A stretch of DNA of 64,000 bases, from positions 15,299 to 79,298 of the forward strand of contig JAFCFT010000002.1 of NCBI GenBank assembly GCA_017608505.1. The letters run 5' to 3'. The position numbers and the translations under genes were made by a program. The DNA comes from Candidatus Parvarchaeota archaeon (GTDB taxonomy: Archaea > Nanobdellota > Nanobdellia > WJKC01). The notes beneath the pieces are model-generated. The model was given only the letters and a program-made list of their open reading frames with translations. It did no database searches and was not told the DNA's origin. Numbering within the stretch: position 1 is the stretch's first letter; each line of letters begins with the position of its first letter. Positions 1 to 64,000 of this stretch are shown here, one piece after another.

Positions 1-1
1 T

Positions 2-202
2 GCTTTAGGGATGCAAAAAGGGTTAAAAATTATAGAAAGCCTTTTAAAGGCAGAAACAGTCGATGATGAAATATTAAAATATGCTGTAAAGCATAAATGC
101 CTTGTATTGACCCTTGACAAAGAGCTTAAGAAAAAGCTTTTAAATGCCTCGTTGCGTGTTATTATCATGAGACAAAAACGGTACTTAAGGGTGATTGGTT
201 AA
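2..202 (+). CDS. C-terminal fragment of a PIN-domain protein (Fcf1/NOB1-like); the ORF is open to the window start
   Basis: Frame is open from position 2. The C-terminal 'LVLTLDKELKKKLLNASLRVIIMRQKRYL' resembles the Fcf1/Utp24-type PIN C-terminus. It lies upstream of rpoE'. Confidence 0.35.
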   Translation, partial: ALGMQKGLKIIESLLKAETVDDEILKYAVKHKCLVLTLDKELKKKLLNASLRVIIMRQKRYLRVIG

Positions 203-768
203 TGTATAAAATCCTGACAATGACAAGCAAAATCAGGGTGCCTCCAAAGTATTTTGGACTAGATGTTAAAGAAAGCATTGTTAAGGCCATAATGGAGGAC
301 TACGAGGGCTATTTGACGCCAAACCAAGAATTGCTTTTGTGTTTAATTGACATTAAAAGCATTGGAGACGGCATTATAATTCCTGGAGACGGCGCAATTT
401 ATTACAATTGCGAATTTGATATGCTTTCATACAAGCCAGTGCTTCATGAAGTTGTCGAAGGCACTATAACAGAGATAGCAGAATTCGGCGCTTTTGCAAA
501 AATAGGTCCCATAGAGGGCTTAATTCACCAAAGCCAAGTTATGGACGATTATGTCACTTATTCAAAATCAAAAACCCTTCAGGGCAAAAATACAAAAAGG
601 GTTTTAAAAGTCGGCGATAAAATCAGGGCAAGAGTTATTGCAGCAACTTTTAAAACACTTCAAACTGCAAAAATAGGTCTTACTATGAGGCAGCCTGGTC
701 TTGGCACTTTAAAATGGCTTGAAGAAGAAAGGCTTAAAGCGCAAAAGGTGGTGAAAAAAAGTGATTGA
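202..768 (+). CDS. rpoE1: DNA-directed RNA polymerase subunit E' (Rpo7), S1 domain
   Basis: 188 aa with an N-terminal Rpo7-like fold and a C-terminal S1/OB domain (GDKIRARVI). It is followed by spt4-S24e-S27ae, the conserved archaeal order. Confidence 0.8.
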   Translation: MYKILTMTSKIRVPPKYFGLDVKESIVKAIMEDYEGYLTPNQELLLCLIDIKSIGDGIIIPGDGAIYYNCEFDMLSYKPVLHEVVEGTITEIAEFGAFAKIGPIEGLIHQSQVMDDYVTYSKSKTLQGKNTKRVLKVGDKIRARVIAATFKTLQTAKIGLTMRQPGLGTLKWLEEERLKAQKVVKKSD

Positions 769-943
769 AAAGGCATGCTTAAAATGCAAGCGGATTGTCA
801 CTGGCAAGCAATGCCCAATTTGCAAGACAAGCAAGCTTAGCACAAAATGGAAAGGCTTGCTTATAATTCTTGATGCAAAAGAATCTAAAATTGCTGAAAA
901 AATGAATTTAACTGAGGGAAAATACGCATTAAAGGTGAAGTAA
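761..943 (+). CDS. spt4: Transcription elongation factor Spt4 / RNAP subunit E''
   Basis: 60 aa with a zinc ribbon CLKCK...CPICK. Its position after rpoE' is conserved in archaea. Confidence 0.7.
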   Translation: MIEKACLKCKRIVTGKQCPICKTSKLSTKWKGLLIILDAKESKIAEKMNLTEGKYALKVK

Positions 944-1324
944 ATGGAGCTTAAAATTTTGTCAGAAGAGGAAAACAAGTTGTTTAATAGGACTGAGATA
1001 AGATTTGAAGTAATACATGAAGGAGAGCCTACTCCAAGTCTTAATGACGTTAGGAGAAAGCTTGCTTTAACAACAGGAGGCATGTCAAGCCACATAGTTA
1101 TTGACAAATTTAAAACTCTTTTTGGCATTGGAAGAAGCATCGGCTTTGCGAGAATATATAAAAATAAAGATGATATGCTTGAATACGAGCCAGAATATTT
1201 ATTAAAGCGTAACGGCTTGCTCGAGGAAAAGAAAGAAGAAAAGGAGGGTGAAGTAAGTGGGGAAGAAAAGGAAGGAAGCAAAGAAGAAGGGGAAGAAGCA
1301 AAAAAAGAACAAGCTTCCGAGTAA
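944..1324 (+). CDS. rps24e: 30S ribosomal protein S24e
   Basis: S24e signature '[20 protein letters not shown]...[18 protein letters not shown]', plus a low-complexity E/K-rich tail. Confidence 0.85.
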
Positions 1325-1466
1325 AAAATGGGAAAAATATGAAGTCCAAGGGGACTCTTTAAAGAGAAAAAGGTACTGCCCTCGTTGCGGGCCAGGCGTA
1401 TTTTTGGCAGAGCACAAAGACCGCTACACTTGCGGCGCGTGCGGATACGTAGAAATAAAAGAATGA
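1257..1466 (+). CDS. rps27ae: 30S ribosomal protein S27ae (S31e) zinc-ribbon protein
   Basis: '[29 protein letters not shown]' is the S27ae C4 ribbon. The ORF-track start is GTG at 1257, overlapping the S24e tail in another frame; the true start is uncertain. Confidence 0.75.
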
Positions 1467-2060
1467 CTATTCGCAAAATTCTTTAAGTATGCTTGCAAGG
1501 TCTAACAGCGTTTCTTTTTCAGGCAAGTTTAATTCATTTATTTTGTCTGTTTTAATTGTGCATACGTAATAATCTGTAAGCGGCATTGGTATTTTGAAGA
1601 TGTTGCCTAGTTCTTCATATCCAAGCGCTATGCCAAGAATTATTTTGTTTTTATTAAACAAGTATCCTGCTGTAGCGCTAAAATTTTTTTTGTTAGGTTG
1701 CTCCAAATTTAATTCCATGATTGGACGCCTTTTAAAAAGAGAATTAAAAAAATCATTGTAGTCTGCAAAAAAAGTATAATATCCTGTTGATACGTTTGCT
1801 GGTTTTGGATAGTTTATTTGATTAAACATTATCCCTAGGTACTCGTTCTTTCTCATGCTATAAAGAGAAATTTGATAAATTGTTCCAGGGCCTATCTTGA
1901 CTTCAATTGTTTTAGAAGTATGGATTTTGTCTGGAAGAGTGTTAAGTGCTCTTGCATAAATTTCTTTTATTTCTTTTTTAACTTTTGCCTTTTTAGGCTT
2001 GCCTATTCTTTCTAAAAAGTTGCGCATCTTTTCGTACTCTTCTTTCCACATGAACTTCAA
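1467..2060 (-). CDS. hypothetical protein
   Basis: 197 aa ORF with codon usage like its neighbours. No motif recognised. Confidence 0.4.
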   Translation of the reverse strand: MKFMWKEEYEKMRNFLERIGKPKKAKVKKEIKEIYARALNTLPDKIHTSKTIEVKIGPGTIYQISLYSMRKNEYLGIMFNQINYPKPANVSTGYYTFFADYNDFFNSLFKRRPIMELNLEQPNKKNFSATAGYLFNKNKIILGIALGYEELGNIFKIPMPLTDYYVCTIKTDKINELNLPEKETLLDLASILKEFCE

Positions 2061-2105
2061 AAATTTAACACATTATTTATAAATTTTACTAAAATCTTAG
2101 TATAT

Positions 2106-3077
2106 ATGATATGTCTTGGAATTGAAAGCACAGCCCACACTTTTGGAATAGGCATTGTTACGCATGACAAAATTCTTGCAAATGTAAGAGACTCTTACGC
2201 GCCAAAAGAAGGAGGGATTCATCCAAGAGAAGCTTCAGAACATCATGCAAGCGTTTGTGACAGCGTTCTTAAGCAGGCATTAAAAAAAGCAAAAATAAGT
2301 CTTGAGCAAGTAGACCTTGTGGCGTTTTCTAATGCTCCTGGCATTGCGCACATGCTTCGCGTTGGCGCAGTGTTTGCAAGAACTCTTTCAAAAGTTTTGA
2401 AAGTTCCTCTAGTGCCTGTTAACCACTGCATTGCGCATGTGGAGATTGGCAGGAGAACTGTAGGATGCAAAGACCCAGTGACTTTGTATGTTTCAGGTGC
2501 AAATACGCAAATAATTGCCTATCAAGGAGGTCTTTACAGGATATTTGCAGAAACTTTGGACATGGGTGTTGGAAATTTTATTGACACGTTTGCGCGTTAT
2601 GCAGGCATCCCATTTCCCGGAGGCCCGGTGATTGAAAAATTAGCTAAAAAGGGCAAGTATGTTGAGTTGCCTTATAGTGTCAAAGGCATGGACGTATCTT
2701 TTACAGGCATTTTAACTAATTTGCGCAACAAGCTTAAAACTCACAGATTAGAGGACCTTTGCTACTCAATGCAGGAGCATGTGTTTGCAATGCTTGTAGA
2801 AGTTTCTGAGCGGGCTCTCGCTCACATGCAAAAAAACGAGCTTTTGCTTACAGGTGGCGTTGCAAGCAACTCGCGCTTAAGAGAAATGTGCAAAGTCATG
2901 TGCAAAGATAGGGGCGCCAAATTTTATGTGCCAAAAAAAGAGTATTGCGTTGACAATGGTGCAATGATTGCAGTTCTTGGACTGCTTATGCATGATTCTG
3001 GCGCAAAATTCAAGAAAAAAGATTATTGCATTAATCAGAGGCAGAGAACTGACGAGGTGAAAGTGTTATGGCGCTAG
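2106..3077 (+). CDS. kae1: tRNA N6-adenosine threonylcarbamoyltransferase Kae1 (KEOPS)
   Basis: ASKHA fold motifs 'LGIESTAHTFGIGIV' and 'HCIAHVEIG' (metal-binding His), and 'VDNGAMIA'. It overlaps bud32 by 10 nt. Confidence 0.85.
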   Translation: MICLGIESTAHTFGIGIVTHDKILANVRDSYAPKEGGIHPREASEHHASVCDSVLKQALKKAKISLEQVDLVAFSNAPGIAHMLRVGAVFARTLSKVLKVPLVPVNHCIAHVEIGRRTVGCKDPVTLYVSGANTQIIAYQGGLYRIFAETLDMGVGNFIDTFARYAGIPFPGGPVIEKLAKKGKYVELPYSVKGMDVSFTGILTNLRNKLKTHRLEDLCYSMQEHVFAMLVEVSERALAHMQKNELLLTGGVASNSRLREMCKVMCKDRGAKFYVPKKEYCVDNGAMIAVLGLLMHDSGAKFKKKDYCINQRQRTDEVKVLWR

Positions 3078-3673
3078 TGCTAATAGCGCAAGGTGCTGAA
3101 AGCAAATTATACAGAGATGGGGACAAACTGATTAAGGAAAGGGTAAAAAAGGCCTATAGAATTTCTGCTTTAGACAAACGGCTCAGGAAACACAGGAACA
3201 GGCGAGAAGCTAAAGCAATGCGTGAAGCTTCAAAGCTAATAAAAGTGCCAAAAATTCTTGAAGTTTCTGAATACAAGATAGTGATGAATTACATTGACGG
3301 AGACATTTTAAGGGATGTTTTCTCTGATTTAAGCAAAAAAGACTTTAAGCATGTCTGCAGAACTATTGGCGAATACATAAGAAAATTGCATTCTCGCAAC
3401 ATCATACACGGCGACCTTACTACAAGCAACATGATACTTAAAGGCAAGGATTTATATTTCATAGACTTTGGATTAAGCGAGATTTCAGGCAAAGCAGAGG
3501 CAAAAGCAGTTGATTTGCATGTCTTAAAAGAGGCATTAAACAGCAGGCACCACGACATTGCAAAAAAAGCTTGGAAGCTTATCAGCAAGTCATACGGCGA
3601 TAAGGAAGTTCTAGACCGCCTAAAAATTGTTGAGTCAAGGGGAAGGAAGAAGATAAAAACATGTCTTGATTAG
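3068..3673 (+). CDS. bud32: KEOPS kinase Bud32 (atypical small protein kinase)
   Basis: 'IIHGDLTTSNMIL' catalytic loop and 'FIDFGLS' DFG-like motif, about 200 aa. It directly follows kae1. Confidence 0.75.
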   Translation: MALVLIAQGAESKLYRDGDKLIKERVKKAYRISALDKRLRKHRNRREAKAMREASKLIKVPKILEVSEYKIVMNYIDGDILRDVFSDLSKKDFKHVCRTIGEYIRKLHSRNIIHGDLTTSNMILKGKDLYFIDFGLSEISGKAEAKAVDLHVLKEALNSRHHDIAKKAWKLISKSYGDKEVLDRLKIVESRGRKKIKTCLD

Positions 3674-3682
3674 TATTTTACA

Positions 3683-4837
3683 ATGAAGAATAGTGTTTTA
3701 AAAAACAAAAAGCTTTTGACATTCTCTCTTGCTTCATTTTTAAATGACTTAGGAAGCGACATAGTCTCATCCCTTTGGCCCATGTTTGTTGTTTCTGTTT
3801 TAGGCGCAAACCTTGCTTTTCTTGGCTTTATTGACGGCCTAGGCAAGGCAGTTGTATCAATTTCCAAAGGTTTTTCAGGCTATTTATCTGATAAAATTAG
3901 AAACAGAAAAATATTTGTATGGACCGGCTATTTAATGAGCGGCGCGTCAAGAATCGGCTATGCATTGTCCGCTAATGCTTTGCTTTTAGTCCCTTTTAAA
4001 ATACTTGATCGCTCTGGCAAAGTAAGGGGCGCCCCGCGTGATGCCATGGTTGCTTCTTTAACAGAAAAAAAACACAGAGGCACTGCCTTTGGATTTCTAA
4101 GAGCCATGGACACTTTAGGGGCTGTAGCAGGCACTATAATCGCCTTTTCATTGCTTGGCTTTTTAGGATATAGAAATCTATTTCTGCTTGCAGCAATTCC
4201 ATCACTTATTGGCGGACTCCTCATATTCTTTTTCATTAAAGAAAAGCGCAAAGGCAAGCTGTTTAAAGGTTTCTCATTTAGAAACTTAAACAGAAATCTT
4301 AAAGTTTTCTTTGTCGCGCACGTGCTTTTTTCGTTTGCATTCATGAGCTACTCATTTATAATGGTTCTTGCAAGAGTCTATGGCGTAAGCGAGCCTTTGC
4401 TCCCTCTTTTTTATCTTTTATTTAATGTGGTGTATTTTTCGTTTGCGTATCCTCTAGGCAGATATTCTGATAAAATTGGCAGAAAAAAGGTATTGCTGCT
4501 CTCATACTCAATATTTGCGTTGCTTTGCGTCATTGCTTTTGCAACAAACGTTTATTCTGTGTTCTTGCTTTTCATACTTTTTGGTTTTGTTAAAGCAGGG
4601 GTTGACCCAGTTACTACAAGCTTTATATCAGACCTTTCACCAGCGCAAGGGCGTGCTAGCGTGCTTGGCGCATTTCAAATGGCAGCAGGACTTTCTGCCC
4701 TCCCAGCAGGCTTGATACTTGGAATGCTTTGGGATTTTTACGGATTGGCAGCGCCATTTACATATTCGCTTGCGCTTACACTGCTTGCAATAGCAACATT
4801 AACAAGAATTAAAGGAGGCAGTCCAAATGATTTTTGA
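3683..4837 (+). CDS. MFS-type transporter
   Basis: 384 aa with about 12 predicted TM helices. It has an MFS motif-A-like 'GYLSDKIRNRK' and a second-half 'GRYSDKIGRKK'. Confidence 0.65.
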   Translation: MKNSVLKNKKLLTFSLASFLNDLGSDIVSSLWPMFVVSVLGANLAFLGFIDGLGKAVVSISKGFSGYLSDKIRNRKIFVWTGYLMSGASRIGYALSANALLLVPFKILDRSGKVRGAPRDAMVASLTEKKHRGTAFGFLRAMDTLGAVAGTIIAFSLLGFLGYRNLFLLAAIPSLIGGLLIFFFIKEKRKGKLFKGFSFRNLNRNLKVFFVAHVLFSFAFMSYSFIMVLARVYGVSEPLLPLFYLLFNVVYFSFAYPLGRYSDKIGRKKVLLLSYSIFALLCVIAFATNVYSVFLLFILFGFVKAGVDPVTTSFISDLSPAQGRASVLGAFQMAAGLSALPAGLILGMLWDFYGLAAPFTYSLALTLLAIATLTRIKGGSPNDF

Positions 4838-5762
4838 ATTTTTTTCAATGTTATTAAGCGCTTTTTTGCTTGCTTACTTAAGTCCAAAAGTTGTTAATTA
4901 TGCGTCAGCCATTGCCAAAGCCTCAAAAATATCTCCCCTAATAATTGGAATGCTTGTTATAGGGATTGGAACTTCTATTCCAGAAATAAGCAATTCTTTA
5001 ATATCTTCTGTATTAGGGCACGGAGACATAAATGTTGGCGACACTATTGGGTCTTCAATTTCGCAGATAACTCTTGTTTTAGGCATATGCGTGCTAATAG
5101 ACGGCTTTACAAATATAAAAAGAGATGACATATTGGTTCTTGGTTTAAGCACTGTACTTGCTTCCGTATTGTGCGCTGTAGTTGTAGCTAAAAATGCAAT
5201 AACTCGTCTTGACGGTTTTTTGCTTGTAATTTCTTATTTTGCTATAATCACTGTTCTTAGAAATTACATTAAAAAAGGATATTTCCCGTTAGAAACTGAA
5301 GAAAGGGTTTTTGAGGCGAAAAAGAAGCTTTACGCATTTAAACTTATAATTACCACTTTAGGCGTTGTTTTTGGTTCTTATGTGCTTGTAAGTTCTGTTA
5401 TTTCGCTTTCTAGAACTCTTAATATTCCAGAGTTCATTATAAGCTTTGTTGCTGTTGGCATCAGCACGTCGCTTCCAGAAATAGTGATAGGCGTTTCAGC
5501 AGTAAGACAAAAAGAGTACGAGTTAGTCTTTGGGGATATATTTGGCAGCAACATTGTTGACACTACGCTTTCGCTTGGCTTTGGTCCCATAATAGCTCCT
5601 AATTATCTCTATGATAATGCGATTAGAGCAACAAGCTGCTACTTAATTCTTGTGACATTCATTGTCACACTAATTTTTGCTACAAGGCAAAGAGTTAGCA
5701 AGAAATGGGGTTTTCTACTTTTAGGTCTGTACTTAGCATCAATGCCCCTTCTTATTCAGTAA
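4827..5762 (+). CDS. Na+/Ca2+ exchanger family (CaCA/YrbG-like) membrane protein
   Basis: Two alpha-repeat motifs 'GTSIPEI' and 'GISTSLPEIV', and the internal duplicated membrane topology typical of CaCA. Confidence 0.7.
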   Translation: MIFEFFSMLLSAFLLAYLSPKVVNYASAIAKASKISPLIIGMLVIGIGTSIPEISNSLISSVLGHGDINVGDTIGSSISQITLVLGICVLIDGFTNIKRDDILVLGLSTVLASVLCAVVVAKNAITRLDGFLLVISYFAIITVLRNYIKKGYFPLETEERVFEAKKKLYAFKLIITTLGVVFGSYVLVSSVISLSRTLNIPEFIISFVAVGISTSLPEIVIGVSAVRQKEYELVFGDIFGSNIVDTTLSLGFGPIIAPNYLYDNAIRATSCYLILVTFIVTLIFATRQRVSKKWGFLLLGLYLASMPLLIQ

Positions 5763-5770
5763 TTTCCATC

Positions 5771-5800
5771 GAAGGGGTTTTAACCCCTTTCGAAACCCCC
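5771..5800. terminator. GC-rich palindromic hairpin between convergent genes (bidirectional terminator candidate)
   Basis: 'AAGGGGTTTTAACCCCTT' is self-complementary, followed by 'TCGAAACCCCCTTT'. It lies between the stop codons of the CaCA gene (+) and rps10 (-). Confidence 0.4.
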
Positions 5801-5814
5801 TTTAAAAATATGCT

Positions 5815-6123
5815 TTATTCAGTAATTTCCATTTCCATGTTTATACTTTTTGGGATTTGAATTCTCATAATAAGTCTTAATGCCCGCTCGTCCACACCCA
5901 AGTCTATTATTCTTTTGTGAATTCGCATTTCCCAAGTTTCGAACGTTTCGCGCCCCTGACCGCAAGGACTTCTTCTTGTAGGCACTCTTAGCTTTTTAGT
6001 TGGCAATGGAATAGGTCCTCTCATGTCCACTCCTGTCTTTTCAGCAATCTCTTTAATTTGATTGCAGATACTCAAGAGTGCTTCAGGTTCTGTGCTTGAT
6101 AGCTTTATCCTTGCTCTAGGCAT
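5815..6123 (-). CDS. rps10: 30S ribosomal protein S10 (uS10)
   Basis: '[13 protein letters not shown]...[41 protein letters not shown]' is a classical S10 sequence. Confidence 0.9.
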
Positions 6124-6221
6124 AAGTACACAGGAATAATATTTGCTTTTTAAAAGTTTCGAAAAACAGTATTCAGTAGTAAATATATCTTTAAATTATT
6201 GAATATATTCTTTTTAAAGCA

Positions 6222-6830
6222 ATGAGCAAGGAAGTTGAATTACTAAAACAATTAGTGGAGTATGTTAAAGAAGTATATAATATCTCAATAACTGCTAATT
6301 ATATGTCTGAACAGCGCATAGACTTAGTGCGCATGTTAGGTTTGCAGGAAAAATTAAGAGATTCTAATCTTTTTTTTATCTATAAGGATGGAAATTATGA
6401 AATTGAAGGCAGTAAAGAGGATCTATACAAGTGTTGCGAATTATTTGCTGACAAAATAATCAAAAATTTTTTTGATAGAGAGGGATATACGCATGACTAC
6501 AGCTTAAATGTAGCCAGAAATCTTTATTCTTTAATAGGAAACGATCCTAAGAAGGTGGATGAAAAATTAAAATACTTAATAGATAGGGACTCAATGGTTG
6601 TCAAGTTATTAGAACAAGGCAGATTAGAGGATGCAACAAACATATACTATCATGAACTGGGCAAAATAATAGGGTCCAAGCCAATGAGTCTGCTAGAAAA
6701 ATGCTTTAAAACTGCGTTAAAGAATGATGATTATGATGTTGCTAAAAGAATTGCTGAAATGCTTAGATACAGAAACAGCAAGTTAATGAAAAAACTTAAG
6801 AAGAAAAGAAAAAAGAAGTTTACTTCTTAG
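6222..6830 (+). CDS. hypothetical protein inserted between tuf and rps10
   Basis: 202 aa ORF with a basic C-terminal tail. It overlaps the tuf stop region by 11 nt on the opposite strand. No motif recognised. Confidence 0.4.
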
Positions 6831-8112
6831 CTTCTCCCTTTGGAGTCCCTTTTTCAGTTACTTCTATGCACATTCCTGCGCCAATTGTCTTGCCCATGTC
6901 TCTGATAGCGAAGTTAGCTAGTTGAGGGATTTTTGACTTTTCTTCAATTACTAACGGCTTTGTAGGCCTTATCAAGACAATTGCTGCATCTCCTTTTCTC
7001 AGAACTTCTGGGTTCTCTTCTTTAGTTGCTCCTGTCATTGGGTCAAGCTTTTTAAGTAGCTTTTCAAAAGTGCATGCTACTTGCGCTGTGTGCGCGTGGA
7101 ACACAGGTGTGTATCCTGCAGTAATTACTGTAGGATGGTCAAGCACGATTATTTGCGCTTTGAATTGCTTTGCAATTGTCGGCGGGTTGTCTGGGTGTCC
7201 GCACACGTCTCCTCTCTTAATGTCATTTTTTCCGACGCCTCTGACGTTGAATCCAATGTTGTCTCCTGGTTCTGCCATAGGCACTGCTTCATGGTGCATT
7301 TCAATGCTCTTTACTTCTCCGCTAGCTCCTGATGGGTAGAACACCACTTTGTCATTTACTTTTAATACGCCTGTTTGGACCTTTCCAACTGGAACTGCCC
7401 CTATGCCTGTTATTGAGTAGACATCTTGTATTGGGATTCTTAATGGAAGGTCTACTGGTTTTTCAGGCATTACAATGTTGTCAAGAGCATCTACAAGCGT
7501 TGGGCCTTTGTACCATGGCGTGTTTTCGCTTTTCTTTGCTACATTATCCCCTTTAATAGCGCTTACTGCTAAAAACACTGTTTTAGATACGTCAAAGCCT
7601 GCCATTTTTAGCCTTGATGCTACGTCTTCTTTTACTTCATTCCATCTCTTTTCGTCGTAATTCACTACATCCATTTTGTTTATTGCTACAATCATTTGTT
7701 TTACTCCAAGGGTTCTGCACAAGAAGATGTGTTCTTTTGTTTGGTCCATGACGCCGTCCCTAGCATCAACTACTAGAACTGCAGCGTCAGCTTGAGACGC
7801 TCCGGTAATCATGTTCTTAACGAAGTCCCTGTGCCCAGGAGCGTCAATAATCGTGAACGTGTATTTTTGAGTGTCGAATTTTTTATGCGACAACTCTATT
7901 GTCAATCCCCTTTTTCTTTCCTGCTCTGTTGAGTCTGTCAAATAAGCATACTCCCATGTAGTCTTTCCAAGCTCTTCTGCCTTTTTCTTAAATTTTTCCA
8001 ACTCCTGCTGCGTTAAGGCCCCCGTTTCAAAGAACAATCTACCGATGAGCGTACTCTTTCCGTGATCAACGTGTCCTACGAAGATCAAGTTCAAGTGTGG
8101 TTTTTTTGCCAT
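6820..8112 (-). CDS. tuf: Translation elongation factor 1-alpha (aEF-1A)
   Basis: '[10 protein letters not shown]', 'DAPGHRDF' and 'NKMD' GTPase motifs, 430 aa. Confidence 0.95.
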
Positions 8113-8152
8113 AATTAAAACCTCCTTTTTTGTTTAAGAAATTGAGAAAAAG

Positions 8153-9016
8153 TCATCTATTTTTAAGTATTTCGGTTTGCATATATGATGTTATATCATT
8201 TATTTCCTGTTCCTTCAAAAGTTGTGCGCATATTATGTCTATATCAAATTTGTGCGTCTTGATTGCTTTATTGTATATTTCTTTTAATATGTTATATTCT
8301 TTATATTCATTCATTAATTCTTTGTATAATTTTATTGCTTTTTCTTTGTCATTAAGTAGTTTGCCGTATATCCTCACATGTAGCAGTCTTATTGCAATAT
8401 CGCATCTATCACAAGCACGAGCGCTTGGGAGACTCCAGTTCATTACGCAGTCCTTACTGTATTTACAATGAGTTTGGTACCCAAATAAGTGGAATGCCTC
8501 ATGTACGCCTAATTTTTCAAGCAGTTTTAATGAAGACTGATTATGCGGATAAACCAATATGGCGCCTGTAGCATATAAAGATTCACCCCAGTCATCTTGA
8601 CGTTTATAAAATGGTTTGTCTACAAATATTATGTCTCCATGAGGATTGTACTTTCTATAATTTTCATAAGCTAAATTTGCCATTGTTGTATCCACGTCAA
8701 CTAATTTTCCTTTGTATTCCAGCCCAGGAAAAGATTCATATTCTCCGCAATCGATTATTTTAAAATCAAGAGAATAATTCTTTAAAAATTTTTTAACACC
8801 ATTTATAAATGTCTTTTTAACTTGTGTTTTAATGCCTTTTTTGGAGAAGACTCTAATTTCTTTACCTTTAAGCCAATTTTCAGTATTATAATTGTTATGC
8901 AACAAATCAGGTCTTATTTTTTTAGTATCTTTTCTGAAACTACTGATATTCATTTTAAGGATATCTGAGCCACCGCCATAATTCATAATCCATCTATCAA
9001 GAGAGGACGCATTCAT
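8153..9016 (-). CDS. Archaemetzincin-like zinc metallopeptidase
   Basis: 'HEAFHLFGYQTHCKYSKDCVMN...CDRC' matches the archaemetzincin HExxHxxG...C...CxM...CxxC architecture with slightly different spacings. Confidence 0.5.
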   Translation of the reverse strand: MNASSLDRWIMNYGGGSDILKMNISSFRKDTKKIRPDLLHNNYNTENWLKGKEIRVFSKKGIKTQVKKTFINGVKKFLKNYSLDFKIIDCGEYESFPGLEYKGKLVDVDTTMANLAYENYRKYNPHGDIIFVDKPFYKRQDDWGESLYATGAILVYPHNQSSLKLLEKLGVHEAFHLFGYQTHCKYSKDCVMNWSLPSARACDRCDIAIRLLHVRIYGKLLNDKEKAIKLYKELMNEYKEYNILKEIYNKAIKTHKFDIDIICAQLLKEQEINDITSYMQTEILKNR

Positions 9017-9029
9017 TAGAATTTCCTCC

Positions 9030-11201
9030 TTATTGATTAGGACCTAGGCCTTTGCGTTCCCTAATTTTTCTGACAACTTCATCCTGCAGTTCTCTTGGCA
9101 CAGGCTCAAATTTGCTGTCAACCAAGAACCATACGCCACGCCCTTCAGTGGCACTGCGCAAATCGCTTGTGAATCCAAATGCGTTTGCTACAGGAATTTT
9201 AGCAATTACTGTGACGCTTTCCATTTCTTGATTCATTTCTATTAGCTGGCCCCTTCTTGATTGTATTAGTTTGCTTATGGCGCCAGTATATTCTATTGGA
9301 GCGTCAATGCGCCTTATTTGCACTGGCTCAAGCAAAGACGCGTCTGCTGACTTAAAGCATTCTCTTATTCCTTGACGCACTGCAGGAAGCACTTGCGCAG
9401 GACCTCTATGAATTGCATCTTCGTGCAACTTCATGTCTATTATCCTGACTATTATGCCTTCGCAAGGCTCTCTTGCAAGCATTCCAGCATCCATTACCTG
9501 CTTGAATCCTTGGATTAGCATGCCTATGACTTCGTTGATTTGAACAATACCTGTTGACATGTCAAACAGCATATTGCGCTTGTAAATGCTTCTAAGTCTC
9601 TTTGCTTCATCCCTTGGTATGCCTAGCTCTATTATGCGTTCAATTAGTTCTTTGTCTTTTTTCCTGATTTCACCATCTTTTATTTCGCCTTTAACAAGCA
9701 AGTCATACCATTCTTTTGGCATTGGCTCAACTTCAAAATAAAATTTGTTGTGCTTGTTTGGACTTTTTCCTTCGCAACGCAGAGAATGCTTGTTTACAGT
9801 TTCCCTGTAAACTACTATTGGCGGGCTTGTGACTATTGGTATGCCTCTGTCGCGCTCTATTTTGTGTTCAATTATTTCTAAGTGAAGCTCTCCAAGCCCT
9901 GATATTAAGTGTTCGCCTGTTTCTTCATTAATTTCAGTCTTCATTGTTGGGTCCTCTTTTTCAATTTCTTTAAGCACTTGTATTAATTTAACGAGGTCTT
10001 TTGGGTCTTTAGCTTCAATAGATTTTGTCACTACCGGCTCAAATATGTGTTTAATGGACTCAAACGGCGTTATTTTTTCGAGGCTTACAGTTTCCCCAGA
10101 TGTTGCGCCTTTAAGACCTATTACGCCAGCAGTGTTTCCTGCAGGCACTTCTTCAATATTATGCCTTTTGTCAAGAATCATTACAAACACTTGCTGGTTT
10201 CTTGCGCTTGTCTTTGCATTATTAAGCCATACTTGTTCGCCATGCTTTAATTTTCCTGAGAAAACCCTGCCAAAACTAATTTCCCCAGCTTGAGGGTCTA
10301 CAAATATTTTAGTGACGCAAAAAACCAAAGGGCCGTTTGGGTCGCAATTCATAAGCGCTTTGCCTATTTCAGAATTAATGTCTCCAGGCCATATTATGGG
10401 AATTCTTAATTTCTGCGCTTCTAGTGGGTTTGGCAAGTGCTTTGCAACCATGTCAAGCACAACTTCATGCACTGGTGCTTTTTTGCTAAGCTCTTTTACA
10501 GCTTCAGGGTCATCTTTTGAGTACGCGTCAAGTATGTCTTTAAATGTAAGATTTTTTTCTTTCATGACAGGGAAGCTTAGCGCCCACTTGTCAACTGCTG
10601 TGCCAAAAGCAACTGTCCCGTTTTGCACAGAAACTGTCCAGTCATCTTTTAGGTCTTTTGGAGCATTTGCCCTTATGATTTTATTAACTTGATTAATTAT
10701 TTTGATAAATCTCTCCTGCATTGATTCAGGAGTTAATTTTAATTCTTTAATGAGTCTGTCTACTTTGTTGATAAAGAGTATTGGCTTTACACGCTCTTTT
10801 AGGGCCTGCTTTAACACTGTTTCAGTTTGCGGCATTGCGCCTTCAACAGCGCATACAACTACAAGCGCGCCGTCAACTGCTCTCAGTGCTCTTGTGACTT
10901 CGCCTCCAAAGTCTACGTGTCCTGGGGTGTCAATTAAGTTTATTAAATAATCATTATCGCCTACTTTATGGACCATTGAAACGCCAGTTGACTGTATTGT
11001 AATTCCTCTTTGCTGTTCTTCTTCTAATGTGTCTGTTTTTCTTACAGTGCCTGCTTTTTCCATTGAAAGCATTCCAGCGCCAGCAAGCAAGCTGTCAGAA
11101 AGAGTGCTTTTTCCGTGGTCAATATGCGCAATGATGCCGATGTTCCTAATGAACTCTGGCTTGTGATGCAATTCCTTTATTCTCTCTTCAACTTTAGCCA
11201 T
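9030..11201 (-). CDS. fusA: Translation elongation factor 2 (aEF-2)
   Basis: 'AHIDHGKSTL' and 'DTPGHVDF' motifs, 723 aa, and a C-terminal 'DAIHRGPAQVLPA' diphthamide-loop region. Confidence 0.95.
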   Translation of the reverse strand: MAKVEERIKELHHKPEFIRNIGIIAHIDHGKSTLSDSLLAGAGMLSMEKAGTVRKTDTLEEEQQRGITIQSTGVSMVHKVGDNDYLINLIDTPGHVDFGGEVTRALRAVDGALVVVCAVEGAMPQTETVLKQALKERVKPILFINKVDRLIKELKLTPESMQERFIKIINQVNKIIRANAPKDLKDDWTVSVQNGTVAFGTAVDKWALSFPVMKEKNLTFKDILDAYSKDDPEAVKELSKKAPVHEVVLDMVAKHLPNPLEAQKLRIPIIWPGDINSEIGKALMNCDPNGPLVFCVTKIFVDPQAGEISFGRVFSGKLKHGEQVWLNNAKTSARNQQVFVMILDKRHNIEEVPAGNTAGVIGLKGATSGETVSLEKITPFESIKHIFEPVVTKSIEAKDPKDLVKLIQVLKEIEKEDPTMKTEINEETGEHLISGLGELHLEIIEHKIERDRGIPIVTSPPIVVYRETVNKHSLRCEGKSPNKHNKFYFEVEPMPKEWYDLLVKGEIKDGEIRKKDKELIERIIELGIPRDEAKRLRSIYKRNMLFDMSTGIVQINEVIGMLIQGFKQVMDAGMLAREPCEGIIVRIIDMKLHEDAIHRGPAQVLPAVRQGIRECFKSADASLLEPVQIRRIDAPIEYTGAISKLIQSRRGQLIEMNQEMESVTVIAKIPVANAFGFTSDLRSATEGRGVWFLVDSKFEPVPRELQDEVVRKIRERKGLGPNQ

Positions 11202-11236
11202 AGAAAAAACGAACTAAAAAGGCTTTTTAAAGTTTT

Positions 11237-11923
11237 CTACCTGCTTGCAGCTGCCTGCCTTTCAGCTTCTATTCTTTTTGCAACTGAGAAGCTTCTTGGG
11301 TCTTCTTTAGATGCAGCAATTATTTCTTCTGCAAGCGCGTCCCATATGTGTTTTTTGGACTTCTTAGACTGGTTTTTTGCCCCTTGACAAATCCAGCGCA
11401 GCGCTAAGTCAATTCTTCTTTGAGGGCTTGTTTCAATTGCTTTTGGATGCCTGATTCCTCCGTATTGCACTGTTGTGACTTCTTCGCAAGGAGCTGCATT
11501 TTCAACTGCGCGCACAACAACTTGGATAGGGTTTTGTTTAGTTTTTTCTTCTATTAATTCTAAAGTTTTTCTAACAATTTTTAAAAGGGTTATTCCTTGC
11601 CCTAGTTGCTTTCCTGTGCACCAGGTCTGCTTTTTTCCTTTGTGGCCAGAAACAGGGACGTGATTCATTAAGCGTTCAATAATATGATATTTTGACTTGT
11701 GGAATTTTTGAGTTGCATGACGGCCAAAAGTTTTAGGAATGTAAACCGGCTTTAAATTAATATAATCTTTTAGTCCTGGGTCGCGAAGTTCTATGTTTTT
11801 GCTTGACCATTTTCCAAACAAAAGAATGTCAGGCAGTTCAACAATTTCAGGCGCTTTTTCTCCTTTTTTAACTATTCTTTTTTCAATTTCTTTTGCTTTT
11901 TCCAGCAATTCTTTTTTTACCAT
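11237..11923 (-). CDS. rps7: 30S ribosomal protein S7 (uS7)
   Basis: 'LLFGKW', 'NPIQVVVRAVENAAPCEEVT' and 'AKRIEAERQAAA' fit the S7 family. It sits in the str-operon position. Confidence 0.9.
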   Translation of the reverse strand: MVKKELLEKAKEIEKRIVKKGEKAPEIVELPDILLFGKWSSKNIELRDPGLKDYINLKPVYIPKTFGRHATQKFHKSKYHIIERLMNHVPVSGHKGKKQTWCTGKQLGQGITLLKIVRKTLELIEEKTKQNPIQVVVRAVENAAPCEEVTTVQYGGIRHPKAIETSPQRRIDLALRWICQGAKNQSKKSKKHIWDALAEEIIAASKEDPRSFSVAKRIEAERQAAASR

Positions 11924-11928
11924 GTTAT

Positions 11929-12363
11929 TTACCTCTCAGGCTTTTCTTTTCTTCCGCGCACAATTTCTTTTAATGAGACTCCATTTACTTTAACTACTTT
12001 AAATTTGACGCCAGGAATGTCCCCTTTACTGCCTCCTCTTGGGCCCCCAAGCCTTTCAATTTCCACTGTGTTGTGCTCATCAATGTATTTAATTGCGCCT
12101 TCTCCAGGCACAAACGCAGTAACGCTTTTGCCGTTTTTAATTAATTGGACGACGCAACATTTTCTTAAAGCTGAGTGAGGCTGCTTGCAAGGAACATTTC
12201 TTTTTGACAAAACAATTCCTTTTGCCCTTGGACTTCCTTCTAAAGGGTCGTACTTGTGCTGTATTCCTAATTTTTTTGCTTTTCCGCCTTTGTATCTGTA
12301 CTTAAAAGTCTTGCGCCTTAAAAGCAACTTTCTGCCTGCAAACAAACCAGTTGGTTTCTTCAT
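11929..12363 (-). CDS. rps12: 30S ribosomal protein S12 (uS12)
   Basis: '[69 protein letters not shown]'. Confidence 0.9.
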
Positions 12364-12397
12364 GGATTATTGTGTATGAGAAATCCATTTTTAAAGC

Positions 12398-12829
12398 TTA
12401 CGATAAAATTATATCATCAATATCAAAGTATTTTCTAATTAAGTGCTTTGCCTTTTTCAGCTTAACTTTAATTGGGACTCCATTATTTTTCACTCTTTCA
12501 AAACTTATTCTAATAATTTTCTTGGAATTGCTTTTTTCGCTTATGTACGCATTGCTTATTTTAAGAGGCCTGAATACATTGTTTAAGAATGCTAAAGGGT
12601 CGGGATTAAATTCTACAATTTCCACTTTTTTATTAAGAATGTTTTGCAAGTTCTTGATATTCACTCCATTTTTGCCAATCGCCATAGCTGCTTGGCCTTC
12701 TTTTACAACAAATATGATCTTGTTGTCATTAATTATGACATCTTTTACTACAACACCTACTAATGACTCAAATAATCCTATGTATCTTATGCTGTCTGTA
12801 TCTAATTTGATTGACTTTGTTACAGTCAT
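12398..12829 (-). CDS. nusA: Archaeal NusA homolog (two KH domains)
   Basis: About 143 aa with KH motifs 'IGKNGVNIKNL'. It is in the conserved L30e-nusA-S12 position. Confidence 0.8.
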   Translation of the reverse strand: MTVTKSIKLDTDSIRYIGLFESLVGVVVKDVIINDNKIIFVVKEGQAAMAIGKNGVNIKNLQNILNKKVEIVEFNPDPLAFLNNVFRPLKISNAYISEKSNSKKIIRISFERVKNNGVPIKVKLKKAKHLIRKYFDIDDIILS

Positions 12830-13104
12830 CTTTTCTTAACCCCACTTTCAGATTCCTTTTTAATTCCTATTACACTGATTGCATACGGTTTTTTGCACAA
12901 TATGCCTTGCTCTTTTGACGTAAGTTCGCTTAATTCAACTGGCGTTTTAATGCTTAACAGTTTTAATTCTTCAAATGCTTTTTGATTATTTTTGCTTACA
13001 ATCACTTTTGCTAGCTCTCCTTTTAGCAAAGCCTTCTTAACGCTTTCTACGCCTTTTATTAAAATGCCTTTTTTCAATGCCTTTTCAATTTCACTTTTTG
13101 TCAT
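12826..13104 (-). CDS. rpl30e: 50S ribosomal protein L30e
   Basis: 92 aa, 'ALKKGILIKGVESVKKALLKGELAKVIVSKN'. It overlaps nusA by 4 nt. Confidence 0.85.
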   Translation of the reverse strand: MTKSEIEKALKKGILIKGVESVKKALLKGELAKVIVSKNNQKAFEELKLLSIKTPVELSELTSKEQGILCKKPYAISVIGIKKESESGVKKR

Positions 13105-14170
13105 GTTTTACCACTAATTTTAGCATTCCTGTGCCAATTGGTGCTGGCTGATTTATCATTACATTTTCAACAACGCTTGTTAAGTCATCAATTTCTCTGT
13201 GGGCTGCAGCATTAAATAAATGCTTTAGTGCAGTTTCAAAAGAAGCTCTTGCTAAAACTGACTTTTTGCCTTTTGTTATGCCGTATCTAGTGACTCCTTT
13301 AAGCGTGCCGTCAGCAGTCATTGCGTCAGCAACAAGCATTAGATGCCTTATGTCAACTGACAAGCCTTGCTCTCTAAGCGTCATTGATGCTTCTCTAATT
13401 ATTGCATTGCGGGCAGCTTCTATTCCAAATGTTTTCTGAATTTCATACAAGTCATTTGTAATTGTTCTTGTGGGGTCAACTTCTGGTATTTTAAGAACGT
13501 CTTTTAAGTTTGATCCAGCTGTTTTTATAATCCATTCATTGCCTTTTTTAACTGGAAGAACTTGTTCTATCTTAGGAACTCCTTGAATATAAATGTCTTT
13601 TACTTTGACTCTAAGTTTGTATAATTTTTTTATGTCAGCTTCAGGAGATTTTACATTAATTACATTTCCTTCATAAGTTACTTTTTCTTTTTTAATTTTC
13701 TTTTTAATCATTTCAGAAACTTCTTTTGTAGTTATCATGTATTTTTCCAATAACTTTTTATCAAGATATATTTTAACAGTTTTGTTAAGCAAGTCAATAT
13801 TAGTTCTATCTATTACGTCTTCTACAGTTAATTCAAGAATTTTTGTTGCAATTTCTCTTACTTTCTTTTCGTCGCCTGCGAACTTTTCTTTTAAATATAT
13901 TGTCATGCTTGGAGTGGAAGGGATTTTTCTTGCATCAAATATCTCAATAAGTCTTGGAAGACCTCTTGCAACATTAATTTCAGCAACGCCTGCAAATTTG
14001 TGGGTCCTAAGTATCATCTGCGTTCCTGGCTCTCCAAGGCTTTGTCCTGCAACCACTCCTACAGCTTCTCCTGGTTCTGCAAGAGAGTTTGCATAGGACT
14101 CTAAAAGCTTTTGTTTGCCTTTTTCATCAAGAGTATCATACTTTTCCTGAAGTTTTTTTGGCAGATTCAC
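13091..14170 (-). CDS. rpoA2: DNA-directed RNA polymerase subunit A'' (Rpo1C)
   Basis: 'AEPGEAVGVVAGQSLGEPGTQM' is the conserved region of the largest-subunit C-terminal part. 359 aa. Confidence 0.9.
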   Translation of the reverse strand: MNLPKKLQEKYDTLDEKGKQKLLESYANSLAEPGEAVGVVAGQSLGEPGTQMILRTHKFAGVAEINVARGLPRLIEIFDARKIPSTPSMTIYLKEKFAGDEKKVREIATKILELTVEDVIDRTNIDLLNKTVKIYLDKKLLEKYMITTKEVSEMIKKKIKKEKVTYEGNVINVKSPEADIKKLYKLRVKVKDIYIQGVPKIEQVLPVKKGNEWIIKTAGSNLKDVLKIPEVDPTRTITNDLYEIQKTFGIEAARNAIIREASMTLREQGLSVDIRHLMLVADAMTADGTLKGVTRYGITKGKKSVLARASFETALKHLFNAAAHREIDDLTSVVENVMINQPAPIGTGMLKLVVKHDKK

Positions 14171-16761
14171 ATTACTTCACCACCGCGCGTTTTTGAAACG
14201 TCCACGCCATCTTCTCCGTACTTGAACTGAATTATTATGTTGTTGCTGTCTCTTACAGTCCCGTCATATTCTACTTTTATGTCTTGAAGCGCATTAATAA
14301 GTCTTCTTTGCAAGTAACCGCTTTTTGGGGTTCTCATTGACGTGTCCATAAGAGAGTCTCTTCCTGCTATGGCATGGAAAAAGAATTCATGAGGCGTAAG
14401 GCCTGCTTTGTAGCCGTGTCTTATGAAACCGTGAGGTCCAGCGCTTAAGTCGTCTTTGTTAAAGTGAGGAAGGGTCCTTCTATTATATCCTTTAACAATT
14501 CTTGAGCCTCTAAGAGATGTTTGGCCTACAAGGGCTGAAATCATTGTAAGATTAAGCAATTTTCCCCTTGCTCCGCTTTCTGCCATGATTGTTGTTCCAG
14601 AAGGTTTTGACATTTCTTCAACAATATGGCTTGACTTGTTGCGCGCCTTGTTTAATGTGGCAAGTATTTTAAATTCAAGGGTTTCTCTTAATGTTTTTCC
14701 AGGATATGCTTCCATTTTACCCATCATGTAATCTTTTATTAATTCTTCTACTTTATCTTCTGCTTTATTAAGAAGTCTTTTTATTTTCTTTACTGCTTCT
14801 TCAGGCAGGTCGCTGTCAGTCGGCGAGACTGTGATGCCTCTGTCCTGCAAGAAATTTATGAACAGCAATGTTGCTTTGTTTAAAAATTCTATTGCCTTGT
14901 GTTTTCCATATTGCTTAATTATTTTATGAAGCAAGAGCCCCACTCCTGAACCAACGCTGTTTTTGTCTATGATGCCTGCTTTTAACTCTCCATTTTTCAC
15001 GTAAACATAAGCATCATACTCGCAATTTGCTTTCTTGCACTCTTTGCATTTCTTGCATGCTCCGCTTTTGCATTCAAAATTAAAGTCTTTTGGCAAAAGC
15101 AGGCTGAATATTTCTTTTCCAGTAAATTCTTTTTTATCAGGAAGCTCTGCCACTATATTTGATCTTGCGAGCAAATCCATAGTTTCATTTCTTGACAATT
15201 TCGTGCTTTTTTGCGTCAGGATGTATGCTCCTGCAATGTGATCATTAATGCATCCTATTATTGGAAGCCCGTATCTTGGAGTTATTATGTTATTTGCAAC
15301 TTCAACAAGTATTTTTGCTTCTGCGCGCGCTTCCTCTGTTTGAGGTATGTGAAGATTCATTTCGTCGCCGTCAAAGTCTGCATTGTACGGCGGGCACACG
15401 CACAAATTAAGCCTAAATGTTTTTCCAGGAAGTATTTTTACTTTGTGAACCATCATGCTCATTCTGTGAAGGCTTGGCTGCCTGTTAAACAAGGCAGGGT
15501 CTCCATTTAGGAGATGACGTTCAACAATGTAACCCTCTTGAAGCTCTTCTAATATTGCATCTTTTGTTTCGTCAGATATCTTTTTCCTTTTGCCTTCAGG
15601 AGTTATAATATAGTTTGCTCCAGGATACTTTTTAGGGCCGTTTTTTATTAATTTTTTAAGCCATTTGATGTTCCACTCAGTCACGCGTTCTGGCATAGTT
15701 AAATCCATTGCCATTACAAGAGGGACGCCGACTTCATCAACAGCAATATTTGGATCAGGGCTTATCACTGTACGCGCGCTAAAGTCTACTCTTTTTCCTG
15801 CCAAGTGCTTTCTAAATCTTCCTTCTTTGCCTTTAATTCTTTCTGCAAGGGTTTTTAAAGGCCTTCCACTCCTGTGCCTTGCAGGAGGAAGCTGGGATAT
15901 GTTGTTTACAAAAAGTGTTGTAACATGATATTGGAGCAAGTCCCACAAGTCTTCTATTATTAATTCTGGCGCTCCTGCATTTAAGTTTTCATACAGCCTC
16001 TGATTAGCTCTAATTATGTCTCCTAACTTGTGCGTTAAGTCATCCTCGCTTCTTGTTCCTGACTCAAGCGTAATAGAAGGCCTGACTGTTATTGGAGGCA
16101 CTGGAAGCAATGTCAATACAAGCCATTCCGGTCTTCCTGCCAGAGGGTCGAATCCAAGAAGTATTAAGTCCTCATCAATTACTCTTTCAAGCCTCTCGCG
16201 CACGTCCACTGGCGTCAACTTGGTCTTTCCTTGATAGAAAAAGTAGGGTTTTTTGAGTATTATTTTTTCTTGTTCTGCACCGCAATGAGGGCATTTTTTA
16301 ATGTTTTTTATGTTTTTCTCTATATCTGCAGCAATTTTCCACGCTTCAAGCCCTCCTTTTTGAGCCTTAATTGTTTTTATTTTCTCTTCGTAAGCCTTTA
16401 ATTTTTCAGGCGTGGCAAGTATTCTCGAACATTTGTTGCATGTGCTTCTTAATATCATGTATATCCAGTGAACATACTTTATGTGTATGACTGGCCTTGC
16501 AAGTTCTATGTATCCAAAGTGTCCTGGGCACTCTTTTACTCGCTCTCCGCAAGTTCTGCATCTCATTCCAGGATCAATGACTCCCATTCTTAGATCCATA
16601 AGCCCGTTGTCAACAGGGAATCCATCAGCATCATATAAATCCGGGTTAGTTATTTTAACTACGCTCATTTTCTTTATCATTTTAGGGCTCAGTATCCTAA
16701 ATTCAATCTTGCCTATTTTTTCGCTTATTACGTCCATTTTGACATCAACTCTTTGGTTCAA
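14167..16761 (-). CDS. rpoA1: DNA-directed RNA polymerase subunit A' (Rpo1N)
   Basis: 864 aa with zinc-binding N-terminus 'CRTCGERVKECPGHFGYIELA' and the 'NADFDGDEMNLH' catalytic motif. Confidence 0.95.
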   Translation of the reverse strand: MNQRVDVKMDVISEKIGKIEFRILSPKMIKKMSVVKITNPDLYDADGFPVDNGLMDLRMGVIDPGMRCRTCGERVKECPGHFGYIELARPVIHIKYVHWIYMILRSTCNKCSRILATPEKLKAYEEKIKTIKAQKGGLEAWKIAADIEKNIKNIKKCPHCGAEQEKIILKKPYFFYQGKTKLTPVDVRERLERVIDEDLILLGFDPLAGRPEWLVLTLLPVPPITVRPSITLESGTRSEDDLTHKLGDIIRANQRLYENLNAGAPELIIEDLWDLLQYHVTTLFVNNISQLPPARHRSGRPLKTLAERIKGKEGRFRKHLAGKRVDFSARTVISPDPNIAVDEVGVPLVMAMDLTMPERVTEWNIKWLKKLIKNGPKKYPGANYIITPEGKRKKISDETKDAILEELQEGYIVERHLLNGDPALFNRQPSLHRMSMMVHKVKILPGKTFRLNLCVCPPYNADFDGDEMNLHIPQTEEARAEAKILVEVANNIITPRYGLPIIGCINDHIAGAYILTQKSTKLSRNETMDLLARSNIVAELPDKKEFTGKEIFSLLLPKDFNFECKSGACKKCKECKKANCEYDAYVYVKNGELKAGIIDKNSVGSGVGLLLHKIIKQYGKHKAIEFLNKATLLFINFLQDRGITVSPTDSDLPEEAVKKIKRLLNKAEDKVEELIKDYMMGKMEAYPGKTLRETLEFKILATLNKARNKSSHIVEEMSKPSGTTIMAESGARGKLLNLTMISALVGQTSLRGSRIVKGYNRRTLPHFNKDDLSAGPHGFIRHGYKAGLTPHEFFFHAIAGRDSLMDTSMRTPKSGYLQRRLINALQDIKVEYDGTVRDSNNIIIQFKYGEDGVDVSKTRGGEVM

Positions 16762-18547
16762 TATGCAGTTTTGGATATATGACGAGTGACTTTAACTCGT
16801 CCAACAGCAATTTGAAAGCATAACTCATTTCAATAAGAGTTATCTCGCTTCCTTCGCCGCATACAGGGCAAAGCCCTTTGTTTTTAAATTTGTTAAATAT
16901 TGCAATCATTCCGCACTTCTTGCATACAGGCATTACTGACTTGTCGCTGTCAAATCTTTCTTTTAAAAACAATGTAGCGCCGTGGCCTATAAGGCAGTCG
17001 CGCTCCATTTCTCCAAGTCTCAATCCTCCTTCTTTTGCCCTTCCTTCTGTAGGCTGTCTTGTAAGAAGTGCGAGAGGGCCTCTTGACCTTGACTGGATTT
17101 TTGAAGCAACCATGTACTTTAATTTCATGTAAAACATGTCTCCAATCATTATCCTGACTTTGTATTGCCTGCCTGTTCTTCCGTCATACATAGTTTCAGT
17201 CCCATTATCTTTAAAGCCTAATTTTAACAATTCTTTTCTTAAGTCCATTTCATTTTCATTGTCAAAAGTAGTGCCGTCTATGCATGTGCCTCTAAGCGCT
17301 GCCACTTTGCCTGCAAGACATTCTATTATCTGCGAGAACGTCATTCTTGGCGGCACGCTAAAAGGACTAAATATTATGTCAGGTATTATTCCTGAGGCAG
17401 TAAAGGGCATTGACTCTTGAGGCACTATCATGCCTATAACGCCTTTTTGCCCATACCTTGATGAGAATTTGTCTCCTATCTCAGGTATTCTTTGGTCTCT
17501 TATTTTGACTTTTACCATTTTGTTGCCTTCCTGAGATTCTGTTATCATGACAGTGTCAACAATTCCTTTTTCTTGCAATTTAATTGTTGTTGAAGTTTCG
17601 CGTCTTGCTTCAATTCCAACTTTAAATTCTTCAAGACCTGCAAGGAATCTTGGAGGGCTTGTTTTTCCGACTAAAACGTCTCCTGACTCAACTTCAGCTT
17701 CTGGATAAATTATGCCGTCATCTTCTAAATGAACATAAGCATCTTCAGTCCTATATCCTTTGACTTCTTTTTCAGGGATGCATATTAAATCTTTTATTCC
17801 TCCTGCATACTTTAGCTCCTCGCTTTTGTAAGGCCTAAAGTATGTGCTTCTAAACAAGCCTCTTTCAATGCTTGACTTGTTTATCACAATCGCGTCTTCA
17901 ATATTGTATCCGTCCCAAGTCATAATAGCAACAACTACGTTTGTGCCTATTGGATGAATATCATAATTCATTAAATCCCACATTATTGTGCCAACAAGCG
18001 GTTTTTGAACATAATGAAGTATATTGCTGTCAGTGTCATCTCTAATTAAATAATTGCTTGCGTAAATTCCAAGACCTTGCTTTAAAAGCTTGGCGCCATA
18101 AATTACCCTTGGCGCAGTATTGTGTTCTGCGTAAGGGACCATTGCTGCTTGGTTCCCAAAAATGCACAAAGGGCTTATTTCCAAGTGCGTGTGCGCTTCT
18201 GTAAGTTCGCTTTCATTCATTGCTATTTTTGCATCCTCTTCCTCGCTTGCATCCAAGTATTCTATGACTCCTTCTTTGACTAAGTCATTCCAAGATATCT
18301 CCCCATTTTTTAATTTCTTTATGTGCTCTTTTGTTAATTTTGGAATTCCTTTTTCAACAATTATTAACGGCCTTCTTGCCCTTCCTTTTTCAGTTGTAAT
18401 CTCAATGTTGTCAAGCTCTTCATCATACATTATATTCATTAAGTTTGTAATTTTTCCTTCCCTTCTTTCTTTTTTAATGTGTTTTATGAACCTTGCAGGA
18501 TTCTTAACAGTCCCTATGAATGTGCCATTAAAAAACACATCAGTCAT
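16745..18547 (-). CDS. rpoB1: DNA-directed RNA polymerase subunit B' (Rpo2C, C-terminal half of B)
   Basis: 600 aa with 'GQKGV', 'GEMERDCLIGHGA' and a C-terminal zinc ribbon 'CKKCG...CPVCG'. Confidence 0.9.
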   Translation of the reverse strand: MTDVFFNGTFIGTVKNPARFIKHIKKERREGKITNLMNIMYDEELDNIEITTEKGRARRPLIIVEKGIPKLTKEHIKKLKNGEISWNDLVKEGVIEYLDASEEEDAKIAMNESELTEAHTHLEISPLCIFGNQAAMVPYAEHNTAPRVIYGAKLLKQGLGIYASNYLIRDDTDSNILHYVQKPLVGTIMWDLMNYDIHPIGTNVVVAIMTWDGYNIEDAIVINKSSIERGLFRSTYFRPYKSEELKYAGGIKDLICIPEKEVKGYRTEDAYVHLEDDGIIYPEAEVESGDVLVGKTSPPRFLAGLEEFKVGIEARRETSTTIKLQEKGIVDTVMITESQEGNKMVKVKIRDQRIPEIGDKFSSRYGQKGVIGMIVPQESMPFTASGIIPDIIFSPFSVPPRMTFSQIIECLAGKVAALRGTCIDGTTFDNENEMDLRKELLKLGFKDNGTETMYDGRTGRQYKVRIMIGDMFYMKLKYMVASKIQSRSRGPLALLTRQPTEGRAKEGGLRLGEMERDCLIGHGATLFLKERFDSDKSVMPVCKKCGMIAIFNKFKNKGLCPVCGEGSEITLIEMSYAFKLLLDELKSLVIYPKLHIEPKS

Positions 18548-20058
18548 TTTTTATCAACCCCTATTTGTTCTAGTCCGCTATTTTTAAGCGCTTCTACAAT
18601 CTTTTCATTTTCTTCTTTAGGCACATTAGTGCTTATTTCGCAAGTTATCCCTAAATACTTTCTAAGACCTACTGGAGGTCCTTCTGGAGTTTCGTAAGCG
18701 CACAATTTTCCCCAATGCGTAGGATGTATGTCGCGCGCTTCAAAGTTTTCTCTTGATGATGTTAAACTTGAGACAACTCTTTTTAAGTGGCTTACAGTGT
18801 CAACAAAATTGCATCTTGATAAGTGCTGGCTTACTCCGTGCCTTCCGCCGACCCATTCTCCTGTAGCCAAATTGCTTTTAATTCTTGATGACAATAATTG
18901 GCTTCTTGTTATTGCCTGAAGACTTGGAAGCTTTCCTCTTTTTACAAGCCTTTCAAAATTATATTTCATGTCACCAACAAGTATTCTAAATGAAAATCTG
19001 AATAAGCTTTCCATTAAATCTCCGCACAGCCTCAGCCTTTTATTCATGTAATGGTCTTTGTCATCCTCTTTTATTATATTGTATGACAACTGAAGCAGTT
19101 TCCTAATGCATTTTGCCAGATAATAAGCTTTCAGCATTCTTGAAGACTCGTCGTGCCCTATGTGAGGGAACAAGAACTTGTCAATCATTGTCAATGCTTT
19201 GTTAATCATCTTCTCTTCTGTCTGCGTTGCGCCTAATTTCTTTCCAAGCGCTATCAATGCCTGCTTTTGGTTTTTTATTTCGGCAACTTTGTACAAATTA
19301 ATGTATATGTCGCTCATCATTCTTTCATTTGGCTGTATTGCAGAAACTATTTCTTTGTCATTGTCAAGACCTAGCGCCTTAAGCAAGAGCATTGCAGGCG
19401 CTTTATTGACTCTTGTGAACGTGACATTTATTAATCCTGCCCTGCTTTTTTGTATCAAGTGGGGAATCCTTAATTGATCATCTTCTGAAAATATTTTTAC
19501 AATATAAGGGTAAGGTCCTATTTTTTGCTCTTCTACAAAAATCCTGTTTGGCGCCAAGTCCTCTATTATTACAACAACCCTTTCTGTTCCATTTATTATG
19601 AAGTAGCCTCCTGGGTCCATAGGGTCTTCTCCATTATTAATTAGCTCTTCCCTGCTTAAGCCCTTTAAGTAGCACGGATCTGACTTTACCATTATCGGCA
19701 TATTTCCTATATGTATTACTTTTTTCTCGCCTTCTACGCCGTCTTTCTTGTAAAACATTTCAAGCATTATTGGGGCTTCATACGTTAAATCTCTAAGTCT
19801 TGCTTCTATTGGCAATATTGGCCTTTTTGTGCCGTCTGCTTCTCTTATAAGCGGCTTTTCAACCCACACCTTTCCAAATACTATCTCAAAATCTGAAACA
19901 TTTGGAGGAAGGATGTCTGGCGTTAACTTTCCAACTTCATCAACCACGACCTGCATTCTTTCATTTATAAATTTATTAAAAGACTCTATATTAAATTCTA
20001 CAATACTCTTCTCCCTAAAGTACGCTCTTAACAAATCTTTATGATTAATCAACCACAA
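18544..20058 (-). CDS. rpoB2: DNA-directed RNA polymerase subunit B'' (Rpo2N, N-terminal half of B)
   Basis: 504 aa, 'PIEARLRDLTYEAPI'. The ORF-track start is TTG at 20058; a start at the next TTG (20052) with the upstream 'GGAGGTG' Shine-Dalgarno-like run is equally possible. Confidence 0.9.
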   Translation of the reverse strand: MWLINHKDLLRAYFREKSIVEFNIESFNKFINERMQVVVDEVGKLTPDILPPNVSDFEIVFGKVWVEKPLIREADGTKRPILPIEARLRDLTYEAPIMLEMFYKKDGVEGEKKVIHIGNMPIMVKSDPCYLKGLSREELINNGEDPMDPGGYFIINGTERVVVIIEDLAPNRIFVEEQKIGPYPYIVKIFSEDDQLRIPHLIQKSRAGLINVTFTRVNKAPAMLLLKALGLDNDKEIVSAIQPNERMMSDIYINLYKVAEIKNQKQALIALGKKLGATQTEEKMINKALTMIDKFLFPHIGHDESSRMLKAYYLAKCIRKLLQLSYNIIKEDDKDHYMNKRLRLCGDLMESLFRFSFRILVGDMKYNFERLVKRGKLPSLQAITRSQLLSSRIKSNLATGEWVGGRHGVSQHLSRCNFVDTVSHLKRVVSSLTSSRENFEARDIHPTHWGKLCAYETPEGPPVGLRKYLGITCEISTNVPKEENEKIVEALKNSGLEQIGVDKK

Positions 20059-20160
20059 CCACCTCCAAGGAGGGGGACTTTCCCTCCCCCTCCTCTAGGC
20101 TACTTCTCCCCCTCCCTCGCATTACTATGTAGGTTTTATGATTAATCAACCACAACCACC
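20038..20160. repeat. 26-bp perfect direct repeat (20038-20063 and 20135-20160) flanking a 71-bp GC-rich hairpin-containing insert between rpoH and rpoB''
   Basis: 'TTTATGATTAATCAACCACAACCACC' occurs twice. One copy encodes the RpoH C-terminus and stop, the other the RpoB'' N-terminus. The insert contains 'GGAGGGGGACTTTCCCTCCCCCTCC'. Confidence 0.7.
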
Positions 20161-20432
20161 CTGTAATACTTTGCTTCGCCAGCAGTTGGGCTCTTTCTTG
20201 TGATTTCTATCACATCTCCGGGCTTTGCCTTAAGCAATTTGGCGCACGGGTCTTTTTTTGAAATTTTTGGCAACGATGCTTTTGTTATATTGTACTTTGA
20301 AAGCAAGTTTATTGTCTCCTCTTCATTAAGTATTCTATGATCAGGGACTATCTCATGGTCAAAAAGTATAAACTTCTTTTTTACTTCTTTAGCCCCTTCT
20401 TCCCCTTTTGATTGGTTTTTTTCCCCAGTCAT
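20142..20432 (-). CDS. rpoH: DNA-directed RNA polymerase subunit H (Rpo5)
   Basis: 96 aa, '[15 protein letters not shown]...[39 protein letters not shown]'. Confidence 0.8.
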
Positions 20433-20549
20433 GAATTAATTACCAACCGCGCGCGAATTATAATTAATTTCCTGATAATCTTAAATAAAACGCATTTTAT
20501 TTACTCAAGAAACTGTCTTCTCTTTTTAAATGTTTCGTTTTTTGCCCTT

Positions 20550-21020
20550 TTACCAAGGATTTTTCTGCAGTTTCAGCATAAATCCCAGCACATTAAACGC
20601 TTTGTAAATAAATGGTGCTGCCAGCATGATGCCTAAAACTTCAAAGGCATTGAATAAATCCCATGTTGCAATAATCACGCAAGCCACAAGAATTTCAGAA
20701 TCCCAAGGCTCAAATGATGCCCCTGGCTTTAAATTAATTTTTCTTTTAATAAAACTTGTCAGTAAGTCCCCTGCAACTACTCCAACTCCAGTTAAAAGCC
20801 CGTACTTAATGCTTCCAAGCACAAGATACCCTGATAGCAAACCAACACACATCATTGTTGCAACGCCTCTCCAAGTTTTATGAGAACCAAACACGCGTTT
20901 CCCTTTCCACTTTTTATTAAAATCCACAGGAGCATTCATTTTTGGAAAAAGCTTTGCACTAAGAACAGGGCTTAAGTTTGCAAGTATTAATGGAACTGCT
21001 TTTACAAACACGTCAATCAT
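20550..21020 (-). CDS. Small CTP-transferase-like membrane protein (CDP-archaeol synthase-like)
   Basis: 156 aa with 4-5 TM helices and 'HKTWRG', similar to the KTWEG motif of CdsA/CarS-type cytidylyltransferases. Confidence 0.4.
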   Translation of the reverse strand: MIDVFVKAVPLILANLSPVLSAKLFPKMNAPVDFNKKWKGKRVFGSHKTWRGVATMMCVGLLSGYLVLGSIKYGLLTGVGVVAGDLLTSFIKRKINLKPGASFEPWDSEILVACVIIATWDLFNAFEVLGIMLAAPFIYKAFNVLGFMLKLQKNPW

Positions 21021-21072
21021 ATAAATTCTTAATTCACTAAGCTTATATATTATTGCCTTATATCTTTAAGTA

Positions 21073-22071
21073 ATGTATGGTCCTTTTCCTGTCATTATAA
21101 TATTGTTTTCAGTTGGCTTTTTAATCATTCTTCATGCCTTAAAAACTAAAAAACATAAAAAGCATGCGAGAACTTTTGATGAATTGCTCCTTGGCGCGTT
21201 TCACATAATATTGTGTTTCATATACCCTTTGTATTATTTGCGTTTTCCTTCTCTTTCTAGCACTTTGTATCTTTTAACAAATATTTTAGCAGTGGCAACA
21301 ATATGTTTTTTACTTTTAATCCTTGCTTTTGAAAAATTCAATGTTTCAAAACATCCTTATCTTAAAAAGAAAAGATCCTACGCGTCTTTTAAAAAAAATT
21401 TCCTTTCAAATTACAATAAACAAAACAGATACAAAAGAAGGATAACACACATAATACCTGCGTTAGTGATACTTCCCATTTATTTAATTGGCAAGTCATT
21501 TGCTCCCTTGCTTCCAGATTGGGAAGCATGGTGCGTTGGATTAATAACAAGTGCTGGCGTATGTTTTGTTCTTGTTTTCTCAATTGCAGACCTCGTGCGG
21601 GTTTCTAAACCAGAATTGCTGCCTGAATGGGCAAGCAAACTTTTTTCAAAAGGATTAAACAAAGAAGAAGTCTTAGACAACACATTTACAACATCCTCTG
21701 CAATGATTCTTGGATTTGCTCCTTGGCTCCTTGCAGGCCTTCTTGTTTTTACAATTGTTTCTCTTGTTGCCTCTGTCTCTGACGCAATGGCGGCAATTAC
21801 GGGATTTAGATTTGGAAGGCACAGATTTCCAAAAAAAGGAAGAAAAACAGTGGAGGGCTACATAGCAGGCATACTTACCACATTTAGTTTAGTCATTGCC
21901 TCATTTTTCATACTTTCAACAATCAATCCTTTGTTAATAATCTTGTTTGGTCTGTTTCTTGCAGGAGCTTTCTTTTTAGTTGATGTTTTAAATCTTCCAA
22001 TAGATGACAATAAAATTAATCCTCAAGTAATAGGCTTTGTCCTACTAATCTTATTGGCAAGTTTTAGATAA
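21073..22071 (+). CDS. Polyprenol (dolichol) kinase / CdsA-family membrane protein
   Basis: A multi-TM protein with 'SDAMAAITGFRFGRHRFPKKGRKTVEGYIAG', matching the dolichol kinase/CdsA C-terminal motif. Confidence 0.5.
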   Translation: MYGPFPVIIILFSVGFLIILHALKTKKHKKHARTFDELLLGAFHIILCFIYPLYYLRFPSLSSTLYLLTNILAVATICFLLLILAFEKFNVSKHPYLKKKRSYASFKKNFLSNYNKQNRYKRRITHIIPALVILPIYLIGKSFAPLLPDWEAWCVGLITSAGVCFVLVFSIADLVRVSKPELLPEWASKLFSKGLNKEEVLDNTFTTSSAMILGFAPWLLAGLLVFTIVSLVASVSDAMAAITGFRFGRHRFPKKGRKTVEGYIAGILTTFSLVIASFFILSTINPLLIILFGLFLAGAFFLVDVLNLPIDDNKINPQVIGFVLLILLASFR

Positions 22072-22529
22072 CAGCAAACTTGCAAGCGTTGCCATTGATG
22101 CCAACAGCCCTATTGCTCCAGGCTCATAATTGTTGATTACGTATCCCCCTATTATAGGAGCAATTACATAGCTTGCACTTGTAAGGGAATTAATTGCCCC
22201 CATTGTTTTTCCAATCTCACCTTTTACCCTTTTGCTTATCTCGCTAATTATTATCGGCTTTGCAATAATAAGCATAAATACTATGTATAGCATGATCCAC
22301 GTATTTGTATAATAAATCCTGCAAAAGCAAACGTTTGTGATACTATTAATATGGTCCTTCTTCCATACTTGTCGCTTAGTTTTCCTGCAAAAGGCGCAGT
22401 TGCAAACTGGCTTGCGAAATACACAGTTATTATTTGTCCAACAAGAAAAGGCGTTGCGCCTAATGTAGCTCCTAATCCAAGAGACTCAGCAAATATTATG
22501 TATGCTGCTAGCGCATGCTTGTTATTCAT
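22051..22529 (-). pseudogene. Frameshifted, truncated remnant of an MFS transporter (two ORF fragments, 22281-22529 and 22051-22293)
   Basis: The upstream fragment carries the MFS motif 'GKLSDKYGRRT'. The downstream fragment continues the TM helices in a different frame. Combined length is only about 160 aa. Confidence 0.45.
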
Positions 22530-22987
22530 ACTGTTTCCTTTAATTTTTCTTTAATTCCTTCTTGTATTTTTTTCATTTGTTCTTCTTCTATTTTTTTCGT
22601 CCCCCATATGAATGCAAATCTTGTTTTATCTTCATGGAATCTTGGTATGACATGCATGTGAAAATGAGGTATTAACTGTCCTGCTTCTTTTCCATTGTTG
22701 CTTATTATATTAAATCCTAAAGGGTCTATTTCTTTTTTTATTGCAAGCACGATTTTCCACGCAACTTTCATCATGTGCTCTGCCATTTCTATTGGCATGT
22801 CATTAAGCTGTTCATAATGATTTTTAGGGACTATTAGCGTATGGCCTGGATTTACTGGATTAATATCTAAGAATGCTATTGCGTATTCATCTTCATAGAC
22901 TTTCATTGAAGGTATTTCTCCTTTAACAATTCTGCAGAACACGCAAGGCTCATCGCTTGGGTTGCTGATTTCTTGCCTATTAGTCAT
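22526..22987 (-). CDS. HIT-family (histidine triad) nucleotide hydrolase
   Basis: Zn-binding 'CVFCRI' and histidine triad 'HFHMHVIP'. Confidence 0.8.
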   Translation of the reverse strand: MTNRQEISNPSDEPCVFCRIVKGEIPSMKVYEDEYAIAFLDINPVNPGHTLIVPKNHYEQLNDMPIEMAEHMMKVAWKIVLAIKKEIDPLGFNIISNNGKEAGQLIPHFHMHVIPRFHEDKTRFAFIWGTKKIEEEQMKKIQEGIKEKLKETV

Positions 22988-23026
22988 AGAATTCTAGACT
23001 GCGCTATTACTTTTAAATTTTATTAG

Positions 23027-23231
23027 TGAGCCCGGAGGGATTTCCAATCCAAAAATTCTTCTCTGGCTTTTGAACCCCCGACACCCTGGTATCCTCCAGG
23101 GAGAGCCTGGTAAAAGCTTCACCTCCGTACCATCAAGCTGTTGCTTGATCCTGCAATCAAAAAGACTGCAGGCGCTTCGTAATCAAAGCGGGTTGGTGGT
23201 CAGGTGCTCTACCAAGCTGAGCTACGGGCCC
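23027..23231 (-). tRNA. Intron-containing tRNA gene (~205 nt primary transcript; putative introns near the anticodon loop and at T-loop 59/60); anticodon not resolved
   Basis: Minus-strand 5' part 'GGGCCCG TA GCTC AGCTTGGTA GAGC A CCTGA' is a perfect acceptor/D-arm/anticodon-stem start. The 3' end 'CGGGCTC A' pairs with it. 'A CCAGG GTGTC GGGGG TTCAAA' then about 28 nt then 'T CCCTC' completes the anticodon 3' stem, variable loop and T-arm. Confidence 0.6.
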
Positions 23232-23841
23232 ACTTATTGAAAATTAATTTTATTTCCTTTTTAAGGCTTTTCATTTCTTTGTCATTTATCAACAGCCCAT
23301 AAACAACGGCAGTGCGCCCTGGCGCTTTCCCATTTTTGTACCATAGCAGTTCTTTATTAAACATTTTTTTTGTCAAGTAATTGCAGTCAACTCCAGTTGC
23401 CTCAAGACTGTATCTTTTTAAATCAGGGTGTTTGCAAGGCAATCCCTTCGTAAGATTGCACGGCCTGCATTTTTTGCATGCTCCGCTTCCAAGCAAAATT
23501 CCCCCTGCTTTGTCTTTAAGCATTCTCATTACCTTTTCACAGCGCGATTTAAGACACGAATTAGCAAGCATGACTTTAAGATAATCTTTATATCCGTATC
23601 CTTCTAATTGGTCAAGGTTTGCATACATATGCACAACAAGCATTGCATCATAACCCTTCGCCAGCCTTTTAAATGACGGAGCTATTGGAGGACAACAATA
23701 TTTTTTGCCGTAATTCCTGCACCCTTCTTTGCACATTTTGTCAAACAAGACTTTATTCACTTTTACTTCACTGCATTTTATAAATCCGTATTCGCACTTT
23801 GCTTTTAATTCATGTTTTGGCGTCTTGATTATTAAAAACAT
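23209..23841 (-). CDS. Cysteine-rich predicted metal-binding protein (DUF2284-like)
   Basis: 210 aa with many Cys (CEYGFIKC, CKEGCRNYGKKYCCPP, CKKCRPC). The C-terminal 23 nt overlap the tRNA 5' end, so the stop may be misassigned. Confidence 0.4.
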   Translation of the reverse strand: MFLIIKTPKHELKAKCEYGFIKCSEVKVNKVLFDKMCKEGCRNYGKKYCCPPIAPSFKRLAKGYDAMLVVHMYANLDQLEGYGYKDYLKVMLANSCLKSRCEKVMRMLKDKAGGILLGSGACKKCRPCNLTKGLPCKHPDLKRYSLEATGVDCNYLTKKMFNKELLWYKNGKAPGRTAVVYGLLINDKEMKSLKKEIKLIFNKWARSSAW

Positions 23842-23875
23842 CTTTTTGTTTTAAGCAGTAAAACTTAAAAATCGT

Positions 23876-24625
23876 TTGCTAATATCAAACTTTATGAATG
23901 ACGAAGCACTTTTAAAAAAACTCGAAGACATAAAAATTCCTGCGCACGTTGGAATAATAATTGACGGAAACAGACGCTGGGCAAAAAAACACGGCTATTT
24001 AAAATACAGAGGTCACACTGCTGGCTTTAAACTCTTAAAAAAAATTATTAAATTCGCATTTAAGACAGGCATTAAGCACTTAAGCATTTATGCGCTTTCA
24101 ATTGAAAATCTAAAGCGCGAAGAGCGCGAATTAAAGCATTTATTTAGCCTTTTAAAAAAAGGGCTTGCAGAAATTAGGCAAGACAAAGATATAATGAAGG
24201 AAAGCGTAAAAATAAACATCCTGGGCAGGACATATCTTCTTCCAAAAGACCTTCAGGAAGAAATTAAAAAAACCCATGAATTTACAAGAAACAACAATAA
24301 ACTTACGCTTAATTTCTGCATTGCATACAATGGCCAAGATGAAATTGTTGATGCAGTTAAAGAAATAATCAACAAAAACATGCCTTCTGAAGAAATTGAC
24401 AGAAACATCATTAAGTCGCACTTATATACGCGCAATTCCCCTGAAGCTGACTTGATCATCAGGACAGGCATGGAAGACGGCAAGCGGATTTCAGGTTTTC
24501 TATTATGGGACGCAAGCTACGCAGAATTCATTTTTAGGGACGACTACTGGCCAGACTACACAAAAGATATGTTTGTAGAAGATTTAATTGAGTATTCAAG
24601 AAGAAACAGAAGGCGCGGCAAGTGA
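23876..24625 (+). CDS. uppS: cis-Prenyltransferase (undecaprenyl diphosphate synthase family, UppS)
   Basis: 'HVGIIIDGNRRWA', 'GHTAGF' and 'LSIYALSIEN' are UPP-synthase signatures. Confidence 0.85.
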   Translation: MLISNFMNDEALLKKLEDIKIPAHVGIIIDGNRRWAKKHGYLKYRGHTAGFKLLKKIIKFAFKTGIKHLSIYALSIENLKREERELKHLFSLLKKGLAEIRQDKDIMKESVKINILGRTYLLPKDLQEEIKKTHEFTRNNNKLTLNFCIAYNGQDEIVDAVKEIINKNMPSEEIDRNIIKSHLYTRNSPEADLIIRTGMEDGKRISGFLLWDASYAEFIFRDDYWPDYTKDMFVEDLIEYSRRNRRRGK

Positions 24626-24942
24626 ATCTTATATAAATATGTAATCTTCCTTTTAATGTGTTTACAATTGGAATTTTTTTAGCTTTGTAGGTTCTGCTTT
24701 GCTTATTGCAACTGGCATTTATCTTATTTTTAAAAAGGCGCTTGCTATATGCAATCTTTAAAAGCCTCTGGCTAATCTCTGATACAGTAATCATTTTTAT
24801 CTTAACCAGTATGAGAGACGAGTATAAAAAAGCACGTTTAAGACTTGTGTTGCTTGGTGCGTTTTAAATAGCAACTTTTTTCTGGGGCTTTATAAACACA
24901 GTGTTGATTGCTTAACCTCATATGAATGTTTTATTCGAAGGC

Positions 24943-26304
24943 TTAGTTTCTCCTATTCTTATGGGCCTTTTGCCTATCTAATGTTAAAAAAAGGAACTCT
25001 CTATAAGCAGGCGTGTATATTACAGGGCCTTGCTTTCCTTTGTTGCACTTATAAATTAACTCCAATTTAGTCCCTGCCTGCAATTCATCGCACCCAATTA
25101 CTTCTGCCGTGCATTCCTTATCTCCAATCCTTATTCTTGAGGTTTTGCCATTATATTCTATTAAATGCGCATGCGCATAATTTGTCTTGACAACTGATTT
25201 GCCTGCGCATTCCACGCCCTTTGAAATCGCATTTATCCTTTTATTCATGAATTTGTCATGCATATATTCATTTAACTCGAATCTCTTGTCATGCATTTTA
25301 ATTGCGTCTTCAAGTTTTGCGCCTTTTGCAAATTTTTTAATTCTTTTAGCAGGCCTTATGCTTATTGTGCTCGCGCTTGCGCCAGAACCATATACATATC
25401 CAAGCACTTTGTCGCCATGTTTTGCATTATCCAAATAATTGCACAATATTAATCCAAAGTTTGCTGCAAAAGCATTTCCTATGCGCCTGTTAATAAAATT
25501 GTATTTAAATACTTCTTTAACATCTCTTTTCAAATCTTTAAAAGGATTTAATTCATACAAATCTTCGTGTTTTCTTTTTTCTCTTTCAAAATTAGTCATC
25601 CAGTATGGCATGTTTGGAACCGGCGTGTGGCCTATTACGTATTCAAAATCATTAATGTCTTTTCCAGCATTTTCTAAAAATCTGTTTATGCTTTCATACA
25701 CTAATTTTTTATAATAATACATGCTCTGCCTTCCATTGCATATTGGGTTTGCTGGGTCGTCATGTCTTATAAAAAAGTCGTTTACATCTTCAAAAACAGT
25801 ATTAACCCCTCCTCTTTTAATTATTGCTATTGGGTTGTCGCCTACTATGAATGCTGCAGCGCCATGTCCAACTTTATCATAAAATATATTCTCCTTTTTT
25901 ATTGGCGCGCAGTCTGCGAACACCACCAACGCGTATTTTCCATTAAAATCCTTGCTTTCAGTTTCCCTTAAAGCTGTTATCAGTGCATTTAGTCCAGATG
26001 CGCACGCATTTTGCACATCTTTTGTTTCAAGCAACTTATTAAGGCCTAACATTTCTGCCACAATTATTGCTGATGATTTCACTTTATATGCAGGCGTTTC
26101 AGAACAAAAATACACTGAAGCAATGTCATTTTTGTCTATATCCGCCTTTTTAATTGCCTCTTTTGCTGCATACCATCCTGCGCTGACAGAGTCAATATAA
26201 GGATGCGCTATTCTTTGTTCTAACAACCCTATGTTGTTCTCCTCAAGTTTTCTATAATATCTTCCAACAAACCATCCGTAACTTACTATCCCACTTTTTT
26301 CCAT
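24943..26304 (-). CDS. Thiolase-fold condensing enzyme, HMG-CoA synthase/FabH-like, with an extra ~100 aa C-terminal extension
   Basis: Active-site Cys region 'DVQNACASGLNAL' and a Gly-rich 'GYVYGSGASAS'. Lipid/isoprenoid neighbours are UppS and polyprenol kinase. Confidence 0.5.
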   Translation of the reverse strand: MEKSGIVSYGWFVGRYYRKLEENNIGLLEQRIAHPYIDSVSAGWYAAKEAIKKADIDKNDIASVYFCSETPAYKVKSSAIIVAEMLGLNKLLETKDVQNACASGLNALITALRETESKDFNGKYALVVFADCAPIKKENIFYDKVGHGAAAFIVGDNPIAIIKRGGVNTVFEDVNDFFIRHDDPANPICNGRQSMYYYKKLVYESINRFLENAGKDINDFEYVIGHTPVPNMPYWMTNFEREKRKHEDLYELNPFKDLKRDVKEVFKYNFINRRIGNAFAANFGLILCNYLDNAKHGDKVLGYVYGSGASASTISIRPAKRIKKFAKGAKLEDAIKMHDKRFELNEYMHDKFMNKRINAISKGVECAGKSVVKTNYAHAHLIEYNGKTSRIRIGDKECTAEVIGCDELQAGTKLELIYKCNKGKQGPVIYTPAYREFLFLTLDRQKAHKNRRN

Positions 26305-26385
26305 TTTGAATTAGTATCATTTGCTTCCCTTATAAATTTTTTTAGTTTTTACTTGCTCTTGCTGGTATTATAACTGCATAAGTGG

Positions 26386-26397
26386 ACGCCCGGGCCG
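26386..26397. repeat. att-like core, distal copy (duplicate of the tRNA-Asp 3' end)
   Basis: A 12-nt GC-rich match to 51867-51878 in an AT-rich intergenic region. Confidence 0.5.
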
Positions 26398-26677
26398 CGC
26401 GTTAGTACAGTTGGTCATACCGCCCGGTCGTTACTTCAACTGGATAATGAATAATACGCAGTACTGATTTATAAATTCCTTTAAAACTTTTTTAGGGATA
26501 GACGCCCTAACTTTTCTCAAGCTCTTCAATGCACTTTTTCAAGTAATTAATTATTGCCTGTTTTTCTGGGCTGACTTTTTTAGGCTTTATGTTTTTGGTC
26601 AGTTCTCGGTACCAATCAGGCAGTTGTGATAAAGTTTCATTCATTAGAGTAATTATTTTGAGAAGTTGTATTTAAAG

Positions 26678-29536
26678 TTAGGATAGCTTTATACCCATAT
26701 TTCTTGCTGTTAAATCAACTGCCATTCTATTGATATCTTCATTCATCGCCATGAATTTGCTGATTAAATTTGGGTTTTTGTCTAATAAGAAATCCATAAA
26801 TTTTTCTGTTAATCTTTTTAGAAGCCCTTTTTTAAATACCATTCCTAAATCTTTATCTTTGTTACCTTTAATCATTGTTGTAACAAATTCATCATGGGTT
26901 ACATTTTCAATATATTCTTCTATTAATCCTTTTTCATCATCAGATAATGATGATTCAAATCTTAAGTTAATTGCTTCAACAACTTCTTTAACAGTTACAT
27001 ATTCTATTTCTCTTTTTTTACCCGCACTAATTATTTCTTTTTCTTTTGGTTTTTCCTTTTTAACTTCTTTTATTTTATATTTAGTTACATAAATTTTTTC
27101 TAGTTCTTTATCAAGCATTCTAAGTTTACCAAAAGGGCTTAAATAATTAGCCATATAATACGAAAACCTAGCAAAGTTTCTTAAGTCTTTATCTCTGATT
27201 ACGAATAAATTGTTTAAGAAGTTAAATGTATTATTATACTTCACTAATAAGCCTCTGAATTCTCTTCTTTTCTTAACTTCATATTTATGCAATCTCTTTT
27301 CTATATTTTGCGCAATTTTTTCAAAATAGAGATTAGTTTCATTATTAAGTATCCCTATATTAAAATCGTCTACGTCTTTTTTAGTAAAAACATTCCAATT
27401 AATTAAATCAATATATATTTTACTTAGTTCTTTAGTGTCTAATCCTGTTCTATCAATAACTGTTTTTTTGTATCTTCTGAATGCTTTTATAATTTCTTTG
27501 TACGAGTTCGTGAAATCAATTGTTAATGTGTCCCTTTTGTTTGGGAATACTCTGTTTAATCTGCTTATAGTTTGCACAGCATTAATTCCTGAAACACTTT
27601 TATCAAGAAACATTGTGTGTAATAATGGTTGATTAAATCCATATTGAAACTTGTTGGCCACTATTAAAAATCTGTAATTTTTTTTCTTAAATTCATCCTC
27701 AATTTTTCCTTTTATTTTATTTAAGTTTGCTTCAGTATATACTTTATCATCACCTTTTTTTAATTTAATACTACCTGTAAACGCCACTAAAGTTTTGTAC
27801 TCTAATCCTTGGTCTTGTAATTCTTTGTCTAATATTAGTTTATACTTAACTGCTGCTTTGCGACTGCTAGTTACTATCATTGCTTTGGCATAATTATCTT
27901 TTATTGCATTCTTAGTATGTTCTTCAAATATTTTGATTATGATTTTCACTTTAGCCTTTATTATATTTTCATCCTCGTAAGCTTTGGCTTTAATTTTTTT
28001 AATAACTGGCAATGGAGGGTATTCTTTACCTTCTCCTATTTTTTCTGATAACTTGTATAGTGTTTCGTAAGGAATAATATTATCAGATACATTGAGTATT
28101 TTACCCTCTTTTTCTGCTTGATCCATACTATAAACATCAAAGGGTTTACCAAACATTTGTATTGTTTTATCACTTGGGGTTGCAGTTAATGCAATAAAAA
28201 CCAAGTTTGGAAATTTTCTCTTAACTAATTCTGCACTTAACTCGTCTTGGAAGTTTTCTTCATAAGGTTCAAAATAACCTAACATGTTTTTGTGTAGTTT
28301 ACCTGTTTGTGATCTGTGCGCTTCATCAATTATTATACAAATCTTTTTACCTTTCTGTTCTGTTAGTAATTCTTTTAACTTTGTGACTGAGAATTTGTGT
28401 ATGGTGCTTACCACTACTTTTTTATTTTTGTTTAATGCTGTTGCTAATTCTTTCGTTGTTTCAACATAGGCTACTAAACCTTTTTGTGTTTCAACGTTTC
28501 TTATTTCATTTCCTAATTGTGTGTTAAGATTAATCCTATCTGTCAGTATTACTATTGAATCAAACAAAGGTTTATTATCGTAATGTATGTGTCTTAGGAA
28601 TCTTTGGAGTATTGCTATTGTGTAACTTTTACCGCTTCCTGCACTATGTTGTATTAAGTATCTTAAATCTAGTTTCTTAGTTTTCGAATAATTCTTTAAT
28701 ATATCTTCTCTAATTTTATTTACTGTTCTTCTCTGATGATATCGTGGGAAGAAAAAAGTAGTAACTTCTCTTCCATCTGGAAGTTTTACTTTTATGGTAT
28801 GCAAGTAATGTTCTATTATTTCTATTAATGATTCTGGTGTTAGTATTTCATTATACAAATATTCTATATTATACTCATTCTCTACTTGCGGGTTAATTAA
28901 GTCTTTGTTAAACCATACGAAGTCTTCAACACTATTACTAATGAATTCAGTGGCTATCTTAACATTTTTAGTGTCTGCTGCGATATGTAGTATTGGTTTC
29001 TTAAATATGTTCAAGCTTTTATCCCTGTCATCAATGTATTGTATTACTGCGTCATCAACTACTTGACCAGTTAATGGATTCTTTAATTCTATTGTGATTA
29101 AGGCAAAACCATTTAGGAATAAAACAATGTCTATTGATTCCATTGTTTTTCTGAAACAGAATTGTCTAACGTAACTGAAAATGTTTGATTCATAACGTTT
29201 TAATGTTTCAGGATTATAACTCGTCTCGGGTTTAAAATAAATTAACCTAATTTTAATATCATTGATTGTTATTCCATCTCTTAAGACCTCAAATAATTTC
29301 TTTTTATCTAATTCTTTACTAATCACTTTCTTAACTTCTTTAAGCCACTTATTGCCAAAAAATGATTTTAATTCTTTAACTTCTTCTGGTTGGGTTCTGG
29401 TTAAGAACTCCATTAATATATTATCGTCGATGTTAATACTTAAATCGATGTCATCAGTAACCCGCTTGCGATAACCATGGGCTTCTAATCTTTCACAAAA
29501 ATGAGTCTCAAACTTCTCTTCTTTCGGACCAGTCAC
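26678..29536 (-). CDS. hsdR: Type I restriction enzyme R subunit (HsdR)
   Basis: 952 aa with SF2 motifs 'HSAGSGKS' and 'IIDEAHRSQ', and an N-terminal nuclease region. It overlaps hsdS by 4 nt. Confidence 0.85.
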   Translation of the reverse strand: MTGPKEEKFETHFCERLEAHGYRKRVTDDIDLSINIDDNILMEFLTRTQPEEVKELKSFFGNKWLKEVKKVISKELDKKKLFEVLRDGITINDIKIRLIYFKPETSYNPETLKRYESNIFSYVRQFCFRKTMESIDIVLFLNGFALITIELKNPLTGQVVDDAVIQYIDDRDKSLNIFKKPILHIAADTKNVKIATEFISNSVEDFVWFNKDLINPQVENEYNIEYLYNEILTPESLIEIIEHYLHTIKVKLPDGREVTTFFFPRYHQRRTVNKIREDILKNYSKTKKLDLRYLIQHSAGSGKSYTIAILQRFLRHIHYDNKPLFDSIVILTDRINLNTQLGNEIRNVETQKGLVAYVETTKELATALNKNKKVVVSTIHKFSVTKLKELLTEQKGKKICIIIDEAHRSQTGKLHKNMLGYFEPYEENFQDELSAELVKRKFPNLVFIALTATPSDKTIQMFGKPFDVYSMDQAEKEGKILNVSDNIIPYETLYKLSEKIGEGKEYPPLPVIKKIKAKAYEDENIIKAKVKIIIKIFEEHTKNAIKDNYAKAMIVTSSRKAAVKYKLILDKELQDQGLEYKTLVAFTGSIKLKKGDDKVYTEANLNKIKGKIEDEFKKKNYRFLIVANKFQYGFNQPLLHTMFLDKSVSGINAVQTISRLNRVFPNKRDTLTIDFTNSYKEIIKAFRRYKKTVIDRTGLDTKELSKIYIDLINWNVFTKKDVDDFNIGILNNETNLYFEKIAQNIEKRLHKYEVKKRREFRGLLVKYNNTFNFLNNLFVIRDKDLRNFARFSYYMANYLSPFGKLRMLDKELEKIYVTKYKIKEVKKEKPKEKEIISAGKKREIEYVTVKEVVEAINLRFESSLSDDEKGLIEEYIENVTHDEFVTTMIKGNKDKDLGMVFKKGLLKRLTEKFMDFLLDKNPNLISKFMAMNEDINRMAVDLTARNMGIKLS

Positions 29537-30843
29537 GCTACCACCTTCATTTTACCAGTAACACAATCATTAATTAAAACCCTCTTATATTCTTCTAACC
29601 TTTTGATTTCATCCTCAATGATATCTATAGCACTCTTTATTTTCTCAGTAAAAGAATCCAAAAAAGCAACAATAGCTTCTTGTTCTTCTTTGTCCGGTAA
29701 TGGAAAATAAAAATTAACAAACGTTTTTTGGTACAAATGAGAAATTGTTGAACCTGTCTTAATATATTCAATAAAATTATTAAAAAGTTCTGAATTAAGA
29801 ACCCAGAACATAAACTTTGGCACGTAAATATTATTTTCAGGTCTTATAACAAAAACACCACTATTAAGAGTGGCTTTTCCGTAAAAACCTTCAATAAATG
29901 CTACTTTTCCAATACTACCATCTTTTGTAACTAAAACATCTTCATTTTGAATTTGTATATATGGATCCTGTAAATATCTTTCTTCATCAACGTGATGACA
30001 GGTTTCCCAATTTATTTTACCATTTTCAAAATTGGTTCCAGTTATTAAATAAGGCCCTTCATCTCTATATTCCTTAGATGTTAATCCTTGCCAACCTATT
30101 CTTGATTTAACATAAGATGTTGTTTTTATTCTTTTAATTTTAAACCTTTTAGCAATATGATTTAGCCATTTTATTCCACTGTCTTTCATTTCAACATTAG
30201 GGTTTAATCCTTTAGTGACTGCTTGATTAATAACTATTTTCTCATACTCTTTCAGTAATTCAACTTGTTTACGCTTATTATTAATCACTTTATCTAACTT
30301 ACTGGTCTTATCATCCAAAAAAGAAGCAATAGCCTCTTGCTCGTCTTTTGGTGGGAAAGGTATTTTAAAATTCTTAACAATATTTTCATTAATATGTCCC
30401 TGGGCCCCTCCAATTGTTTTTTTTAAAAAATAATCTTTTGAATTTAGCAATATGTAAAATAAGAATCTTGGAATAAAAGAATTATTAGGATAAAGTGCTG
30501 TAACTGATTGGTTAGCTGCAGAATCAAATTTTAAATAAGCAACATTGGCTCTAGTGGCGCCAGTTAGAGCAATTAATACAGAATTCCTTGGAAATAATTT
30601 AGCTGAACTTTCACTTAAACCTAACTCAGTAATAAAAATATCTGCTTCATATAAATCACAATTTTGAATTTTACCTGATGGTAACCAAGGAATGTTTCCA
30701 CCCCAATATTCTGATTTGGCTGTTGATGGAGTCCCCCCACTCGAAGTATTTGCAAAATTTTTAATTTTTCTTAATCTCCAATGTTTTGGTAAAGACTCGA
30801 CATATTCATAATCCACACATTTATACTCCTGATAAGTTCTCAT
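29533..30843 (-). CDS. hsdS: Type I RM specificity subunit (HsdS), two TRDs
   Basis: Duplicated conserved spacers 'PFPPKDEQEAIASFLD' and 'FPLPDKEEQEAIVAFLD'. Confidence 0.85.
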   Translation of the reverse strand: MRTYQEYKCVDYEYVESLPKHWRLRKIKNFANTSSGGTPSTAKSEYWGGNIPWLPSGKIQNCDLYEADIFITELGLSESSAKLFPRNSVLIALTGATRANVAYLKFDSAANQSVTALYPNNSFIPRFLFYILLNSKDYFLKKTIGGAQGHINENIVKNFKIPFPPKDEQEAIASFLDDKTSKLDKVINNKRKQVELLKEYEKIVINQAVTKGLNPNVEMKDSGIKWLNHIAKRFKIKRIKTTSYVKSRIGWQGLTSKEYRDEGPYLITGTNFENGKINWETCHHVDEERYLQDPYIQIQNEDVLVTKDGSIGKVAFIEGFYGKATLNSGVFVIRPENNIYVPKFMFWVLNSELFNNFIEYIKTGSTISHLYQKTFVNFYFPLPDKEEQEAIVAFLDSFTEKIKSAIDIIEDEIKRLEEYKRVLINDCVTGKMKVVA

Positions 30844-31805
30844 GTTTCTTCACTCCTTGTTAATTCGAAGTCAAATTCTTGTAATTTTAAAGCACATTCA
30901 ATAATATAATTGATACAAAAATCTAAATCTTCCTTATTAAAGGTTATTTCTGTTGATGGCATATGAAAAATTGGCTCAGGAGAACCAATAGCCCATACTG
31001 GTTTAGGGATAATTAATGAAAACTTAATGAATTTTCTATAATCTAAGCCAAAAGCAAGAATCTTAACGGCTTTTTGCATAGACTCAATAGATTCCTTTAC
31101 TTTATCAATAAACTCAGATAATCTATCAACATCAAATACTTGATTTTCATTGTTTAGATTAGGAATAAAATTATTTCTTATATTAAAACTATTCAACCAA
31201 GTCATATCTTTTCCAAAGAAAAAAGGTGACTCTCCAAACCTTGTTCTTTTTGATGACTCATAATCCTTTAATAAAAACTCAAAAGCCAAGGAAAGAGCTT
31301 TAATAGATTCATTCTTATTTGAAGAGAATTCACTTTTAGCTTTCTCTAAATAACTTCTAACTTTACTATTAAAAACCAAATTTATAAGAGAGATATCCTT
31401 AACATCAAGGTTATAAACATTTTTACATAATTCTTCAAAAATATTATTTGCAATAATTCTAGATTCTTGAACATCTGTTTTACTTGAAAATATTCCATGA
31501 TGCTTTAAATTAACTCTTTTTCTTTTTAATTTATCTAAACTTGGTCTTGAACTAATTTCAACTTTTGGAGGATTATCATTTATCCAATCATTTATTTTAT
31601 CAAAATATTGCATAAAACTAAGATTATTTGAGTTTATGTCCTTATCTTCTAAGACTAATAAAAATGCTAGTTCAAGAGCATCATGATAATGTAAAAGTGC
31701 CACTGAAGATAACGGTTCTGGTTTTTTGGATTCTTCATTTCCTTTTTCAATTAAGAATTTAGCAAAAGCCAATCTTTTAAGTATAATTTCTCGAGTTAAT
31801 GACAT
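30840..31805 (-). CDS. Unknown protein embedded in the Type I RM operon between hsdM and hsdS (possible HEPN-like toxin/abortive-infection component)
   Basis: 321 aa, all-alpha in appearance, translationally coupled (4-nt overlaps) with hsdS. It has an Rx4H-like 'RVNLKHH' segment. No ATPase motifs. Confidence 0.35.
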   Translation of the reverse strand: MSLTREIILKRLAFAKFLIEKGNEESKKPEPLSSVALLHYHDALELAFLLVLEDKDINSNNLSFMQYFDKINDWINDNPPKVEISSRPSLDKLKRKRVNLKHHGIFSSKTDVQESRIIANNIFEELCKNVYNLDVKDISLINLVFNSKVRSYLEKAKSEFSSNKNESIKALSLAFEFLLKDYESSKRTRFGESPFFFGKDMTWLNSFNIRNNFIPNLNNENQVFDVDRLSEFIDKVKESIESMQKAVKILAFGLDYRKFIKFSLIIPKPVWAIGSPEPIFHMPSTEITFNKEDLDFCINYIIECALKLQEFDFELTRSEET

Positions 31806-31821
31806 TTTTAATCCTCCATAA

Positions 31822-33582
31822 TCATTTTATTAGCCCTAATTCTTTTAGCAGTTTTTTATTTTCTTCTTCTAAGTCTCTAAATTCTTTGATTACTTCTTCT
31901 TGCGACCTTAAAGGTTTATACTTATAAAAGTATTGAGTGAAATTAATCTCGTAACCAACAACCTGTTTCTTAATCTTATATGGTTTTTCAACTTCACGCT
32001 TTAAATATTCGTTAATATCTTCTTTTAGTGGGACATACTCAGCGTCATTAATCTTAACAATTTGAGTGACCTCCTTTCGTTCACCATTAACTTTTTTCAC
32101 AACAGTTTCTTTCTTAGGATTGCCGTTTTCATCAACATCAGTAAGTTCAAGAAATACCTTAGTATAACCAAAATCCTCATTATCAAAAATCTTGGAATTA
32201 TCAGACTCCTTAAATTCCTTATAAATCTCAAAAATCTTAACAATTTGGTCATCAGAGATATACTTACGCTTATTACCAAGACTCTTCTTCATAGGCTCAT
32301 AAAAATTAACAGCATTAATGAGTTGTACCTTACCCCTCCTTCTAGGTTCTTTCCTATTACGGATTATCCATCTGTACGTGGCTATACCTGTGTTATAAAA
32401 TAAATCAGTAGGTAAAGCAATAATTGCATCAATCAGATCATTCTCCAATAAATACTTCCTAAAATTACTTTCACCACTACCAGCATCCCCAGTGAATAAA
32501 GGACTGCCATTAAAAACAATAGCAATACCACTGTCCCCATCACTAGGATTCTTAAGTTTAGATAACATGTGCATTAAGAACAAAGTAGCCCCATCAGACA
32601 CGCGAGGAAGCATGTCCTTAGGGAAACGACCACTAGCATCATCAAGAATAGCTTTTTTATCCTTCTTCCAAGTAACACCGAAAGGAGGATTAGACAACAT
32701 GAAATCAAACTTAGCATTAGGAAACTTATCATTAGTTAATGTATTGCCAAATTTAATATTATCAGACTCTTCACCCTTAATTAACATATCAGAAGCGCCT
32801 ATCGCCCAAGTCTCAGGTTGCTTTTCCTGACCATAAACAATCACTTTAGCCTTAGGATTAACTTCTTTAAGAATAAATTCTTTAGCAATCACTAGCATAC
32901 CCCCAGTACCACATGCAGGGTCATAAATCTCTTTAATCTCACCATCCTTAATCTTAGAATCATTAATCAAAAGTTTAACCATTAATTTAATAACTTCACG
33001 AGGAGTAAAATGTTGTCCTGCTTCCTCACCAGTCTGCTCTGAAAAACGCCTAATTAACTCCTCAAAGATGTAACCCATCTTCTCGTTACTAATAACTTGG
33101 GGAGACAAGTTTAACTCAGAATACTGCTTTAATAATGGATACAACAATTTATCCTTCTCTAACTTATTTAACTCTTTGAAAAGACCAAAGTATTCAATAA
33201 TCATTTTAATATTATCTGTAAAACCATTCAAGTAACTCTTAAAATTCTCTTTAATCTCACTAGTTTTTTCAGCGCAAAGTTTTTCGAAAGTAAACTTAGA
33301 TTTATTATCAAATCCGAGAGAGGTAATTAATTTGTTATGAATAAACTTCCTCTTTTCCGCGTCATCCATTTTAATATTTTTAAGTTTTTTTTCAATTTCT
33401 TTCCTTTTTTCTTCTAAAACACACTCAATCCTTCTAAGAACAACAAAAGGCAATATAATGTCTTGATACTGATGTTGCTTATAAGTATCTCTTAATATTT
33501 CAGCAGATTGCCAGATAAAATTTACTTCAGCACTTATATTAATATGGTCTGCTTTCATATTATAAAACATAACATACACCAT
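31822..33582 (-). CDS. hsdM: Type I RM N6-adenine DNA methyltransferase (HsdM)
   Basis: 'DPACGTGGML' (motif I) and 'LSNPPFG' (motif IV), 586 aa. Confidence 0.9.
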   Translation of the reverse strand: MVYVMFYNMKADHINISAEVNFIWQSAEILRDTYKQHQYQDIILPFVVLRRIECVLEEKRKEIEKKLKNIKMDDAEKRKFIHNKLITSLGFDNKSKFTFEKLCAEKTSEIKENFKSYLNGFTDNIKMIIEYFGLFKELNKLEKDKLLYPLLKQYSELNLSPQVISNEKMGYIFEELIRRFSEQTGEEAGQHFTPREVIKLMVKLLINDSKIKDGEIKEIYDPACGTGGMLVIAKEFILKEVNPKAKVIVYGQEKQPETWAIGASDMLIKGEESDNIKFGNTLTNDKFPNAKFDFMLSNPPFGVTWKKDKKAILDDASGRFPKDMLPRVSDGATLFLMHMLSKLKNPSDGDSGIAIVFNGSPLFTGDAGSGESNFRKYLLENDLIDAIIALPTDLFYNTGIATYRWIIRNRKEPRRRGKVQLINAVNFYEPMKKSLGNKRKYISDDQIVKIFEIYKEFKESDNSKIFDNEDFGYTKVFLELTDVDENGNPKKETVVKKVNGERKEVTQIVKINDAEYVPLKEDINEYLKREVEKPYKIKKQVVGYEINFTQYFYKYKPLRSQEEVIKEFRDLEEENKKLLKELGLIK

Positions 33583-33602
33583 TAATATTTATTTTTATAT
33601 AA

Positions 33603-33821
33603 TTAACCATAAATAGTCCATGCTTCCTTTTTGAAACTTTTTTCAAACTCTTTAGTTCGAATTTCTTCAAATAGCATGTAAGACTCTAAAAAGACTTTCA
33701 TACATTTCTCACAAACAGGTATTCTACCATTTTTATTTTTTTTGTTACCTAAGAACTTATCTGTTTTAGACTTACAAAAGTGGCAATTGTACTTCTTTAT
33801 TCTTAACAAGTTCTTAATCAT
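33603..33821 (-). CDS. Small zinc-finger protein
   Basis: 72 aa, 'CHFCKS...CEKC'. Confidence 0.35.
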   Translation of the reverse strand: MIKNLLRIKKYNCHFCKSKTDKFLGNKKNKNGRIPVCEKCMKVFLESYMLFEEIRTKEFEKSFKKEAWTIYG

Positions 33822-33894
33822 TATATCACCTCCATTTTTCCTAAATAATAATGGACAATTAAAGTATTAAAATATTATATTAGAAATTACAAAA

Positions 33895-34602
33895 TTATTC
33901 TGTAATATTGAGTGCTACAAGTAATTTACCTGCTGGTTTTAAGATTACCCTGGTGTTCCTTCCTTCTCTTTCCATTTCAATTAAACCACGCCGCTTTAAA
34001 GATTTAAGACTAGCATTAATTTTTTGTGGTTTATGAATAAAAGGCAACTCACCATATCTATCCTTAAAATTTTCACAATATACCCTTCTAAAATAAGTAC
34101 AATTTTCTACTTCACCATTAAATGAATTAAGAATCTTAAGAATATTCCATTGTACATTAGTTAAATCTGTTGCTTTAGGAATTTTAAACATTGGCAATTC
34201 ATTTACCAAATCCTTAGTTTTAGCATCCTTTAATATACGTTTATCAAGAACATAATAACCTGTTGCATTAATTAAAATTATAGCAATACTAGCTGCGGCA
34301 GCCATAATATTGGTGCCCATGGTTATATTAAAATAAAAATTAATATTGGAATTGTTTTTTAATTCAATATCTGCAGTTTTTTTTACTTTTATAATTAAAT
34401 CAGTTAATTCAAATGGATTAATAGTAATTGTAGAAACAGAATCACAAATAGCTAATTTAATAATCTTTTCTGCTTCTTTAGAAACATTCTTAGTGCCTTC
34501 AGAATCAATAAGGTAAACTTTATCTATATCCTCGTAGTGCTTTAAACCAGTAATAATTGGTTCAATTCCGCTTTTTCCAACATTAATAAAATGGATATTC
34601 AT
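33895..34602 (-). CDS. CARF-domain plus winged-helix transcriptional regulator (Csa3-like)
   Basis: The N-terminal Rossmann-like 'IHFINVG...VYLIDSEG...NITMGTN' parallels the Csa3 CARF 'DLTMGMR' ligand loop. The C-terminal wHTH is 'LKSLKRRGLIEMEREGRNTRVILKPAG'. Confidence 0.5.
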   Translation of the reverse strand: MNIHFINVGKSGIEPIITGLKHYEDIDKVYLIDSEGTKNVSKEAEKIIKLAICDSVSTITINPFELTDLIIKVKKTADIELKNNSNINFYFNITMGTNIMAAAASIAIILINATGYYVLDKRILKDAKTKDLVNELPMFKIPKATDLTNVQWNILKILNSFNGEVENCTYFRRVYCENFKDRYGELPFIHKPQKINASLKSLKRRGLIEMEREGRNTRVILKPAGKLLVALNITE

Positions 34603-34647
34603 AATGTTAAAATTAAAAGTTGTAATATCTTAAAAAATATTGCTATA

Positions 34648-35334
34648 CTATAAATATTTAATCATTAAATCCAATAATTCATCGAAAGCGTATAAAGATA
34701 ACAAAAAAATATTAAAGATTACTAAAAACCCTCCAGGACTTTTTTTATTAGTTATAAGATCAGTACTTGAATATCGTTTTTTTATTGGATCGTGATGTTT
34801 ATCTCTTTCATCAGATAAAAAATCAAAAATAAAAAAAAATCTTGGATTTACTGCATCGTATTTTTTTAAAGTAGAAAATAAATTCTTATCCAATTTTACC
34901 CCACTCATTATTATTCCAGGATTCTGTAATCGCCCAACAGTCTCCTTATACATATCTTTGTATTTACAAAAAATAGTAAAATTCTTCGCATAAATAGACA
35001 TTCTGTCACCCTTTTCTTTAGGATCTATATCTATATTTAACTTGTTCAATATTACTTTGAAAACTCTTTTAAAAACAGCATCATTCAATGCACTGACAAT
35101 ATCAACAAAATAAGCAGAATTATCACTACTAATAATCCTTTTTATATCATTCTTTTGATCAATTAAATATTCTATCGCTGCTTCTAATTCTTTTTTTTGA
35201 ATAGAAGTTAACCAAGAAATTTTTTCAAGTTTTTTAATAATGTCCTCTTTAACAAAGTCAATATTATCCAATACACCTTTTATTGATTTTTTTATTTCTT
35301 TAAGACTACAGTCACGACTACTCATTAAAATCAC
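34648..35334 (-). CDS. hypothetical protein with a C-terminal transmembrane helix
   Basis: 228 aa with a hydrophobic C-terminal 'GGFLVIFNIFLLSLYAF'. It overlaps the downstream Type IIG gene by 4 nt. Confidence 0.35.
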   Translation of the reverse strand: MILMSSRDCSLKEIKKSIKGVLDNIDFVKEDIIKKLEKISWLTSIQKKELEAAIEYLIDQKNDIKRIISSDNSAYFVDIVSALNDAVFKRVFKVILNKLNIDIDPKEKGDRMSIYAKNFTIFCKYKDMYKETVGRLQNPGIIMSGVKLDKNLFSTLKKYDAVNPRFFFIFDFLSDERDKHHDPIKKRYSSTDLITNKKSPGGFLVIFNIFLLSLYAFDELLDLMIKYL

Positions 35335-37397
35335 TTATATAAATTATCTAATTCTTTTTTTAGTAAAACTATTTGTGATTCTAACAAATCAATTTTATTT
35401 TGCAATTCTTTTGCCTTTAACATTTTTTCTTTTTGTTTATCAAAGCGTAGTAATGGAATCCTCAAATTTTTTAGTGTATCTATTGGTAAGTGCTTTATCA
35501 CTCCATAACTAAAATTCTCGATTTGTTTTTTAACATAATCGGTTTTTAATAATGAATGTAAATAATAAGGATTAATATCTTTTTTTGGTCTTAAAGCAAC
35601 AAGAGAACTCGAGTGAACTCCTCTATAATCTTCATTAAATATAGCGGTTTTACCTATAGTACCAGTAATTGAAAATAGTATGTCGCCTTTATTTAAATTA
35701 AATTTAAATTTTGAAGAATCGATATTGACTAAATCTTTATTAACAATCGTTCCTGCATATAAATTTAATATTCTAATATACTTTATTTTGCCCTTCCCAT
35801 AATCTTTTTTTGGAACGTGGATCCCAGGGTAGATTTCACATAATTCTTGCAATCTTACAATTTTAATATTATTCTTGCGATACGTTTCTTCAATTTTCTT
35901 TATATCATTCAAATAAGGACCAAATGACAATATATAATTATAACTTTTGATTTCGTTTATACATACTAATTTTCGTAACTTTCCTAAAATCAAAGGTTTA
36001 TCTTCTTCGAATTTTTTAATATACTCTACAATCCCTTCAAATTCCATTTTTAATTTTTCATTAGCAACATCTTTATTTGAGTAATCTTCTTTACAATCAA
36101 TCATCAAAATATCGTTTTTGGTCCTACAATTATCAATAATCATTATTGATGATTGAATATGCATTAATGGGGCCCAAATATTTATAGGCAAGTTTATAAT
36201 CGCTTTAATTGAGTATTCTTCTAATAAATATTTTCTGAAATGCTTATTTGTATTGTCAAATAAAAAACCATTGGGAACTATTACTATTAATCTACCTTTT
36301 GGATTTAATGATTTAAGTGCAACATAAATAAAAGCAGCTTCAACACTTTTAAATTTGGTTAAATCATTTAATTTATCCTTATTTGGCCTTAATCCAAATG
36401 GAGGATTCAAAAATATTACATCAAATTTTTCATGAATCTGGTCATTAAGAACATTTTTAATTTGTAACTCAACATCAATATTTAAGAGGTACTTTATTAA
36501 TTTTATAAAATAAATATTATTCGAATTTTTTTCAAAACCAGTTAATTTAAAATTGTTCAATAAAGCATTTTTTACTAAAACTTGACCTTTTTTGCAATTA
36601 AAATCTGCAAATGATCTAGAATCCTCTTTTATTAATCCCAAAATAAAGTCAACCAATATATTTGGAATATAAGATTCGTCAAATTTACTATTTATTAATT
36701 TGTAATCATATACTATATTTATTATTTTTTCCAATGTTTTTTTATCCAAACTAAGTATATTTAAACTTTTCATTAATAATTCCAAATCGTTTTCTTTGTT
36801 AGTAAAAAGTTTATTAATATTCAAATATTCGGGATCAATATTAAGTTCTCTTGATAACTTTTTTGATAACTCATTTATTTTATCTTTAAATTCATTTAAA
36901 TTTTTGTATTCAAATAAATTTTTAGACCTACCATATTTAATTAACGCCAATAATTTTATAATTATAACTGTACCATTTTCTCTATAATTCCTTAGGTAAT
37001 TAAATATTCTCCAAATTTTACTCGTAACATCAGTATCAAAAGACTCAAGTAATGGAATTTCAGGTACTTCACTAATTTTCTTATTTTTTTTCCTAAAATA
37101 GATAAAATTATCTCCGTTAGTTAATATTCCATAAGGAAAATTAGAATTTAACAACAATTCATTCAATTGAATTTTTGATAAACTACTATCAATCAACTTT
37201 TTAATTTCAATTAAAATATAAGGTTTTGAATCAACATAACAAACTAAATCAGCAATATATTTTACACCATTTTTAATAAAACAACAATTTTTCTCAAATA
37301 ACACATTAACGTCTTTATTAAATCCTGCTCTCAATTTTTCAATAACTTTATTAACAGTTTTTAATCTCCAATTTGGGCGATACTGATTTTCACTCAT
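35331..37397 (-). CDS. Single-chain Type IIG-like restriction-modification enzyme (PD-(D/E)xK nuclease + N6-adenine MTase + HsdS-like TRD)
   Basis: N-terminal 'DLVCYVDSKPYILIEIKK' (D...EIK), 'FLNPPFG' methyltransferase motif IV, and a C-terminal TRD with an HsdS-like conserved tail. 688 aa. Confidence 0.6.
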   Translation of the reverse strand: MSENQYRPNWRLKTVNKVIEKLRAGFNKDVNVLFEKNCCFIKNGVKYIADLVCYVDSKPYILIEIKKLIDSSLSKIQLNELLLNSNFPYGILTNGDNFIYFRKKNKKISEVPEIPLLESFDTDVTSKIWRIFNYLRNYRENGTVIIIKLLALIKYGRSKNLFEYKNLNEFKDKINELSKKLSRELNIDPEYLNINKLFTNKENDLELLMKSLNILSLDKKTLEKIINIVYDYKLINSKFDESYIPNILVDFILGLIKEDSRSFADFNCKKGQVLVKNALLNNFKLTGFEKNSNNIYFIKLIKYLLNIDVELQIKNVLNDQIHEKFDVIFLNPPFGLRPNKDKLNDLTKFKSVEAAFIYVALKSLNPKGRLIVIVPNGFLFDNTNKHFRKYLLEEYSIKAIINLPINIWAPLMHIQSSIMIIDNCRTKNDILMIDCKEDYSNKDVANEKLKMEFEGIVEYIKKFEEDKPLILGKLRKLVCINEIKSYNYILSFGPYLNDIKKIEETYRKNNIKIVRLQELCEIYPGIHVPKKDYGKGKIKYIRILNLYAGTIVNKDLVNIDSSKFKFNLNKGDILFSITGTIGKTAIFNEDYRGVHSSSLVALRPKKDINPYYLHSLLKTDYVKKQIENFSYGVIKHLPIDTLKNLRIPLLRFDKQKEKMLKAKELQNKIDLLESQIVLLKKELDNLYK

Positions 37398-37478
37398 AAT
37401 TAAACATTAGTTAGCAGTATTTATATAGTTTAATATTGAATTTACAATTTATTATTGTAATAAAAATATTTAAATAAT

Positions 37479-38051
37479 TTAAAATAATAGCTTACTCACT
37501 TTCCTCTTCACAGCAATCAACGAAGACTCGCATATCCCGAACTCCTTCGTCACTTTTGACATGCTTATTTTCTCTTTGTTCTTCTTGGCAGTGTCGTATA
37601 GGACCACTGCAGCTAAAACCATTGGGTCGTTGTTTAAGCCCATTTTTTCGATTAATTCGATTTTCCTAATTGCCTCGCTTATAGTTTTGCCACTCAAGCC
37701 CAGATTGTTGCTGTAGCGGGTTATCAAACCAGACATCTGCAGCGCCACAACACTAAGTCTTAAGCTCTTAGTGACTGTCTTGTAAGTCCTGAACAAAGAG
37801 TACTTGTCCGTGTCCAGGGCGCGCGCAATCTCCTTCATACTCACAGTATACCCGTCGCGCTTGCACACGTAATAAGTCAGTGCTCCTATTGCCCTGTCAG
37901 TGAATATTCCCTGGCTCTTGCCAAAATTAATTAGTTCCCAGTATAATCGCATAACTTCGCGCTTAACGCTCCTTGGCAGGCATAGTATGTTGTTCAGCAT
38001 GTCAAACTCCCTGCCAGCAGTAAGCACGCGGTTGATTTTTGGAGTGCCCAT
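37479..38051 (-). CDS. TFB-like protein, cyclin-fold core only (no N-terminal Zn-ribbon or B-reader)
   Basis: Two cyclin repeats align to the TFB core ('LCLPRSVKREVMRLYWE', 'RAIGALTYYVCKRDGYTVSMKEIA', 'ITRYSNNLGLSGKTISEAIRKIE'). The likely start is at Met15 (MGTPKINR) with 'CCTTTATATA' about 25 nt upstream. Confidence 0.65.
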   Translation of the reverse strand: MGTPKINRVLTAGREFDMLNNILCLPRSVKREVMRLYWELINFGKSQGIFTDRAIGALTYYVCKRDGYTVSMKEIARALDTDKYSLFRTYKTVTKSLRLSVVALQMSGLITRYSNNLGLSGKTISEAIRKIELIEKMGLNNDPMVLAAVVLYDTAKKNKEKISMSKVTKEFGICESSLIAVKRKVSKLLF

Positions 38052-38234
38052 CGTAGAATTATTGTGAATAAGTAGTATATAAAGGAAAAACAACCGAAGT
38101 AGTTAAAAATTAACAATACAATATATTTTATAAAGATAGTACTGAAATCTAGTCTTTCAAAAATCTATAAGCCAAAATTTAAGTCTAGGTACGCTAAGGA
38201 GAAGTCCTCCAAATAGGTCGCTCAAGTTTCTAAA

Positions 38235-38579
38235 TTACTTTTTATGAATACTCCAACTGAATTTTAATAGGCCTAAATTAACCTCAAAACCAAATGTATG
38301 TTTAAATTTTGGTTGATTTTCTACGATGTTAATACCTTTAGGTAAAATTCGTGTCACAAAAAATATTTGAGCTCCATTTATATTACCTATTGCTCCATAA
38401 CTCTTAAGAATGCCTAAATCATTAAGATAATTATATGCTAAATTAATTCTCTTTCCATTCCATTTTGTTTCATTAATCACATCTCGTGTTCCAACACTAC
38501 TTTTGCCTTTATTCACTAACTCGTTATAAAAGAAAAGTAACAATTCACCCGCATCTTTTTGAACTCCCATTTTCATCAC
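38235..38579 (-). CDS. hypothetical protein
   Basis: 114 aa ORF overlapping the next gene by 4 nt. Confidence 0.3.
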   Translation of the reverse strand: MMKMGVQKDAGELLLFFYNELVNKGKSSVGTRDVINETKWNGKRINLAYNYLNDLGILKSYGAIGNINGAQIFFVTRILPKGINIVENQPKFKHTFGFEVNLGLLKFSWSIHKK

Positions 38580-40051
38580 TTCAAATTTATATTATACACA
38601 AAGAGGTATGGATTAAAATATGCATCATAGCCTAATTCGAATACTAATTTTACAGACGTAACTGACATTGGAACATCTTTAAATAATACATAACCTTTCT
38701 TTGTAACACCAGGATAAATTTTAGAAAATATTGTATCTAATGTTCCACCGAAAGTACTTTCATACTGGTTTCTTTGGTTGTCTATAATTACCATGCCAGA
38801 TGGTGAAAAATAATCACTTTCACTCCCAATATTTTTAACTTCCATATCTACTCTAAAGTATTGTTTTTTATTACTCCATTTGTTATATAGATTAAAGAAA
38901 CCAGCTTTTGTTACAGTTACTTCAAAATTATCATTACTTATTTTTTTATTAACTATTATTGCATTTTTATTATATTCTTCCTCAGCCAATTGCTCATATG
39001 TGTATGTTTTTTTGTTTTTCAAATCGAAAATATAATCTCCAATAATTATTTTTGAGATATCTACATTTTTAGGAACGTTTTTAAAAGCCATATAACCAGT
39101 TTTTTTAGCTCCACTTTCAATCTCTCCTCCTTCAAACTTTGACCTATATGACCTTTCATATTGATTACTACTAGAATCAATCAATTTTGTATTATAAATA
39201 TAGAAAGAATTTGTTTGTTTTGCCTCAACTTCTAAATCGACTCTTAAAAGGTTTTCTGCAGATATAGAACTATAATCTGTAAAGAATCCATATTTAGTAA
39301 TTCTTATTTTAAAATTATCATCTTCTAATTCCAGTAATGTTTGTTTTGCATTTTTATTATATTCTTCCTCAGCCATTTGCGTAAGTTCTTCTTTTGTGTA
39401 AGTTGGTATCTGTACTACCGTATCTTCTATATGTAATTCTTTTCCATCTGAAGTTACAAAGGTAAGAACTGCCCTACCAAAAGAAGAAATGCCTTTTTGG
39501 ATCTCAGATATTGGTACCCTCCATTCATACGCTTTTCCAATATCTTGACCTGTAAACATAAATTGATAATCAACAAATTCCGATGCCTTTACATCAAATT
39601 CTTTATAATACAGGGAATTATTTAAATTATCAAATATTTCTACCTTCACATGTCCATCTCCAGGTGTGTTTTTCCCATATACATCTTCAAGTAAAAAATA
39701 AAATCTAATTATTTCTCCTTCTTTAACTGTTGCAAAGTAATTTATATTAACAGGCGAATATTTAGAAGCGGTTGTTTGGGATGTATGGGATATTTGTATG
39801 TTTTGTAGAATGTTGGTAGGCGAATATTTAGAAGCGGTTGTTTGGGATGTTTGTGTTTTTTCAGCTGGAATTCCAGTTTGACCTTGCTCTTGAACACAAC
39901 CACATATAAAAACAATTCCAACAATCAAAATTACAATTAATCTTGAATTCATGAATATTTGTTTTTCTATTTTGTTTACCATTTCATAAATTTTATAAAA
40001 TCTTTTTCTTTTAAAGCTTTTTATAATAACAACCCCAAAGGCGGATTGCAA
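38576..40051 (-). CDS. Secreted/surface protein with internal repeats (DUF4352-like Ig-fold repeats)
   Basis: N-terminal TM/signal 'LIVILIVGIVFICGC' with lipobox-like Cys. A duplicated 'SQTTASKYSP.NI' segment is encoded by a 34-bp DNA repeat at 39757/39820. A duplicated 'AEEEYNKNA...NDNF..T.TK.GFF' domain is also present. Confidence 0.45.
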   Translation of the reverse strand: MQSAFGVVIIKSFKRKRFYKIYEMVNKIEKQIFMNSRLIVILIVGIVFICGCVQEQGQTGIPAEKTQTSQTTASKYSPTNILQNIQISHTSQTTASKYSPVNINYFATVKEGEIIRFYFLLEDVYGKNTPGDGHVKVEIFDNLNNSLYYKEFDVKASEFVDYQFMFTGQDIGKAYEWRVPISEIQKGISSFGRAVLTFVTSDGKELHIEDTVVQIPTYTKEELTQMAEEEYNKNAKQTLLELEDDNFKIRITKYGFFTDYSSISAENLLRVDLEVEAKQTNSFYIYNTKLIDSSSNQYERSYRSKFEGGEIESGAKKTGYMAFKNVPKNVDISKIIIGDYIFDLKNKKTYTYEQLAEEEYNKNAIIVNKKISNDNFEVTVTKAGFFNLYNKWSNKKQYFRVDMEVKNIGSESDYFSPSGMVIIDNQRNQYESTFGGTLDTIFSKIYPGVTKKGYVLFKDVPMSVTSVKLVFELGYDAYFNPYLFVYNINLK

Positions 40052-40081
40052 CTAACAATTCAAGATATACGACATTGGTCA

Positions 40082-40552
40082 CTACGCCTTACCCGCTTTC
40101 CTGAAGGAAAACACTTCGCAGCAGCTCCTGAGAGTGCATAGTCTTTTCACTTCCTCATTGTCCTCGTTCAAGTGGTAGTACACTCTTCCCTTGTTCGACT
40201 TGCTCCTTGAGGTCTTCTTGAGAACCCCCTTGTGCTCCAAGAGCCACAGCCTGTGGTTGGCGTAGGCGTAGCCCACCCCCAAAGCCTGGCTTACTTCAAG
40301 CGTGCTTAACGGCCTGCCCTTGATCTTGAACAACTCAACGATCCGCATCTCAGCAGGGCTTAAAATCATGCCATTAGTATGCCTGCAAGTTATATTTAAA
40401 GATGAAGCTATAAGAAGAATAAGACGATTAATAATTGCTAATATATTAATTGTTAAAAAAGAATTGTAACATAAGACTCTTCTCTTCTCAAGACTAGACA
40501 AATCTAATACAAGTCGCTCATTTAGTGGACATAAGAAGTATTTAAGGCGCAA
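40082..40552 (-). CDS. Membrane-anchored winged-helix DNA-binding protein
   Basis: N-terminal hydrophobic segment, then wHTH 'LSTLEVSQALGVGYAYANHRLWLLEHKGVLKK'. Confidence 0.45.
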   Translation of the reverse strand: MRLKYFLCPLNERLVLDLSSLEKRRVLCYNSFLTINILAIINRLILLIASSLNITCRHTNGMILSPAEMRIVELFKIKGRPLSTLEVSQALGVGYAYANHRLWLLEHKGVLKKTSRSKSNKGRVYYHLNEDNEEVKRLCTLRSCCEVFSFRKAGKA

Positions 40553-40604
40553 GCAAAATCACAAAAAATTGATGCATTAAGAACAGTTAGAAGTTTTAAT
40601 CTTC

Positions 40605-41168
40605 TTATTCGTCTTGGCACTCTTTCACGCTCTTCCACACATGGCTTATGCTCATGCCAGAGACTCTTGCCAGGTCCCTAATGCTCACTCCTTGGTCACT
40701 ACACGCTAGATAAATGCACACGAGCGCCTTGGTCTTGTTCGTCTTGTTCACTAATTTTTTCTCAACTTCTTTTATCTTCTTTATTGCTTTTGACGCCTCG
40801 CTCTCCGCAAGCCCTAATTCGTAGCACAGCCTCGTGATGTAGAAGCTGGTGTCAACTTGTTTTCTGGGAAGGTCCACGTTCTGCTTGATAAAAGACTTGC
40901 ACCTAAGCAGGCGCTTCTTCTCAACGCCAGAAGCCTTAATGACTTCCTTTAATAGCAAAGGGTAGTTCAGGAGTTCGCTTACGACCAGCAGGCAGGCGTT
41001 CACAAGCTCTTTCCTGCTCCTGCCTTGTGTTAATTGTTTAAGCATCAACTGCTTGTACAACTTGATAGTGTTCTGGAATAGTCTTTCAGGCAGTCCTAAC
41101 TCATTGCACGTGCTGCGCAATTCCTCATAGGCAGGCATCAAGGACTTAATGAATTGCGAATACTCCAC
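40605..41168 (-). CDS. TFB-like protein, cyclin-fold core only (second paralog; GTG start)
   Basis: It aligns along the whole TFB core ('GRSRKELVNACLLVVSELLNYPLLLKEVIKASGVEKKRLLRCKSFI', 'RLCYELGLAESEASKAIKKIKE', 'GVSIRDLARVSGMSISHVWKSVKE'). 'CCTTTATATATTA' TATA-like box lies about 30 nt upstream. There is no room for a Zn-ribbon. Confidence 0.7.
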   Translation of the reverse strand: MEYSQFIKSLMPAYEELRSTCNELGLPERLFQNTIKLYKQLMLKQLTQGRSRKELVNACLLVVSELLNYPLLLKEVIKASGVEKKRLLRCKSFIKQNVDLPRKQVDTSFYITRLCYELGLAESEASKAIKKIKEVEKKLVNKTNKTKALVCIYLACSDQGVSIRDLARVSGMSISHVWKSVKECQDE

Positions 41169-41221
41169 AAATAATAACGAGAAATACTAATATATAAAGG
41201 TAACACAAATATTTAGTGTTT

Positions 41222-42361
41222 TCAATCCATCACAGCCTTTATCCTCTTCGCTATCTTTGGCGCTATAAATTTTAGTGCTTTCTTGCCGTACTTTAGTGCT
41301 TTTTGTGCTTTCACGTTTCCTGGCTTTATTGTTTCTGGTTCTGTCCTGCTCTCAATTAAATATTTATGACCTTCTATCTTAACTTTGCCATAAAGCGACA
41401 GTATCAATTTTGTAGGCTCTGCTGGTGACTTTAATTCAAGGTTTATGGTTGCCTTCTCGCCTGGCCACACTACATAATCTTTTAGTAATTCTTCTTCGTT
41501 ATTAATTGTGGCGTTAACATATTCAATTGTGCTTTTCAATTCTTTTATCTTGAACTCGTTATTAATTGCTTGTATTATTATCTCTGCATCGAATGTCTTG
41601 CCTTTATTAACTATGTAGGCGTCACCCTTCACAAGCCCCCTATTCAAGTACGACTCCAATAGCACTTCATCATTGTATGTCTTTAGTATTATTGCCTTTG
41701 TGGCGTCGTCTATCTTTTTTGTCCTCTTATCAATTTTCTTTAGCTTCTTCTCTAAGCTACTGACGCCATCTCCTACAGCCTCTTTTATAACTTCATTTAT
41801 GTTTGTAATGCTTATGCCTGTATCCGCTTTTGAAGCCTTAACACTTCTTAATTTCTCGTCCACTGGAAGTATGCTTTCCTCTGCCAAGCGCTTTATATCA
41901 TACATGGCGTGCTCCAAGTAAGGCTTTCCTATCTTGCTAGCTCCGTAAACGTTTAACAAATTAGGCTCAGCCACTGCTTTTAATGCAAACCTTTCTTCGT
42001 TACCGTTTTCATCCTGAATAATAGAGAAGTACCTACGCTCATTATTAGGGATAGAATCAACCTCTAAGTATATTAAGTCCAAACCATATTCAGCCTTAAT
42101 ACCAGAATGAAACAACTCCAACGCTTTTTCTGGAGCCAATTCGTAAAACACAACATCAAAAGACTTAACGCAATAATTAGCAAGCATAAACTCAAGAGAC
42201 TCATTAAGGACAAAATCAACAGCTTTATTAATATTTTTATATTCTTCATATTTTTTTCTTAATAGATCAGCATCTTCTTTTTTTAATAATCCTGAGGGTT
42301 TTTTATGTACAAATTTATATTTTGCTATTCCATCATCATAAATATTATGAATTTCAACCAT
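41222..42361 (-). CDS. hypothetical protein
   Basis: 379 aa. No motif recognised. Confidence 0.35.
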   Translation of the reverse strand: MVEIHNIYDDGIAKYKFVHKKPSGLLKKEDADLLRKKYEEYKNINKAVDFVLNESLEFMLANYCVKSFDVVFYELAPEKALELFHSGIKAEYGLDLIYLEVDSIPNNERRYFSIIQDENGNEERFALKAVAEPNLLNVYGASKIGKPYLEHAMYDIKRLAEESILPVDEKLRSVKASKADTGISITNINEVIKEAVGDGVSSLEKKLKKIDKRTKKIDDATKAIILKTYNDEVLLESYLNRGLVKGDAYIVNKGKTFDAEIIIQAINNEFKIKELKSTIEYVNATINNEEELLKDYVVWPGEKATINLELKSPAEPTKLILSLYGKVKIEGHKYLIESRTEPETIKPGNVKAQKALKYGKKALKFIAPKIAKRIKAVMD

Positions 42362-42417
42362 ATAACATCAACCTCAAAAATAAGTCAGTTTCTTAAATTT
42401 ATAAAAGTTACGATAAC

Positions 42418-42801
42418 TTATTTTTCATAATTTTTATCTGCAAACGTCAAAATGTCCTCTGTTTCACTTGTCTGAATCTTTTCTTTTTCTTTCTTTCCTT
42501 TTTTTAGCTTCTTTTTTAACCAGTCCTCAGGTGTTATTACTATTTTATTATCTTTTATTTCAAAATTTAGGCCGTGCAGTTCTATTATATCTTCATTATC
42601 GTTTAAAAACGTTTTAAAATCTTCGCCTCCCTATGCTCTAAAATCTAATTTAATTTCATTATTTGCTTCTAACCTTTTATACATCACTTGTATGAATGTA
42701 TATACACTTATTTCCTTATCATTCACTTTTAACTTCTTCTTTTGTTTGCCATTATAAGCTTCAACTAACACTTCTGCTGCCTGCTCAGCACTCATCGCCA
42801 T
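42418..42801 (-). pseudogene. Small ORF (~125 codons) interrupted by an in-frame TAG (nonsense-mutated gene or stop-codon readthrough candidate)
   Basis: Minus-strand frame 'MAMSAEQAAEVLVEAYNGKQ...KLDFRA' then TAG (at + 42631-42633) then 'GGEDFKTFLNDNEDIIELHGLNFEIKDNKIV...' continuing to the stop at 42418. About 700 bp here have no ORF over 60 aa. Confidence 0.35.
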
Positions 42802-43067
42802 TAGTATAAATAAAACATTTCTTAACTTAATAAATCCTTTGCCTGCACTTAAGAAGTGACTCAGGAATCGTCTTCCCCAAGTACTTGATTATCACCTGCC
42901 TCGGCTCGCCGTTAATCCTGACTGATTTGGCTAAGTAATAATACTTTTGGACTCTACCACACTTTAACTTTACCAGCTTGACTTTGATGAACACCACGCC
43001 TTATTGGTCACTACAAGAAGTATAAAAAGATAGAATTTATATCATAGTTCAAATTATTTTTCTATTA

Positions 43068-44288
43068 ATGGTTTTGTATTCGCATTCAAGGCTTAGCGCT
43101 TTCGAGAACTGCCCTTTAAAGTACAAGTTTCGGTACATTGACAAATTGAGGACTGATGTTTCCCAAAGTATAGAAGCGTTCATGGGCGACATGGTTCATC
43201 AAACGCTTGAGAAAGTGTACACTGACGCCAAGTTCCAAAAATTCATGACTGCAAAAGAGGCAAAAGAATATCTAAAGCAGTTATGGAAGAAAAACTGGAA
43301 TGACAGTATAGTCATTGTGCGCAAAGAGTACGGCCCAAGTAATTATTTGAAAATGGCTTTAAAATTTATTGAGGACTACTTCAAGAAGTACGACGTAGCA
43401 AACGACGGCATCACAATAGGATTAGAAGAAAGAGTTGTAATAAACCTTGACAAGCAGGGAAGATTCAAGCTCCAAGGATACATTGACCGCCTGGCCTGCC
43501 ACAACGACACAGAATACCACATTATTGACTACAAGACTAACAGTCACTTAAAAATCCAAGACCAATTAGACAACGATAGACAACTAGCTTTATATCAACT
43601 GGCAGTGCAACACAATTACAGAGATGCCAAGAAGATATTGCTGAAGTGGCGCTTTTTGGCATTCAACAAGGAGCTGACAAGCATAAGGACGCGCGAGGAA
43701 TTAAAAGCCTTAAAGAAAGACACAATACAGTTGATAAAACAGATAGAGAAAACAAAGGAGTTCAAGCCAAAGGTGAGCAGGCTATGCGACTGGTGTGAGT
43801 ACAGGCAAATCTGTCCTGAATGGGCGCACATGTATGAATTGGAAACTAAAAGCGCTAATGAGTACTTGAAAGATGACGGCGTGACGCTGGTAAACAAATA
43901 TATAGAATTAAGCGAGCAGAAAAGAAAGCTTGTAAGCGAGATAGATGAAAAGCTAGACAAGCTTAAAGAAGCGCTTGTTAAGTTTGCAAAGAAAAGGGGC
44001 GTGAACGTGGTGTTCGGTTCAAATAACAAGATAAGAGTAAGCATCACAGACCATTACAAGTTCCCAGGCAAAGGCACAAAAGAAAGAGAAAAACTAATAG
44101 AAGTGTTGAAGAAATTAAGAAAATGGGAAGAAATAGCAGATATAGACACTTACGGGCTTAACAGGATAATGAAAGAAAAACTGTGGAGCCCGCAGGAATT
44201 AAGGTTGATAAGGAGATTCGCGACAAAAGAGGAAACACACAGACTTTATCCAAGCAGGATAAATAAGGAAGAAGATACGCAGAAGTAG
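43068..44288 (+). CDS. Cas4-like / RecB-family PD-(D/E)xK nuclease with Fe-S cluster cysteines (solo, no cas1/cas2)
   Basis: N-terminal 'SHSRLSAFENCPLKYKFRY', motifs 'GYIDRL', 'IIDYKT' and 'QLALYQ', and C-terminal 'CDWCEYRQIC'. 406 aa with a long coiled C-terminal extension. Confidence 0.65.
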   Translation: MVLYSHSRLSAFENCPLKYKFRYIDKLRTDVSQSIEAFMGDMVHQTLEKVYTDAKFQKFMTAKEAKEYLKQLWKKNWNDSIVIVRKEYGPSNYLKMALKFIEDYFKKYDVANDGITIGLEERVVINLDKQGRFKLQGYIDRLACHNDTEYHIIDYKTNSHLKIQDQLDNDRQLALYQLAVQHNYRDAKKILLKWRFLAFNKELTSIRTREELKALKKDTIQLIKQIEKTKEFKPKVSRLCDWCEYRQICPEWAHMYELETKSANEYLKDDGVTLVNKYIELSEQKRKLVSEIDEKLDKLKEALVKFAKKRGVNVVFGSNNKIRVSITDHYKFPGKGTKEREKLIEVLKKLRKWEEIADIDTYGLNRIMKEKLWSPQELRLIRRFATKEETHRLYPSRINKEEDTQK

Positions 44289-44362
44289 CCTATAATCACT
44301 CTTTTATTAACTACAATATTTGTAGGCGCCCTAAAGCGTCAAGTAAGTCATGCCATCCTTTA

Positions 44363-45217
44363 CTAATCTTTATAGTGTTTTCTTATTTCTTCAAATTTAG
44401 CTAAAAGCGCATCCGCAAGCTCTTGTTTTTTAATTAAATATTTTGCCCATTTTCCTTTATAACTATCATTTATTCCGGATATAATTCTGTACATATTTCT
44501 ACTTTCATGCTTGACAATCGAGCCTTTTTTTGCAACTATCTTAGAAGGCACAAGAATGAGATAATCGTGAAGTTCTAATGTCTTAGGGTTAAAGAAAGCC
44601 CCGACAACATAATAATTATTGTGCGGGGTAAATGTTTTTTTATTAACCTGCATTATTAATAACTTTCCATGAAATAATTTAAAATTTCCTTTAACTTGCA
44701 AGAATATTGGATGAAACTCGCCGTTCTTAACGACAATTAAATCAATTCCTTCGATATCGCTAACAGGCTTGTACACATTCAGAAGCCCTTGCCCATGAAG
44801 CAGCAATAATTCCTTTATTCTATCTTCAACAATGTTCCCTTTAGCTAAAGAGCTTAATCCAGAAAGATCAAGCAGTTTTTCAGCAGCTTTTAATTCTTGT
44901 TCTTCAGTAATTATTTCTCTTTGCCTGAACTCGATTTTATACTTTCCATTGACTTTATAAAATATTATCTCATCTTTAGGTTTCATATTATGTTTCCTGT
45001 AAAATTTAGTAAGCCCATATATTCTGCGACGAACTGGATTATATAACAATTCTTCTTCTTTTCCATCGATAACAATCTTAATTCTTTGTTTCTCGCTAGG
45101 CATTAACTCTAAACCTCTGACAGGGATATTTAGAAAACCTAATCTTATCTCAACTTCTATAAGCTTCCTCACAAATTTATCCATAGAGTAAGATAATGTG
45201 TTATAGGCTATAAACAT
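44363..45217 (-). CDS. hypothetical protein (possible restriction-endonuclease-like fold)
   Basis: 284 aa. 'DIEGIDLIVVKNGEFHPIFLQVKG' resembles a D...(E/Q)xK core. Weak. Confidence 0.3.
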   Translation of the reverse strand: MFIAYNTLSYSMDKFVRKLIEVEIRLGFLNIPVRGLELMPSEKQRIKIVIDGKEEELLYNPVRRRIYGLTKFYRKHNMKPKDEIIFYKVNGKYKIEFRQREIITEEQELKAAEKLLDLSGLSSLAKGNIVEDRIKELLLLHGQGLLNVYKPVSDIEGIDLIVVKNGEFHPIFLQVKGNFKLFHGKLLIMQVNKKTFTPHNNYYVVGAFFNPKTLELHDYLILVPSKIVAKKGSIVKHESRNMYRIISGINDSYKGKWAKYLIKKQELADALLAKFEEIRKHYKD

Positions 45218-45425
45218 TGCTTTTTAGAAATTAATTGAATTCTGAAGGGTTTATAAAGACCTTCGCGCGAAAGGTGACGCTCAGGTCTCATTATAAACCC
45301 TTCCCCCTTACGGGGACGAATTGCTGTGTATACTTCGGCTCATCTGGCTGCGCCTTTTTGGGACTGCCCCATTAAAATATGGTCAAGGGCAGTCCCGCCC
45401 GAATAAAGTAAAAAATTTTTAGGAG

Positions 45426-45686
45426 GTGGTGTCAGACATGGCTGACAACCACTTATTAAGCATTTTATCTAAGAAAGTTGAACTATTTAAGGCTTTGCGA
45501 AGCCGAATCTGGAACGAAATGGAGGAGTACATCAAGAAAGTCCTGGAGAACGATGGAGAACTAGGCAACGACAATTACTATGAAAGCATAAGCAGTTTAT
45601 TAACACTGGAGTGGAAAGTGAACAAACAGATAGCGCAACTGAAGAGGATAGCAGAGAGGTACGCAGTGCAGGGGGCGAGGGCATGA
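45426..45686 (+). CDS. hypothetical small protein
   Basis: 86 aa ORF downstream of a palindrome-rich region. It overlaps the next ORF. Confidence 0.3.
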   Translation: MVSDMADNHLLSILSKKVELFKALRSRIWNEMEEYIKKVLENDGELGNDNYYESISSLLTLEWKVNKQIAQLKRIAERYAVQGARA

Positions 45687-45967
45687 AAGCCCTCATCAAA
45701 GACGGCAAAGTAAATGGTAAGAAGATAATACGCGCCTGGGAGTCATTCTCAGGTATCTACTGGCTGGCAGTAGAGGAAGCATACAAGCAGGACAGCGTCA
45801 TCGACGGCAGAGTATACAAAGACGACAGGATATACTTCGGCCTCGTGACAGGACCAATTCCTGAGTGGGGTTACTTTTCAGAAAAGGAATTAGAGCTGAA
45901 CAAACCGCTAGTGTGGGAGATTCCAAAAAGAGCAGTGCGGTGGCTGAGCAAGGAAGTTACAGCGTAG
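45611..45967 (+). CDS. hypothetical protein
   Basis: 118 aa ORF, GC-richer than its surroundings. Confidence 0.3.
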   Translation: MESEQTDSATEEDSREVRSAGGEGMKALIKDGKVNGKKIIRAWESFSGIYWLAVEEAYKQDSVIDGRVYKDDRIYFGLVTGPIPEWGYFSEKELELNKPLVWEIPKRAVRWLSKEVTA

Positions 45968-46007
45968 TGACCAAAAATCATTTTATTTTTTTGTCATACT
46001 AATTCTA

Positions 46008-46085
46008 AGGCTTTGGTATTGGTAAAGCACACCCCCGCTCGCTTCGCTCGCTGCCCCCTCAAGGGGGCTTTGTGCTCGCTAGCGC
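46008..46085. terminator. Complex GC-rich stem-loop between convergent genes
   Basis: 'AAAGCACACCCCCGCTCGC...GCCCCCTCAAGGGGGCTTTGTGCTCGC' has nested inverted repeats (GCCCCCT/AGGGGGC; AAAGCACA/TGTGCTTT). Confidence 0.35.
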
Positions 46086-46093
46086 TCGCCACT

Positions 46094-46330
46094 TTATGAA
46101 ATGTTTGAAATGACAAGTTCAATAATTCCTACTATAATGAGTAAAGGACCAACAAAGTCAAAAGAGTTTTTTATATTACTTAGTGGTTCTTTGCCTGACT
46201 CTGGAACTATTTTTTCTAATTGACTAAAGAATAAACCAGTGACCATATTGTCAACAGCATCTTGTATGAAAAGGGTTGTGATGCCTATGACTATAGTTAT
46301 TATGCCTGCTGTAGTTAAGACTAGTCGCAT
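46094..46330 (-). CDS. small membrane protein
   Basis: 78 aa with two hydrophobic helices. Confidence 0.3.
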   Translation of the reverse strand: MRLVLTTAGIITIVIGITTLFIQDAVDNMVTGLFFSQLEKIVPESGKEPLSNIKNSFDFVGPLLIIVGIIELVISNIS

Positions 46331-46353
46331 AATATTATCATAAAATTTATTGT

Positions 46354-47433
46354 TTATTTCTTTTTCCTTTTCCTCCTGAAGAGGAAAAACATCATGTATG
46401 CTACTGTACTTAGCAGATATCCTATGCTATACATTTTTTGCCCGTAGAAGACATACCTCAGCGTTATCAGCAAGTAGCCGAGGCTGACTAAGTCGTACGT
46501 GCTGACAAGATTTATTTTCTTTAACTGCCTGCTCTTCAGCTCACTCTTGTACTCAGCCTTGTCTTTTAAGTCTCCCATCTTATGCGCGATTAACAAGTCC
46601 TCGCATGCATTCTTCAACTCTTCAGGGTTGCCGATTTTAGCCAGCTCATTCTCGTATTCAACCAGTCCAGAATTCTTAATGAGCTTGTGTATTAACTCGC
46701 TGGCTTCCTCATTAGTGAATCCCCTAAGCCTTACTTCAGCAGAAAAATTAATGCCTTGACTGCTTGTCCCTGCGCCAAGAATTGTAAGCCCGCTACGTTG
46801 CAGCAACTTGATTATCTTCTTGGTCTGCTTGGTGGCTTCTTCAACTTCGTCAATAATGACTATCAAGTCCTCGCTGGCCTTCCTTACTATGTCGTCAAGC
46901 AGCTCGAACATCCGCTTCCTCCTGCCCCTTGTAGTGACCAATGGAATACTCAAGTGCTGCGCCAGCTTCTCAGTGATGTTGCTTGCAGGCCTGGCGTTAA
47001 CAAGCACGGAGTTTTTTAGGTAGTCTTGTTGCAAGTGCTTTAATAGTGTTGTCTTGCCCATGCCAGACTCGCCAAGTATGAGAGTGCTTCTCTTTCTCTC
47101 CAAGTTATAGAGTACTTCCTCCACTATGTCCTTGCGCTGGATGTAGACCTCATCTTTATCAAGTATGAACTCTGTCTTAATCTCAGGCTTCAAGTCATTA
47201 AACTTTCCTAATAAGAAGCAGGCAATTAGTCTGCCCTTGTTGCTTAACGAGTAATAATCCCTATTCTTGACGACCAATCCATGCCTTGTGAACTGCTTGA
47301 TTATCCTGGCAGTCGTTTTGTAATTAACGCTTTTAATCTTCTTCATCTTTGCAGGCCTGTCATAAAGAGCTTCAAGGACAAGCAAGTGATTCTTGCTGTT
47401 ACAAGCTTTAAGCATTAAACTCTTCCAATCCAA
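46354..47433 (-). CDS. wHTH plus P-loop (AAA+-like) ATPase with a C-terminal membrane anchor
   Basis: Walker A 'GESGMGKTTL', Walker B 'LIVIIDEVEE', an N-terminal wHTH-like region and a C-terminal TM segment plus 'RRKRKKK'. Confidence 0.5.
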   Translation of the reverse strand: MDWKSLMLKACNSKNHLLVLEALYDRPAKMKKIKSVNYKTTARIIKQFTRHGLVVKNRDYYSLSNKGRLIACFLLGKFNDLKPEIKTEFILDKDEVYIQRKDIVEEVLYNLERKRSTLILGESGMGKTTLLKHLQQDYLKNSVLVNARPASNITEKLAQHLSIPLVTTRGRRKRMFELLDDIVRKASEDLIVIIDEVEEATKQTKKIIKLLQRSGLTILGAGTSSQGINFSAEVRLRGFTNEEASELIHKLIKNSGLVEYENELAKIGNPEELKNACEDLLIAHKMGDLKDKAEYKSELKSRQLKKINLVSTYDLVSLGYLLITLRYVFYGQKMYSIGYLLSTVAYMMFFLFRRKRKKK

Positions 47434-47483
47434 TTGAAATCACTTCTTATTTTTTTATAAATTACATCTAAATCAGGTCAGTC

Positions 47484-47963
47484 TCACGGAATGAGACTGT
47501 AAAGCAGTCCTCTGAAGAACAGAAGCAGTATAAAACCTGCAATGAAAATTACTGCCAACAATTTCTCTTTCTTGCTGCCTGTCTCTACCCCGCCCTCAAA
47601 AATGGTAAATGCATAGCCTGCGGGCGGGGCTAATTGAACACCTGAAGGCGTACCCATGTCTAAAATCAAGTGGCTTATGTAGCCAAGTGTTAAGCCGAAC
47701 AACAAGGGATTGTCGCTGAATATGAATCCGCTAATCACAAGGGCTAGCGCGACATACACGCTGTGAGTTACTGACCTGTGGCCAACAGTATTGTATAACT
47801 GCCTGCTGATACGAGGGAACAACCTGCCAATGAAGCTGAACGGATAGTCAATGTCAGGCAGAACGGAACCCAAAATTACAAATAAAAGAGGCAAAAATTC
47901 GAAAGGCACGCCCAGCAATCCTGAGAAAAACAAGCCGAAAGCAATATGAGTGTAAAATCGCAT
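47484..47963 (-). CDS. Membrane-bound metal-dependent hydrolase (DUF457/YdjM-like)
   Basis: 159 aa, multi-TM, with conserved His/Asp positions ('LPDIDYP', 'GHRSVTHS', 'SHLILD'). Confidence 0.45.
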   Translation of the reverse strand: MRFYTHIAFGLFFSGLLGVPFEFLPLLFVILGSVLPDIDYPFSFIGRLFPRISRQLYNTVGHRSVTHSVYVALALVISGFIFSDNPLLFGLTLGYISHLILDMGTPSGVQLAPPAGYAFTIFEGGVETGSKKEKLLAVIFIAGFILLLFFRGLLYSLIP

Positions 47964-48030
47964 GCCTTACTATTGAATAGAAGAAGTATTTAAAGTTGGA
48001 GTTGGATATAAATATATAGGGGATGTATAA

Positions 48031-48219
48031 TTATCCCCTAACTAAAACGAATACAATTGAAGACAATGTTGTTCCTGCTATGCTTCCTAAAATCAATGAA
48101 GGCCATGAAGCAAAACCCACTTTTTTGAAGAATACTGCACTTCCTAATGTAAATAATCCAAACTTTATCCCTAAAGATCCTACTTGATTTATTAAACCAC
48201 TCAATAATTCCTGATACAT
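48031..48219 (-). CDS. small membrane protein
   Basis: 62 aa hydrophobic ORF. Confidence 0.25.
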   Translation of the reverse strand: MYQELLSGLINQVGSLGIKFGLFTLGSAVFFKKVGFASWPSLILGSIAGTTLSSIVFVLVRG

Positions 48220-48325
48220 TTTAAAATCACCTCCTTTATATTTTTAAATATCTAATTCTATTTCTACAAATTTATATTTTAGCAAAGAATCATTTTAAAA
48301 AAAGAACTGTATGTATATACATTAA

Positions 48326-49207
48326 ATGAAAAAATATGTACCTAAATGGGAACCCCTTACTAAAAATTCGATGGAATCATTAGTTTATTTAGTATTTTTT
48401 AAACCAAGAATGCAAATTGAAGGTGTTAGGTTGATTTATGGCAAACCAAAACCTAACATTCAACCAATAATTAGAGCAAGAAAATATTTATACAATGCAG
48501 GATACATCGAGATTAGTAATGATCCACAGGATTTAAGAAATATTGTACTGAAGTCTAAGCCAGAACCTTTTATTAATTATGTTATTGATAAACTTAAGAA
48601 AAGGAGTGTTAGTGCTAAGCGAAAATTAGAAAAATATTATTTAACTGAGGATGAAAAAAGAATTTTATTTTTAATACTCGATTCAAATTGGTTTAGAAAT
48701 ACATTTTTTTCTAAAAGTTATATATTATCACATTACAACCGAGAATTTAATAAAGATAAAAATGGAAAACTATTTGTAACCAGCGCGTTTGTATATTTGG
48801 CGTACACTATTGAAAGAATATGTGTTTTAAGTTATATATTCAAATCCTTTTTTAAAGACCTCGTCCCAAATAATGACGATATAATTTCTTTTAATTCGTT
48901 TGATACATTTATAAAATATTGGGCTAGATTAAAATTTAATAAAAAGCTTAGATCTTTTTTGGATAAAATATTGCCAGAAGCAGAATTAAGACTGGGTTAT
49001 TCAATAAATCCTTTTTCAAGAAAACTTCCTCCAAAAAAAATTCGTAAGGAATTACTATATGAAAAAGTACTCAGGCATGATAATGTTGCATTATGTTTTC
49101 CTTTTGAATTGTCTAAAAAACTAATGTCAATAGGCAGAGTTCCAATGACCGAACATATTGTTTTTTCACAAATATTAGAGGAATATAGTAAGAATTACAA
49201 CATATAA
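48326..49207 (+). CDS. hypothetical protein
   Basis: 293 aa. No motif recognised. Confidence 0.3.
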   Translation: MKKYVPKWEPLTKNSMESLVYLVFFKPRMQIEGVRLIYGKPKPNIQPIIRARKYLYNAGYIEISNDPQDLRNIVLKSKPEPFINYVIDKLKKRSVSAKRKLEKYYLTEDEKRILFLILDSNWFRNTFFSKSYILSHYNREFNKDKNGKLFVTSAFVYLAYTIERICVLSYIFKSFFKDLVPNNDDIISFNSFDTFIKYWARLKFNKKLRSFLDKILPEAELRLGYSINPFSRKLPPKKIRKELLYEKVLRHDNVALCFPFELSKKLMSIGRVPMTEHIVFSQILEEYSKNYNI

Positions 49208-49283
49208 AATCTTGATCATCTCGAAATAACTTATAATCTTTGTATTTCTTTTATATAATTCTTCTTCATATTATTAAGTTGAA

Positions 49284-49535
49284 ATGGTATTCTGCGAGTT
49301 CTGCAATATGAGGATGATAAGGTGCAGGCACGAGTACTATTGCCCCAAGTGCGGTTTGGTGAAGGAAGACTTCTTTGATACTAAAACAAGTTATGACGGC
49401 CGCACTTACCCGTACGGCGCTATGCCATTGTGGATGAGCAACTTGCCGCAAACAAAGCCGGCGCATGTCTGGCATAATGGCCGTCCAAGACCAATCTGGA
49501 AGATAAAGGAAATAGGGGTGGTGACATTTGAGTAA
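49284..49535 (+). CDS. small zinc-ribbon protein
   Basis: 'CEFCNMRMIRCRHEYYCPKCG' (CxxC...CxxC). Confidence 0.35.
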   Translation: MVFCEFCNMRMIRCRHEYYCPKCGLVKEDFFDTKTSYDGRTYPYGAMPLWMSNLPQTKPAHVWHNGRPRPIWKIKEIGVVTFE

Positions 49536-49674
49536 AATCAACTTAAAGGCATTCAACAATTGCAAGGACTGTTTTCCATGCCCTAAGTGCCAGGCGCTGG
49601 AGTTAGAATTTAAAAGTGGGAAAATTGTATGTAAAAACTGTGATTATGACGCGACTGAGGTTTTTATTTTTTAA
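49528..49674 (+). CDS. second small zinc-ribbon protein (48 aa, TTG start, overlapping the previous stop)
   Basis: 'NNCKDCFPCPKCQALELEFKSGKIVCKNCDY'. It is below the 60-aa ORF-track cutoff and was found by manual translation. Confidence 0.25.
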   Translation: MSKINLKAFNNCKDCFPCPKCQALELEFKSGKIVCKNCDYDATEVFIF

Positions 49675-50437
49675 AAATTTTAATTCTATCAATTTTTTGT
49701 TCTATAAATGTTTTTAAGTTAGGTTTTTTATCAATTAATTTTATAATTTTTATCTCTGAAGTAGGAATTACAATAACATCCTTTGTTTTCTTTTCTTGAA
49801 CTTTTAAAAAAGAACCTCTCTCTAAAAATTCTATGAATCTTACTTCTAGATTTTTTTTGCTGCTGGTTTTTATGTATCCAGTAGCTGTTTGATAGTGCAA
49901 CGTGCTTAAATGAGCCCATAAGCATACTATCAATAAATTAAATATCAATAAGAAAATGATATTAATTGGCTGATAATTAATAACCAAACCATAATTTGCT
50001 AATATGAATAAATACCTAAGATCTCCAAATCTTGTTATGATTAACGATTTGATTGAATGGGTGCTTTCAAAATTTGTTATTCTTTTAGACATGGCCCGAG
50101 ATTCCTTTTCAATTAAAAAAAAGTATACAAATAAACCTATTAGATAAACAAATGATGGAATTAATGATAAATAACTTTCAACGTTTATCCATATAGATAT
50201 TAAATTTAAAAATAACCATAATAAAAATGATGGGATAAAAATCAATTCAGATATAAACATAAATCCTAAAAATATTTTAGATTCTTTTGAAGAGTTTTTA
50301 TATTGCCAATTATTTGACCCAATTATTGATCCAATAAAATAAAAAACACCTATAAATAGACTAATTGTCACTGTTAAAATAGCTGGCTGACTAATCAAAT
50401 AAGAAACTAACCCACTAATTAATTCTTCCAAAAACAC
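49664..50437 (-). CDS. multi-pass membrane protein
   Basis: 257 aa with 6-7 hydrophobic helices. Confidence 0.35.
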   Translation of the reverse strand: MFLEELISGLVSYLISQPAILTVTISLFIGVFYFIGSIIGSNNWQYKNSSKESKIFLGFMFISELIFIPSFLLWLFLNLISIWINVESYLSLIPSFVYLIGLFVYFFLIEKESRAMSKRITNFESTHSIKSLIITRFGDLRYLFILANYGLVINYQPINIIFLLIFNLLIVCLWAHLSTLHYQTATGYIKTSSKKNLEVRFIEFLERGSFLKVQEKKTKDVIVIPTSEIKIIKLIDKKPNLKTFIEQKIDRIKIFKK

Positions 50438-50454
50438 ATTAAAATAAATTTATC

Positions 50455-50614
50455 ATTTAAATAATAACTTTTCTAAAACATCACACCAATATTGTATTAA
50501 TATCCCAAGCGCCTGAATGCCGAAGGCATCCATAGGATTCTGCGTCACTGAATAAGCCCACAATCCAAGAACAAAGAATACGTTGCCTACGAAGGCAACG
50601 AATACAGAACTCAT
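50455..50614 (-). CDS. small membrane protein (52 aa) immediately downstream of the integrase gene
   Basis: Its ATG directly abuts the integrase stop ('TAAATG'). 'MSSVFVAFVGNVFFVLGLWAYS...'. Confidence 0.3.
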
Positions 50615-51784
50615 TTAGCGCCTCCTGAGTATTGCCTGGGCTTTTTGTTGCAACAGCTTCTTGACTTCAGGGTCCTTGATCAACTCGTTCAATAAGTAGT
50701 CTTTGTTGCGCTCTTCCTCGTCAATCTGCATTAATGTCTTGCGGTCAAGTATTAACCCGCAGTTATCGCAGTACTTGCTGGTTGGTTCATTGCTGTTCTT
50801 GCAGCGGGGGCAGGTCATCACTTTTAATGATTCATTGTCATCCTCTTCTCCAATCTGCACGCCATTAACTTTCAACAAGGCTTTGTCAACATCCCTGCCT
50901 GACAAGTGGATGTAAACGCTTGCCATCTTCGAACCCTGCACCCAGCCGAAGTACTCCTTCATCTGCGCCTCAGTCAAGTGATTACACAAGTGAGTAGCCC
51001 TAGCATGCCTAAAAGAATGCGGATTCACTCGCTTACTAATATTAGCTCTCCTAGCAATCCTAATAAGTTTAACCCTAATCATGCTGTAACTTAATTGCTT
51101 AGGCTCGTAACAAAGATTAACCCATAAAGGAGCATCAGGGTCATTCTTCAGTGGATGCTCATTCAACCAACGAGCCAAATAAGAAACGCTGGCTATAATC
51201 CTAACCCTTCGCTGACCAGTCTTCCCGCTAACTAATAACTTGGCCCCGTACTTATCAAACGCTACATGCTTCAATTTTAAGTTGCCAATCTCTCCAATCC
51301 TGCAACCACTCTCATACAAACAACTAACTAGCGCCTTATCCCTACTATTCTTAGCAGCTTCAATCATTTGCTTGACCTCTTCTTGTGTTAGTATCTCCTC
51401 TGGCATTCGCTTAGCATTCTTATAATTAAACTTAATCCACTTAACACAATCAGGCACCTCCTCACTCTCATGTAACCAAGTCACGAACTTCCTCAAAATA
51501 CGCTTATAAGTAATCTTAGTCCAACCAGTATAATCACGAGACTCAATCTCACCAACCAACTTAATATAATCCTCTTTTACTAACTCCTTGAAGTCACGAT
51601 CAACCATCTCACCCCACAACTTCAAGACTTGCAAGTAACGATCAATACGCGCCTTGCTCAAGCCATTAGCCTTCAAGTAATCAACAAACTTAACAAAGTA
51701 ACCCTTGTTAACTTCCAGGATGTCCGCTGCCATCAAGCGATTAAAACTGCCTTCGACTCGTTTATCATAATCATGGATGCCCAC
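50615..51784 (-). CDS. int: Tyrosine recombinase/integrase with a C-terminal zinc ribbon
   Basis: 'NPHSFRHARATHL', downstream 'MASVYIHL' (catalytic Tyr), 'CPRCKN...CDNCG'. It is adjacent to tRNA-Asp. Confidence 0.85.
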   Translation of the reverse strand: MGIHDYDKRVEGSFNRLMAADILEVNKGYFVKFVDYLKANGLSKARIDRYLQVLKLWGEMVDRDFKELVKEDYIKLVGEIESRDYTGWTKITYKRILRKFVTWLHESEEVPDCVKWIKFNYKNAKRMPEEILTQEEVKQMIEAAKNSRDKALVSCLYESGCRIGEIGNLKLKHVAFDKYGAKLLVSGKTGQRRVRIIASVSYLARWLNEHPLKNDPDAPLWVNLCYEPKQLSYSMIRVKLIRIARRANISKRVNPHSFRHARATHLCNHLTEAQMKEYFGWVQGSKMASVYIHLSGRDVDKALLKVNGVQIGEEDDNESLKVMTCPRCKNSNEPTSKYCDNCGLILDRKTLMQIDEEERNKDYLLNELIKDPEVKKLLQQKAQAILRRR

Positions 51785-51866
51785 AACCTATCACCATTAC
51801 ACTTCATGTATTATCCTGAAGAAGTATTTAAGGTTGGGGTGGTGGGCGTTGCCACCAACCCTCCCT

Positions 51867-51878
51867 ACGCCCGGGCCG
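51867..51878. repeat. att-like core, proximal copy (3' end of tRNA-Asp)
   Basis: Identical to 26386-26397. Confidence 0.5.
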
Positions 51879-51942
51879 GGATTTGAACCCGGGTCCTCGG
51901 ATCGACAGTCCGAGATCCTAGGCCAGACTAGACTACCCGGGC
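51868..51942 (-). tRNA. tRNA-Asp (GUC), intron-less
   Basis: Minus strand 'GCCCGGG TA GTCT AGTCTGGCCTA GGAT C TCGGA CTGTCGA TCCGA GGAC CCGGG TTCAAAT CCCGG CCCGGGC G'. The 7-bp acceptor, anticodon loop CUGUCGA and T-loop TTCAAAT are all present. Confidence 0.85.
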
Positions 51943-52027
51943 ATTTTGGTTTCATTATATGCTTAGGATTTTTAAACTTTATCTTGCTGATGGAAAAACA
52001 AAAGTTTTTAAAACAAGTTTTTAAAAT

Positions 52028-52993
52028 ATGAAACTTATGAAATCAATGTACAATGTTTTAGGATCAAAAGAGCTTGGCGAATACACTAGTGAAAATTTAA
52101 TTCAGGATTTAAAAAGCACAGATTTATGGGGCGAGTACCAAACCAATCAAGCTGTGCCGACCCCTGCTAAAATAATGAGTTTTTCAAGAAGTAAATTATT
52201 TAAAGCATCGCCAATAATGAGCTTGTTTACTATAGCATTCTACGAAAGCAAGGGTGTGGCAATGAGTTATAAAAGCAACCTTGCTGTTAAATTAATACAT
52301 GGACGCTTAAGAAAATGCTACATTCCTTACGACACAATATTTATTCCAGGCAATAACTTTGCAGGCAAACACGTTTTAGAACACGAAAAAATACATCATA
52401 TACATAAGAATTTAATACAATCATTCTTGTCAAGTCAGGATGACGACTTAGTAAAGAATACTTTGGATTACTTATTAACACACAAAATTAAAGAGACTGA
52501 ATTAAAGAACTGTGTGAGCGCAACAAAACTTGCATTTCCAGAAATAGAATCATTGCTCGATGCAAAAGATAACATTGAAACTATCAGAGAGTATTCAAAT
52601 TATTTATCAGGACTTGTAATGAGCAAAACGCCATTTTGGGCAAAAGAGTGCTTTGCAGAACACTACGCGAGTTCTAAATTTATCAGCAACACAAACAAAA
52701 TATATATTGCTGCAATGTTATTATCTGAAGCTTGCATGCTAGTAAATGTATTAAATACTTTATTAAATGATGCCAACATGCATAGCATGTTAAACTTTTG
52801 CAAAATAATGTACATTACTGGATTAACATTGTACCTTGCCAAATCCTTTAGCCCTTATATGACTGGGAAGAGTCAATGGAGCAAATTTACTAAAGGGCTA
52901 AACAGCCATGAAAAATTTTTAATATCAGCATTCCCGCCTAAGAAAAAGAAAGATTTAGACCAACAGTTAAAAACTCTTAATGAATATTTCTAA
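52028..52993 (+). CDS. hypothetical protein
   Basis: 321 aa. No motif recognised. Confidence 0.35.
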   Translation: MKLMKSMYNVLGSKELGEYTSENLIQDLKSTDLWGEYQTNQAVPTPAKIMSFSRSKLFKASPIMSLFTIAFYESKGVAMSYKSNLAVKLIHGRLRKCYIPYDTIFIPGNNFAGKHVLEHEKIHHIHKNLIQSFLSSQDDDLVKNTLDYLLTHKIKETELKNCVSATKLAFPEIESLLDAKDNIETIREYSNYLSGLVMSKTPFWAKECFAEHYASSKFISNTNKIYIAAMLLSEACMLVNVLNTLLNDANMHSMLNFCKIMYITGLTLYLAKSFSPYMTGKSQWSKFTKGLNSHEKFLISAFPPKKKKDLDQQLKTLNEYF

Positions 52994-52995
52994 AA

Positions 52996-53220
52996 CTATT
53001 CACGAGCATTTCTTTTCCAAAAACACCACCTAATGTAATTAAAAATAAGCAGGAATACAAACAACAAAATCCATGTATGGGCGCTCTCCCACGGGACTAG
53101 CCCTAATATTTTAATTGTAAACACCGCAACCCAGTATAAAACAAACAAAACAATAGTCTCAATAAAGCTTACTACGAGTGGTCCTAAGTACTTTTTCCTT
53201 AAATTTCTGCGCGCTTTCAT
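52996..53220 (-). CDS. small membrane protein
   Basis: 74 aa with two TM helices. Confidence 0.3.
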   Translation of the reverse strand: MKARRNLRKKYLGPLVVSFIETIVLFVLYWVAVFTIKILGLVPWESAHTWILLFVFLLIFNYIRWCFWKRNARE

Positions 53221-53231
53221 ATTAAAATATC

Positions 53232-53453
53232 TCCCGCCGCCCGGATTTTCACCCTAAGACCTTACCTCCCTTAAGAGGGGGTGGGTAGGCCCTAGGGAGG
53301 GGGAAGCTTCCCCCTCTCTGGGGCTTGAACCGGGAACCTCACGGTTGCTGCTCAACTGCTGTTGGTCCAATACTAATTTGTATTGAACTACAGCCGTGCG
53401 TTGTAGGTAAATTATTCAAATAATTTACTCTCTACCAGTTGAGCTACGGCGGG
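53232..53453 (-). tRNA. tRNA-Tyr (GUA) gene with three putative introns (~24/25, 37/38 and 59/60), ~222 nt
   Basis: Proposed exons: 'CCCGCCG TA GCTC AACTGGTA GAG' | 'C G CACGG CTGTAG' | 'A CCGTG AGGTT CCCGG TTCAAG' | 'T CCGGG CGGCGGG A'. They assemble into a 73-nt cloverleaf with perfect D, anticodon, T and acceptor stems. Inserted segments have strong hairpins (GTAAATTATT/AATAATTTAC; GGGGGAAGCTTCCCCC). Confidence 0.6.
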
Positions 53454-53495
53454 ACGAAATTTAAAAAATTCTTTTAACATTTAAATGTTTTGGAG

Positions 53496-53978
53496 TCAAA
53501 GAAAATCTTTGATGCGTGAATAAAAACTCGAGCCCTTTTTTTCGATAGTTAATCTTTCTTCTTCAGTCATTGTGTATTCTCTAACTATTAAAAAACTTTC
53601 TTTGTATATTGTGTCTATCTCTATGCAAAGCAGGCCGTAATCATAGTTGTCGCACATTTCTTCTGCAAGAGCATATTTAACAGCATTATTTAGACTGTCT
53701 ATGTATTCATTTATTAGACAGTAATCTTCTTCGTCTGCTTTTCTTCTTGCTTCTGCAAAAGTCTGCATAACTGCATCGTATAGCTCTATGAATGCTCTTT
53801 TGTTGTCTATAGCATTTACTATGCCAACAGGATCCATATATTTCTCCAAATCAATTTCTTCGTAGTCAATGTTGTATTTTTCTGAAATCAACTTTTTTAG
53901 AATATTTTCATAATAATTCAAACTTTCTGGAAACCATATGTCTACTATTTCTGTAAATTCAGAATACATGTCATTCAA
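53496..53978 (-). CDS. hypothetical acidic protein
   Basis: 160 aa, D/E/Y-rich. Confidence 0.35.
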   Translation of the reverse strand: MNDMYSEFTEIVDIWFPESLNYYENILKKLISEKYNIDYEEIDLEKYMDPVGIVNAIDNKRAFIELYDAVMQTFAEARRKADEEDYCLINEYIDSLNNAVKYALAEEMCDNYDYGLLCIEIDTIYKESFLIVREYTMTEEERLTIEKKGSSFYSRIKDFL

Positions 53979-55408
53979 GGTTCGCCACCCTTTATTATCT
54001 CTATTATTGGTGTGTTGCTTTTAACTTCTTTAATTTTTCCTTTGTACTTGAATTTCACAAGCGCTGGAGGCAATGAGACCCTTCCGACTAACTCAACATC
54101 TGTTTTAAATTTGTATGATATAAGCACTTCTTCTCTTGGCCTTAATGTGCCGCAATTAAATTTAAGCCATCTTTTGACTTTATCAACTTCGCCTTTAATG
54201 CTTCCAAAGCCCCCTAGTTTTTTGACATATAGCGGGATGTCTTCAATAATTAACACTTCATTAACAGGCTTAAATCCTATGTTCTTGACTCTAATTGCAA
54301 TTTTTATTAAAAGTTCTTTGCCTTCTCTTTTTGAAAGAATTATTTCTTTTGCAACTTTAATTTTCCTGTTAAACACTACAATTGCAAAAATTGCAAGCAA
54401 GACAAAAAATGGCAAAAGCGTTAATGGCAAGTACGAAATGTTTATTGTTAAAAGCGCGCTTTGACCTCTTTTTAAAGTGACATTGCGCGCAAACATGTTA
54501 TTAACCATGTCGCTGGAAGAAAACTTGCGCTCTTCAATTAATTTGTTTCCTTCATAAATCTTGTATTCTATGCTTGTGATTAAAAAAGACTCAAGAGGAT
54601 TGGATGTGTGATTTATATTAACTACGATATCTTCATTTCCAGTGTTATTAATTGTTTTTAAAATGCGTTTGCCAAAAAGATCTTCTGTTGCGCTTACAGA
54701 AATTGAGGAGTTCTTGTAACTTGAGATTCTTAATGTTTTTGCAGACTGCGTAATAACTTTGCCGCCAACAATTGCTTCAACAAGCAAAGTGTACTCTCCA
54801 GGCTCTAATTTTGGGTCAAGAACAATTTCTTTTGTAAATTCATTAAGGCCTTTTGTAAATTTGACGATGCTTGAAGAATTATAGATTATTCTATTTTCAT
54901 TTGAAATCACTACATTGAATCTAGGATAGACTTCGTCTACGTTGCTTACTATTGTTCCTGTTATGTTAAAAGGATTTCTTGGGTCTGCTGTGTATGTTCC
55001 TACAAGCGTCAAATTTTGAAGTTTAACAGGTTCAACAGACTTGTACAATATTGTTGATAAAATATTGATTTTTTCAGTTGTGCTGTTGTAAGTGACTATT
55101 AGAGGGGTTATATATTCTCCAGGAATCATGTCTGCTCTTACTGTAATTGTTAAGTTTACAGCAATGCTCTCATTAGGGTCTAAGTACAGATTGACAGAAG
55201 GTTTGACGCTTACAGTTCCAAAATTAATGAAATTTATAGTGTTTATGTAAACATGAATATTTTCTGAAGCATCGTTTGTAAAATTTATTGTGTATTGCAA
55301 GCTCTCCTCAGGAAACACTCTTGTTTTTACGTTCTTAACTTCATATGTTAATGCAAATGCCTGCGAAATTACTAGCAAGGAAATAACAGTTAATAATATT
55401 TTTTTCAT
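53975..55408 (-). CDS. Secreted/membrane-anchored surface protein (signal peptide, beta-rich, internal TM near the C-terminal third)
   Basis: N-terminal 'MKKILLTVISLLVISQAFA' signal, T/N/V-rich beta-like body, hydrophobic 'LPLTLLPFFVLLAIFAIVVF'. Confidence 0.4.
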   Translation of the reverse strand: MKKILLTVISLLVISQAFALTYEVKNVKTRVFPEESLQYTINFTNDASENIHVYINTINFINFGTVSVKPSVNLYLDPNESIAVNLTITVRADMIPGEYITPLIVTYNSTTEKINILSTILYKSVEPVKLQNLTLVGTYTADPRNPFNITGTIVSNVDEVYPRFNVVISNENRIIYNSSSIVKFTKGLNEFTKEIVLDPKLEPGEYTLLVEAIVGGKVITQSAKTLRISSYKNSSISVSATEDLFGKRILKTINNTGNEDIVVNINHTSNPLESFLITSIEYKIYEGNKLIEERKFSSSDMVNNMFARNVTLKRGQSALLTINISYLPLTLLPFFVLLAIFAIVVFNRKIKVAKEIILSKREGKELLIKIAIRVKNIGFKPVNEVLIIEDIPLYVKKLGGFGSIKGEVDKVKRWLKFNCGTLRPREEVLISYKFKTDVELVGRVSLPPALVKFKYKGKIKEVKSNTPIIEIIKGGEP

Positions 55409-55477
55409 TATTTTTTGAAATTAATGCTTAAATAATAAAGTTTTCTATAAATAACGCAAAGTATTTTAGTTACTCTG

Positions 55478-56140
55478 TTGTCTAATAATATAATGAAACG
55501 CCCTAAAAGAGTTAGATTTTCATTCATTAAATTATTTTTCAAAAGAATCTTTAGAAGAAAAAAATCTTTTAAGCTTGGAATTTACGGTCCCCCAAATGTA
55601 GGCAAAACAAGCATTGCAAACAAAATCAGCGTGGATTGGATTGGCGAGGAAGTTGGGGTTGTAAGCAATGTGCCTCATGAAACCCGCGAAATACAAATTA
55701 AAGAGCATGTCATTATGGAAAAAGACGGCAAAAAACTAGAGATTAATTTAATAGACACGCCAGGAATCAGCACAAAAGTTGATTATGAAGAATTCTTAAA
55801 ATACAAAATCAAGGCAAAGGAAGCAAAGAAAAGGGCAATGGAAGCTACAAAAGGCATTATTGAAGCTATTAAATGGCTTGATGACATGGACGTTGTTTTA
55901 GCAGTTATGGATTCAACAAAAGACCCTTATACTCAAGTTAATATAACTATTTTAGGCAATCTTGAAGTAAGAAAAATACCTGTCATAATAGTTGCAAACA
56001 AAACAGACCTTAAAAGAAGCAAAGTCAAAAGAGTTGAGGCAGCATTTCCTCAATACAAAGTGGTGGGCGTTTCAGCCAAAAAAGGCAAAGGCTTTGATGA
56101 ATTATATGATGCAATATTTGAAATAAGCAAAAAGGTGTAA
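55478..56140 (+). CDS. Small P-loop GTPase
   Basis: G1 'GPPNVGKTS', G3 'DTPG', G4 'NKTD', G5 'SAKKG'. Confidence 0.7.
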   Translation: MSNNIMKRPKRVRFSFIKLFFKRIFRRKKSFKLGIYGPPNVGKTSIANKISVDWIGEEVGVVSNVPHETREIQIKEHVIMEKDGKKLEINLIDTPGISTKVDYEEFLKYKIKAKEAKKRAMEATKGIIEAIKWLDDMDVVLAVMDSTKDPYTQVNITILGNLEVRKIPVIIVANKTDLKRSKVKRVEAAFPQYKVVGVSAKKGKGFDELYDAIFEISKKV

Positions 56141-56142
56141 AA

Positions 56143-56514
56143 ATGAAGCTATCAATAGATTTCATGACTATAGAATCCTTAATGCAGGCATCCCAAGAGG
56201 AACGCATAAATTTAATTATAAAGAAAATGAAAGACAAAAAAATCATTGTATTTAACGGGCAATTTGACCCCAGAGATGAAGCTGCTTTAATTGAGGGCAC
56301 AATGAAACATGTAAACAAGCAGTTTCCAGGCATTGAAATCTGCTCTTTAAGTTATGAAGAACTTAATCCAAATATGAGCTGGCCTTTGAAATTAAAGCAC
56401 CGTCTTATTAAGCTTTTAACTGGCGGAAGAAGCGGCATAACAGTCATAGGCCCTGCAAAAATCATAAAAGAGATAAAACGCGAGCCAGACCGGATATCAT
56501 TGCTCACCAAATAA
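56143..56514 (+). CDS. hypothetical protein co-transcribed with the GTPase
   Basis: 123 aa, 3 nt after the GTPase stop. Confidence 0.3.
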   Translation: MKLSIDFMTIESLMQASQEERINLIIKKMKDKKIIVFNGQFDPRDEAALIEGTMKHVNKQFPGIEICSLSYEELNPNMSWPLKLKHRLIKLLTGGRSGITVIGPAKIIKEIKREPDRISLLTK

Positions 56515-56546
56515 ATTTATAAGTCACTAATTTCAAAAAATAATCA

Positions 56547-56957
56547 ATGCCTCATCAATGCGTTCGTTGCGGGAAACTAATACCTTCGGGCTCAAAAGAG
56601 TTGCTTGAAGGGTGCAACACTTGCGGAGGAAAATTCTTTTTCTTTATAAAAGAGGAAAAGCTACTAAAAGAGAGTGATTTTATAAGACGCAATTTAAGCA
56701 GAAATGAAATTAAAGATTTAGAATTTGAAGTTAGAAACATAATAGGGTCTGGCCATTCTGAAGAAGCAGTTATTCTTGACTTGGAGACTATTAAAGCATT
56801 GGGTCCTGGAAAATTTAGAATTGACGTTTCTGCCTTAATGAGGGGTGCGCCAATAGTTATTAACATAAGCCCTGGAAAATATTATATAGACCTGCCTTCT
56901 GCTTTTGGAGAAGCAAGCAAAGACAATCCAATTAAAAAAGCACTAAGAAAAAGGTAA
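56547..56957 (+). CDS. zinc-ribbon protein
   Basis: 'CVRCGK...CNTCGG' N-terminal C4 ribbon, 136 aa. Confidence 0.35.
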   Translation: MPHQCVRCGKLIPSGSKELLEGCNTCGGKFFFFIKEEKLLKESDFIRRNLSRNEIKDLEFEVRNIIGSGHSEEAVILDLETIKALGPGKFRIDVSALMRGAPIVINISPGKYYIDLPSAFGEASKDNPIKKALRKR

Positions 56958-57668
56958 TATCCAAGTTCCTTTAAGCCAATTGTCGAGTCCGCAGACGTGT
57001 GCCGGAATTTTATTTTCATAATGCACTTTTGCTGCACCTTTGCTTATAACTTTTTTAATTACGCCTTTAGTAACTTCATTGTACAAGTCCTTGCATGATA
57101 TGCATTCTAATAACCTGCCGTTCGCCTTGCCATTTATGCTCTTTGAGTAAATTCCGCCGCTATCTTTTAAATATATGTTTAGGGAATTGCAGATATTTTT
57201 TCCAAGAAGCGCTGCAACATCATCACTGCCATTTGAAACAAGACTTGGGTGCCCATTTTTTCCTAAAATGCCGTAACCTACAACTAAACAAGGGTTGTTG
57301 TTATTAAACATCCCATTTGGCGCAAATTCAACATTTTCATGGTTTTTAATGTCTCCTATGAGCGGATGCTCTTCATTTTCCATTAAATATGTGTTGCATT
57401 TTATTCCAATGTTTTTAAGTGCATGATCTAAATATCTTACAGCTATGCGTTCGCCTTCTATTAAGTCATATGGATCTTTTGAGAAAGTCTTTATCATTTG
57501 CGTTAAATTTTCCCATGCAGAGACTACTGCAATTACTTTTATTTTATTTTTGTATAAATTTTTAATTAATGCTGCATTTTTTGCGATATCTTTTTTTGTC
57601 TTTTGCTGACTGCCCCCTATTTTTAAAATATACACAGGTTTTGCAAAGGATTTTGGACTCATGCTCAA
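56943..57668 (-). CDS. Amino-acid-kinase-fold protein (isopentenyl phosphate kinase/FomA-like), divergent
   Basis: 'VYILKIGGS' N-terminal motif and 'SNGSDDVAALLG...IYLKDSGGIYS' nucleotide-binding region. The IPK-type 'HGGG' His motif was not seen. Confidence 0.4.
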   Translation of the reverse strand: MSMSPKSFAKPVYILKIGGSQQKTKKDIAKNAALIKNLYKNKIKVIAVVSAWENLTQMIKTFSKDPYDLIEGERIAVRYLDHALKNIGIKCNTYLMENEEHPLIGDIKNHENVEFAPNGMFNNNNPCLVVGYGILGKNGHPSLVSNGSDDVAALLGKNICNSLNIYLKDSGGIYSKSINGKANGRLLECISCKDLYNEVTKGVIKKVISKGAAKVHYENKIPAHVCGLDNWLKGTWILPFS

Positions 57669-57770
57669 ACACCAGAAGAATTATGAGCAAGGCTATTAAA
57701 ATTTATACATTGTGGTTGTGTAGCTGCCTTGCATTAATTTAAAAATAACTTCTTTTACTTAAAAAATTTT

Positions 57771-58325
57771 CTATATCCATCCAAAGTCTTCCAGCATTTC
57801 AATTACTTGGGTTTTTAAGTCTGATATCGAACCGTCATTATTTATCACTCTTGAAGCATAGCTCCAAACTTTATCCAAATTAAACTTTTCAATTTCTAAC
57901 TTCTCATGTTTTAAGAACTCTTCAAATGTTTTTGGGAAGCCTGGCCTGCCTCTTAATTTCATTCTTTCAAATCTTTTTTTAGGGTCTGTCTCTACTAACA
58001 CAAATATGATTTCTGGAAACGCTTTTTTAAGATGCTCCACATCAACTAAAAGTCTAATGCCGTCAATTACAACCTTGTCCCAACCTTTTTCTTTAATTCT
58101 TTCAATCACTTTTTTAATAAAATATGCAGGGTCTTTGCTGCGCAATTCTTCACTTATTTTAGTTGTGATTTCCCTTGTAGGCTTAAGCCCTCTTTTTGCA
58201 ACTTCTTCCCTTACCAAATCTCCTATTGTTATTGTATGAAATCCGTATTCTTTTTCAAGTATGTTTGCGACAGTTCCTTTGCCGCAGCCTATTGCTCCCA
58301 TTAATCCCAGCACTTTCAAAGCCAC
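57771..58325 (-). CDS. P-loop nucleoside/nucleotide kinase (archaeal adenylate/dephospho-CoA kinase-like small kinase)
   Basis: 'GLMGAIGCGKGTVA' Walker A, about 184 aa, lid-like 'RGRPG'. Confidence 0.5.
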   Translation of the reverse strand: MALKVLGLMGAIGCGKGTVANILEKEYGFHTITIGDLVREEVAKRGLKPTREITTKISEELRSKDPAYFIKKVIERIKEKGWDKVVIDGIRLLVDVEHLKKAFPEIIFVLVETDPKKRFERMKLRGRPGFPKTFEEFLKHEKLEIEKFNLDKVWSYASRVINNDGSISDLKTQVIEMLEDFGWI

Positions 58326-58597
58326 GCACCTCTTAAACTTTTATGCATTAGTGAGTACCCGCTAATTAATATTTCTGTTGCTAAAAATCCTAACAAGAAA
58401 TTAATATGTTGGGGTTGCGTCATGTTATACACTACTCCCGCGAGTATTAATCCGCACGAAATTAAAAGCACGCCAACCACTAGAAAAACCCCTCCTGCTT
58501 TGTCTTCGCTTGTAAGCATCTCAATTTTCTTTTCAATACGCTTAACTTCTTTTTTTACAGAATTTATAGCATGTTCTTCTTGAACGCTCAAAGCCAA
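58316..58597 (-). CDS. small membrane protein, paralog 1 of a tandem pair
   Basis: 93 aa with an N-terminal coiled region, two TM helices and the ending '...HKSLRGAWL'. Confidence 0.4.
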   Translation of the reverse strand: MALSVQEEHAINSVKKEVKRIEKKIEMLTSEDKAGGVFLVVGVLLISCGLILAGVVYNMTQPQHINFLLGFLATEILISGYSLMHKSLRGAWL

Positions 58598-58908
58598 TCC
58601 CCTGTAAGCCCTTTATGCGAAAGCATGAATCCTGCAATCATTATTATTATGAGGAGCGAAGATGCAAAAAAAAGCGCAAGGTATGTCATAGGATCATTGC
58701 TGCCTTTATACGCAATTGCCATTGTAAGCATGCCTCCTCCTCCCATTCCCATTAATAACCATCCAAGTACTGCAAAAACCTTGCTTCCTTTGTCAAGCTC
58801 CCTTAGCTCTTCAAGTTTGTCATTAATATCATTTAAAGTCTCTTCAATGCTCGCAAGCGCTTTATTTAATTGCGGGTTTTTAGTCTTTCTTAGAACTATG
58901 CGTTTCAT
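58588..58908 (-). CDS. small membrane protein, paralog 2 of a tandem pair
   Basis: 106 aa with the same architecture and an ending '...HKGLTGDWL' similar to its neighbour's. Confidence 0.4.
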   Translation of the reverse strand: MKRIVLRKTKNPQLNKALASIEETLNDINDKLEELRELDKGSKVFAVLGWLLMGMGGGGMLTMAIAYKGSNDPMTYLALFFASSLLIIIMIAGFMLSHKGLTGDWL

Positions 58909-58947
58909 AGAAAATAATTAAATGAGTCGCGCTTTAAAAATTTATCA

Positions 58948-59493
58948 ATGAGCCCTGTATTCAGAAACTGGCTAATTATAATGAACGTGATTGCCATATT
59001 CTACGGCTTTGCCATGTATGCGCCTCAATTAGCAAACACAAACCCTTTGTTTTGGATATTTGTCCCAGACTGTCCTCTTGCAACTGTCTTTTTTACAGCA
59101 TCACTCATGCTTTTAGCTCTTAACAAAAAAAGCAACATTCTTTTTTTGCTTTCAATGATTTCTGGCTTTAAATATGGCGTCTGGACTTGCTTTGCTATTG
59201 TTTCATACTGGAACTTTTATGTCGCTCCTAGCAATTTCATAGATTATGTAATTGACTTTTCTGCCCATGTCGGCTTATTCTTAGAACAATTTTTATTAAT
59301 AAAATACGCAACATTTAACGTTCGCAAATTAATAGCTCCTCTTGCTTTCCTCTTCTTTAATGATTTAAGCGACTATTTGCTTGCAACGCATCCGCTCCTC
59401 CCAGAATACTCTCTTTCTTTTATGTTCCCTTTTACAGTATCACTTACTGTCGCCTCAGCAGCGTTTACTTACGCAATCTTGACTCGAGCTTGA
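58948..59493 (+). CDS. multi-pass membrane protein
   Basis: 181 aa with about 5 TM helices. Confidence 0.35.
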   Translation: MSPVFRNWLIIMNVIAIFYGFAMYAPQLANTNPLFWIFVPDCPLATVFFTASLMLLALNKKSNILFLLSMISGFKYGVWTCFAIVSYWNFYVAPSNFIDYVIDFSAHVGLFLEQFLLIKYATFNVRKLIAPLAFLFFNDLSDYLLATHPLLPEYSLSFMFPFTVSLTVASAAFTYAILTRA

Positions 59494-60217
59494 CAACTGA
59501 CGCGCCTCTTTTTTCAAGCAAATAATTTTTTCTAATTAATAATCCTAATATTGCTTCTGGCGCATATTGCCACTGCGTTTTTGAAAAATTAGTTAACTTA
59601 TTAATAGCAGACTTGCATGCGCTCTTAATAAATGACTTATTTTTTTCTTTTTTCTTTGGGATTAAAATCAAATAATCATCTTTAATTTTCAAACCATACA
59701 TTTTCTTTTTTACAGGCTCAACAATATTTGAATATTCGCATGCCAGCATATTAAAGAATTCGTTATTCATCTTTCTTTTGCAAATCTTGTAAATGCCTCC
59801 TATTTCTTCATTAAATTTCACTTTAAGATAATAATACACAAGCAAAGCCTTTAAGTCAAGCATCACTTTCTTAGGATAGTACGCATTGCAGATGCGTCTG
59901 CATGTTTCATTCACAATGTCTTTTTTTATGAGCATTTCAAGATTTCTTAAAAGCTTCTCATTTTTCAATGGAATTATTTTTTCGCCAAAAAGCTTTCTTA
60001 ATTGAAGCTTGTCTGCATATTTCCCAAACACATTCAAGTCTATGTGGCTGTTGCCCATTGGGATTTTGTATTTAATCTGCGAGATATTTTTAGGAAAATA
60101 CATTCCAACATCTAAATCTGACTTTTTATTTGCATTTCCATTTGCATGAGAACCATATATAAACGCTGCAAGGCAGCCCTTTTTCTTTGCTATCTTGCTA
60201 ATAATGTTTGCATACAT
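59465..60217 (-). CDS. Nucleotidyltransferase-domain protein (Pol-beta superfamily)
   Basis: 'GSHANGNANKKSDLDVG' (GS...D.D motif). Confidence 0.5.
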   Translation of the reverse strand: MYANIISKIAKKKGCLAAFIYGSHANGNANKKSDLDVGMYFPKNISQIKYKIPMGNSHIDLNVFGKYADKLQLRKLFGEKIIPLKNEKLLRNLEMLIKKDIVNETCRRICNAYYPKKVMLDLKALLVYYYLKVKFNEEIGGIYKICKRKMNNEFFNMLACEYSNIVEPVKKKMYGLKIKDDYLILIPKKKEKNKSFIKSACKSAINKLTNFSKTQWQYAPEAILGLLIRKNYLLEKRGASVVKLESRLRK

Positions 60218-60304
60218 GTTGCTTAAACTTATAAAATGTCTTTAAAAACTTTTTGAAAGTCAACTTAAAAACATTTATAAATACTTTTTGAATAATTATT
60301 CAAA

Positions 60305-60673
60305 ATGAAAGTTGCTGTAAGTTCTAGTGGCAAAGACTTAGAAAGCCATGTAGACTTTAGGTTTGGCAGGTGCCCATATTTTATTATTGCAGATATTGAA
60401 GACAACAAAATTATAAGTTTCAAAGCAATTGAAAATATTGGGATGTCTGGAGGAGGCGCAGGAATCACTGCAGCCCAGCTTGTTGGCAATGAAGGCGTTA
60501 AAGCAGTAATTACGTTTCATATGGGTCCAAGGGCTTTTGACGTATTAAGCAGATTAGGCATTGAAGTCTACATAGGCAACGGCCTTGTTAAAGATGCTTT
60601 AAGCAAATTCATTAACAAAGAACTTGAAAAAATGACTGCGCCAATGCCTGGAAGGAGGCACGGATGGCAGTAA
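60305..60673 (+). CDS. NifX/NafY-like dinitrogenase FeMo-cofactor-binding domain protein (MTH1175-like)
   Basis: 'FGRCPYFIIAD' and 'GVKAVITFHMGPRAFDVL' are typical of this family. Confidence 0.55.
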   Translation: MKVAVSSSGKDLESHVDFRFGRCPYFIIADIEDNKIISFKAIENIGMSGGGAGITAAQLVGNEGVKAVITFHMGPRAFDVLSRLGIEVYIGNGLVKDALSKFINKELEKMTAPMPGRRHGWQ

Positions 60674-61905
60674 GCACTTTAAAAAAAGGCGAACTTGTAG
60701 TAAGGAATTCTGGAATTGTCTCTCTTTTTTTATTAGTTATCAAAATCGTTGCAGGTCTAATCACTGGAAGCATTGTGCTATTAAGCGACAGTTTGGATAG
60801 CGCTTCTGATCTTGTTGGCATGATTGCTGCATGGTTTGGCCTAAAAATTGCGCAGCGCAAGCCTACTAAGAAATTTCCATATGGTTATTATAAAGCAGAG
60901 TCCTTAGCTTCGCTTTTTGTGTCATTCTTAATATTGTACGCTTCAATCGAATTAATAATAAGCGGCGTTTCAAAAATATTTGTTAAGCCTGCGATTACTA
61001 TTCCTTTGTTTGCAATTCTTACTGCTTTTGCATCCTTAATTACTTCTTACGTCCTTTCAAGATATTTGAAGGCTAAGGGAACAGAAATTAATTCTTCGTT
61101 ATTAATCAACAGCTCAAAAGAGCGCTTAATTGATGCTGTTAAGTCAAGCATTGTGTTAGTTTCCATTATAGCAAGTTATTATGGAGTGTTTTATGTTGAA
61201 AGCATTGTCACCATCTTTATATCACTGCTAGTGCTTAGGGTTGGCCTCTTTTCAATTAAAGATTCTGTTGTCGCACTAATGGACGTAAGTCCAAGCAAAG
61301 AGGTTGAAAATAAAATCATCAATATAATTAAAGAAATAAAAGGCATTGAAGGGTACAGCGGCTTGAAATTAAGGACTTCTGGCCCATTTATTTTTGGACA
61401 TGTTAAAATCAAAGTTAAGAAGTACATCAATGTTAAAAAGGCACACGAAATTGCAGATGAACTTGAAGCCAAAGTTAAACATGCAGTCAAACAAATTGAC
61501 ACGTTTCTTGTGCATGTTGAGCCTTATAAAAGCACAAAGCAAAAAATTGTTATTCCAATAAAAGAGAACAAAGGCCTTGACTCAAAAGTAACAAGCCAAT
61601 TTGGAAGGGCTGACAACTTTATTTTCATTACATTAAAAAAAGGCAAAATAAAGTCCTTTTATGCAAAGAAAAATATCTTTAAAGGCAAAAAAATAAGGGC
61701 TGGCTTAAGCGCTGTCAAGTATGTTCTTAAAGAAAACATAGACGCTTTAGTGACTGCAAGCATTGGGGAGATTTCTTTTCATACATTAAGAGACAACTTA
61801 GTCGATGTTTACAAAACAAACGGCCTTTCTGTTAAAGACGTCGTTAGGAACTATCTAAACAACAAATTAACATTGCTAAAAAGTCCTACTAAGGGATTAA
61901 AATGA
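60664..61905 (+). CDS. Cation diffusion facilitator (CDF) transporter fused to a C-terminal NifX-like domain
   Basis: Six TM helices with 'LLSDSLDSASDL' and 'HVEP'. The C-terminal about 110 aa, 'FGRADNFIFITL...IDALVTASIGEISFHTL', is NifX-like. Confidence 0.6.
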   Translation: MAVSTLKKGELVVRNSGIVSLFLLVIKIVAGLITGSIVLLSDSLDSASDLVGMIAAWFGLKIAQRKPTKKFPYGYYKAESLASLFVSFLILYASIELIISGVSKIFVKPAITIPLFAILTAFASLITSYVLSRYLKAKGTEINSSLLINSSKERLIDAVKSSIVLVSIIASYYGVFYVESIVTIFISLLVLRVGLFSIKDSVVALMDVSPSKEVENKIINIIKEIKGIEGYSGLKLRTSGPFIFGHVKIKVKKYINVKKAHEIADELEAKVKHAVKQIDTFLVHVEPYKSTKQKIVIPIKENKGLDSKVTSQFGRADNFIFITLKKGKIKSFYAKKNIFKGKKIRAGLSAVKYVLKENIDALVTASIGEISFHTLRDNLVDVYKTNGLSVKDVVRNYLNNKLTLLKSPTKGLK

Positions 61906-62513
61906 AATTAGTAATCCTTTATGATAATGGAGGATTTTCATGCTTTGTTAAGACTGATGCAGAAACCTTGCTTTTTGACACAGGATGCGACGGCAAAAAA
62001 CTTCTAAGCAACATGGAGTTTTTGAATCTTATGCCAGAAGATGTGGATGCAATTTTTATTTCGCATGCTCACTTTGACCACACTGGTGGATTATTTGATT
62101 TCATAGAGCGCAATCCTAATGTGCGCGTTTATGTTCTAAAATCCTTTCCCAGCGCTTTTAAGACTAAAATCAAGGAATCTGGCGCCGACTTAATCGAAGT
62201 GGAAAAGCCCGTAAAATTAAATAAAAATCTTTATTCTACAGGCGAATTAGGCGCCCGCATTAAAGAGCAATCCTTAATAATAGACACGCCTAAAGGATTA
62301 GTCATCTTAACAGGATGCTCCCATCCAGGTGTTGTTACTATTGCAAAAAAAGCAATTGAACTGCACAACAAGCAAATTTATCTTCTAATTGGAGGCTTTC
62401 ATATATTTAATAATACTATCGCAAACGAACTTAAACTGCTTGGTGTCAAAAATATCATTCCATGCCATTGCTCTGGCATGGGCCACCATTTTGGAGAGAC
62501 TTTTGAAATATGA
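61902..62513 (+). CDS. Metallo-beta-lactamase-fold hydrolase
   Basis: 'ISHAHFDHTGG' and a later 'GCSHPG'. Confidence 0.7.
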   Translation: MKLVILYDNGGFSCFVKTDAETLLFDTGCDGKKLLSNMEFLNLMPEDVDAIFISHAHFDHTGGLFDFIERNPNVRVYVLKSFPSAFKTKIKESGADLIEVEKPVKLNKNLYSTGELGARIKEQSLIIDTPKGLVILTGCSHPGVVTIAKKAIELHNKQIYLLIGGFHIFNNTIANELKLLGVKNIIPCHCSGMGHHFGETFEI

Positions 62514-63328
62514 TTGTTGGCATTACTGGCGGGAAGGGAGGAACTGGCAAGTCAGTTATTGCAACCTCTCTTGCTTACGAGCTTTCAAAAAAATACAAAG
62601 TCATGCTAATAGATGCTGACGTTGACTGTCCAAACGACCATCTTATTCTTTCAATTAAAAGAATTAAAGAAAAAACTGTATTTCAAACAATTCCTAAATG
62701 GAATTATAAAAAATGCATCAAATGCGGCGCTTGCTCTAAAGCGTGCAAAGAGCATGCAATAGTTTTTGTCAAAAATAAGTTTCCAATATTTATTCCTGAA
62801 CAGTGCATTGGGTGCAAGGCTTGCATTGTTTCTTGCCCTGTCAATGCCATTGGCGAGCACAGAAAAAAAATTGGCACAATATATTCTGGCGCAAGAGAAA
62901 AGCTCAAATTTTTTTCAGGCGAATCTGTTGTAGGCTATAAAGAATCATCGCGTGTTGTCAGTTCTCTTTTAAACTTTGTTAACCCCTTAATAAAGGACTA
63001 TGACTATGTAATCATTGACACTGCTGCTGGCACGCACTGCAATGTAATAACTGCACTAATGAAATGCGATTTTGCTCTTGCTGTTACTGAACCAACTCCT
63101 TTTGGAATCCACGACCTTAGGCTAATTATCAAGTTGCTAAAAATCCTTGGCTTGCCTTACAAGACAGTTCTTAACAAGTCAACTATCAACAAAAAATTAA
63201 AACTTAAAGGTCTGATTGCAAAAATTCCATATAAAGAGTCAATACTTAAAGCGTATTGCAAAGGGATTCCAATTGAAGATGAGTCAATAAAAAATCTTGC
63301 CAAAGCATTTGAGGAGGTGCTGATTTGA
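62510..63328 (+). CDS. MinD/ParA-superfamily P-loop ATPase with an inserted 2x[4Fe-4S] ferredoxin domain
   Basis: 'GGKGGTGKS' deviant Walker A, 'CIKCGACSKAC' and 'CIGCKACIVSCP' clusters. Confidence 0.7.
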   Translation: MIVGITGGKGGTGKSVIATSLAYELSKKYKVMLIDADVDCPNDHLILSIKRIKEKTVFQTIPKWNYKKCIKCGACSKACKEHAIVFVKNKFPIFIPEQCIGCKACIVSCPVNAIGEHRKKIGTIYSGAREKLKFFSGESVVGYKESSRVVSSLLNFVNPLIKDYDYVIIDTAAGTHCNVITALMKCDFALAVTEPTPFGIHDLRLIIKLLKILGLPYKTVLNKSTINKKLKLKGLIAKIPYKESILKAYCKGIPIEDESIKNLAKAFEEVLI

Positions 63329-63714
63329 AAGGCTCTTATTGTCTTATTCTTAATATTAAAAAAGATTTTGTTGCTAAGATAGGCGCCTTAGGCAACATGT
63401 CATTTAAAAAAGGCAAGTATATCTATGTTGGTTCGGCATTAAACAATATTGACGCCCGCGTTAAGAGGCACTTAAGACGCGATAAAAAGCTCCACTGGCA
63501 CATTGACTATTTGACAATTAACCCTTTTGTTAGCATTGAAAAAGTCTTTTACAAACCTTCAGATAAAAAAGAGGAGTGCGAGATTGCACGCATTGTCAGC
63601 GCTTACGGCGCGCCAATTAAGAACTTTGGCTCAACTGACTGTTCTTGCAAAAGCCACTTATTTAAAATCAATGATTACTCGTTTCTCAACAATTTTATGA
63701 AGGTGTTAATTTGA
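63325..63714 (+). CDS. DUF123/GIY-YIG-superfamily-like small protein
   Basis: 'YIYVGSA...ARVKRHL...HWHIDYL'. Confidence 0.4.
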   Translation: MKGSYCLILNIKKDFVAKIGALGNMSFKKGKYIYVGSALNNIDARVKRHLRRDKKLHWHIDYLTINPFVSIEKVFYKPSDKKEECEIARIVSAYGAPIKNFGSTDCSCKSHLFKINDYSFLNNFMKVLI

Positions 63715-64000
63715 AAATCTTAACTATTGTGTCTGGCAAAGGAGGGACTGGCAAGACAAGCATAGCATCATCTCTTGCAATCCTCTTATCAAAGAAACAC
63801 AAAATAATGTGCGCTGACTGCGATGTTGACACGCCAAATCTGGGCTTGCTTTTAGGACTTAATGAAAAAAATTATTCTTGGAAGCGCCTTTACACTTCTG
63901 AAAAGCCTGCACTAATCAGCAACAAGTGCATTGGCTGCCGCGCGTGCCTTAACACTTGCGTCTTTAATGCAATTTCATGGAAAAATGAAAAGCCTGTCTT
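63711..64000 (+). CDS. Second MinD-like 4Fe-4S ATPase (N-terminal fragment, runs off the window)
   Basis: 'SGKGGTGKTS' and 'CIGCRACLNTC'. TTG start overlapping the previous stop. Confidence 0.6.
   Translation, partial: MKILTIVSGKGGTGKTSIASSLAILLSKKHKIMCADCDVDTPNLGLLLGLNEKNYSWKRLYTSEKPALISNKCIGCRACLNTCVFNAISWKNEKPV

Follow-up and report, generated by a model that had tools for sequence, protein, structure and literature searches.

PrrC, encoded in the prr locus of Escherichia coli, is the model of an RNA-targeting backup to DNA restriction (PMC3710099; PMC12707154), and links between HEPN genes and R-M systems had been reported by 2013 for at least 16 clades (PMC3710099). Single-protein HEPN genes of the abortive-infection (Abi) type are patchily distributed and often located within R-M operons or close to them (PMC3710099 Table 1). 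HEC-08, an embedded HEPN gene of the DUF3644 type, is a validated defense gene, and its activity in defense depends on the histidine of the Rx4-6H motif (bioRxiv 10.1101/2024.01.29.577857). Here, we analyzed a window of 64,000 nucleotides from a Candidatus Parvarchaeota archaeon, in which a Type I restriction-modification (RM) operon carries an additional gene, referred to as X henceforth, between hsdM and hsdS. Genes for TFIIB and HMG-CoA synthase likewise mark the source as archaeal. Our results indicate that X most likely encodes an RNA-cutting enzyme of the HEPN superfamily, a prediction based on its modeled structure and on a motif conserved throughout its family.

The Type I RM operon and its embedded gene

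The four genes of the operon lie on the minus strand in the order hsdM, X, hsdS, and hsdR, separated by a 16-nt gap and then by two 4-nt overlaps (Table 1). HsdM matched the Pfam models N6_Mtase (2.6e-65) and HsdM_N (3.4e-19) and the PADLOC model MTase_I (1e-212). Its alignment with the HsdM proteins of related operons covers the whole length, a shorter internal linker being the sole difference; the gene is full length relative to its homologs, and a truncated hsdM was ruled out. HsdS matched Methylase_S of Pfam in two stretches (2.5e-45) and Specificity_I of PADLOC (2.1e-127), and HsdR matched the HSDR_N, SWI2_SNF2, ResIII, and T1R_D3-like models of Pfam together with REase_I of PADLOC (2.4e-42). 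At the last junction, the GTG start of hsdR and the stop of hsdS overlap by 4 nt. The host operon thus comprises an HsdM, an HsdS with two target-recognition domains (TRDs), and an HsdR with a nuclease and an SF2 motor, all co-oriented, as in Type I RM systems.

Table 1. Coordinates in the window of the operon genes and of features within X and at its borders
Feature	Position	Strand	Description or basis
hsdM	31822..33582	-	586 aa; methyltransferase subunit; first of the four-gene block
Ribosome-binding site GGAGGA	31812..31817	-	Read from the sequence; six bases 5' of the X ATG, within the 16-nt hsdM-X spacer
Gene X	30840..31805	-	321-aa ATG ORF
HEPN domain of X, residues 1-135	31401..31805	-	AF2 model, Foldseek
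H41-D42-x-x-E45 on H2	31671..31685	-	Conserved polar/acidic residues
Rx4H motif R97-V-N-L-K101-H102	31500..31517	-	End of H3, followed by G104; predicted catalytic centre
C-terminal helical domain of X, residues 136-321 (186 aa)	30843..31400	-	AF2, conservation
ATGA, overlap of X stop and hsdS start (4 nt)	30840..30843	-	Sequence; translational coupling
hsdS	29533..30843	-	436 aa; specificity subunit; two target-recognition domains
hsdR	26678..29536	-	952 aa; restriction/translocase subunit; GTG start

The initial annotation had assigned X to the RM operon, and this assignment holds: X follows hsdM by 16 nt, overlaps hsdS by 4 nt, and is read from the same strand. A similar arrangement was observed in related operons (L131, L133/L134, L135, and L137), where the gene calls give an X–hsdS overlap of 1–8 nt; in another (L136), a DUF3644 gene is inserted between X and hsdS and replaces the overlap. 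The GC content of the island in the window is 22–30%, compared with 34–43% in the flanks, which is consistent with horizontal acquisition. Because a stretch of 26% GC makes long open frames improbable, and because homologs are numerous, we consider X a real gene and not a chance ORF. Its full-length homologs form 114 clusters at 90% identity.

Domain structure and conserved residues of X

Searches of X against the models of Pfam, NCBIfam, and PADLOC gave no significant match. The only family recovered was phrog_37995 (4.4e-60), a PHROG without an assigned function. The initial annotation had described X as an all-alpha protein lacking NTPase motifs; the predicted structure agrees with the former, and the lack of any NTPase family match in Pfam, NCBIfam, and PADLOC agrees with the latter. 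The AF2 model of the full-length protein (pLDDT 90.6, pTM 0.84) consists of two domains. Sequence searches of the PDB with profiles of the full-length protein and of the N-domain returned chance matches only. A match to ribosomal protein eL14 (E ~0.05), which shares the string RRRMNIKH, was judged spurious.

Structure prediction, which had been proposed as a check for a HEPN fold, modeled residues 1–135 as such a fold. Its helices span residues 5–25 (H1), 32–54 (H2), 64–77 (insert helix), 87–103 (H3), and 109–131 (H4). HEPN domains are defined by their helix order, an insert helix between H2 and H3, a motif ending H3, and an acidic residue in helix 2 (PMC3710099), and the topology, insert helix, Rx4H site, and H2 acidic residues of the X N-domain agree with this definition (PMC3710099). 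The highest-probability Foldseek matches in the PDB were all HEPN proteins: 2hsb (AF_0298) was the best (prob 0.98, TM 0.72 by target, rmsd 3.1 Å over 130 columns), and 7ae6_B (prob 0.91), 6m6u, 8xdj, 4nqf, and Las1 (7y16) were also found, although the E-values were weak (0.5–5) and a four-helix bundle is a simple fold. Several HepT toxins were among the best matches.

The segment RVNLKHH, residues 97–103 of X, had been noticed as Rx4H-like in the initial annotation. The motif ends helix 3 of the HEPN fold, where its codons are the reverse complement of 31500..31517 (AGA GTT AAT TTA AAG CAT), and it is near-invariant across 263 cluster representatives: R97 was conserved in 261/262 sequences, K101 and H102 in 262/262 each, and G104 in 255/262. 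Among the same representatives, the helix-2 residues H41 (256/257), D42 (253/257), and E45 (256/257) were conserved to a similar degree, and they are of the residue type expected to adjoin an Rx4H motif. R97, K101, H102, H41, D42, and E45 are the most conserved positions of the family, each with a conservation of 98% or more among the aligned sequences. A housekeeping assignment, or homologs devoid of a conserved Rx4-6H motif, had been named at the outset as findings that would count against an RM-coupled effector; what we found was a HEPN fold and a near-invariant motif.

At the level of sequence profiles, a link to a curated HEPN family was absent from Pfam (above threshold), NCBIfam, PADLOC, the hhalign comparison with HepT, and the PDB sequence searches. 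Pfam searches of 55 members of the X family yielded sub-threshold matches only, to PF05168 HEPN (0.032) in 3/55 and to HEPN_DZIP3 (1.6e-4) in 2/55. When the family was compared by hhalign with a HepT/DUF86 alignment of 33 sequences, built from the HepT gene of one X-family locus (L129), the probability was 0.1. These results place X outside every named HEPN family and are still compatible with membership in the superfamily.

The C-terminal domain, which carries the conserved motifs DYExSK, SPFFFG, GxDY, and KLQEFDF, was modeled separately by AF2 (pLDDT 85.2). A Foldseek search of the PDB with this model returned nothing significant; the best resemblance, again to a HEPN protein (4nqf), reached a TM of only 0.35–0.45 at a probability <0.2. 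We also considered a degenerate second HEPN copy, and hhalign detected no similarity between the N-domain and the C-domain of X. The C-domain is confined to a single architecture of ~300 aa, in which it is always fused to an X-type HEPN domain, and no shuffling with other effectors was seen. It is presumably a regulatory or target-recognition module and could represent a new sensor module.

Genomic contexts and candidate roles of the X family

The N-domain profile of X retrieved 2,332 clusters at 50% identity (E<=1e-3) from archaea and bacteria. Members occur in many phyla of both, including Methanobrevibacter and Parabacteroides of the human gut, and their distribution over archaea and bacteria is patchy. 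Viral contigs and plasmids seldom carry the family, with 8 IMG/VR contigs and 7 plasmids. A phage origin of X was not supported, as a tblastn search of GenBank phages gave no match and the IMG/VR contigs were so few.

All loci at least 58% identical to X, together with two others (L004 and L054), have the order hsdM-X-hsdS, in full or as far as the contig extends. Homologs embedded in this way, for which a survey of Type I RM loci had been suggested, belong to one mainly archaeal clade that includes the window, and around twelve operons of various archaeal lineages keep this placement. This fixed site, where start and stop codons overlap or nearly abut, could mean that X binds the HsdM/HsdS (or HsdMSR) complex and is held latent by it in the manner of PrrC, and that a viral anti-restriction protein, by disabling the complex, releases X to cut tRNA or other RNA. 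HEPN–RM linkage has been proposed to act in this manner, PrrC being the precedent (PMC3710099; PMC12707154). The other embedded cargo also points in this direction, since it is variable and mostly situated elsewhere, usually between hsdS and hsdR. X-bearing RM operons hold Kiwa, RhuM, GmrSD, Schlafen/AlbA_2, and DUF3644-HEPN inserts.

Further observations render control by the RM complex unlikely. Kiwa (L131) and the DUF3644 gene (L136; PF12358 match, 4.9e-56) adjoin X inside the hsdM–hsdS interval, which suggests that this interval is also a general insertion spot. In Ca. Argoarchaeum (L002), an intact X lies beside a decayed hsdM remnant without hsdS or hsdR, and in another genome (L003) X is a solo gene; both copies are nested within the RM-embedded clade. 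The Ca. Argoarchaeum locus implies that the RM complex is not strictly needed for X to be tolerated. Moreover, most members of the family are found outside RM operons, and X has no NTPase sensor domain of the PrrC type. A minimal scheme for the mainly archaeal clade dispenses with such a sensor: the C-domain of X would dock on the HsdM2–HsdS core, and X would fire when a viral anti-restriction protein disturbs the complex; the invariant residues H41, K101, H102, and R97 might even form an RNase-A-like active site within a single subunit. We consider this scheme doubtful as well; if true, it would amount to PrrC-like surveillance of independent origin, assembled from different parts.

The contexts of the remaining members are diverse. 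X homologs adjoin Type III-like RM genes, a C5-methylase with CARF, or MNT-HepT, and one lies inside a Type I operon of Bacteroidales. On a Parabacteroides plasmid, X is located between a DISARM/Hma-like helicase–methylase pair and bSEFIR. Defense enrichment among the neighbors of distant members is modest, many of these neighbors being housekeeping genes. No neighbor gene is conserved across 130 X-family loci, and all-against-all clustering of the neighbors at 48 genome loci identified no conserved partner, whether antitoxin or sensor.

These neighborhoods bear on a second reading, in which X is the toxin of an as yet unrecognized toxin–antitoxin or addiction module and stabilizes the RM cassette. 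If the operon were lost, the RNase would be set free; candidates for the antitoxin would be the C-domain acting in cis, HsdM/S, and a small ORF or RNA missing from the annotation. HEPN RNases are common toxins of this kind, HepT being among the best structural matches of X; the window copy resides on a mobile, low-GC island, and homologs were located close to MNT-HepT (L129) and, on a Streptomyces plasmid, in the vicinity of a zeta toxin. Nevertheless, we give this reading little credence, because neither an adjacent small gene nor an MNT partner is conserved in the 130 loci, solo copies lie amid housekeeping genes, and in Ca. Argoarchaeum the RM genes were lost while X stayed intact. It is highly improbable that X serves outside defense, in housekeeping RNA processing or as a subunit that assists or regulates the methyltransferase without catalysis of its own, and is merely co-transcribed: processing enzymes do occur among HEPN proteins (Las1 is among the structural matches) and several homologs lie amid genes for a tRNA synthetase, a tRNA deacylase, and FtsZ, but the patchy distribution, the never-conserved neighborhood, the low-GC island of the window copy, the invariance of the catalytic-type residues, and the recurrence of X inside RM and other defense clusters all argue against it.

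We therefore favor, as the probable explanation, that X is a self-regulated HEPN RNase, an effector of the abortive-infection type that a mobile Type I RM operon has acquired. The lack of a conserved neighbor in the 130 loci, the constant C-domain, and the intact copies beside the RM remnant and as a solo gene favor the autonomy of X. For its RNase activity, dimerization, and self-inhibition by the C-domain, we infer the following mechanism. Like other HEPN proteins with an Rx4-6H motif, X would be a metal-independent endoribonuclease, probably dimeric, with two Rx4H motifs brought together. Its own C-domain would keep X inactive until an infection-related cue, whereupon activated X would cut cellular or viral RNA and bring about growth stop as a second line of defense. 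In the lineage of the window, X is now fixed and translationally coupled in a horizontally mobile hsdM-X-hsdS-hsdR operon. The position of X inside this operon suggests that an RNA-targeting effector is co-expressed with a DNA-targeting system. We infer the defense role itself from guilt by embedding in RM and other defense clusters, with support from the low-GC island of the window and from the Rx4-6H-dependent defense of HEC-08.

The X family is large (about 2,300 clusters at 50% identity) yet unnamed and without a Pfam, NCBIfam, or PADLOC model, and the HEPN assignment together with the invariant motif provides it with a concrete, testable predicted activity. Its contexts add a candidate to the "guilt by embedding" catalog of defense genes. 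To our knowledge, very few non-CRISPR defense effectors have been studied in archaea. The archaeal clade constitutes a natural experiment, with X fixed in an RM operon, beside an RM remnant, and alone, in which one can examine whether embedded RNases are under the control of RM systems or are only their passengers.

Comparison with known systems

PrrC is an Rx4H nuclease of the HEPN type, as X is predicted to be, and the genes of both are embedded in Type I RM operons. However, PrrC and RloC combine an N-terminal ABC-ATPase with a C-terminal HEPN domain, whereas X has no NTPase and carries its HEPN domain at the N-terminus; prrC sits between hsdS and hsdR, and X between hsdM and hsdS. The missing ABC-ATPase, the N-terminal HEPN domain, and the hsdM–hsdS position rule out X as a PrrC homolog. 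In addition, PrrC is almost exclusively RM-embedded (bioRxiv 10.1101/2024.01.29.577857), whereas most relatives of X are not.

Among solved structures, HepT (DUF86) and the AF_0298-like HEPN-T proteins (2hsb, 7ae6, 6m6u, 8xdj) are the closest to the X N-domain, with which they share a minimal HEPN domain of ~130 residues and a motif near residue 100. In contrast to HepT, which has an MNT partner, X has neither such a partner nor a PF01934 match or similarity to the HepT profile, and it possesses an extra C-domain of 186 residues. AbiD/AbiF/Abi_2, AbiJ, AbiU2, and AbiV resemble X in being stand-alone HEPN proteins fused to family-specific domains. No match was found between X and the Pfam models of these families. 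Their members come mainly from bacteria, in contrast to the RM-embedded clade of X, which is mainly archaeal.

HEC-08/DUF3644 (EC042_2821-type) shares with X a single-gene organization, an N-terminal Rx4-6H HEPN domain followed by a structurally uncharacterized C-domain, and nesting in methylase-containing defense operons (Hma, Type I RM). X gave no match to PF12358 (DUF3644), and the two differ in their motifs, which read R-V-N-L-K-H-x-G with an invariant lysine in X and R-N-x-x-x-H in HEC-08/DUF3644, as well as in their C-domains, helical in X and a zinc ribbon in HEC-08/DUF3644. Compared with these systems, X is a fresh example of a known theme rather than a new kind of system.

Genomic setting of X

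The genes hsdM, X, hsdS and hsdR are tightly packed on the minus strand of the window, and comparison with homologues showed that HsdM is full length. A 16-nt spacer containing a GGAGGA ribosome-binding site separates the hsdM stop codon from the start of X; the TGA of X shares bases with the ATG of hsdS (ATGA), and the GTG start of hsdR overlaps the hsdS stop. The initial annotation had placed X in the operon on the basis of its spacing from hsdM and its overlap with hsdS, which these junctions confirmed; its factual statements on X were all correct, from coordinates and junctions to the segment RVNLKHH, which spans residues 97–103. Full-length homologues of X formed 114 clusters (90% identity), and a profile search with residues 1–135 (N-domain) retrieved 2,332 clusters (50% identity) at E ≤ 1e-3, 1,360 of them at E ≤ 1e-10. 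With these homologues, and a frame that stays open for 321 codons in DNA of ~26% GC, X is a genuine gene.

The RM operon is part of a stretch (~26.7–40 kb) of 22–30% GC, compared with 34–43% in the flanks, as would fit a defence island that an archaeal genome gained by horizontal transfer. The 228-aa ORF in this island matched no family in Pfam, NCBIfam, PADLOC or PHROGs and may be another embedded or coupled gene. The CARF gene lies just upstream of hsdM and is followed by the 72-aa CxxC ORF. At L138, one of the surveyed loci with an X homologue, the homologue follows an HFX_2341_N CARF gene at a distance of ~2.7 kb, and that CARF gene is likewise followed by a CxxC ORF, of 77 aa; BLAST revealed no significant similarity between the two CARF/CxxC pairs.

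Features of the window and of related loci (L numbers denote loci carrying X homologues)
Feature	Location	Strand	Details
Low-GC island	window ~26700..40000		both RM systems, CARF gene, TFIIB-repeat and DUF4352 proteins
hsdR	window 26678..29536	-	952 aa; strong Pfam and PADLOC matches
hsdS	window 29533..30843	-	436 aa; strong Pfam and PADLOC matches
X	window 30840..31805	-	321 aa ORF
hsdM	window 31822..33582	-	586 aa; strong Pfam and PADLOC matches
72-aa ORF	window 33603..33821	-	two CxxC pairs (zinc-ribbon-like)
CARF + winged-helix protein	window 33895..34602	-	PADLOC CARF3 2.5e-37; Pfam HFX_2341_N, DUF6293_C
228-aa ORF	window 34648..35334	-	4-nt overlap with Type IIG-like RM gene
Type IIG-like RM enzyme	window 35331..37397	-	688 aa single chain; HSDR_N_2, N6_Mtase, Methylase_S
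Short TFIIB-repeat protein	window 37479..38093
DUF4352 protein	window 38576..40051
Kiwa-like pair	L131 5447..7011, hsdM-X interval		189-aa hydrophobic protein; KwaB-like protein (PF16162, 1.3e-06)
RhuM	L131, hsdS-hsdR interval
GmrSD	L135, L136, L137, 3' of hsdS
Schlafen/AlbA_2 protein	L001, hsdS-hsdR interval
DUF3644 HEPN gene	L136 4052..5140, X-hsdS interval		PF12358 4.9e-56; RNKIEH motif

Fold and domain architecture of X

No Pfam, NCBIfam or PADLOC model matched X, PDB sequence searches were negative, and the sole family match was the uncharacterised PHROG 37995 (4.4e-60, full length). An AlphaFold2 model (55-sequence alignment; pLDDT 90.6, pTM 0.84) was entirely helical and in two parts, in agreement with the all-alpha appearance first noted; the absence of NTPase motifs, likewise noted there, agrees with the lack of matches to NTPase families. 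The N-domain comprises helices 5–25, 32–54, 64–77, 87–103 and 109–131. The N-domain model was compared with the PDB using Foldseek. E-values were weak (0.5–5), but all matches with appreciable probability were HEPN proteins: AF_0298 (2hsb; probability 0.98, target-normalised TM 0.72, rmsd 3.1 Å, 130 columns), the AMPylated HepT toxin 7ae6_B (probability 0.91), HepT (6m6u, 7bxo, 8xdj), HEPN 4nqf and Las1 7y16.

X fits the published HEPN definition, a bundle of four helices in which an insert separates helix 2 from helix 3 (PMC3710099), point by point: helix 32–54 bears H41, D42 and E45, helix 64–77 is the insert, helix 87–103 terminates in R97-V-N-L-K101-H102 followed by G104, and helix 109–131 closes the bundle. 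These residues are the most conserved positions of X among 263 cluster representatives (R97 261/262, K101 and H102 262/262 each, G104 255/262; H41 and E45 256/257 each, D42 253/257). A few family members gave sub-threshold Pfam matches to HEPN (PF05168) and HEPN_DZIP3; a profile–profile comparison of the N-domain with a purpose-built HepT/DUF86 alignment was negative. Given the HEPN-like model and the near-invariant R97-x4-H102, the HEPN guess of the initial annotation proved right: X is very probably a member of the HEPN superfamily, but of no named HEPN family.

Residues 136–321 (C-domain), modelled separately, gave a confident structure (pLDDT 85) with no significant structural matches and no profile similarity to the N-domain. 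The C-domain is confined to one ~300-residue architecture, always with the same HEPN domain, and contains the conserved motifs DYExSK, SPFFFG, GxDY and KLQEFDF. Auto-inhibition and the sensing of a cue would most obviously fall to this domain.

Genomic contexts of X homologues

The survey of homologues covered 130 loci drawn from scans of genomes and metagenomes, additional loci identified through exact-protein searches, and 8 contigs of viral origin. Every locus at least 58% identical to the window X has hsdS directly downstream, with hsdM upstream wherever the contig extends that far, and this also applies to L004 (53%) and L054 (48%). In L131, L133/L134, L135 and L137, X and hsdS as called share 1–8 nt. 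In a neighbour-joining tree, the RM-embedded loci and the window X form one clade; Ca. Ethanoperedens and a Methanobacteriaceae MAG are among its named sources.

X-bearing RM operons hold further, variable cargo. The 189-aa hydrophobic protein of L131 is probably a multi-pass membrane protein; the Kiwa-like pair thus sits within a Type I RM operon of archaeal type. The DUF3644 protein of L136 is of the HEC-08-type HEPN defence family and, as its gene sits beside X, one Type I operon contains two different HEPN genes plus GmrSD. In related operons, the start of hsdM is overlapped by ORFs of 53–54 aa (L131 3275..3439; L133 4832..4993) that resemble a ribbon-helix-helix controller protein in sequence (e.g. 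KNITLKVDEKLYKAYKEYCKQKGLIISRQFE), and their position is taken in the window by the unrelated 72-aa CxxC ORF.

In L002 (Ca. Argoarchaeum ethanivorans), an hsdM remnant (2696..2996) keeps only residues ~10–72 and ~554–581, intact X lies directly downstream, and hsdS and hsdR are absent; the RM system has decayed with the embedded X retained. In L003 (Aenigmatarchaeota), X has a tRNA synthetase gene on one side and an HD-domain gene on the other, and in L139 it lies near Type III-like RM genes. These three contexts are secondary losses nested in the RM-embedded clade.

Family members at 25–47% identity occur in many bacterial phyla and some archaea. No conserved neighbour gene was found among them, and many neighbours are ordinary metabolic genes; nevertheless, distant members recur in defence settings, including hsdM-X followed by MNT-HepT (L129), X-DUF6978-DUF1828/1829-hsdR (L035, Bacteroidales), and X near CARF, DUF2779 and C5 methylase genes (L138). 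On Parabacteroides distasonis plasmid NZ_OY725763.1 (L148, 21538-36431), the X homologue (WP_009274872.1, with the annotation 'hypothetical') begins 4 nt downstream of an N6 methylase gene in the order SNF2 helicase (DrmD/HmaA-like), 1,133-aa N6 methylase, X, bSEFIR (3e-69), hypothetical gene and MkoA-like helicase; these genes make up a densely packed defence cluster on a plasmid from the human gut. Streptomyces is the source of 5 of the 7 plasmid matches to X. On the S. goshikiensis plasmid NZ_CP115939.1 (L149), a distant homologue (26% identity) lies 160 nt 3' of a DUF4231 gene, with a zeta-toxin gene nearby.

Proposed mode of action and comparison with known systems

The HEPN fold (by model), the invariant Rx4H and helix-2 set, obligatory fusion to one novel domain, the lack of a partner gene, repeated embedding in defence operons and, in one clade, tight translational coupling are established for the X family. 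By analogy with the Rx4-6H HEPN proteins PrrC, RloC, HepT and Abi (PMC3710099) and HEC-08 (bioRxiv 10.1101/2024.01.29.577857), X would be a metal-independent endoRNase, probably active as a dimer in which two motifs are brought together. Because most members are solo and tolerated, and X outlives its RM partners in the RM-embedded clade, its off-state would most simply be intrinsic, with the C-domain auto-inhibiting and sensing a cue. We consider it reasonably likely that X is such a self-regulated endoRNase, a self-contained abortive-infection-type effector captured by a mobile Type I RM cassette; in the RM-embedded clade it would now be fixed cargo, and DNA and RNA defences would be co-expressed as a result.

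Coupling of X to the RM system is plausible but unproven. PrrC-like control by the HsdM/HsdS complex is the main alternative, favoured by the start–stop overlaps and by the strict conservation of the position that X occupies between hsdM and hsdS; however, solo copies and those surviving RM decay speak against strict dependence, and we regard such control as unlikely. A toxin-antitoxin or addiction role appears improbable, and a non-defence role slightly more so. As embedded, orphaned and solo copies form a natural series, the question whether the RM system regulates its embedded, putative RNase is directly testable.

R-M-linked HEPN genes are an established theme, with at least 16 clades described in 2013 and PrrC as the worked example (PMC3710099), and Payne et al. 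validated HEC-08, an embedded HEPN protein of the DUF3644 type, as a defence gene that depends on its motif histidine (bioRxiv 10.1101/2024.01.29.577857). A further HEPN gene within an RM operon would not surprise a specialist, and on present evidence X would work like PrrC and HEC-08. PrrC contains an ABC-ATPase, whereas X has none and its domain order is reversed. X gives no PF12358 match and is therefore not DUF3644/HEC-08; having neither an MNT partner nor DUF86 similarity, it is not HepT, and it matches none of the models of the Abi families. As X belongs to none of these named families, it represents a HEPN family that is new and unnamed and whose C-terminal domain is also new. The family is large, entirely uncharacterised and has many archaeal members.

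Follow-up and report, generated by a model that had tools for sequence, protein, structure and literature searches.

The usual view of CARF domains is that they read out signalling by type III CRISPR or CBASS. HFX_2341, the founder of its Pfam family, has been established by experiment as a transcriptional regulator and is not linked to CRISPR (PMC11434293). In Csa3, the residues that bind cA4 lie in motif 1 (T-phi-G-F-(D/N)-E) and in motif 2 (G96 and R98), and the substitutions G96A and R98A each abolish cA4 binding (PMC8844856). In bacterial superoperons, RtcR-like CARF-HTH genes are located directly before type I RM genes (PMC11090510, PMC4012209). Here, we analyzed an archaeal CARF-wHTH protein of 235 aa encoded in the window (the whole 64-kb stretch of DNA under study), which we consider probably a built-in regulator of a recurrent RM cassette and not a stray CRISPR part. 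The genes of the locus are as follows.

35331..37397, minus strand: fusion protein of 688 aa with an HSDR_N_2 nuclease, a gamma-class N6-adenine MTase and one TRD (Pfam)
34648..35325, minus strand: middle protein of 225 aa (228 aa from the GTG at 35334), predicted all alpha-helical (exact match P0215)
33895..34602, minus strand: CARF-wHTH transcription factor of 235 aa, HFX_2341-like / 'CARF3' group by its profile matches (family scans, homologue alignment, PDB profile, AF2, Foldseek)
33603..33821, minus strand: zinc-ribbon ORF of 72 aa (CxxC-x20-CxxC) with a strong Shine-Dalgarno motif, GGAGGTGAT
31822..33582, minus strand: type I hsdM (Pfam HsdM_N and N6_Mtase, 2.6e-65)
30840..31805, minus strand: 321-aa protein between hsdM and hsdS (phrog_37995, unknown function, 4e-60)
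29533..30843, minus strand: type I hsdS carrying two TRDs (Pfam Methylase_S, matched over two stretches, 2.5e-45)
26678..29536, minus strand: type I hsdR (Pfam HSDR_N, ResIII, SWI2_SNF2 and T1R_D3-like)

The three ORFs of 72, 235 and 228 aa named in the initial annotation are all present on the minus strand at these positions, and the 321-aa protein had no match in Pfam, NCBIfam or PADLOC. The island had been described as CRISPR-less, with neither cas10 nor a cyclase in view, and this description holds: no CRISPR array or cas gene was detected in the 64-kb window, Rfam returned tRNA-Asp alone, and none of the Pfam-scanned ORFs of the window carried a Cas10 or cyclase domain.

To characterize the 235-aa protein, we compared its profile with PDB sequences. 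Residues 2-123 matched the CARF domain of Can2 (8bao, 4e-10) and that of Card1 (2e-5), and the C-terminal residues 141-224 matched a wHTH of the MarR/ZitR type, with ZitR, AdcR and MarR at 1e-6 to 1e-5. The AF2 model (pLDDT 87.1, pTM 0.71) presents this wHTH as H-H-H-beta-beta and, in a Foldseek search against the PDB, had Csa3 (2wte, 6e-9) as top match over its whole length. A non-CARF Rossmann fold, the outcome that would have refuted the initial annotation, is not what the search gave: all 50 of the listed PDB fold matches are CARF proteins. In this superfamily, the Rossmann-like fold has six strands, and its ligand loops follow strands 1 and 4. The proposal of a CARF-wHTH protein is thus borne out by the PDB profile, the AF2 model and Foldseek, which together identify it as a true CARF sensor joined to a domain for DNA binding.

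Concerning its family, a search with CARF profiles gave a match to the PADLOC model PDLC01866 'CARF3--CARF' at 2.5e-37 (126.9 bits), aligning residues 1-229 of the protein on profile positions 1-204 of 207; a haloarchaeal CARF member of the cassette described below matched the same model at 2.9e-93. The CARF3 group is reportedly defined in Makarova et al. 2020 (NAR 48:8828). Pfam HFX_2341_N (PF19810) reached 28.4 bits, just under its gathering score of 30, and is carried by nearly all of 65 homologues, and DUF6293_C scored 22.7 bits for a cut-off of 27. By these profile matches, the protein belongs to the HFX_2341-like / 'CARF3' group. Membership in the Csa3 family, as the label 'Csa3-like' would have it, was rejected: the protein falls below the cut-offs of both TIGR01884 (19.9 bits against 60.2) and Pfam Csa3_N (PF22662; 13.2 bits against 27), has Asn98 at the position of R98, lacks the aromatic residues F10 and F14, and has no cas neighbours. 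A homologue search with the single sequence returned two relatives, and the wider set came from a profile search. In a neighbour-joining tree, the RM-linked CARF proteins were not cleanly monophyletic, and other clades of the family adjoin a radical SAM protein and an SF1 helicase, an HSP70 context, or CRISPR arrays.

We observed the same gene order, a nuclease-MTase-TRD fusion followed by a helical protein of 200-295 aa and then by the CARF-wHTH gene, in 14 independent loci, with hsdM/S/R adjacent in 12 of them. These loci come from haloarchaea, Methanomassiliicoccus, metagenomes and the window itself; their hosts are archaea of several phyla together with some probably bacterial contigs. The order is kept with 4-nt overlaps in loci whose G+C content ranges from about 28% to above 60%, and the proteins are 23-34% identical between loci. 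The complete genomes with the cassette include that of Natrinema zhouii (NZ_CP059154) and NZ_CP112972, and loci L001-L010 belong to Natrinema or Halorubrum strains. The pattern used for the genome scan (GGTN...) misses the window's own genome. A metagenome scan gave one locus and a scan of viral sequences gave none. The hsdM of the window is 44% identical to that of the haloarchaeal cassette L005, and in L042 the CARF gene is followed directly by hsdM. The closest relative of the window locus, L041 (71% identical), contains the middle gene, the CARF gene and then, at the contig end, the Shine-Dalgarno motif of the 72-aa gene. Apart from this shared motif, the 72-aa ORF is absent from the 13 other cassettes, a jackhmmer search of 42 loci found no counterpart, and its protein cluster has one member. 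The zinc-finger neighbour of the initial annotation keeps its CxxC...CxxC motifs and loses its place in the conserved module; by its distribution, it is a lineage-specific passenger.

The cassette contains the following elements outside its genes or at their ends.

37442..37460, no strand: putative operator O1, a perfect 7-N5-7 palindrome, TTACAAT-aataa-ATTGTAA, centred at -54 of the 688-aa gene ATG
37418..37427, minus strand: TATA-box-like element TATATAAATA, recognised in the sequence itself, 21-30 nt before the start codon of the 688-aa gene
34607..34625, no strand: putative operator O2, TTACAAC-tttta-ATTTTAA, differing from O1 at 2 positions, with its centre 14 nt before the CARF start codon
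33887..33905, no strand: putative operator O3, TTACAGA-ataat-TTTGTAA, 3 mismatches to O1, over the CARF stop codon

O1 is the sole perfect match to TTACAAT-N5-ATTGTAA in the window; the island has perfect 7-5-7 inverted repeats at a rate of 2.9e-4 per nt, and the chance of finding one in the same register as the palindrome of other loci is about 1e-3. In those loci (L001, L003/L035, L005, L008, L010 and L034), the palindrome is GTCAAAA-N5-TTTTGAC and has its centre 53-56 nt before the start codon of the fusion gene. With at most two mismatches it was found 15 times in 615 kb, and seven of these matches, from six independent loci, had this same position. It is absent at the window's own cassette, and the equivalence of O1 is argued from geometry and position because the half-site of the window differs from the consensus of the other loci. 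The predicted recognition helix of the wHTH covaries with the operator, PQK(I/V)SYH accompanying the GTCAAAA sites and PQKINAS the TTACAAT of the window. The TATA-like element 21-30 nt before the ATG would imply a leaderless or short-leader transcript.

A site at the position of O2 was also found in L041 (TTAAAAC-aattt-ATTTTAA, -13), L035 (-14) and L006 (-13), with O1-like matches of at most two mismatches occurring at 2.2e-4 per nt in the island. O3, centred 75 nt upstream of the 72-aa ATG, is at chance level taken alone and is a weak candidate; L041 has TTACAAA-ttaat-ATTGTAA, one mismatch from O1, over its own CARF stop codon. Since O1-like palindromes with at most three mismatches are at chance level overall in this AT-rich DNA (15 observed for 14.1 expected), O2 and O3 are proposed from their position and from one relative. 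In L035, where the genes are divergent, one site serves both, at -14 of the CARF gene and at -56 to -65 of the fusion gene; in the window, the two roles of that single site would be split between O1 and O2.

Because synteny is conserved in 14 loci and the operator is conserved with it, the CARF gene is part of the RM module, as the initial annotation had suggested in grouping it with its neighbours and the RM genes. We find it reasonably likely that the 235-aa protein serves this composite cassette as its dedicated, sequence-specific transcription factor. In the window, the cassette runs from the fusion through the helical protein, CARF-wHTH, 72-aa ORF, hsdM, 321-aa ORF and hsdS to hsdR, presumably as co-transcribed genes. 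In this proposal, a CARF-wHTH dimer would bind with its wHTH domains to the 7-N5-7 palindrome about 54 nt upstream of the fusion gene. Such a placement, upstream of TATA/BRE, would suit an archaeal activator better than a repressor, and it is from the site position that we propose this sign of regulation. Binding to the weaker copy about 14 nt before its own start codon would lead to autorepression. The CARF domain may gate DNA binding on a small nucleotide-like ligand, given pocket motifs that are nearly invariant across the family.

The chemistry of this pocket was deduced from residue equivalences in sequence and HMM alignments. The 'NITMGTN' loop, presented in the initial annotation as the Csa3 ligand loop, is indeed CARF motif 2, located after strand 4 and with Gly96 kept. 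The Asn, Thr and Gly positions of the motif 2 pattern ([DN]x[ST]xxx[RK]-like, with Gly) are present, but its terminal basic residue is replaced by Asn98, a family-conserved residue, in contrast to R98 in Csa3 and Lys in Can2. Among 63 aligned homologues, G96 and T97 are invariant, and N92, T94, N98, H4, G9 and G95 are kept in at least 90%; at position 95 the window protein has Met, as has Csa3, instead of the Gly of the family. The Csa3 pocket residues G9 and G96 are retained, and the adenine-stacking F10 and F14 correspond to K10 and E14, neither of them aromatic. A Cas10-type cyclic oligoadenylate is therefore an improbable ligand, as motif 2 is without the Arg or Lys by which Csa3 and Can2 grip the phosphate of cA4, and no cyclase was seen. 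The expected input from Cas10 or CBASS found no support, and the pocket chemistry speaks against it.

A more speculative scenario, to which we give a fairly low probability, is restriction on demand: the Asn-pocket CARF-wHTH would sense a non-Cas10 nucleotide signal, derived from infection or from the cassette itself, and would activate type I RM. In that case the signal might come from the partly decayed fusion and the fast-evolving helical protein, which might sense unmethylated or foreign DNA. The fusion matches N6_Mtase (2.6e-26), Methylase_S (3.3e-12) and HSDR_N_2 (3.9e-8) in Pfam, its N-terminal domain being a PD-(D/E)xK nuclease, and its predicted layout is type IIG-like, with nuclease, MTase and TRD in one polypeptide. 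NPPF and D...E-I-K are intact, and MTase motif I is degenerate (DFNCKKGQ against the canonical DPACGxG). Among 13 aligned fusion homologues from the cassettes, motif IV, canonically (N/D)PP(Y/F/W), has F, L, W, M, I or V as its fourth residue; the haloarchaeal copies have lost the Lys of ExK, and L012 and L034 have no nuclease domain. We rejected membership of the fusion in MADS (MAD5 59.6 bits against 400, MAD2 46.6 against 720); the MAD2 and MAD5 models gave at most 83 bits on the fusion homologues, and there were no other mad genes.

Another reading is a ligand-independent controller resembling the C protein known from type II RM: the CARF domain would be a dimerisation scaffold, and autoregulation would time and limit RM. 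Such a controller would fit the putative operators at both promoters, that of the CARF gene and that of RM, and the lack of a visible ligand source. The motif 2 residues of Csa3 contribute to the dimer interface too (PMC8844856). However, N-x-T-G-G-T-N, G9 and H4 are near-invariant across clades that regulate unrelated cassettes, a conservation of the pocket loop that exceeds the usual need of a dimer interface alone, and we regard a ligand-independent controller as unlikely.

Still less likely is cross-talk of the Csa3 type, where the CARF domain would sense cA4 or cA6 from a Cas10 or a CBASS cyclase encoded elsewhere and link RNA-sensing immunity to RM. Csa3 is the best whole-length structural match, some distant family members (L018, L020) lie within about 5 kb of CRISPR arrays, and several homologues are named 'CRISPR locus-related DNA-binding protein' by JGI. 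But the Csa3 models score far below their cut-offs, the stacking residues are K10 and E14, and flanks of roughly 10 kb around the 14 cassette loci contain no CRISPR array; around the 13 loci other than the window's, they contain no cas gene either. Type III systems are rare in haloarchaea, to which many of the hosts belong. In addition, the family-conserved Asn occupies the position of R98, whose replacement by Ala abolishes cA4 binding in Csa3 (PMC8844856), and HFX_2341 homologues occur in CRISPR-less species (PMC11434293).

The middle gene bears on a further reading. Its 225-aa form is present exactly in the public protein collection (P0215) and the 228-aa form is absent, so that its start is probably the ATG at 35325 and not the GTG at 35334. 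The gene therefore begins 5 nt past the stop of the 688-aa gene, and the translational coupling to the type IIG gene proposed initially stands in that the two are still tightly coupled, without the overlap. Relatives of the protein (P0214/P0216, P0217, a 200-aa protein of L037 at an HMM value of 2e-19, and the L041 fragment) are all encoded directly 3' of a fusion gene. Searches of the window's copy against Pfam, NCBIfam, PADLOC and PHROGs gave no match, and AF2, run on the 228-aa form, gave a model too poor to use (pLDDT 45); the protein is a candidate for the unrecognised effector considered in the initial annotation. Its hydrophobic C-terminal stretch (Kyte-Doolittle 1.92, borderline), which had been taken for a TM helix, is the most conserved helix of this small family; the TM anchor was rejected because the same helix in the closest relative, L041 (...LMKLVLYAYYEILQRWNKHYY), is not TM-like, and a membrane protein is unlikely.

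In a post-transcriptional version of the system, the CARF-wHTH protein and an ancestrally HEPN-like middle RNase would form an abortive-infection effector of the Csm6/Csx1 type backing restriction, and the palindrome would be bound by another factor. An Rx4-5H motif does occur in the haloarchaeal middle family (Arg invariant, His in 9/9 sequences) and in L003 and L037, the beta-rich C-terminal domain of the haloarchaeal copies resembles, by eye, a cold-shock domain, and linkage of HEPN and RM is common (PMC3710099). HEPN domains are four-helix bundles with an Rx4-6H motif. On the other hand, no middle protein has a HEPN match in Pfam, NCBIfam or PADLOC, and hhalign between the two middle families gave a probability of 10%. 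The window's copy has LKKYD, without Arg and His, where L003 and L037 have RNxxEH, and a HEPN identity was rejected for it. As the CARF protein has at its C-terminus an unmistakable MarR-type wHTH whose recognition helix covaries with the operator, we judge such an effector improbable. That the gene is a chance neighbour, an HFX_2341-like global regulator merely located in a defence island as HFX_2341 itself has no genomic linkage to its targets (PMC11434293), is very hard to maintain and already strongly disfavoured by the same order with 4-nt overlaps in 14 independent loci of different phyla and widely different G+C, by an operator at a fixed position, and by protein identities (23-34%) that argue against one recently transferred element.

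Returning to the dedicated transcription factor, it would represent a whole clade of CARF regulators hard-wired into RM cassettes, with hosts including haloarchaea, and the 235-aa protein and its palindrome are a candidate protein-operator pair for the control of RM expression in archaea. A CARF pocket without the phosphate-clamping basic residue offers a handle for a new ligand and, if restriction on demand is true, for a CRISPR-independent CARF signalling pathway in archaea. The conserved partners of the CARF protein, both uncharacterised, are an MTase-like fusion whose catalytic motifs have decayed to varying degrees and a helical protein that diverges fast. They suggest that these organisms deploy type I RM within a larger defence unit that is under regulation, and not as a constitutive barrier.

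Compared with known systems, the window protein is closest in family to HFX_2341 of Haloferax mediterranei, with which it shares a CARF-like N-terminus, a C-terminal wHTH, an archaeal host and the lack of a CRISPR link; the HFX_2341 models (PF19810 and a DUF6293-type wHTH) are its best Pfam matches, just sub-threshold. HFX_2341 acts in experiments as a transcriptional repressor. However, it has 308 aa, is vertically inherited, and is a global regulator with no adjacent target (PMC11434293), whereas the window protein has 235 aa and is embedded in a low-G+C island within the cassette that it presumably controls. Csa3/Csa3a (CARF7; 2wte, 6wxq, 6w11) is built of the same two domains and gave the best fold match over the whole chain, Met95-Gly96 are literally identical, and Csa3 binds palindromic promoter elements as a dimer. 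The window protein differs from it by the Asn in place of Arg98, the absence of aromatic stackers in motif 1 and of cas neighbours, and scores below TIGR01884 and PF22662; in sequence, its CARF domain resembles the Can2/Card1 type more closely. The RtcR-like CARF-AAA+-HTH activators of RM/CoCoNuT superoperons likewise put a CARF factor first in, or within, a defence operon on one strand, without Cas10 and with a proposed ligand other than cOA (PMC11090510; PMC4012209). In contrast to these bacterial, sigma-54-dependent proteins with an AAA+ module, the window protein is a minimal CARF-wHTH that would act at archaeal promoters, and its cassette adds the MTase-like fusion and the helical protein as two further conserved partners. 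Finally, the C proteins of type II RM systems are small dimeric HTH proteins inside the RM operon, with palindromic operators at their own and at the RM promoters; unlike the window protein, they have no sensor domain and an unrelated fold.

The 235-aa protein is a CARF-wHTH protein, encoded within an array of eight genes on one strand (fusion, 228-aa, 235-aa, 72-aa, hsdM, 321-aa, hsdS and hsdR) that are separated by short gaps or overlap:

35331-37397, minus strand, 688-aa nuclease-MTase-TRD fusion
34648-35334, minus strand, 228-aa middle protein (ORF call, GTG start)
33895-34602, minus strand, 235-aa CARF-wHTH protein (ORF call)
33603-33821, minus strand, 72-aa zinc-ribbon protein (ORF call)
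31822-33582, minus strand, hsdM
30840-31805, minus strand, 321-aa ORF, flanked by hsdM and hsdS (4-nt overlap with hsdS)
26678-29536, minus strand, hsdR, preceded by hsdS

Using a 63-sequence profile, we observed that residues 2-123 match the CARF domains of Can2 (4e-10) and Card1 (2e-5), and residues 141-224 the winged helices of MarR, ZitR and AdcR (~1e-6). The AlphaFold2 model (pLDDT 87.1) had Csa3 (2wte) as its top Foldseek match in the PDB over the whole chain, and 50 of the 50 matches listed were CARF proteins. These profile and structural matches confirm the CARF and winged-helix domains proposed in the initial annotation; the non-CARF Rossmann fold that it had set against this reading falls, because the model is confident and its listed matches are all CARF. 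The Pfam matches were all sub-threshold (HFX_2341_N 28.4 bits for a cut-off of 30, DUF6293_C wHTH 22.7, CARF_Card1 18.3, Csa3_N 13.2), and the PADLOC 'CARF3--CARF' profile PDLC01866 covered the protein over its full length (2.5e-37). Since PDLC01866 also matches the CARF protein of a haloarchaeal cassette at 2.9e-93, the sub-family has previously been catalogued as a CARF3 profile. A profile search returned 65 homologues of 210-270 aa, with PF19810 in nearly all, and an exhaustive search gave 407 clusters at 50% identity (E<1e-3).

Look-ups of homologues at 30-35% identity gave an identical gene order. Surveying every fetched locus with HMMs, we observed 14 independent cassettes in the order fusion (566-767 aa), middle protein (200-295 aa, no family assignment) and CARF-wHTH (same strand or divergent). 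They are those of the window, Methanomassiliicoccus, L012 (a contig of a MAG labelled Firmicutes), several contigs of metagenomes or sequencing runs, L034 among them, and six from haloarchaea (Natrinema twice, Salinibaculum, a Natrialbaceae archaeon, Halorubrum and Halovenus). A complete hsdM/S/R set was directly adjacent in 12 of the 14, and L034 and four haloarchaeal loci have exactly the window order CARF, hsdM, hsdS, hsdR. The hsdM of one haloarchaeal cassette shares 44% identity with that of the window. On the short contig L042, hsdM starts one base after the CARF gene, and on another, L041, the middle-protein C-terminus is followed by the CARF gene and the Shine-Dalgarno sequence of a 72-aa-type gene. 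A zinc-ribbon pattern, together with a strong Shine-Dalgarno sequence that is kept in L041, makes the 72-aa ORF look genuine. The initially suggested module of the 235-aa protein, its neighbours and the RM systems holds for the fusion, the middle protein and the hsd genes, and not for the 72-aa ORF, which was absent from the other cassettes in the survey of fetched loci.

Near other clades of the CARF-wHTH family, we observed a recurring module of a radical-SAM protein (~280-300 aa; L009, L014, L021) and/or an Upf1-like SF1 helicase (AAA_11/AAA_12, 880-1450 aa; L009, L014, L006), divergent from or adjoining the CARF gene; it may be another CARF-regulated defence module:

L009, 6373-9920, radical-SAM/helicase module
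L014, 3412-9936, radical-SAM/helicase module
L021, 9077-9934, radical-SAM protein of the module
L006, 4101-6761, helicase of the module

A distant clade has HSP70/UvrD/PD-ExK surroundings, and CRISPR arrays lie alongside distant clades in two loci. Directly neighbouring pairs of paralogous CARF-wHTH genes, convergent or divergent, occur in L018 (10001-11371), L023 (3982-5653) and L039 (8001-9302); in L018, a CRISPR-like repeat array lies ~3 kb off, with a 12-mer seed in up to 20 regularly spaced copies.

The 688-aa fusion has intact D...E-x-K and NPPF motifs and a degenerate SAM motif I (DFNCKKGQ). Motif I is also degenerate in the fusions of L012 and L034, from which the nuclease domain is absent, and the haloarchaeal fusions are without the ExK lysine. 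Among the cassette homologues, position four of motif IV varies (F, L, W, M, I or V); the TRD and overall scaffold are retained. This comparison shows a decay of catalytic motifs that differs by lineage, and the fusion may act as a module for sensing or specificity instead of a working type IIG enzyme. A MADS identity was rejected, the MAD2 and MAD5 matches being far under the cut-offs.

The 228-aa ORF is more likely 225 aa long, from an ATG at 35325. It had no match in Pfam, NCBIfam, PADLOC or PHROGs, and four relatives only in 5.8 billion sequences, plus a protein of L037 (2e-19) and the L041 fragment, every one directly after a fusion gene. Its hydrophobic C-terminus, first read as a TM helix, instead corresponds to the helix conserved in the family, and the L041 counterpart does not resemble a TM segment. 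The last helix is all that the window protein shares with the haloarchaeal middle family (hhalign probability 10%), whose Rx4-5H motif and beta-rich C-terminal domain are both missing from the window copy. The haloarchaeal-type middle proteins (L001-L010, L028, L029, L032) have an invariant WFKxY and a C-terminal segment of ~100 aa (YGFI...G(F/Y)IT...FFPxEGD(V/I)V) that by eye resembles a cold-shock/OB-type nucleic-acid-binding domain and had no family match. Between the window and L041, the CARF proteins are 71% identical and the middle C-termini (34648-34760 against 2-115) far more diverged, sharing only an L-x-LYA(F/Y)-x-E(L/I)L helix, which suggests that the middle protein evolves fast.

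Upstream of the fusion gene, loci of very different G+C have a GTCAAAA-N5-TTTTGAC palindrome in common. With up to 2 mismatches, it had 15 matches in 615 kb; in seven, from six independent loci, the centre lies 53-56 nt ahead of the start codon of the fusion gene. The window counterpart, O1 (TTACAAT-aataa-ATTGTAA, 37442-37460), is a perfect 7-N5-7 palindrome whose half-site differs from that of the other loci; it is the sole perfect copy in the window and keeps the register of the other loci, its centre preceding the ATG of the 688-aa gene by exactly 54 nt. The island has a density of 2.9e-4 perfect 7-5-7 inverted repeats per nt, which puts the chance of this positional coincidence at ~1e-3. 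Between 30 and 21 nt ahead of that ATG is a TATA-like TATATAAATA, which places O1 upstream of the core promoter. The L035 CARF gene is divergent, and the one operator there also lies 14 nt before the start codon of that gene; in L006, a site precedes the CARF gene by 13 nt. Two weaker sites were observed in the window:

34607-34625, putative second site, 2 mismatches to O1, centre 14 nt before the CARF ATG
33887-33905, putative third site, 3 mismatches, overlapping the CARF stop codon

In L041, TTAAAAC-aattt-ATTTTAA precedes the CARF ATG by 13 nt, and a further copy, with 1 mismatch, overlaps the CARF stop codon. Since window matches with up to 3 mismatches, taken alone, are at chance level (15 observed against 14.1 expected), the argument for these two sites comes from position and one relative, L041. 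The recognition helix reads PQK(I/V)SYH in the GTCAAAA-operator loci and PQKINAS in the window, a covariation with the operator that would be expected if the CARF-wHTH reads the palindrome.

The island of the array has a G+C of 0.25-0.31, against 0.35-0.40 in its flanks, and is surrounded by archaeal core genome (split rpoB and rpoA, EF-2, EF-1alpha, Kae1). As initially reported, no CRISPR array was found in the window and no Cas10 or cyclase domain among the window ORFs scanned; an Rfam scan of the window returned tRNA-Asp only. The slot between hsdM and hsdS is the usual site of Abi or anticodon-nuclease-type passengers of type I systems; the 321-aa ORF located there matched phrog_37995 (unknown function, 4e-60) and had no match in Pfam, NCBIfam or PADLOC. 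Two ORFs have TFIIB cyclin repeats only: one (37479-38093, minus strand, 204 aa), by eye richer in G+C than the island around it, ends 19 nt before O1, and the other (40605-41168, minus strand, 187 aa) sits just past the upstream island edge. Archaeal integrated elements commonly carry TFB homologues as cargo (PMC6563490). A tyrosine integrase (50615-51784) adjoins tRNA-Asp (51867-51943), and the stretch separating the integrase from the RM island encodes a STAND/AAA NTPase (46354-47433) and a PD-(D/E)xK protein (43068-44288); one integrated element, or several, may make up the 26.4-51.9 kb region. At the upstream island edge, a 491-aa protein (38576-40051, minus strand) with an N-terminal hydrophobic segment, a DUF4352 domain and duplicated Thr/Ser/Gln-rich linkers (SHTSQTTASKYSP repeat) is probably a surface protein.

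The label 'Csa3-like' did not hold as family membership, as Csa3 models were far under threshold on the 235-aa protein and its pocket differs. Motif 2 of Csa3 is L93-x2-G96-phi-R98, and G96A or R98A abolishes binding of cA4, a cyclic oligoadenylate (cOA) (PMC8844856). The window protein has M95-G96-T97-N98, retaining G96 with N98 in place of R98, whereas Can2 has a Lys at the aligned position; its motif 1 is without aromatic stackers (K10, E14). The family sequences do not vary at G96 or T97, and at least 90% of them keep each of N92, T94, G95 and N98. The CARF pocket is thus strongly conserved, yet appears chemically unlike known cOA pockets because N98 replaces Arg/Lys and the motif-1 aromatics are absent.

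Our leading reading, which we consider moderately probable, is that a CARF-wHTH dimer would bind the -54 operator at the cassette promoter and also a site over the promoter of its own gene, and that a ligand held in the conserved pocket would gate this binding. The operator position suggests that the RM operon would be activated and the CARF gene autorepressed. Because clades beside unrelated cassettes keep the pocket motif, and it lacks the basic phosphate clamp, we infer that the signal would be of a general nucleotide type, not cOA. A ligand-free analogue of a C-protein could act on the same operators, and is unlikely beside so conserved a pocket. Cross-talk by cOA from a distal Cas10 would suit the CARF fold; with the clamp missing, it is less likely still. 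The CARF protein and a partner could also form a CARF/HEPN-like effector in two parts, which, next to the winged helix and its candidate operators, is very unlikely. Chance adjacency, under which the 14 cassettes would be coincidence, is hardly credible.

The protein family is known from the CARF3 profiles and Pfam HFX_2341_N. In the accessible literature, the CARF3-defining paper aside, we found no description of a minimal CARF-wHTH of archaeal type that shares a cassette of six to eight genes with two more conserved partners, nor of the positionally fixed operator or the non-canonical pocket. The founder of the Pfam family, HFX_2341, is an experimentally studied transcriptional repressor that is unlinked to CRISPR and occurs in CRISPR-less haloarchaea (PMC11434293). 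Bacterial RtcR-like proteins are a described case of CARF-HTH regulators encoded immediately upstream of type I RM systems (PMC4012209, PMC11090510).

Follow-up and report, generated by a model that had tools for sequence, protein, structure and literature searches.

Core-only TFB paralogs form a conserved gene pair beside integrases and defence genes in a Parvarchaeota archaeon

A stretch of 64,000 nucleotides from Candidatus Parvarchaeota archaeon (the window) encodes two proteins, A and B, which sequence comparison assigns to two distinct and conserved families of core-only TFBs of about 170-215 aa. Their genes form a conserved and previously undescribed pair, which recurs beside integrases and anti-virus gene clusters. 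We regard it as very likely that A and B are real, conserved core-only TFB paralogs.

Results

A and B correspond to the cyclin core of TFB

Gene A (37479..38051) and gene B (40605..41168) are intact open reading frames on the minus strand according to our ORF check. The start of gene A is likely the ATG at 38051, yielding 190 aa with two cyclin repeats; the ORF finder's TTG at 38093, which is 5' of the TATA box, is an unlikely start codon. Gene B starts with a GTG at 41168 and encodes 187 aa with a retained LTxGR loop and a non-canonical recognition helix, its extent being identical to the JGI gene call P0001. As the preliminary description had claimed, both proteins align along the whole TFB cyclin core. 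The Pfam TFIIB repeat (PF00382, gathering score 23.6) scored 27.4 bits for A and 65.4 bits for B. On the NCBIfam TFB model PRK00423 (312 positions), A covers 126-292 and B 123-293, that is, the core only, and phmmer aligned both, over nearly their whole length, to the Pyrococcus TFBc crystal constructs 1AIS/1D3U (7e-12 for A and 1.3e-14 for B). The AF2 models reached a pLDDT of 88.7 (A) and 88.5 (B), and their top Foldseek matches in the PDB were all TFIIB/TFB/Brf cores, with cyclins far lower. The A model superposed on DNA-bound TFBc with a TM of 0.68 and an rmsd of 4.1 Å. The inter-repeat orientation of the B model was non-canonical (TM ~0.5, pTM 0.56), and apo TFIIB likewise has a non-canonical orientation. 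The net charges are +16 (A), +12 (B) and +11 (TFBc), all basic.

A stop codon closes the frame 17 codons 5' of the start in A and 6 codons 5' of it in B, and neither of these stretches has a Cys motif; a Zn ribbon, B-reader or B-linker would therefore not fit, in agreement with the original reading. An HMM of canonical TFB N-termini found no ribbon adjoining gene A or gene B, and the DNA 5' of both is taken up by other genes or promoters. The search for a missed ribbon thus left the in-frame and adjacent DNA empty of one, but there is a separate Zn-ribbon gene in the window (ZnR83; 49284..49535, plus strand; 83 aa, CEFC...CPKCGLV), a candidate for a TFB-type ribbon, with the same promoter element as A and B. 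Since A and B are only 27% identical over 147 residues, they are not recent duplicates, in line with the preliminary description. The distance between them is about that of either to canonical TFBs, and judging from these sequences their divergence is ancient.

A and B represent two conserved families

The view of A and B as idiosyncratic truncations had to be given up for that of two conserved families. A profile search against 1.84 billion representatives gave as its 14 strongest matches (E <= 1e-31; four that were the query sequences or their clusters excluded) only short proteins of 117-211 aa, which aligned from residue 1-10; full-length TFBs ranked only below them. More than 15 clusters at 50% identity have the same short architecture starting at Met, and the conservation of the core-only families spans 30-70% identity. 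The A-type and B-type proteins form distinct orthologous groups, both found so far only in Nanoarchaeia-type DPANN sequences. The orthologues of gene A (P0156, P0158, P0030, P0154-P0159) are 37-42% identical to it. Those of gene B (in L001, L015, L017, L019, L021-L028, and P0007-P0017) are 31-41% identical, and its closest relative, P0002, is 64% identical.

The A and B genes lie next to each other in 8 distinct loci, in five of which they diverge from one common central TATA box, with a spacer of 58-62 nt and the TATA about 26-27 nt from each start, a geometry that matches the bidirectional transcription driven by one TATA box in P. furiosus (PMC6640164). The B-type genes in L028 and L001 have an ordinary chromosomal context and native composition, so the B-type family is not intrinsically an island function.

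A, B and a Zn-ribbon gene have a promoter element in common

The preliminary description had given each gene its own TATA box and a leaderless start, and this was upheld. CCTTTATATA occurs at 38076-38085 (gene A) and 41191-41200 (gene B), and only 24 nt (A) and 22 nt (B) separate the TATA octamer from the start codon, so both genes look leaderless. The promoter of gene A (38076..38093, minus strand) consists of TTGTTTTTCC and TTTATATA, the conserved upstream element occupying the BRE position and extending beyond it. That of gene B (41191..41208, minus strand) consists of TTGTGTTACC and TTTATATA, and that of the Zn-ribbon gene (49240..49257, plus strand; 26 nt 5' of the ATG) of TTGTATTTCT and TTTATATA. 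Among the 32 TTTAWATA octamers in the window, those of A and B are the only two preceded by CC. The pattern TTGTNYTNNCTTTAWATA, derived from A promoters of loci other than the window, has three matches in the window against 0.23 expected: the promoters of A, B and the Zn-ribbon gene. Across 32 fetched loci it was found in A promoters only.

The A-promoter element also precedes the A-type genes in L015, L017, L021, L022/26, L025 and L031, and the A promoters have conserved sequence blocks on both TATA flanks; conservation among these orthologous loci is partly by descent. The TTGT element is absent from the B promoter in L015 and L017. The TFB core contacts DNA on both sides of the TATA box in the TFBc-TBP-DNA structures 1AIS/1D3U. 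The fact that one specific element precedes A, B and the Zn-ribbon gene alike points to a regulon of small size.

DNA-contact residues are altered in both families

The BRE-reading residues (equivalents of human V283/R286) are replaced in both families. The canonical recognition helix reads T-E-V-T-x-R, the A-type helix S-E-S-T-I-Y and the B-type helix S-x-S-x-x-(W/variable). The GR loop is present in B and lost in A, where its Arg is gone, and neither family conserves the Arg of the canonical CR and VPR motifs. With near-invariant residues of the canonical core altered, especially in A, TBP binding may be lost.

The pair lies on an integrase-bearing island

Both genes had been assigned to a putative mobile island, which held up: the island is bounded by an integrase and a tRNA-Asp, and the GC3 values of A (0.58) and B (0.62) stand against about 0.33 in host genes. 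The tyrosine integrase of the element backbone (50615..51784, minus strand; C-terminal Zn ribbon; GC3 0.51) adjoins tRNA-Asp(GTC) (51867..51943, minus strand), the likely integration target and right island border; an att repeat was looked for at the island and was not found. In L017, the integrase lying 4.6 kb 3' of the A gene is 59% identical to this one, and the A::Int hybrid of L019 is 51% identical to it. A GC3 of 0.51-0.75 is common to A, B, wHTH95, ZnR83, the integrase, the STAND ATPase, PDDEXK and YdjM. Between B and A lies the small winged-helix regulator wHTH95 (40082..40369, minus strand; 95 aa; GC3 0.75), which has weak Sta1/Lrs14/PadR matches and an ATG 23 nt after its own TTTAAATA; a homologue adjoins the A-B pair in L022/L026. 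The PD-(D/E)XK (Cas4/AddB-like) nuclease (43068..44288, plus strand) is 63% identical to L015 2065-3294 and is syntenic with the A-B module in that other genome.

The defence cargo (26678..37397, minus strand) has a low GC3 of 0.16-0.28 and comprises a fused MTase-specificity protein, a CARF protein and the type I R-M genes hsdM, hsdS and hsdR. Such low-GC cargo starts directly 3' of A in all three loci that are long enough (the window, L015 and L017), and L015 repeats the GC3 pattern of backbone versus cargo. The cargo varies between loci while A stays, so A is not tied to a given R-M system.

Discussion

We tentatively favour, while stopping short of calling it probable, a mechanism in which the core-only proteins compete with host TFB at specific promoters. 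We take A and B to be functional members of families under selection. In the window they are part of the higher-GC backbone of an element that carries an integrase and is probably inserted at tRNA-Asp; the integrase, the small wHTH protein and the stand-alone Zn-ribbon gene also belong to this backbone, and the defence cargo follows A. Each would bind the TBP-TATA complex as TFBc does, with altered specificity for flanking DNA, presumably recognising, in the promoters of the two genes themselves, the conserved non-canonical TTGT-N6 5' of the TATA box and the conserved bases 3' of it. Because proteins without a Zn ribbon or B-reader should be unable to recruit RNA polymerase alone, they would act as competitors.

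The closest counterparts of A and B in sequence and structure are the TFBc and TFIIB cores (1AIS, 1D3U, 1VOL, 1C9B), which are likewise basic, with two cyclin repeats that align end to end with those of A and B and an HTH ending repeat 2, and whose GR loop B keeps. However, TFBc is a laboratory truncation, whereas A and B are natural stand-alone proteins, and they differ from archaeal TFB and eukaryotic TFIIB in the missing Zn ribbon, B-reader and B-linker as well as in the replaced BRE-reading residues. ORC6, Brf and Rrn7, which are eukaryotic families, show that a TFIIB-like cyclin core can be put to uses other than Pol II-type initiation; ORC6 also has no ribbon, and the Brf matches of A and B were weaker than those to TFB/TFIIB. 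Sulfolobales TFB3 and TFB2 are lineage-specific TFB paralogs that miss part of the architecture and serve as accessory regulators (PMC6101594; PMC3189178). A and B resemble them in being lineage-specific and incomplete, but TFB3 is the opposite truncation, with the Zn ribbon kept and the cyclin core missing; it resembles the Zn-ribbon mini-protein of the window more than A or B, with no homology seen beyond the common TFB ancestry. Archaeal mobile elements carry TFB-family genes (bioRxiv 10.1101/2021.07.29.453957), and A and B share this location with the TFBs of Asgard viruses and MGEs and of rod-shaped crenarchaeal viruses. By contrast, viral TFBs in IMG/VR, INPHARED and PHROGs are full length, and no core-only homologue was found there: A and B match PHROG 20431 (phrog_20431; 293 positions) at 97-275 only, and in IMG/VR a single relative turned up, a full-length TFB of 295 aa with ribbon. 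In layout, two small paralogous DNA-binding regulators at one compact divergent promoter, with an integrase alongside and restriction/defence genes directly 3' of the module, recall cI/cro-type switches and the controller (C) proteins of R-M systems, which differ in having an Xre/Cro HTH fold instead of a TFB cyclin core; nor is A bound to one R-M system.

Since the Zn-ribbon gene has the same extended promoter element and a homologue beside a B-type gene, a two-piece TFB is a live rival to promoter-specific competition. The B-type core, and perhaps the A-type, would combine non-covalently with the ribbon mini-protein and recruit RNA polymerase to TTGT-TATA promoters, much as an alternative sigma factor would do for the genes of the element. 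We consider this unlikely. A 71-aa ribbon gene does lie 45 nt 3' of the B-type gene P0014 in L028-L030, its product is 39-44% identical to the window protein, the signature CPxC...CxKCGlVIE aligns with TFB ribbons, and the ribbon gene has TTTAWATACTTCC in common with A promoters of other loci; a TFB fragment acting in trans also has a precedent in Sulfolobus TFB3 (PMC6101594; Paytubi & White 2009, as cited in PMC3189178). Among Pfam families, the TFIIB Zn_Ribbon_TF (PF08271) fits best, but the L028 copy, at 27.9 bits (E=1.8e-6), stays just under the gathering score of 29, and the window copy reaches E=0.026. Moreover, only the ribbon part aligns to TFB N-termini, with no B-reader or B-linker detectable by that alignment, PDB matches are weak and to generic small Zn fingers, the TFB N-terminal HMM scores the mini-protein no better than a ribosomal-protein ribbon in the window, and neither the A-B pair of L015 nor that of L017 has a ribbon gene within 10 kb. 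A candidate TFB-type ribbon protein with the common promoter element and with a place beside the B-type genes in L028-L030 fits two-piece activation as well as repression.

It also seems rather unlikely that the cyclin/HTH core has been repurposed as a TBP-independent repressor or activator at TATA-flanking operators. Such a role would be in keeping with the strongly basic character, the conserved blocks on both flanks, the divergent regulator-pair layout typical of mobile-element switches and the fact that invariant residues of the canonical core have been lost, above all in A; yet the blocks centre on TATA with exactly the spacing that a TFB core-TBP complex contacts, B keeps the GR loop and a TFB-like conservation (65 bits to PF00382, two repeats), and the A model superposes on DNA-bound TFBc. 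A non-transcriptional role, as an ORC6-like DNA-binding subunit for element replication or partition or as a cyclin-like adaptor, is quite improbable: TFB/TFIIB cores are by far the best matches and no origin-like repeats were in evidence, against which stand a sub-threshold ORC6 Pfam match of B (E=9.8e-4), an AAA+/STAND ATPase with wHTH in the same backbone and cyclins among the distant structural matches. That A and B are decaying pseudogenes or mis-called pieces of full-length TFB genes is scarcely credible. In L031, the gene of a close relative of A is interrupted by an in-frame TAG after codon 124, but the ORFs of A and B are intact with proper promoters, the upstream DNA is occupied, and the family-wide conservation of the short, Met-starting architecture effectively refutes this reading.

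TFBc forms ternary complexes with TBP and DNA and cannot recruit RNA polymerase. This, together with the foreign composition and integrase context, speaks for the model of the preliminary description in which A and B are dominant-negative factors that might occupy TBP/BRE/TATA at host promoters generally and shut down host transcription. The core-only architecture behind that proposal stands, but general shut-off is very improbable, because the BRE-reading residues, the GR-loop Arg of A and the CR/VPR Arg are changed. The families are also stably kept, in some lineages within the chromosome and at native composition; the genes are integrated and seem to be resident instead of lying on lytic viruses, no core-only homologue was found in IMG/VR, INPHARED or PHROGs, and the specific promoter element suggests a small regulon. 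Promoter-specific, probably autoregulatory action is the likelier of the two. As promoter-specific competitors of host TFB, A and B would serve as an autoregulatory repressor or switch for their module, perhaps with adjacent genes also under their control, and not as genome-wide inhibitors.

Genes A and B encode TFB cores without N-terminal domains

Two minus-strand ORFs, 37479-38093 and 40605-41168, were returned by the ORF finder. Gene A most realistically begins with the ATG at 38051 (37479-38051, 190 aa), with a TATA octamer at 38076-38083 that lies 24 nt 5' of this ATG and downstream of the TTG chosen by the ORF finder. Gene B starts with the GTG at 41168, in agreement with the public gene call (P0001); it encodes 187 aa, and its GTG lies 22 nt after a TATA octamer at 41191-41198. 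Among the 32 TTTAWATA octamers of the window, only those of A and B are preceded by CC.

Both proteins matched TFB along the cyclin core. The Pfam TFIIB repeat (PF00382, gathering score 23.6) scored 27.4 bits in A and, in two stretches, 65.4 bits in B. Of the 312 positions of the NCBIfam TFB model PRK00423, A covered 126-292 and B 123-293, and phmmer against Pyrococcus TFBc (1AIS/1D3U) gave end-to-end alignments for A (E=7e-12) and B (E=1.3e-14). The AF2 models, with mean pLDDT of 88.7 for A and 88.5 for B, contained 10-11 helices arranged in two five-helix repeats each. When they were searched against the PDB with Foldseek, the top 30+ matches were TFIIB, TFB and Brf cores, and cyclins appeared only from E ~5e-4. 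The model of A superposed on DNA-bound TFBc with a TM of 0.68 and an rmsd of 4.1 Å; in the model of B the repeats were correct and the inter-repeat angle differed (TM ~0.5), as in apo TFIIB. A and B are 27% identical, a mutual distance similar to that of each to canonical TFBs.

Upstream of the starts, in-frame stops occur after 17 codons (A) and 6 codons (B). The short open stretches 5' of the starts contained no Cys motif, no CxxC motif was present within or adjoining either gene, and an HMM trained on the N-termini of 75 canonical TFBs found no Zn ribbon adjoining A or B. Since the proteins start 9-12 residues before the first core helix, the B-reader and B-linker are absent as well. A hidden N-terminal exon or a frameshifted ribbon was rejected on account of the upstream stops and the negative ribbon HMM. 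Measured against a canonical TFB, A and B are without the N-terminal Zn ribbon, the B-reader, the B-linker and the BRE-recognition helix T-E-V-T-x-R. Taken together, the core matches, structures, stops, promoters and low A/B identity confirm in every part what the preliminary description had observed: two TFB cyclin cores with no room for the N-terminal domains, each with its own TATA box and a leaderless start, and too diverged to be a recent duplicate.

The cores belong to two conserved families

Word-indexed homologue searches found only 2-3 relatives, and an exhaustive HMMER profile search was needed. This search covered 1.84 billion representatives, with the query sequences and their clusters set aside. 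The 14 strongest non-self matches (E=1e-31 to 1e-51) were all 117-211 aa long and aligned from residue 1-10; full-length TFBs (~300 aa) ranked only beneath them. Among the best 150 representatives, 35 were ribbon-less proteins of <235 aa, all but one of which begin with Met. Such cores thus constitute a wider, uncharacterised phenomenon. The literature that we searched, with partial coverage and hence as absence of evidence only, contained no described core-only TFB family.

The relatives formed two orthologous groups, whose named members come from Candidatus Nanoarchaeia MAGs. The A-type group comprises the product of gene A, P0156, P0158, P0030 and P0154-P0159; it carries the motif LTYYVCNREGHGTSM, and gene A is 37-42% identical to the rest. 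The B-type group, with the motif LTxGRxR..L..AC.Y, comprises the product of gene B, P0003, P0007-P0017 and the 209-217-aa genes of three loci fetched from other assemblies (L015, L017 and L019); gene B is 31-41% identical to this group, and its closest relative is P0002 (64% identity). Ribbon-less TFB cores are thus real and conserved. The gene closest to gene A, with 65% identity, lies at 1423-1977 in locus L031. An in-frame TAG follows its codon 124, after which the open frame spans the entire second cyclin repeat; a pseudogene, a sequencing error and read-through are all possible explanations.

Residues that read the BRE are replaced

We compared both families with 75 canonical TFBs. In the repeat-2 recognition helix T-E-V-T-x-R of the canonical proteins, V (84%) and R (95%) are conserved; we take them to be the equivalents of human V283 and R286, which are said to have been described as BRE-reading by Lagrange et al. 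in 1998 and by Tsai and Sigler in 2000. The A-type helix is S-E-S-T-I-Y, with S and Y replacing V and R (S176 and I179 in gene A), and the B-type helix is S-x-S-x-x-variable, with S and a variable residue in their place (S175 and W178 in gene B). The repeat-1 GR loop (human G153/R154), which contacts DNA downstream of TATA, is kept in 100% of B-type proteins; the A-type proteins keep G and have F or I for R. The B-type family retains the Pro of the VPR motif, and neither family conserves the Arg found in the canonical CR and VPR motifs. Nevertheless, A and B are as basic as TFBc. Replaced BRE-reading residues with the basic charge kept argue for a DNA specificity that has been changed, not lost, and against indiscriminate competition at host BRE/TATA promoters.

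A stand-alone Zn-ribbon gene and a shared promoter element

Loci L028-L030 contain a 71-aa gene that follows a B-type gene after 45 nt. Its product matched the TFIIB Zn-ribbon family with 27.9 bits (E=1.8e-6), below the gathering score of 29. The window contains a homologue at 49284-49535 (+), 83 aa long with CEFC...CPKCGLV, which is 39-44% identical to the 71-aa protein. The alignment of these ribbon mini-proteins to TFB N-termini covers the ribbon part only, with no detectable B-reader or B-linker, and by PDB and window-wide comparisons the similarity is weak and partly generic. Ribbon and core genes, which adjoin in L028-L030, are 8 kb apart in the window, and no ribbon gene was found within 10 kb in L015 and L017. 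The ribbon is thus separately encoded rather than an in-frame upstream part of A or B, and it opens the possibility of a split TFB. The 83-aa gene is overlapped at its stop by a second small Zn-ribbon ORF (49528-49674, plus strand; 48 aa, TTG start) with a weak TFIIB Zn_Ribbon_TF match (E=0.0025).

The A-gene promoters are conserved on both flanks of the TATA box, reading TTGTTCTnnCTTTAWATACTTCCnGTTATCT in the L015-type lineage and TTGTTyTnCCTTTATATACnnCTTATTCAC in the lineage of the window and L031. From the A promoters of loci other than the window we derived the pattern TTGTNYTNNCTTTAWATA. Allowing at most one mismatch, it matched the 64-kb window three times against 0.23 expected, a count reached in 0 of 100 shuffles, with one match each at the promoters of A, of B and of the Zn-ribbon gene. 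Among the 32 fetched loci the pattern occurred at A promoters only, and the 13-mer TTTAWATACTTCC was limited to A promoters and the ribbon-gene promoter of L028-L030. The element covers the BRE position with a few bases past it, plus the region just downstream of TATA, the same two segments flanking TATA that the TFB core contacts in 1AIS/1D3U. Judged by this common element, the three TFB-fragment genes look co-regulated through a non-canonical sequence.

A further pattern, CYTTWWATACTTCT (TATA + ACTTCT), recurs on the minus strand; it gives 9 matches against 2.4 expected. Its minus-strand sites at 43016-43029, 47982-47995 and 51820-51833 lie upstream of a 56-aa ORF, YdjM and the integrase, respectively; that at 40534-40547 lies upstream of the coding region of a winged-helix gene (40082-40369, minus strand), whose 95-aa start is assigned to another TATA at ~40400. 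Possibly this pattern represents a promoter type peculiar to the element and akin to the TATACTTCC seen at A-type promoters elsewhere.

A-type genes pair with B-type genes and border defence cargo

A-type and B-type genes are neighbours in eight distinct loci (the window, L015, L017, L019, L021, L022/26, L023 and L025). Five of the eight hold a divergent pair, with 58-62 nt between the start codons and one central TTTAWATA octamer 26-27 nt from either start. The same geometry is found in P. furiosus, in which bidirectional initiation from one TATA box has been demonstrated with TSSs 49-50 nt apart (PMC6640164). In L015 and L017, from the same MAG, the two genes are 2-3 kb apart, and in the window they are co-directional with three genes between.

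Three loci (the window, L015 and L017) extend far enough downstream of A to be judged, and in each of them defence genes begin directly after A. The cargo is a fused MTase-specificity protein, a CARF protein and a type I R-M system in the window; a PLD-SNF2 helicase and an MmeI-type methyltransferase in L015; and GmrSD, an NgoPII endonuclease and a C5 methyltransferase in L017, followed by an integrase 59% identical to that of the window. The cargo of one locus is unrelated to that of another, even though L015 and L017 have A proteins with 73% identity. A thus marks a junction with cargo and is not tied to any one R-M system. A model of A as the first gene of a defence operon, like an R-M controller (C) protein, was rejected, as in both the window and L015 the downstream genes appear to have TATA boxes of their own, and different loci carry unrelated cargo. 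A C protein is a small Xre-type HTH that co-evolves with a specific R-M system, whereas A is a TFB core, and the only common feature is the position upstream of R-M genes. A and the cargo are described here only as adjacent and co-directional. PADLOC matched A and B to no known defence-system component.

Several features of these neighbourhoods may be recorded here. The genome of L015 and L017 (GCA_041653515.1) carries two copies of a whole neighbourhood, consisting of a UvrD/PD-(D/E)XK helicase-nuclease, an Rce1/CPBP-like protease, a B-type gene and an A-type gene, with different defence cargo after each, which suggests a repeated integrative or defence-island scaffold. In L019 (1527-2402; also L020 600-1475 and L024) an in-frame hybrid ORF, present in two independent assemblies, joins the first ~115 A-type codons (87% nucleotide identity over 348 nt to the A gene of L017) to the C-terminal ~175 residues of an island-type tyrosine integrase, and the A gene may thus be a recombination target. 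At L028 9619-12640, in the lineage whose B-type and Zn-ribbon genes adjoin, low-GC McrB-like (MrcB_N + AAA_5) and partner genes follow a pilin/LamG protein, again a defence junction next to TFB-fragment genes. The CARF protein of the window (33895-34602, minus strand; PADLOC CARF3 E=2.5e-37, Pfam HFX_2341_N + wHTH) stands alone between two R-M systems, and the window contains neither cas genes nor a CRISPR array. Directly upstream of gene B, a 379-aa ORF (41222-42361, minus strand) has weak UmuD/LexA (S24 autoproteolytic) matches at residues ~228-280 (NCBIfam E=1.1e-3, PHROG E=1.4e-3); a cleavable SOS-type regulator beside the TFB module would be of interest if real.

Composition, host and distribution

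Host genes such as those for RpoB'' and RpoB' have a GC3 of ~0.33, and the defence and other cargo (R-M genes, CARF, DUF4352 and others) lies at 0.16-0.28. By contrast, a backbone of 0.51-0.75 includes A (0.58), B (0.62), the winged-helix gene (0.75), the Zn-ribbon gene (0.63), the integrase (0.51), a STAND ATPase (0.58), PDDEXK (0.51) and YdjM (0.51). That A, B and the integrase share the high-GC3 class supports the earlier placement of the two genes on a mobile island, here an imported element next to tRNA-Asp, and A sits at the defence-cargo junction of this integrase-bearing element. The stretch 26678-51784 is a compositional mosaic, in which low-GC cassettes appear interleaved within the backbone. 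No repeats of the tRNA-Asp region were found elsewhere in the window, and comparing the 3' end of A with the ends of the cargo gave no att repeats in the window, L015 or L017 either. The GC3 contrast recurs in L015; in L017, L028 and L001 the A-type or B-type genes have native composition, and in L028 and L001 the B-type gene lies among housekeeping or transporter genes. The family is thus a resident of some lineages and has been mobilised in others.

The RNA polymerase operon at 14167-20058 encodes a split RpoB (B'' 504 aa, B' 600 aa), and the best relatives of RpoB'' (52-64% identical) come from MAGs labelled Candidatus Parvarchaeota, Nanoarchaeota, Nanoarchaeia and Woesearchaeota. By these relatives and the split RpoB, with leaderless TTTAWATA promoters, the host is placed as a DPANN archaeon of Nanoarchaeia type. 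No TBP gene or paralog was found in the window or island. A scan of a genome collection without the host species gave no match to gene B, and a metagenome scan for A-type genes gave short contigs only. An A-type scan of viral sequences and tblastn of gene B against INPHARED gave no match, and the single IMG/VR match of gene B was a distant full-length TFB. With no core-only homologue in these viral searches, and viral TFBs being full length, an island-borne viral origin is unsupported.

Discussion

The finding is more structured than the preliminary description could see: A and B belong to two paired families with a specific element and, in the divergent pairs, a shared TATA. As a tentative reading, we suggest that A and B bind TBP-TATA at their own promoters, and perhaps at a few others, where, having no polymerase-recruiting domain, they would compete with host TFB and so act as an autoregulatory repressor or switch module.

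The preliminary description had proposed that the cores are dominant-negative factors, a mechanism supported only in part. Its ribbon-less cores are real, but a global shut-off of host transcription is highly improbable, given the changed BRE-reading residues and retained basic charge, which disfavour indiscriminate competition at host promoters. A two-piece alternative TFB, completed by the ribbon protein, is conceivable though unlikely: the ribbon gene adjoins the B-type gene in L028-L030 and has a homologue in the window, but only its ribbon part is recognisable, below the Pfam threshold, and L015 and L017 have none nearby. It is also unlikely that the proteins are regulators acting independently of TBP. 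An ORC6-like or cyclin-like role seems very unlikely for proteins whose models rank cyclins so far below TFB cores, and that these conserved genes are pseudogenes is scarcely credible.

Beyond the autoregulatory reading, it is rather doubtful, yet worth stating, that the A-B pair could be a genetic switch of a novel type, assembled from components of basal factors. Each ribbon-less core would lock TBP on the shared symmetric TATA in one orientation, set by its own non-canonical flanking-DNA specificity, and the locked TBP would decide the direction, or permission, of initiation by host TFB and RNA polymerase. One core might be turned into an activator by the stand-alone Zn-ribbon protein. The switch would control whether members of a family of DPANN integrative elements, shuttles for defence cargo, are maintained, excised or expressed.

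In archaea, the part of alternative sigma factors falls to TFB/TFIIB paralogs. To our knowledge, the characterised TFB paralogs all keep the polymerase-recruiting ribbon or, like TFB3, are a ribbon-containing fragment. Sulfolobales TFB3 keeps the Zn ribbon without the cyclin core, and A and B are the reverse truncation; known truncated paralogs such as TFB3 (PMC6101594; PMC3189178) are thus the opposite fragment. The 83-aa ribbon protein is only a candidate analogue of TFB3.

The A-B pair marks a recurrent defence-cargo insertion junction, and is therefore a possible landmark for defence islands and integrative elements in Nanoarchaeia. These hypotheses bear on archaeal transcription and DPANN mobile-element biology, and are directly testable with recombinant proteins and a defined 18-bp promoter element. 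If true, conserved cores that naturally have no ribbon would provide the first example in nature of an "anti-TFB"-type regulator, in which the TBP/TATA platform is used to block or redirect initiation, and they would show gene control by mobile elements in the little-studied DPANN archaea.
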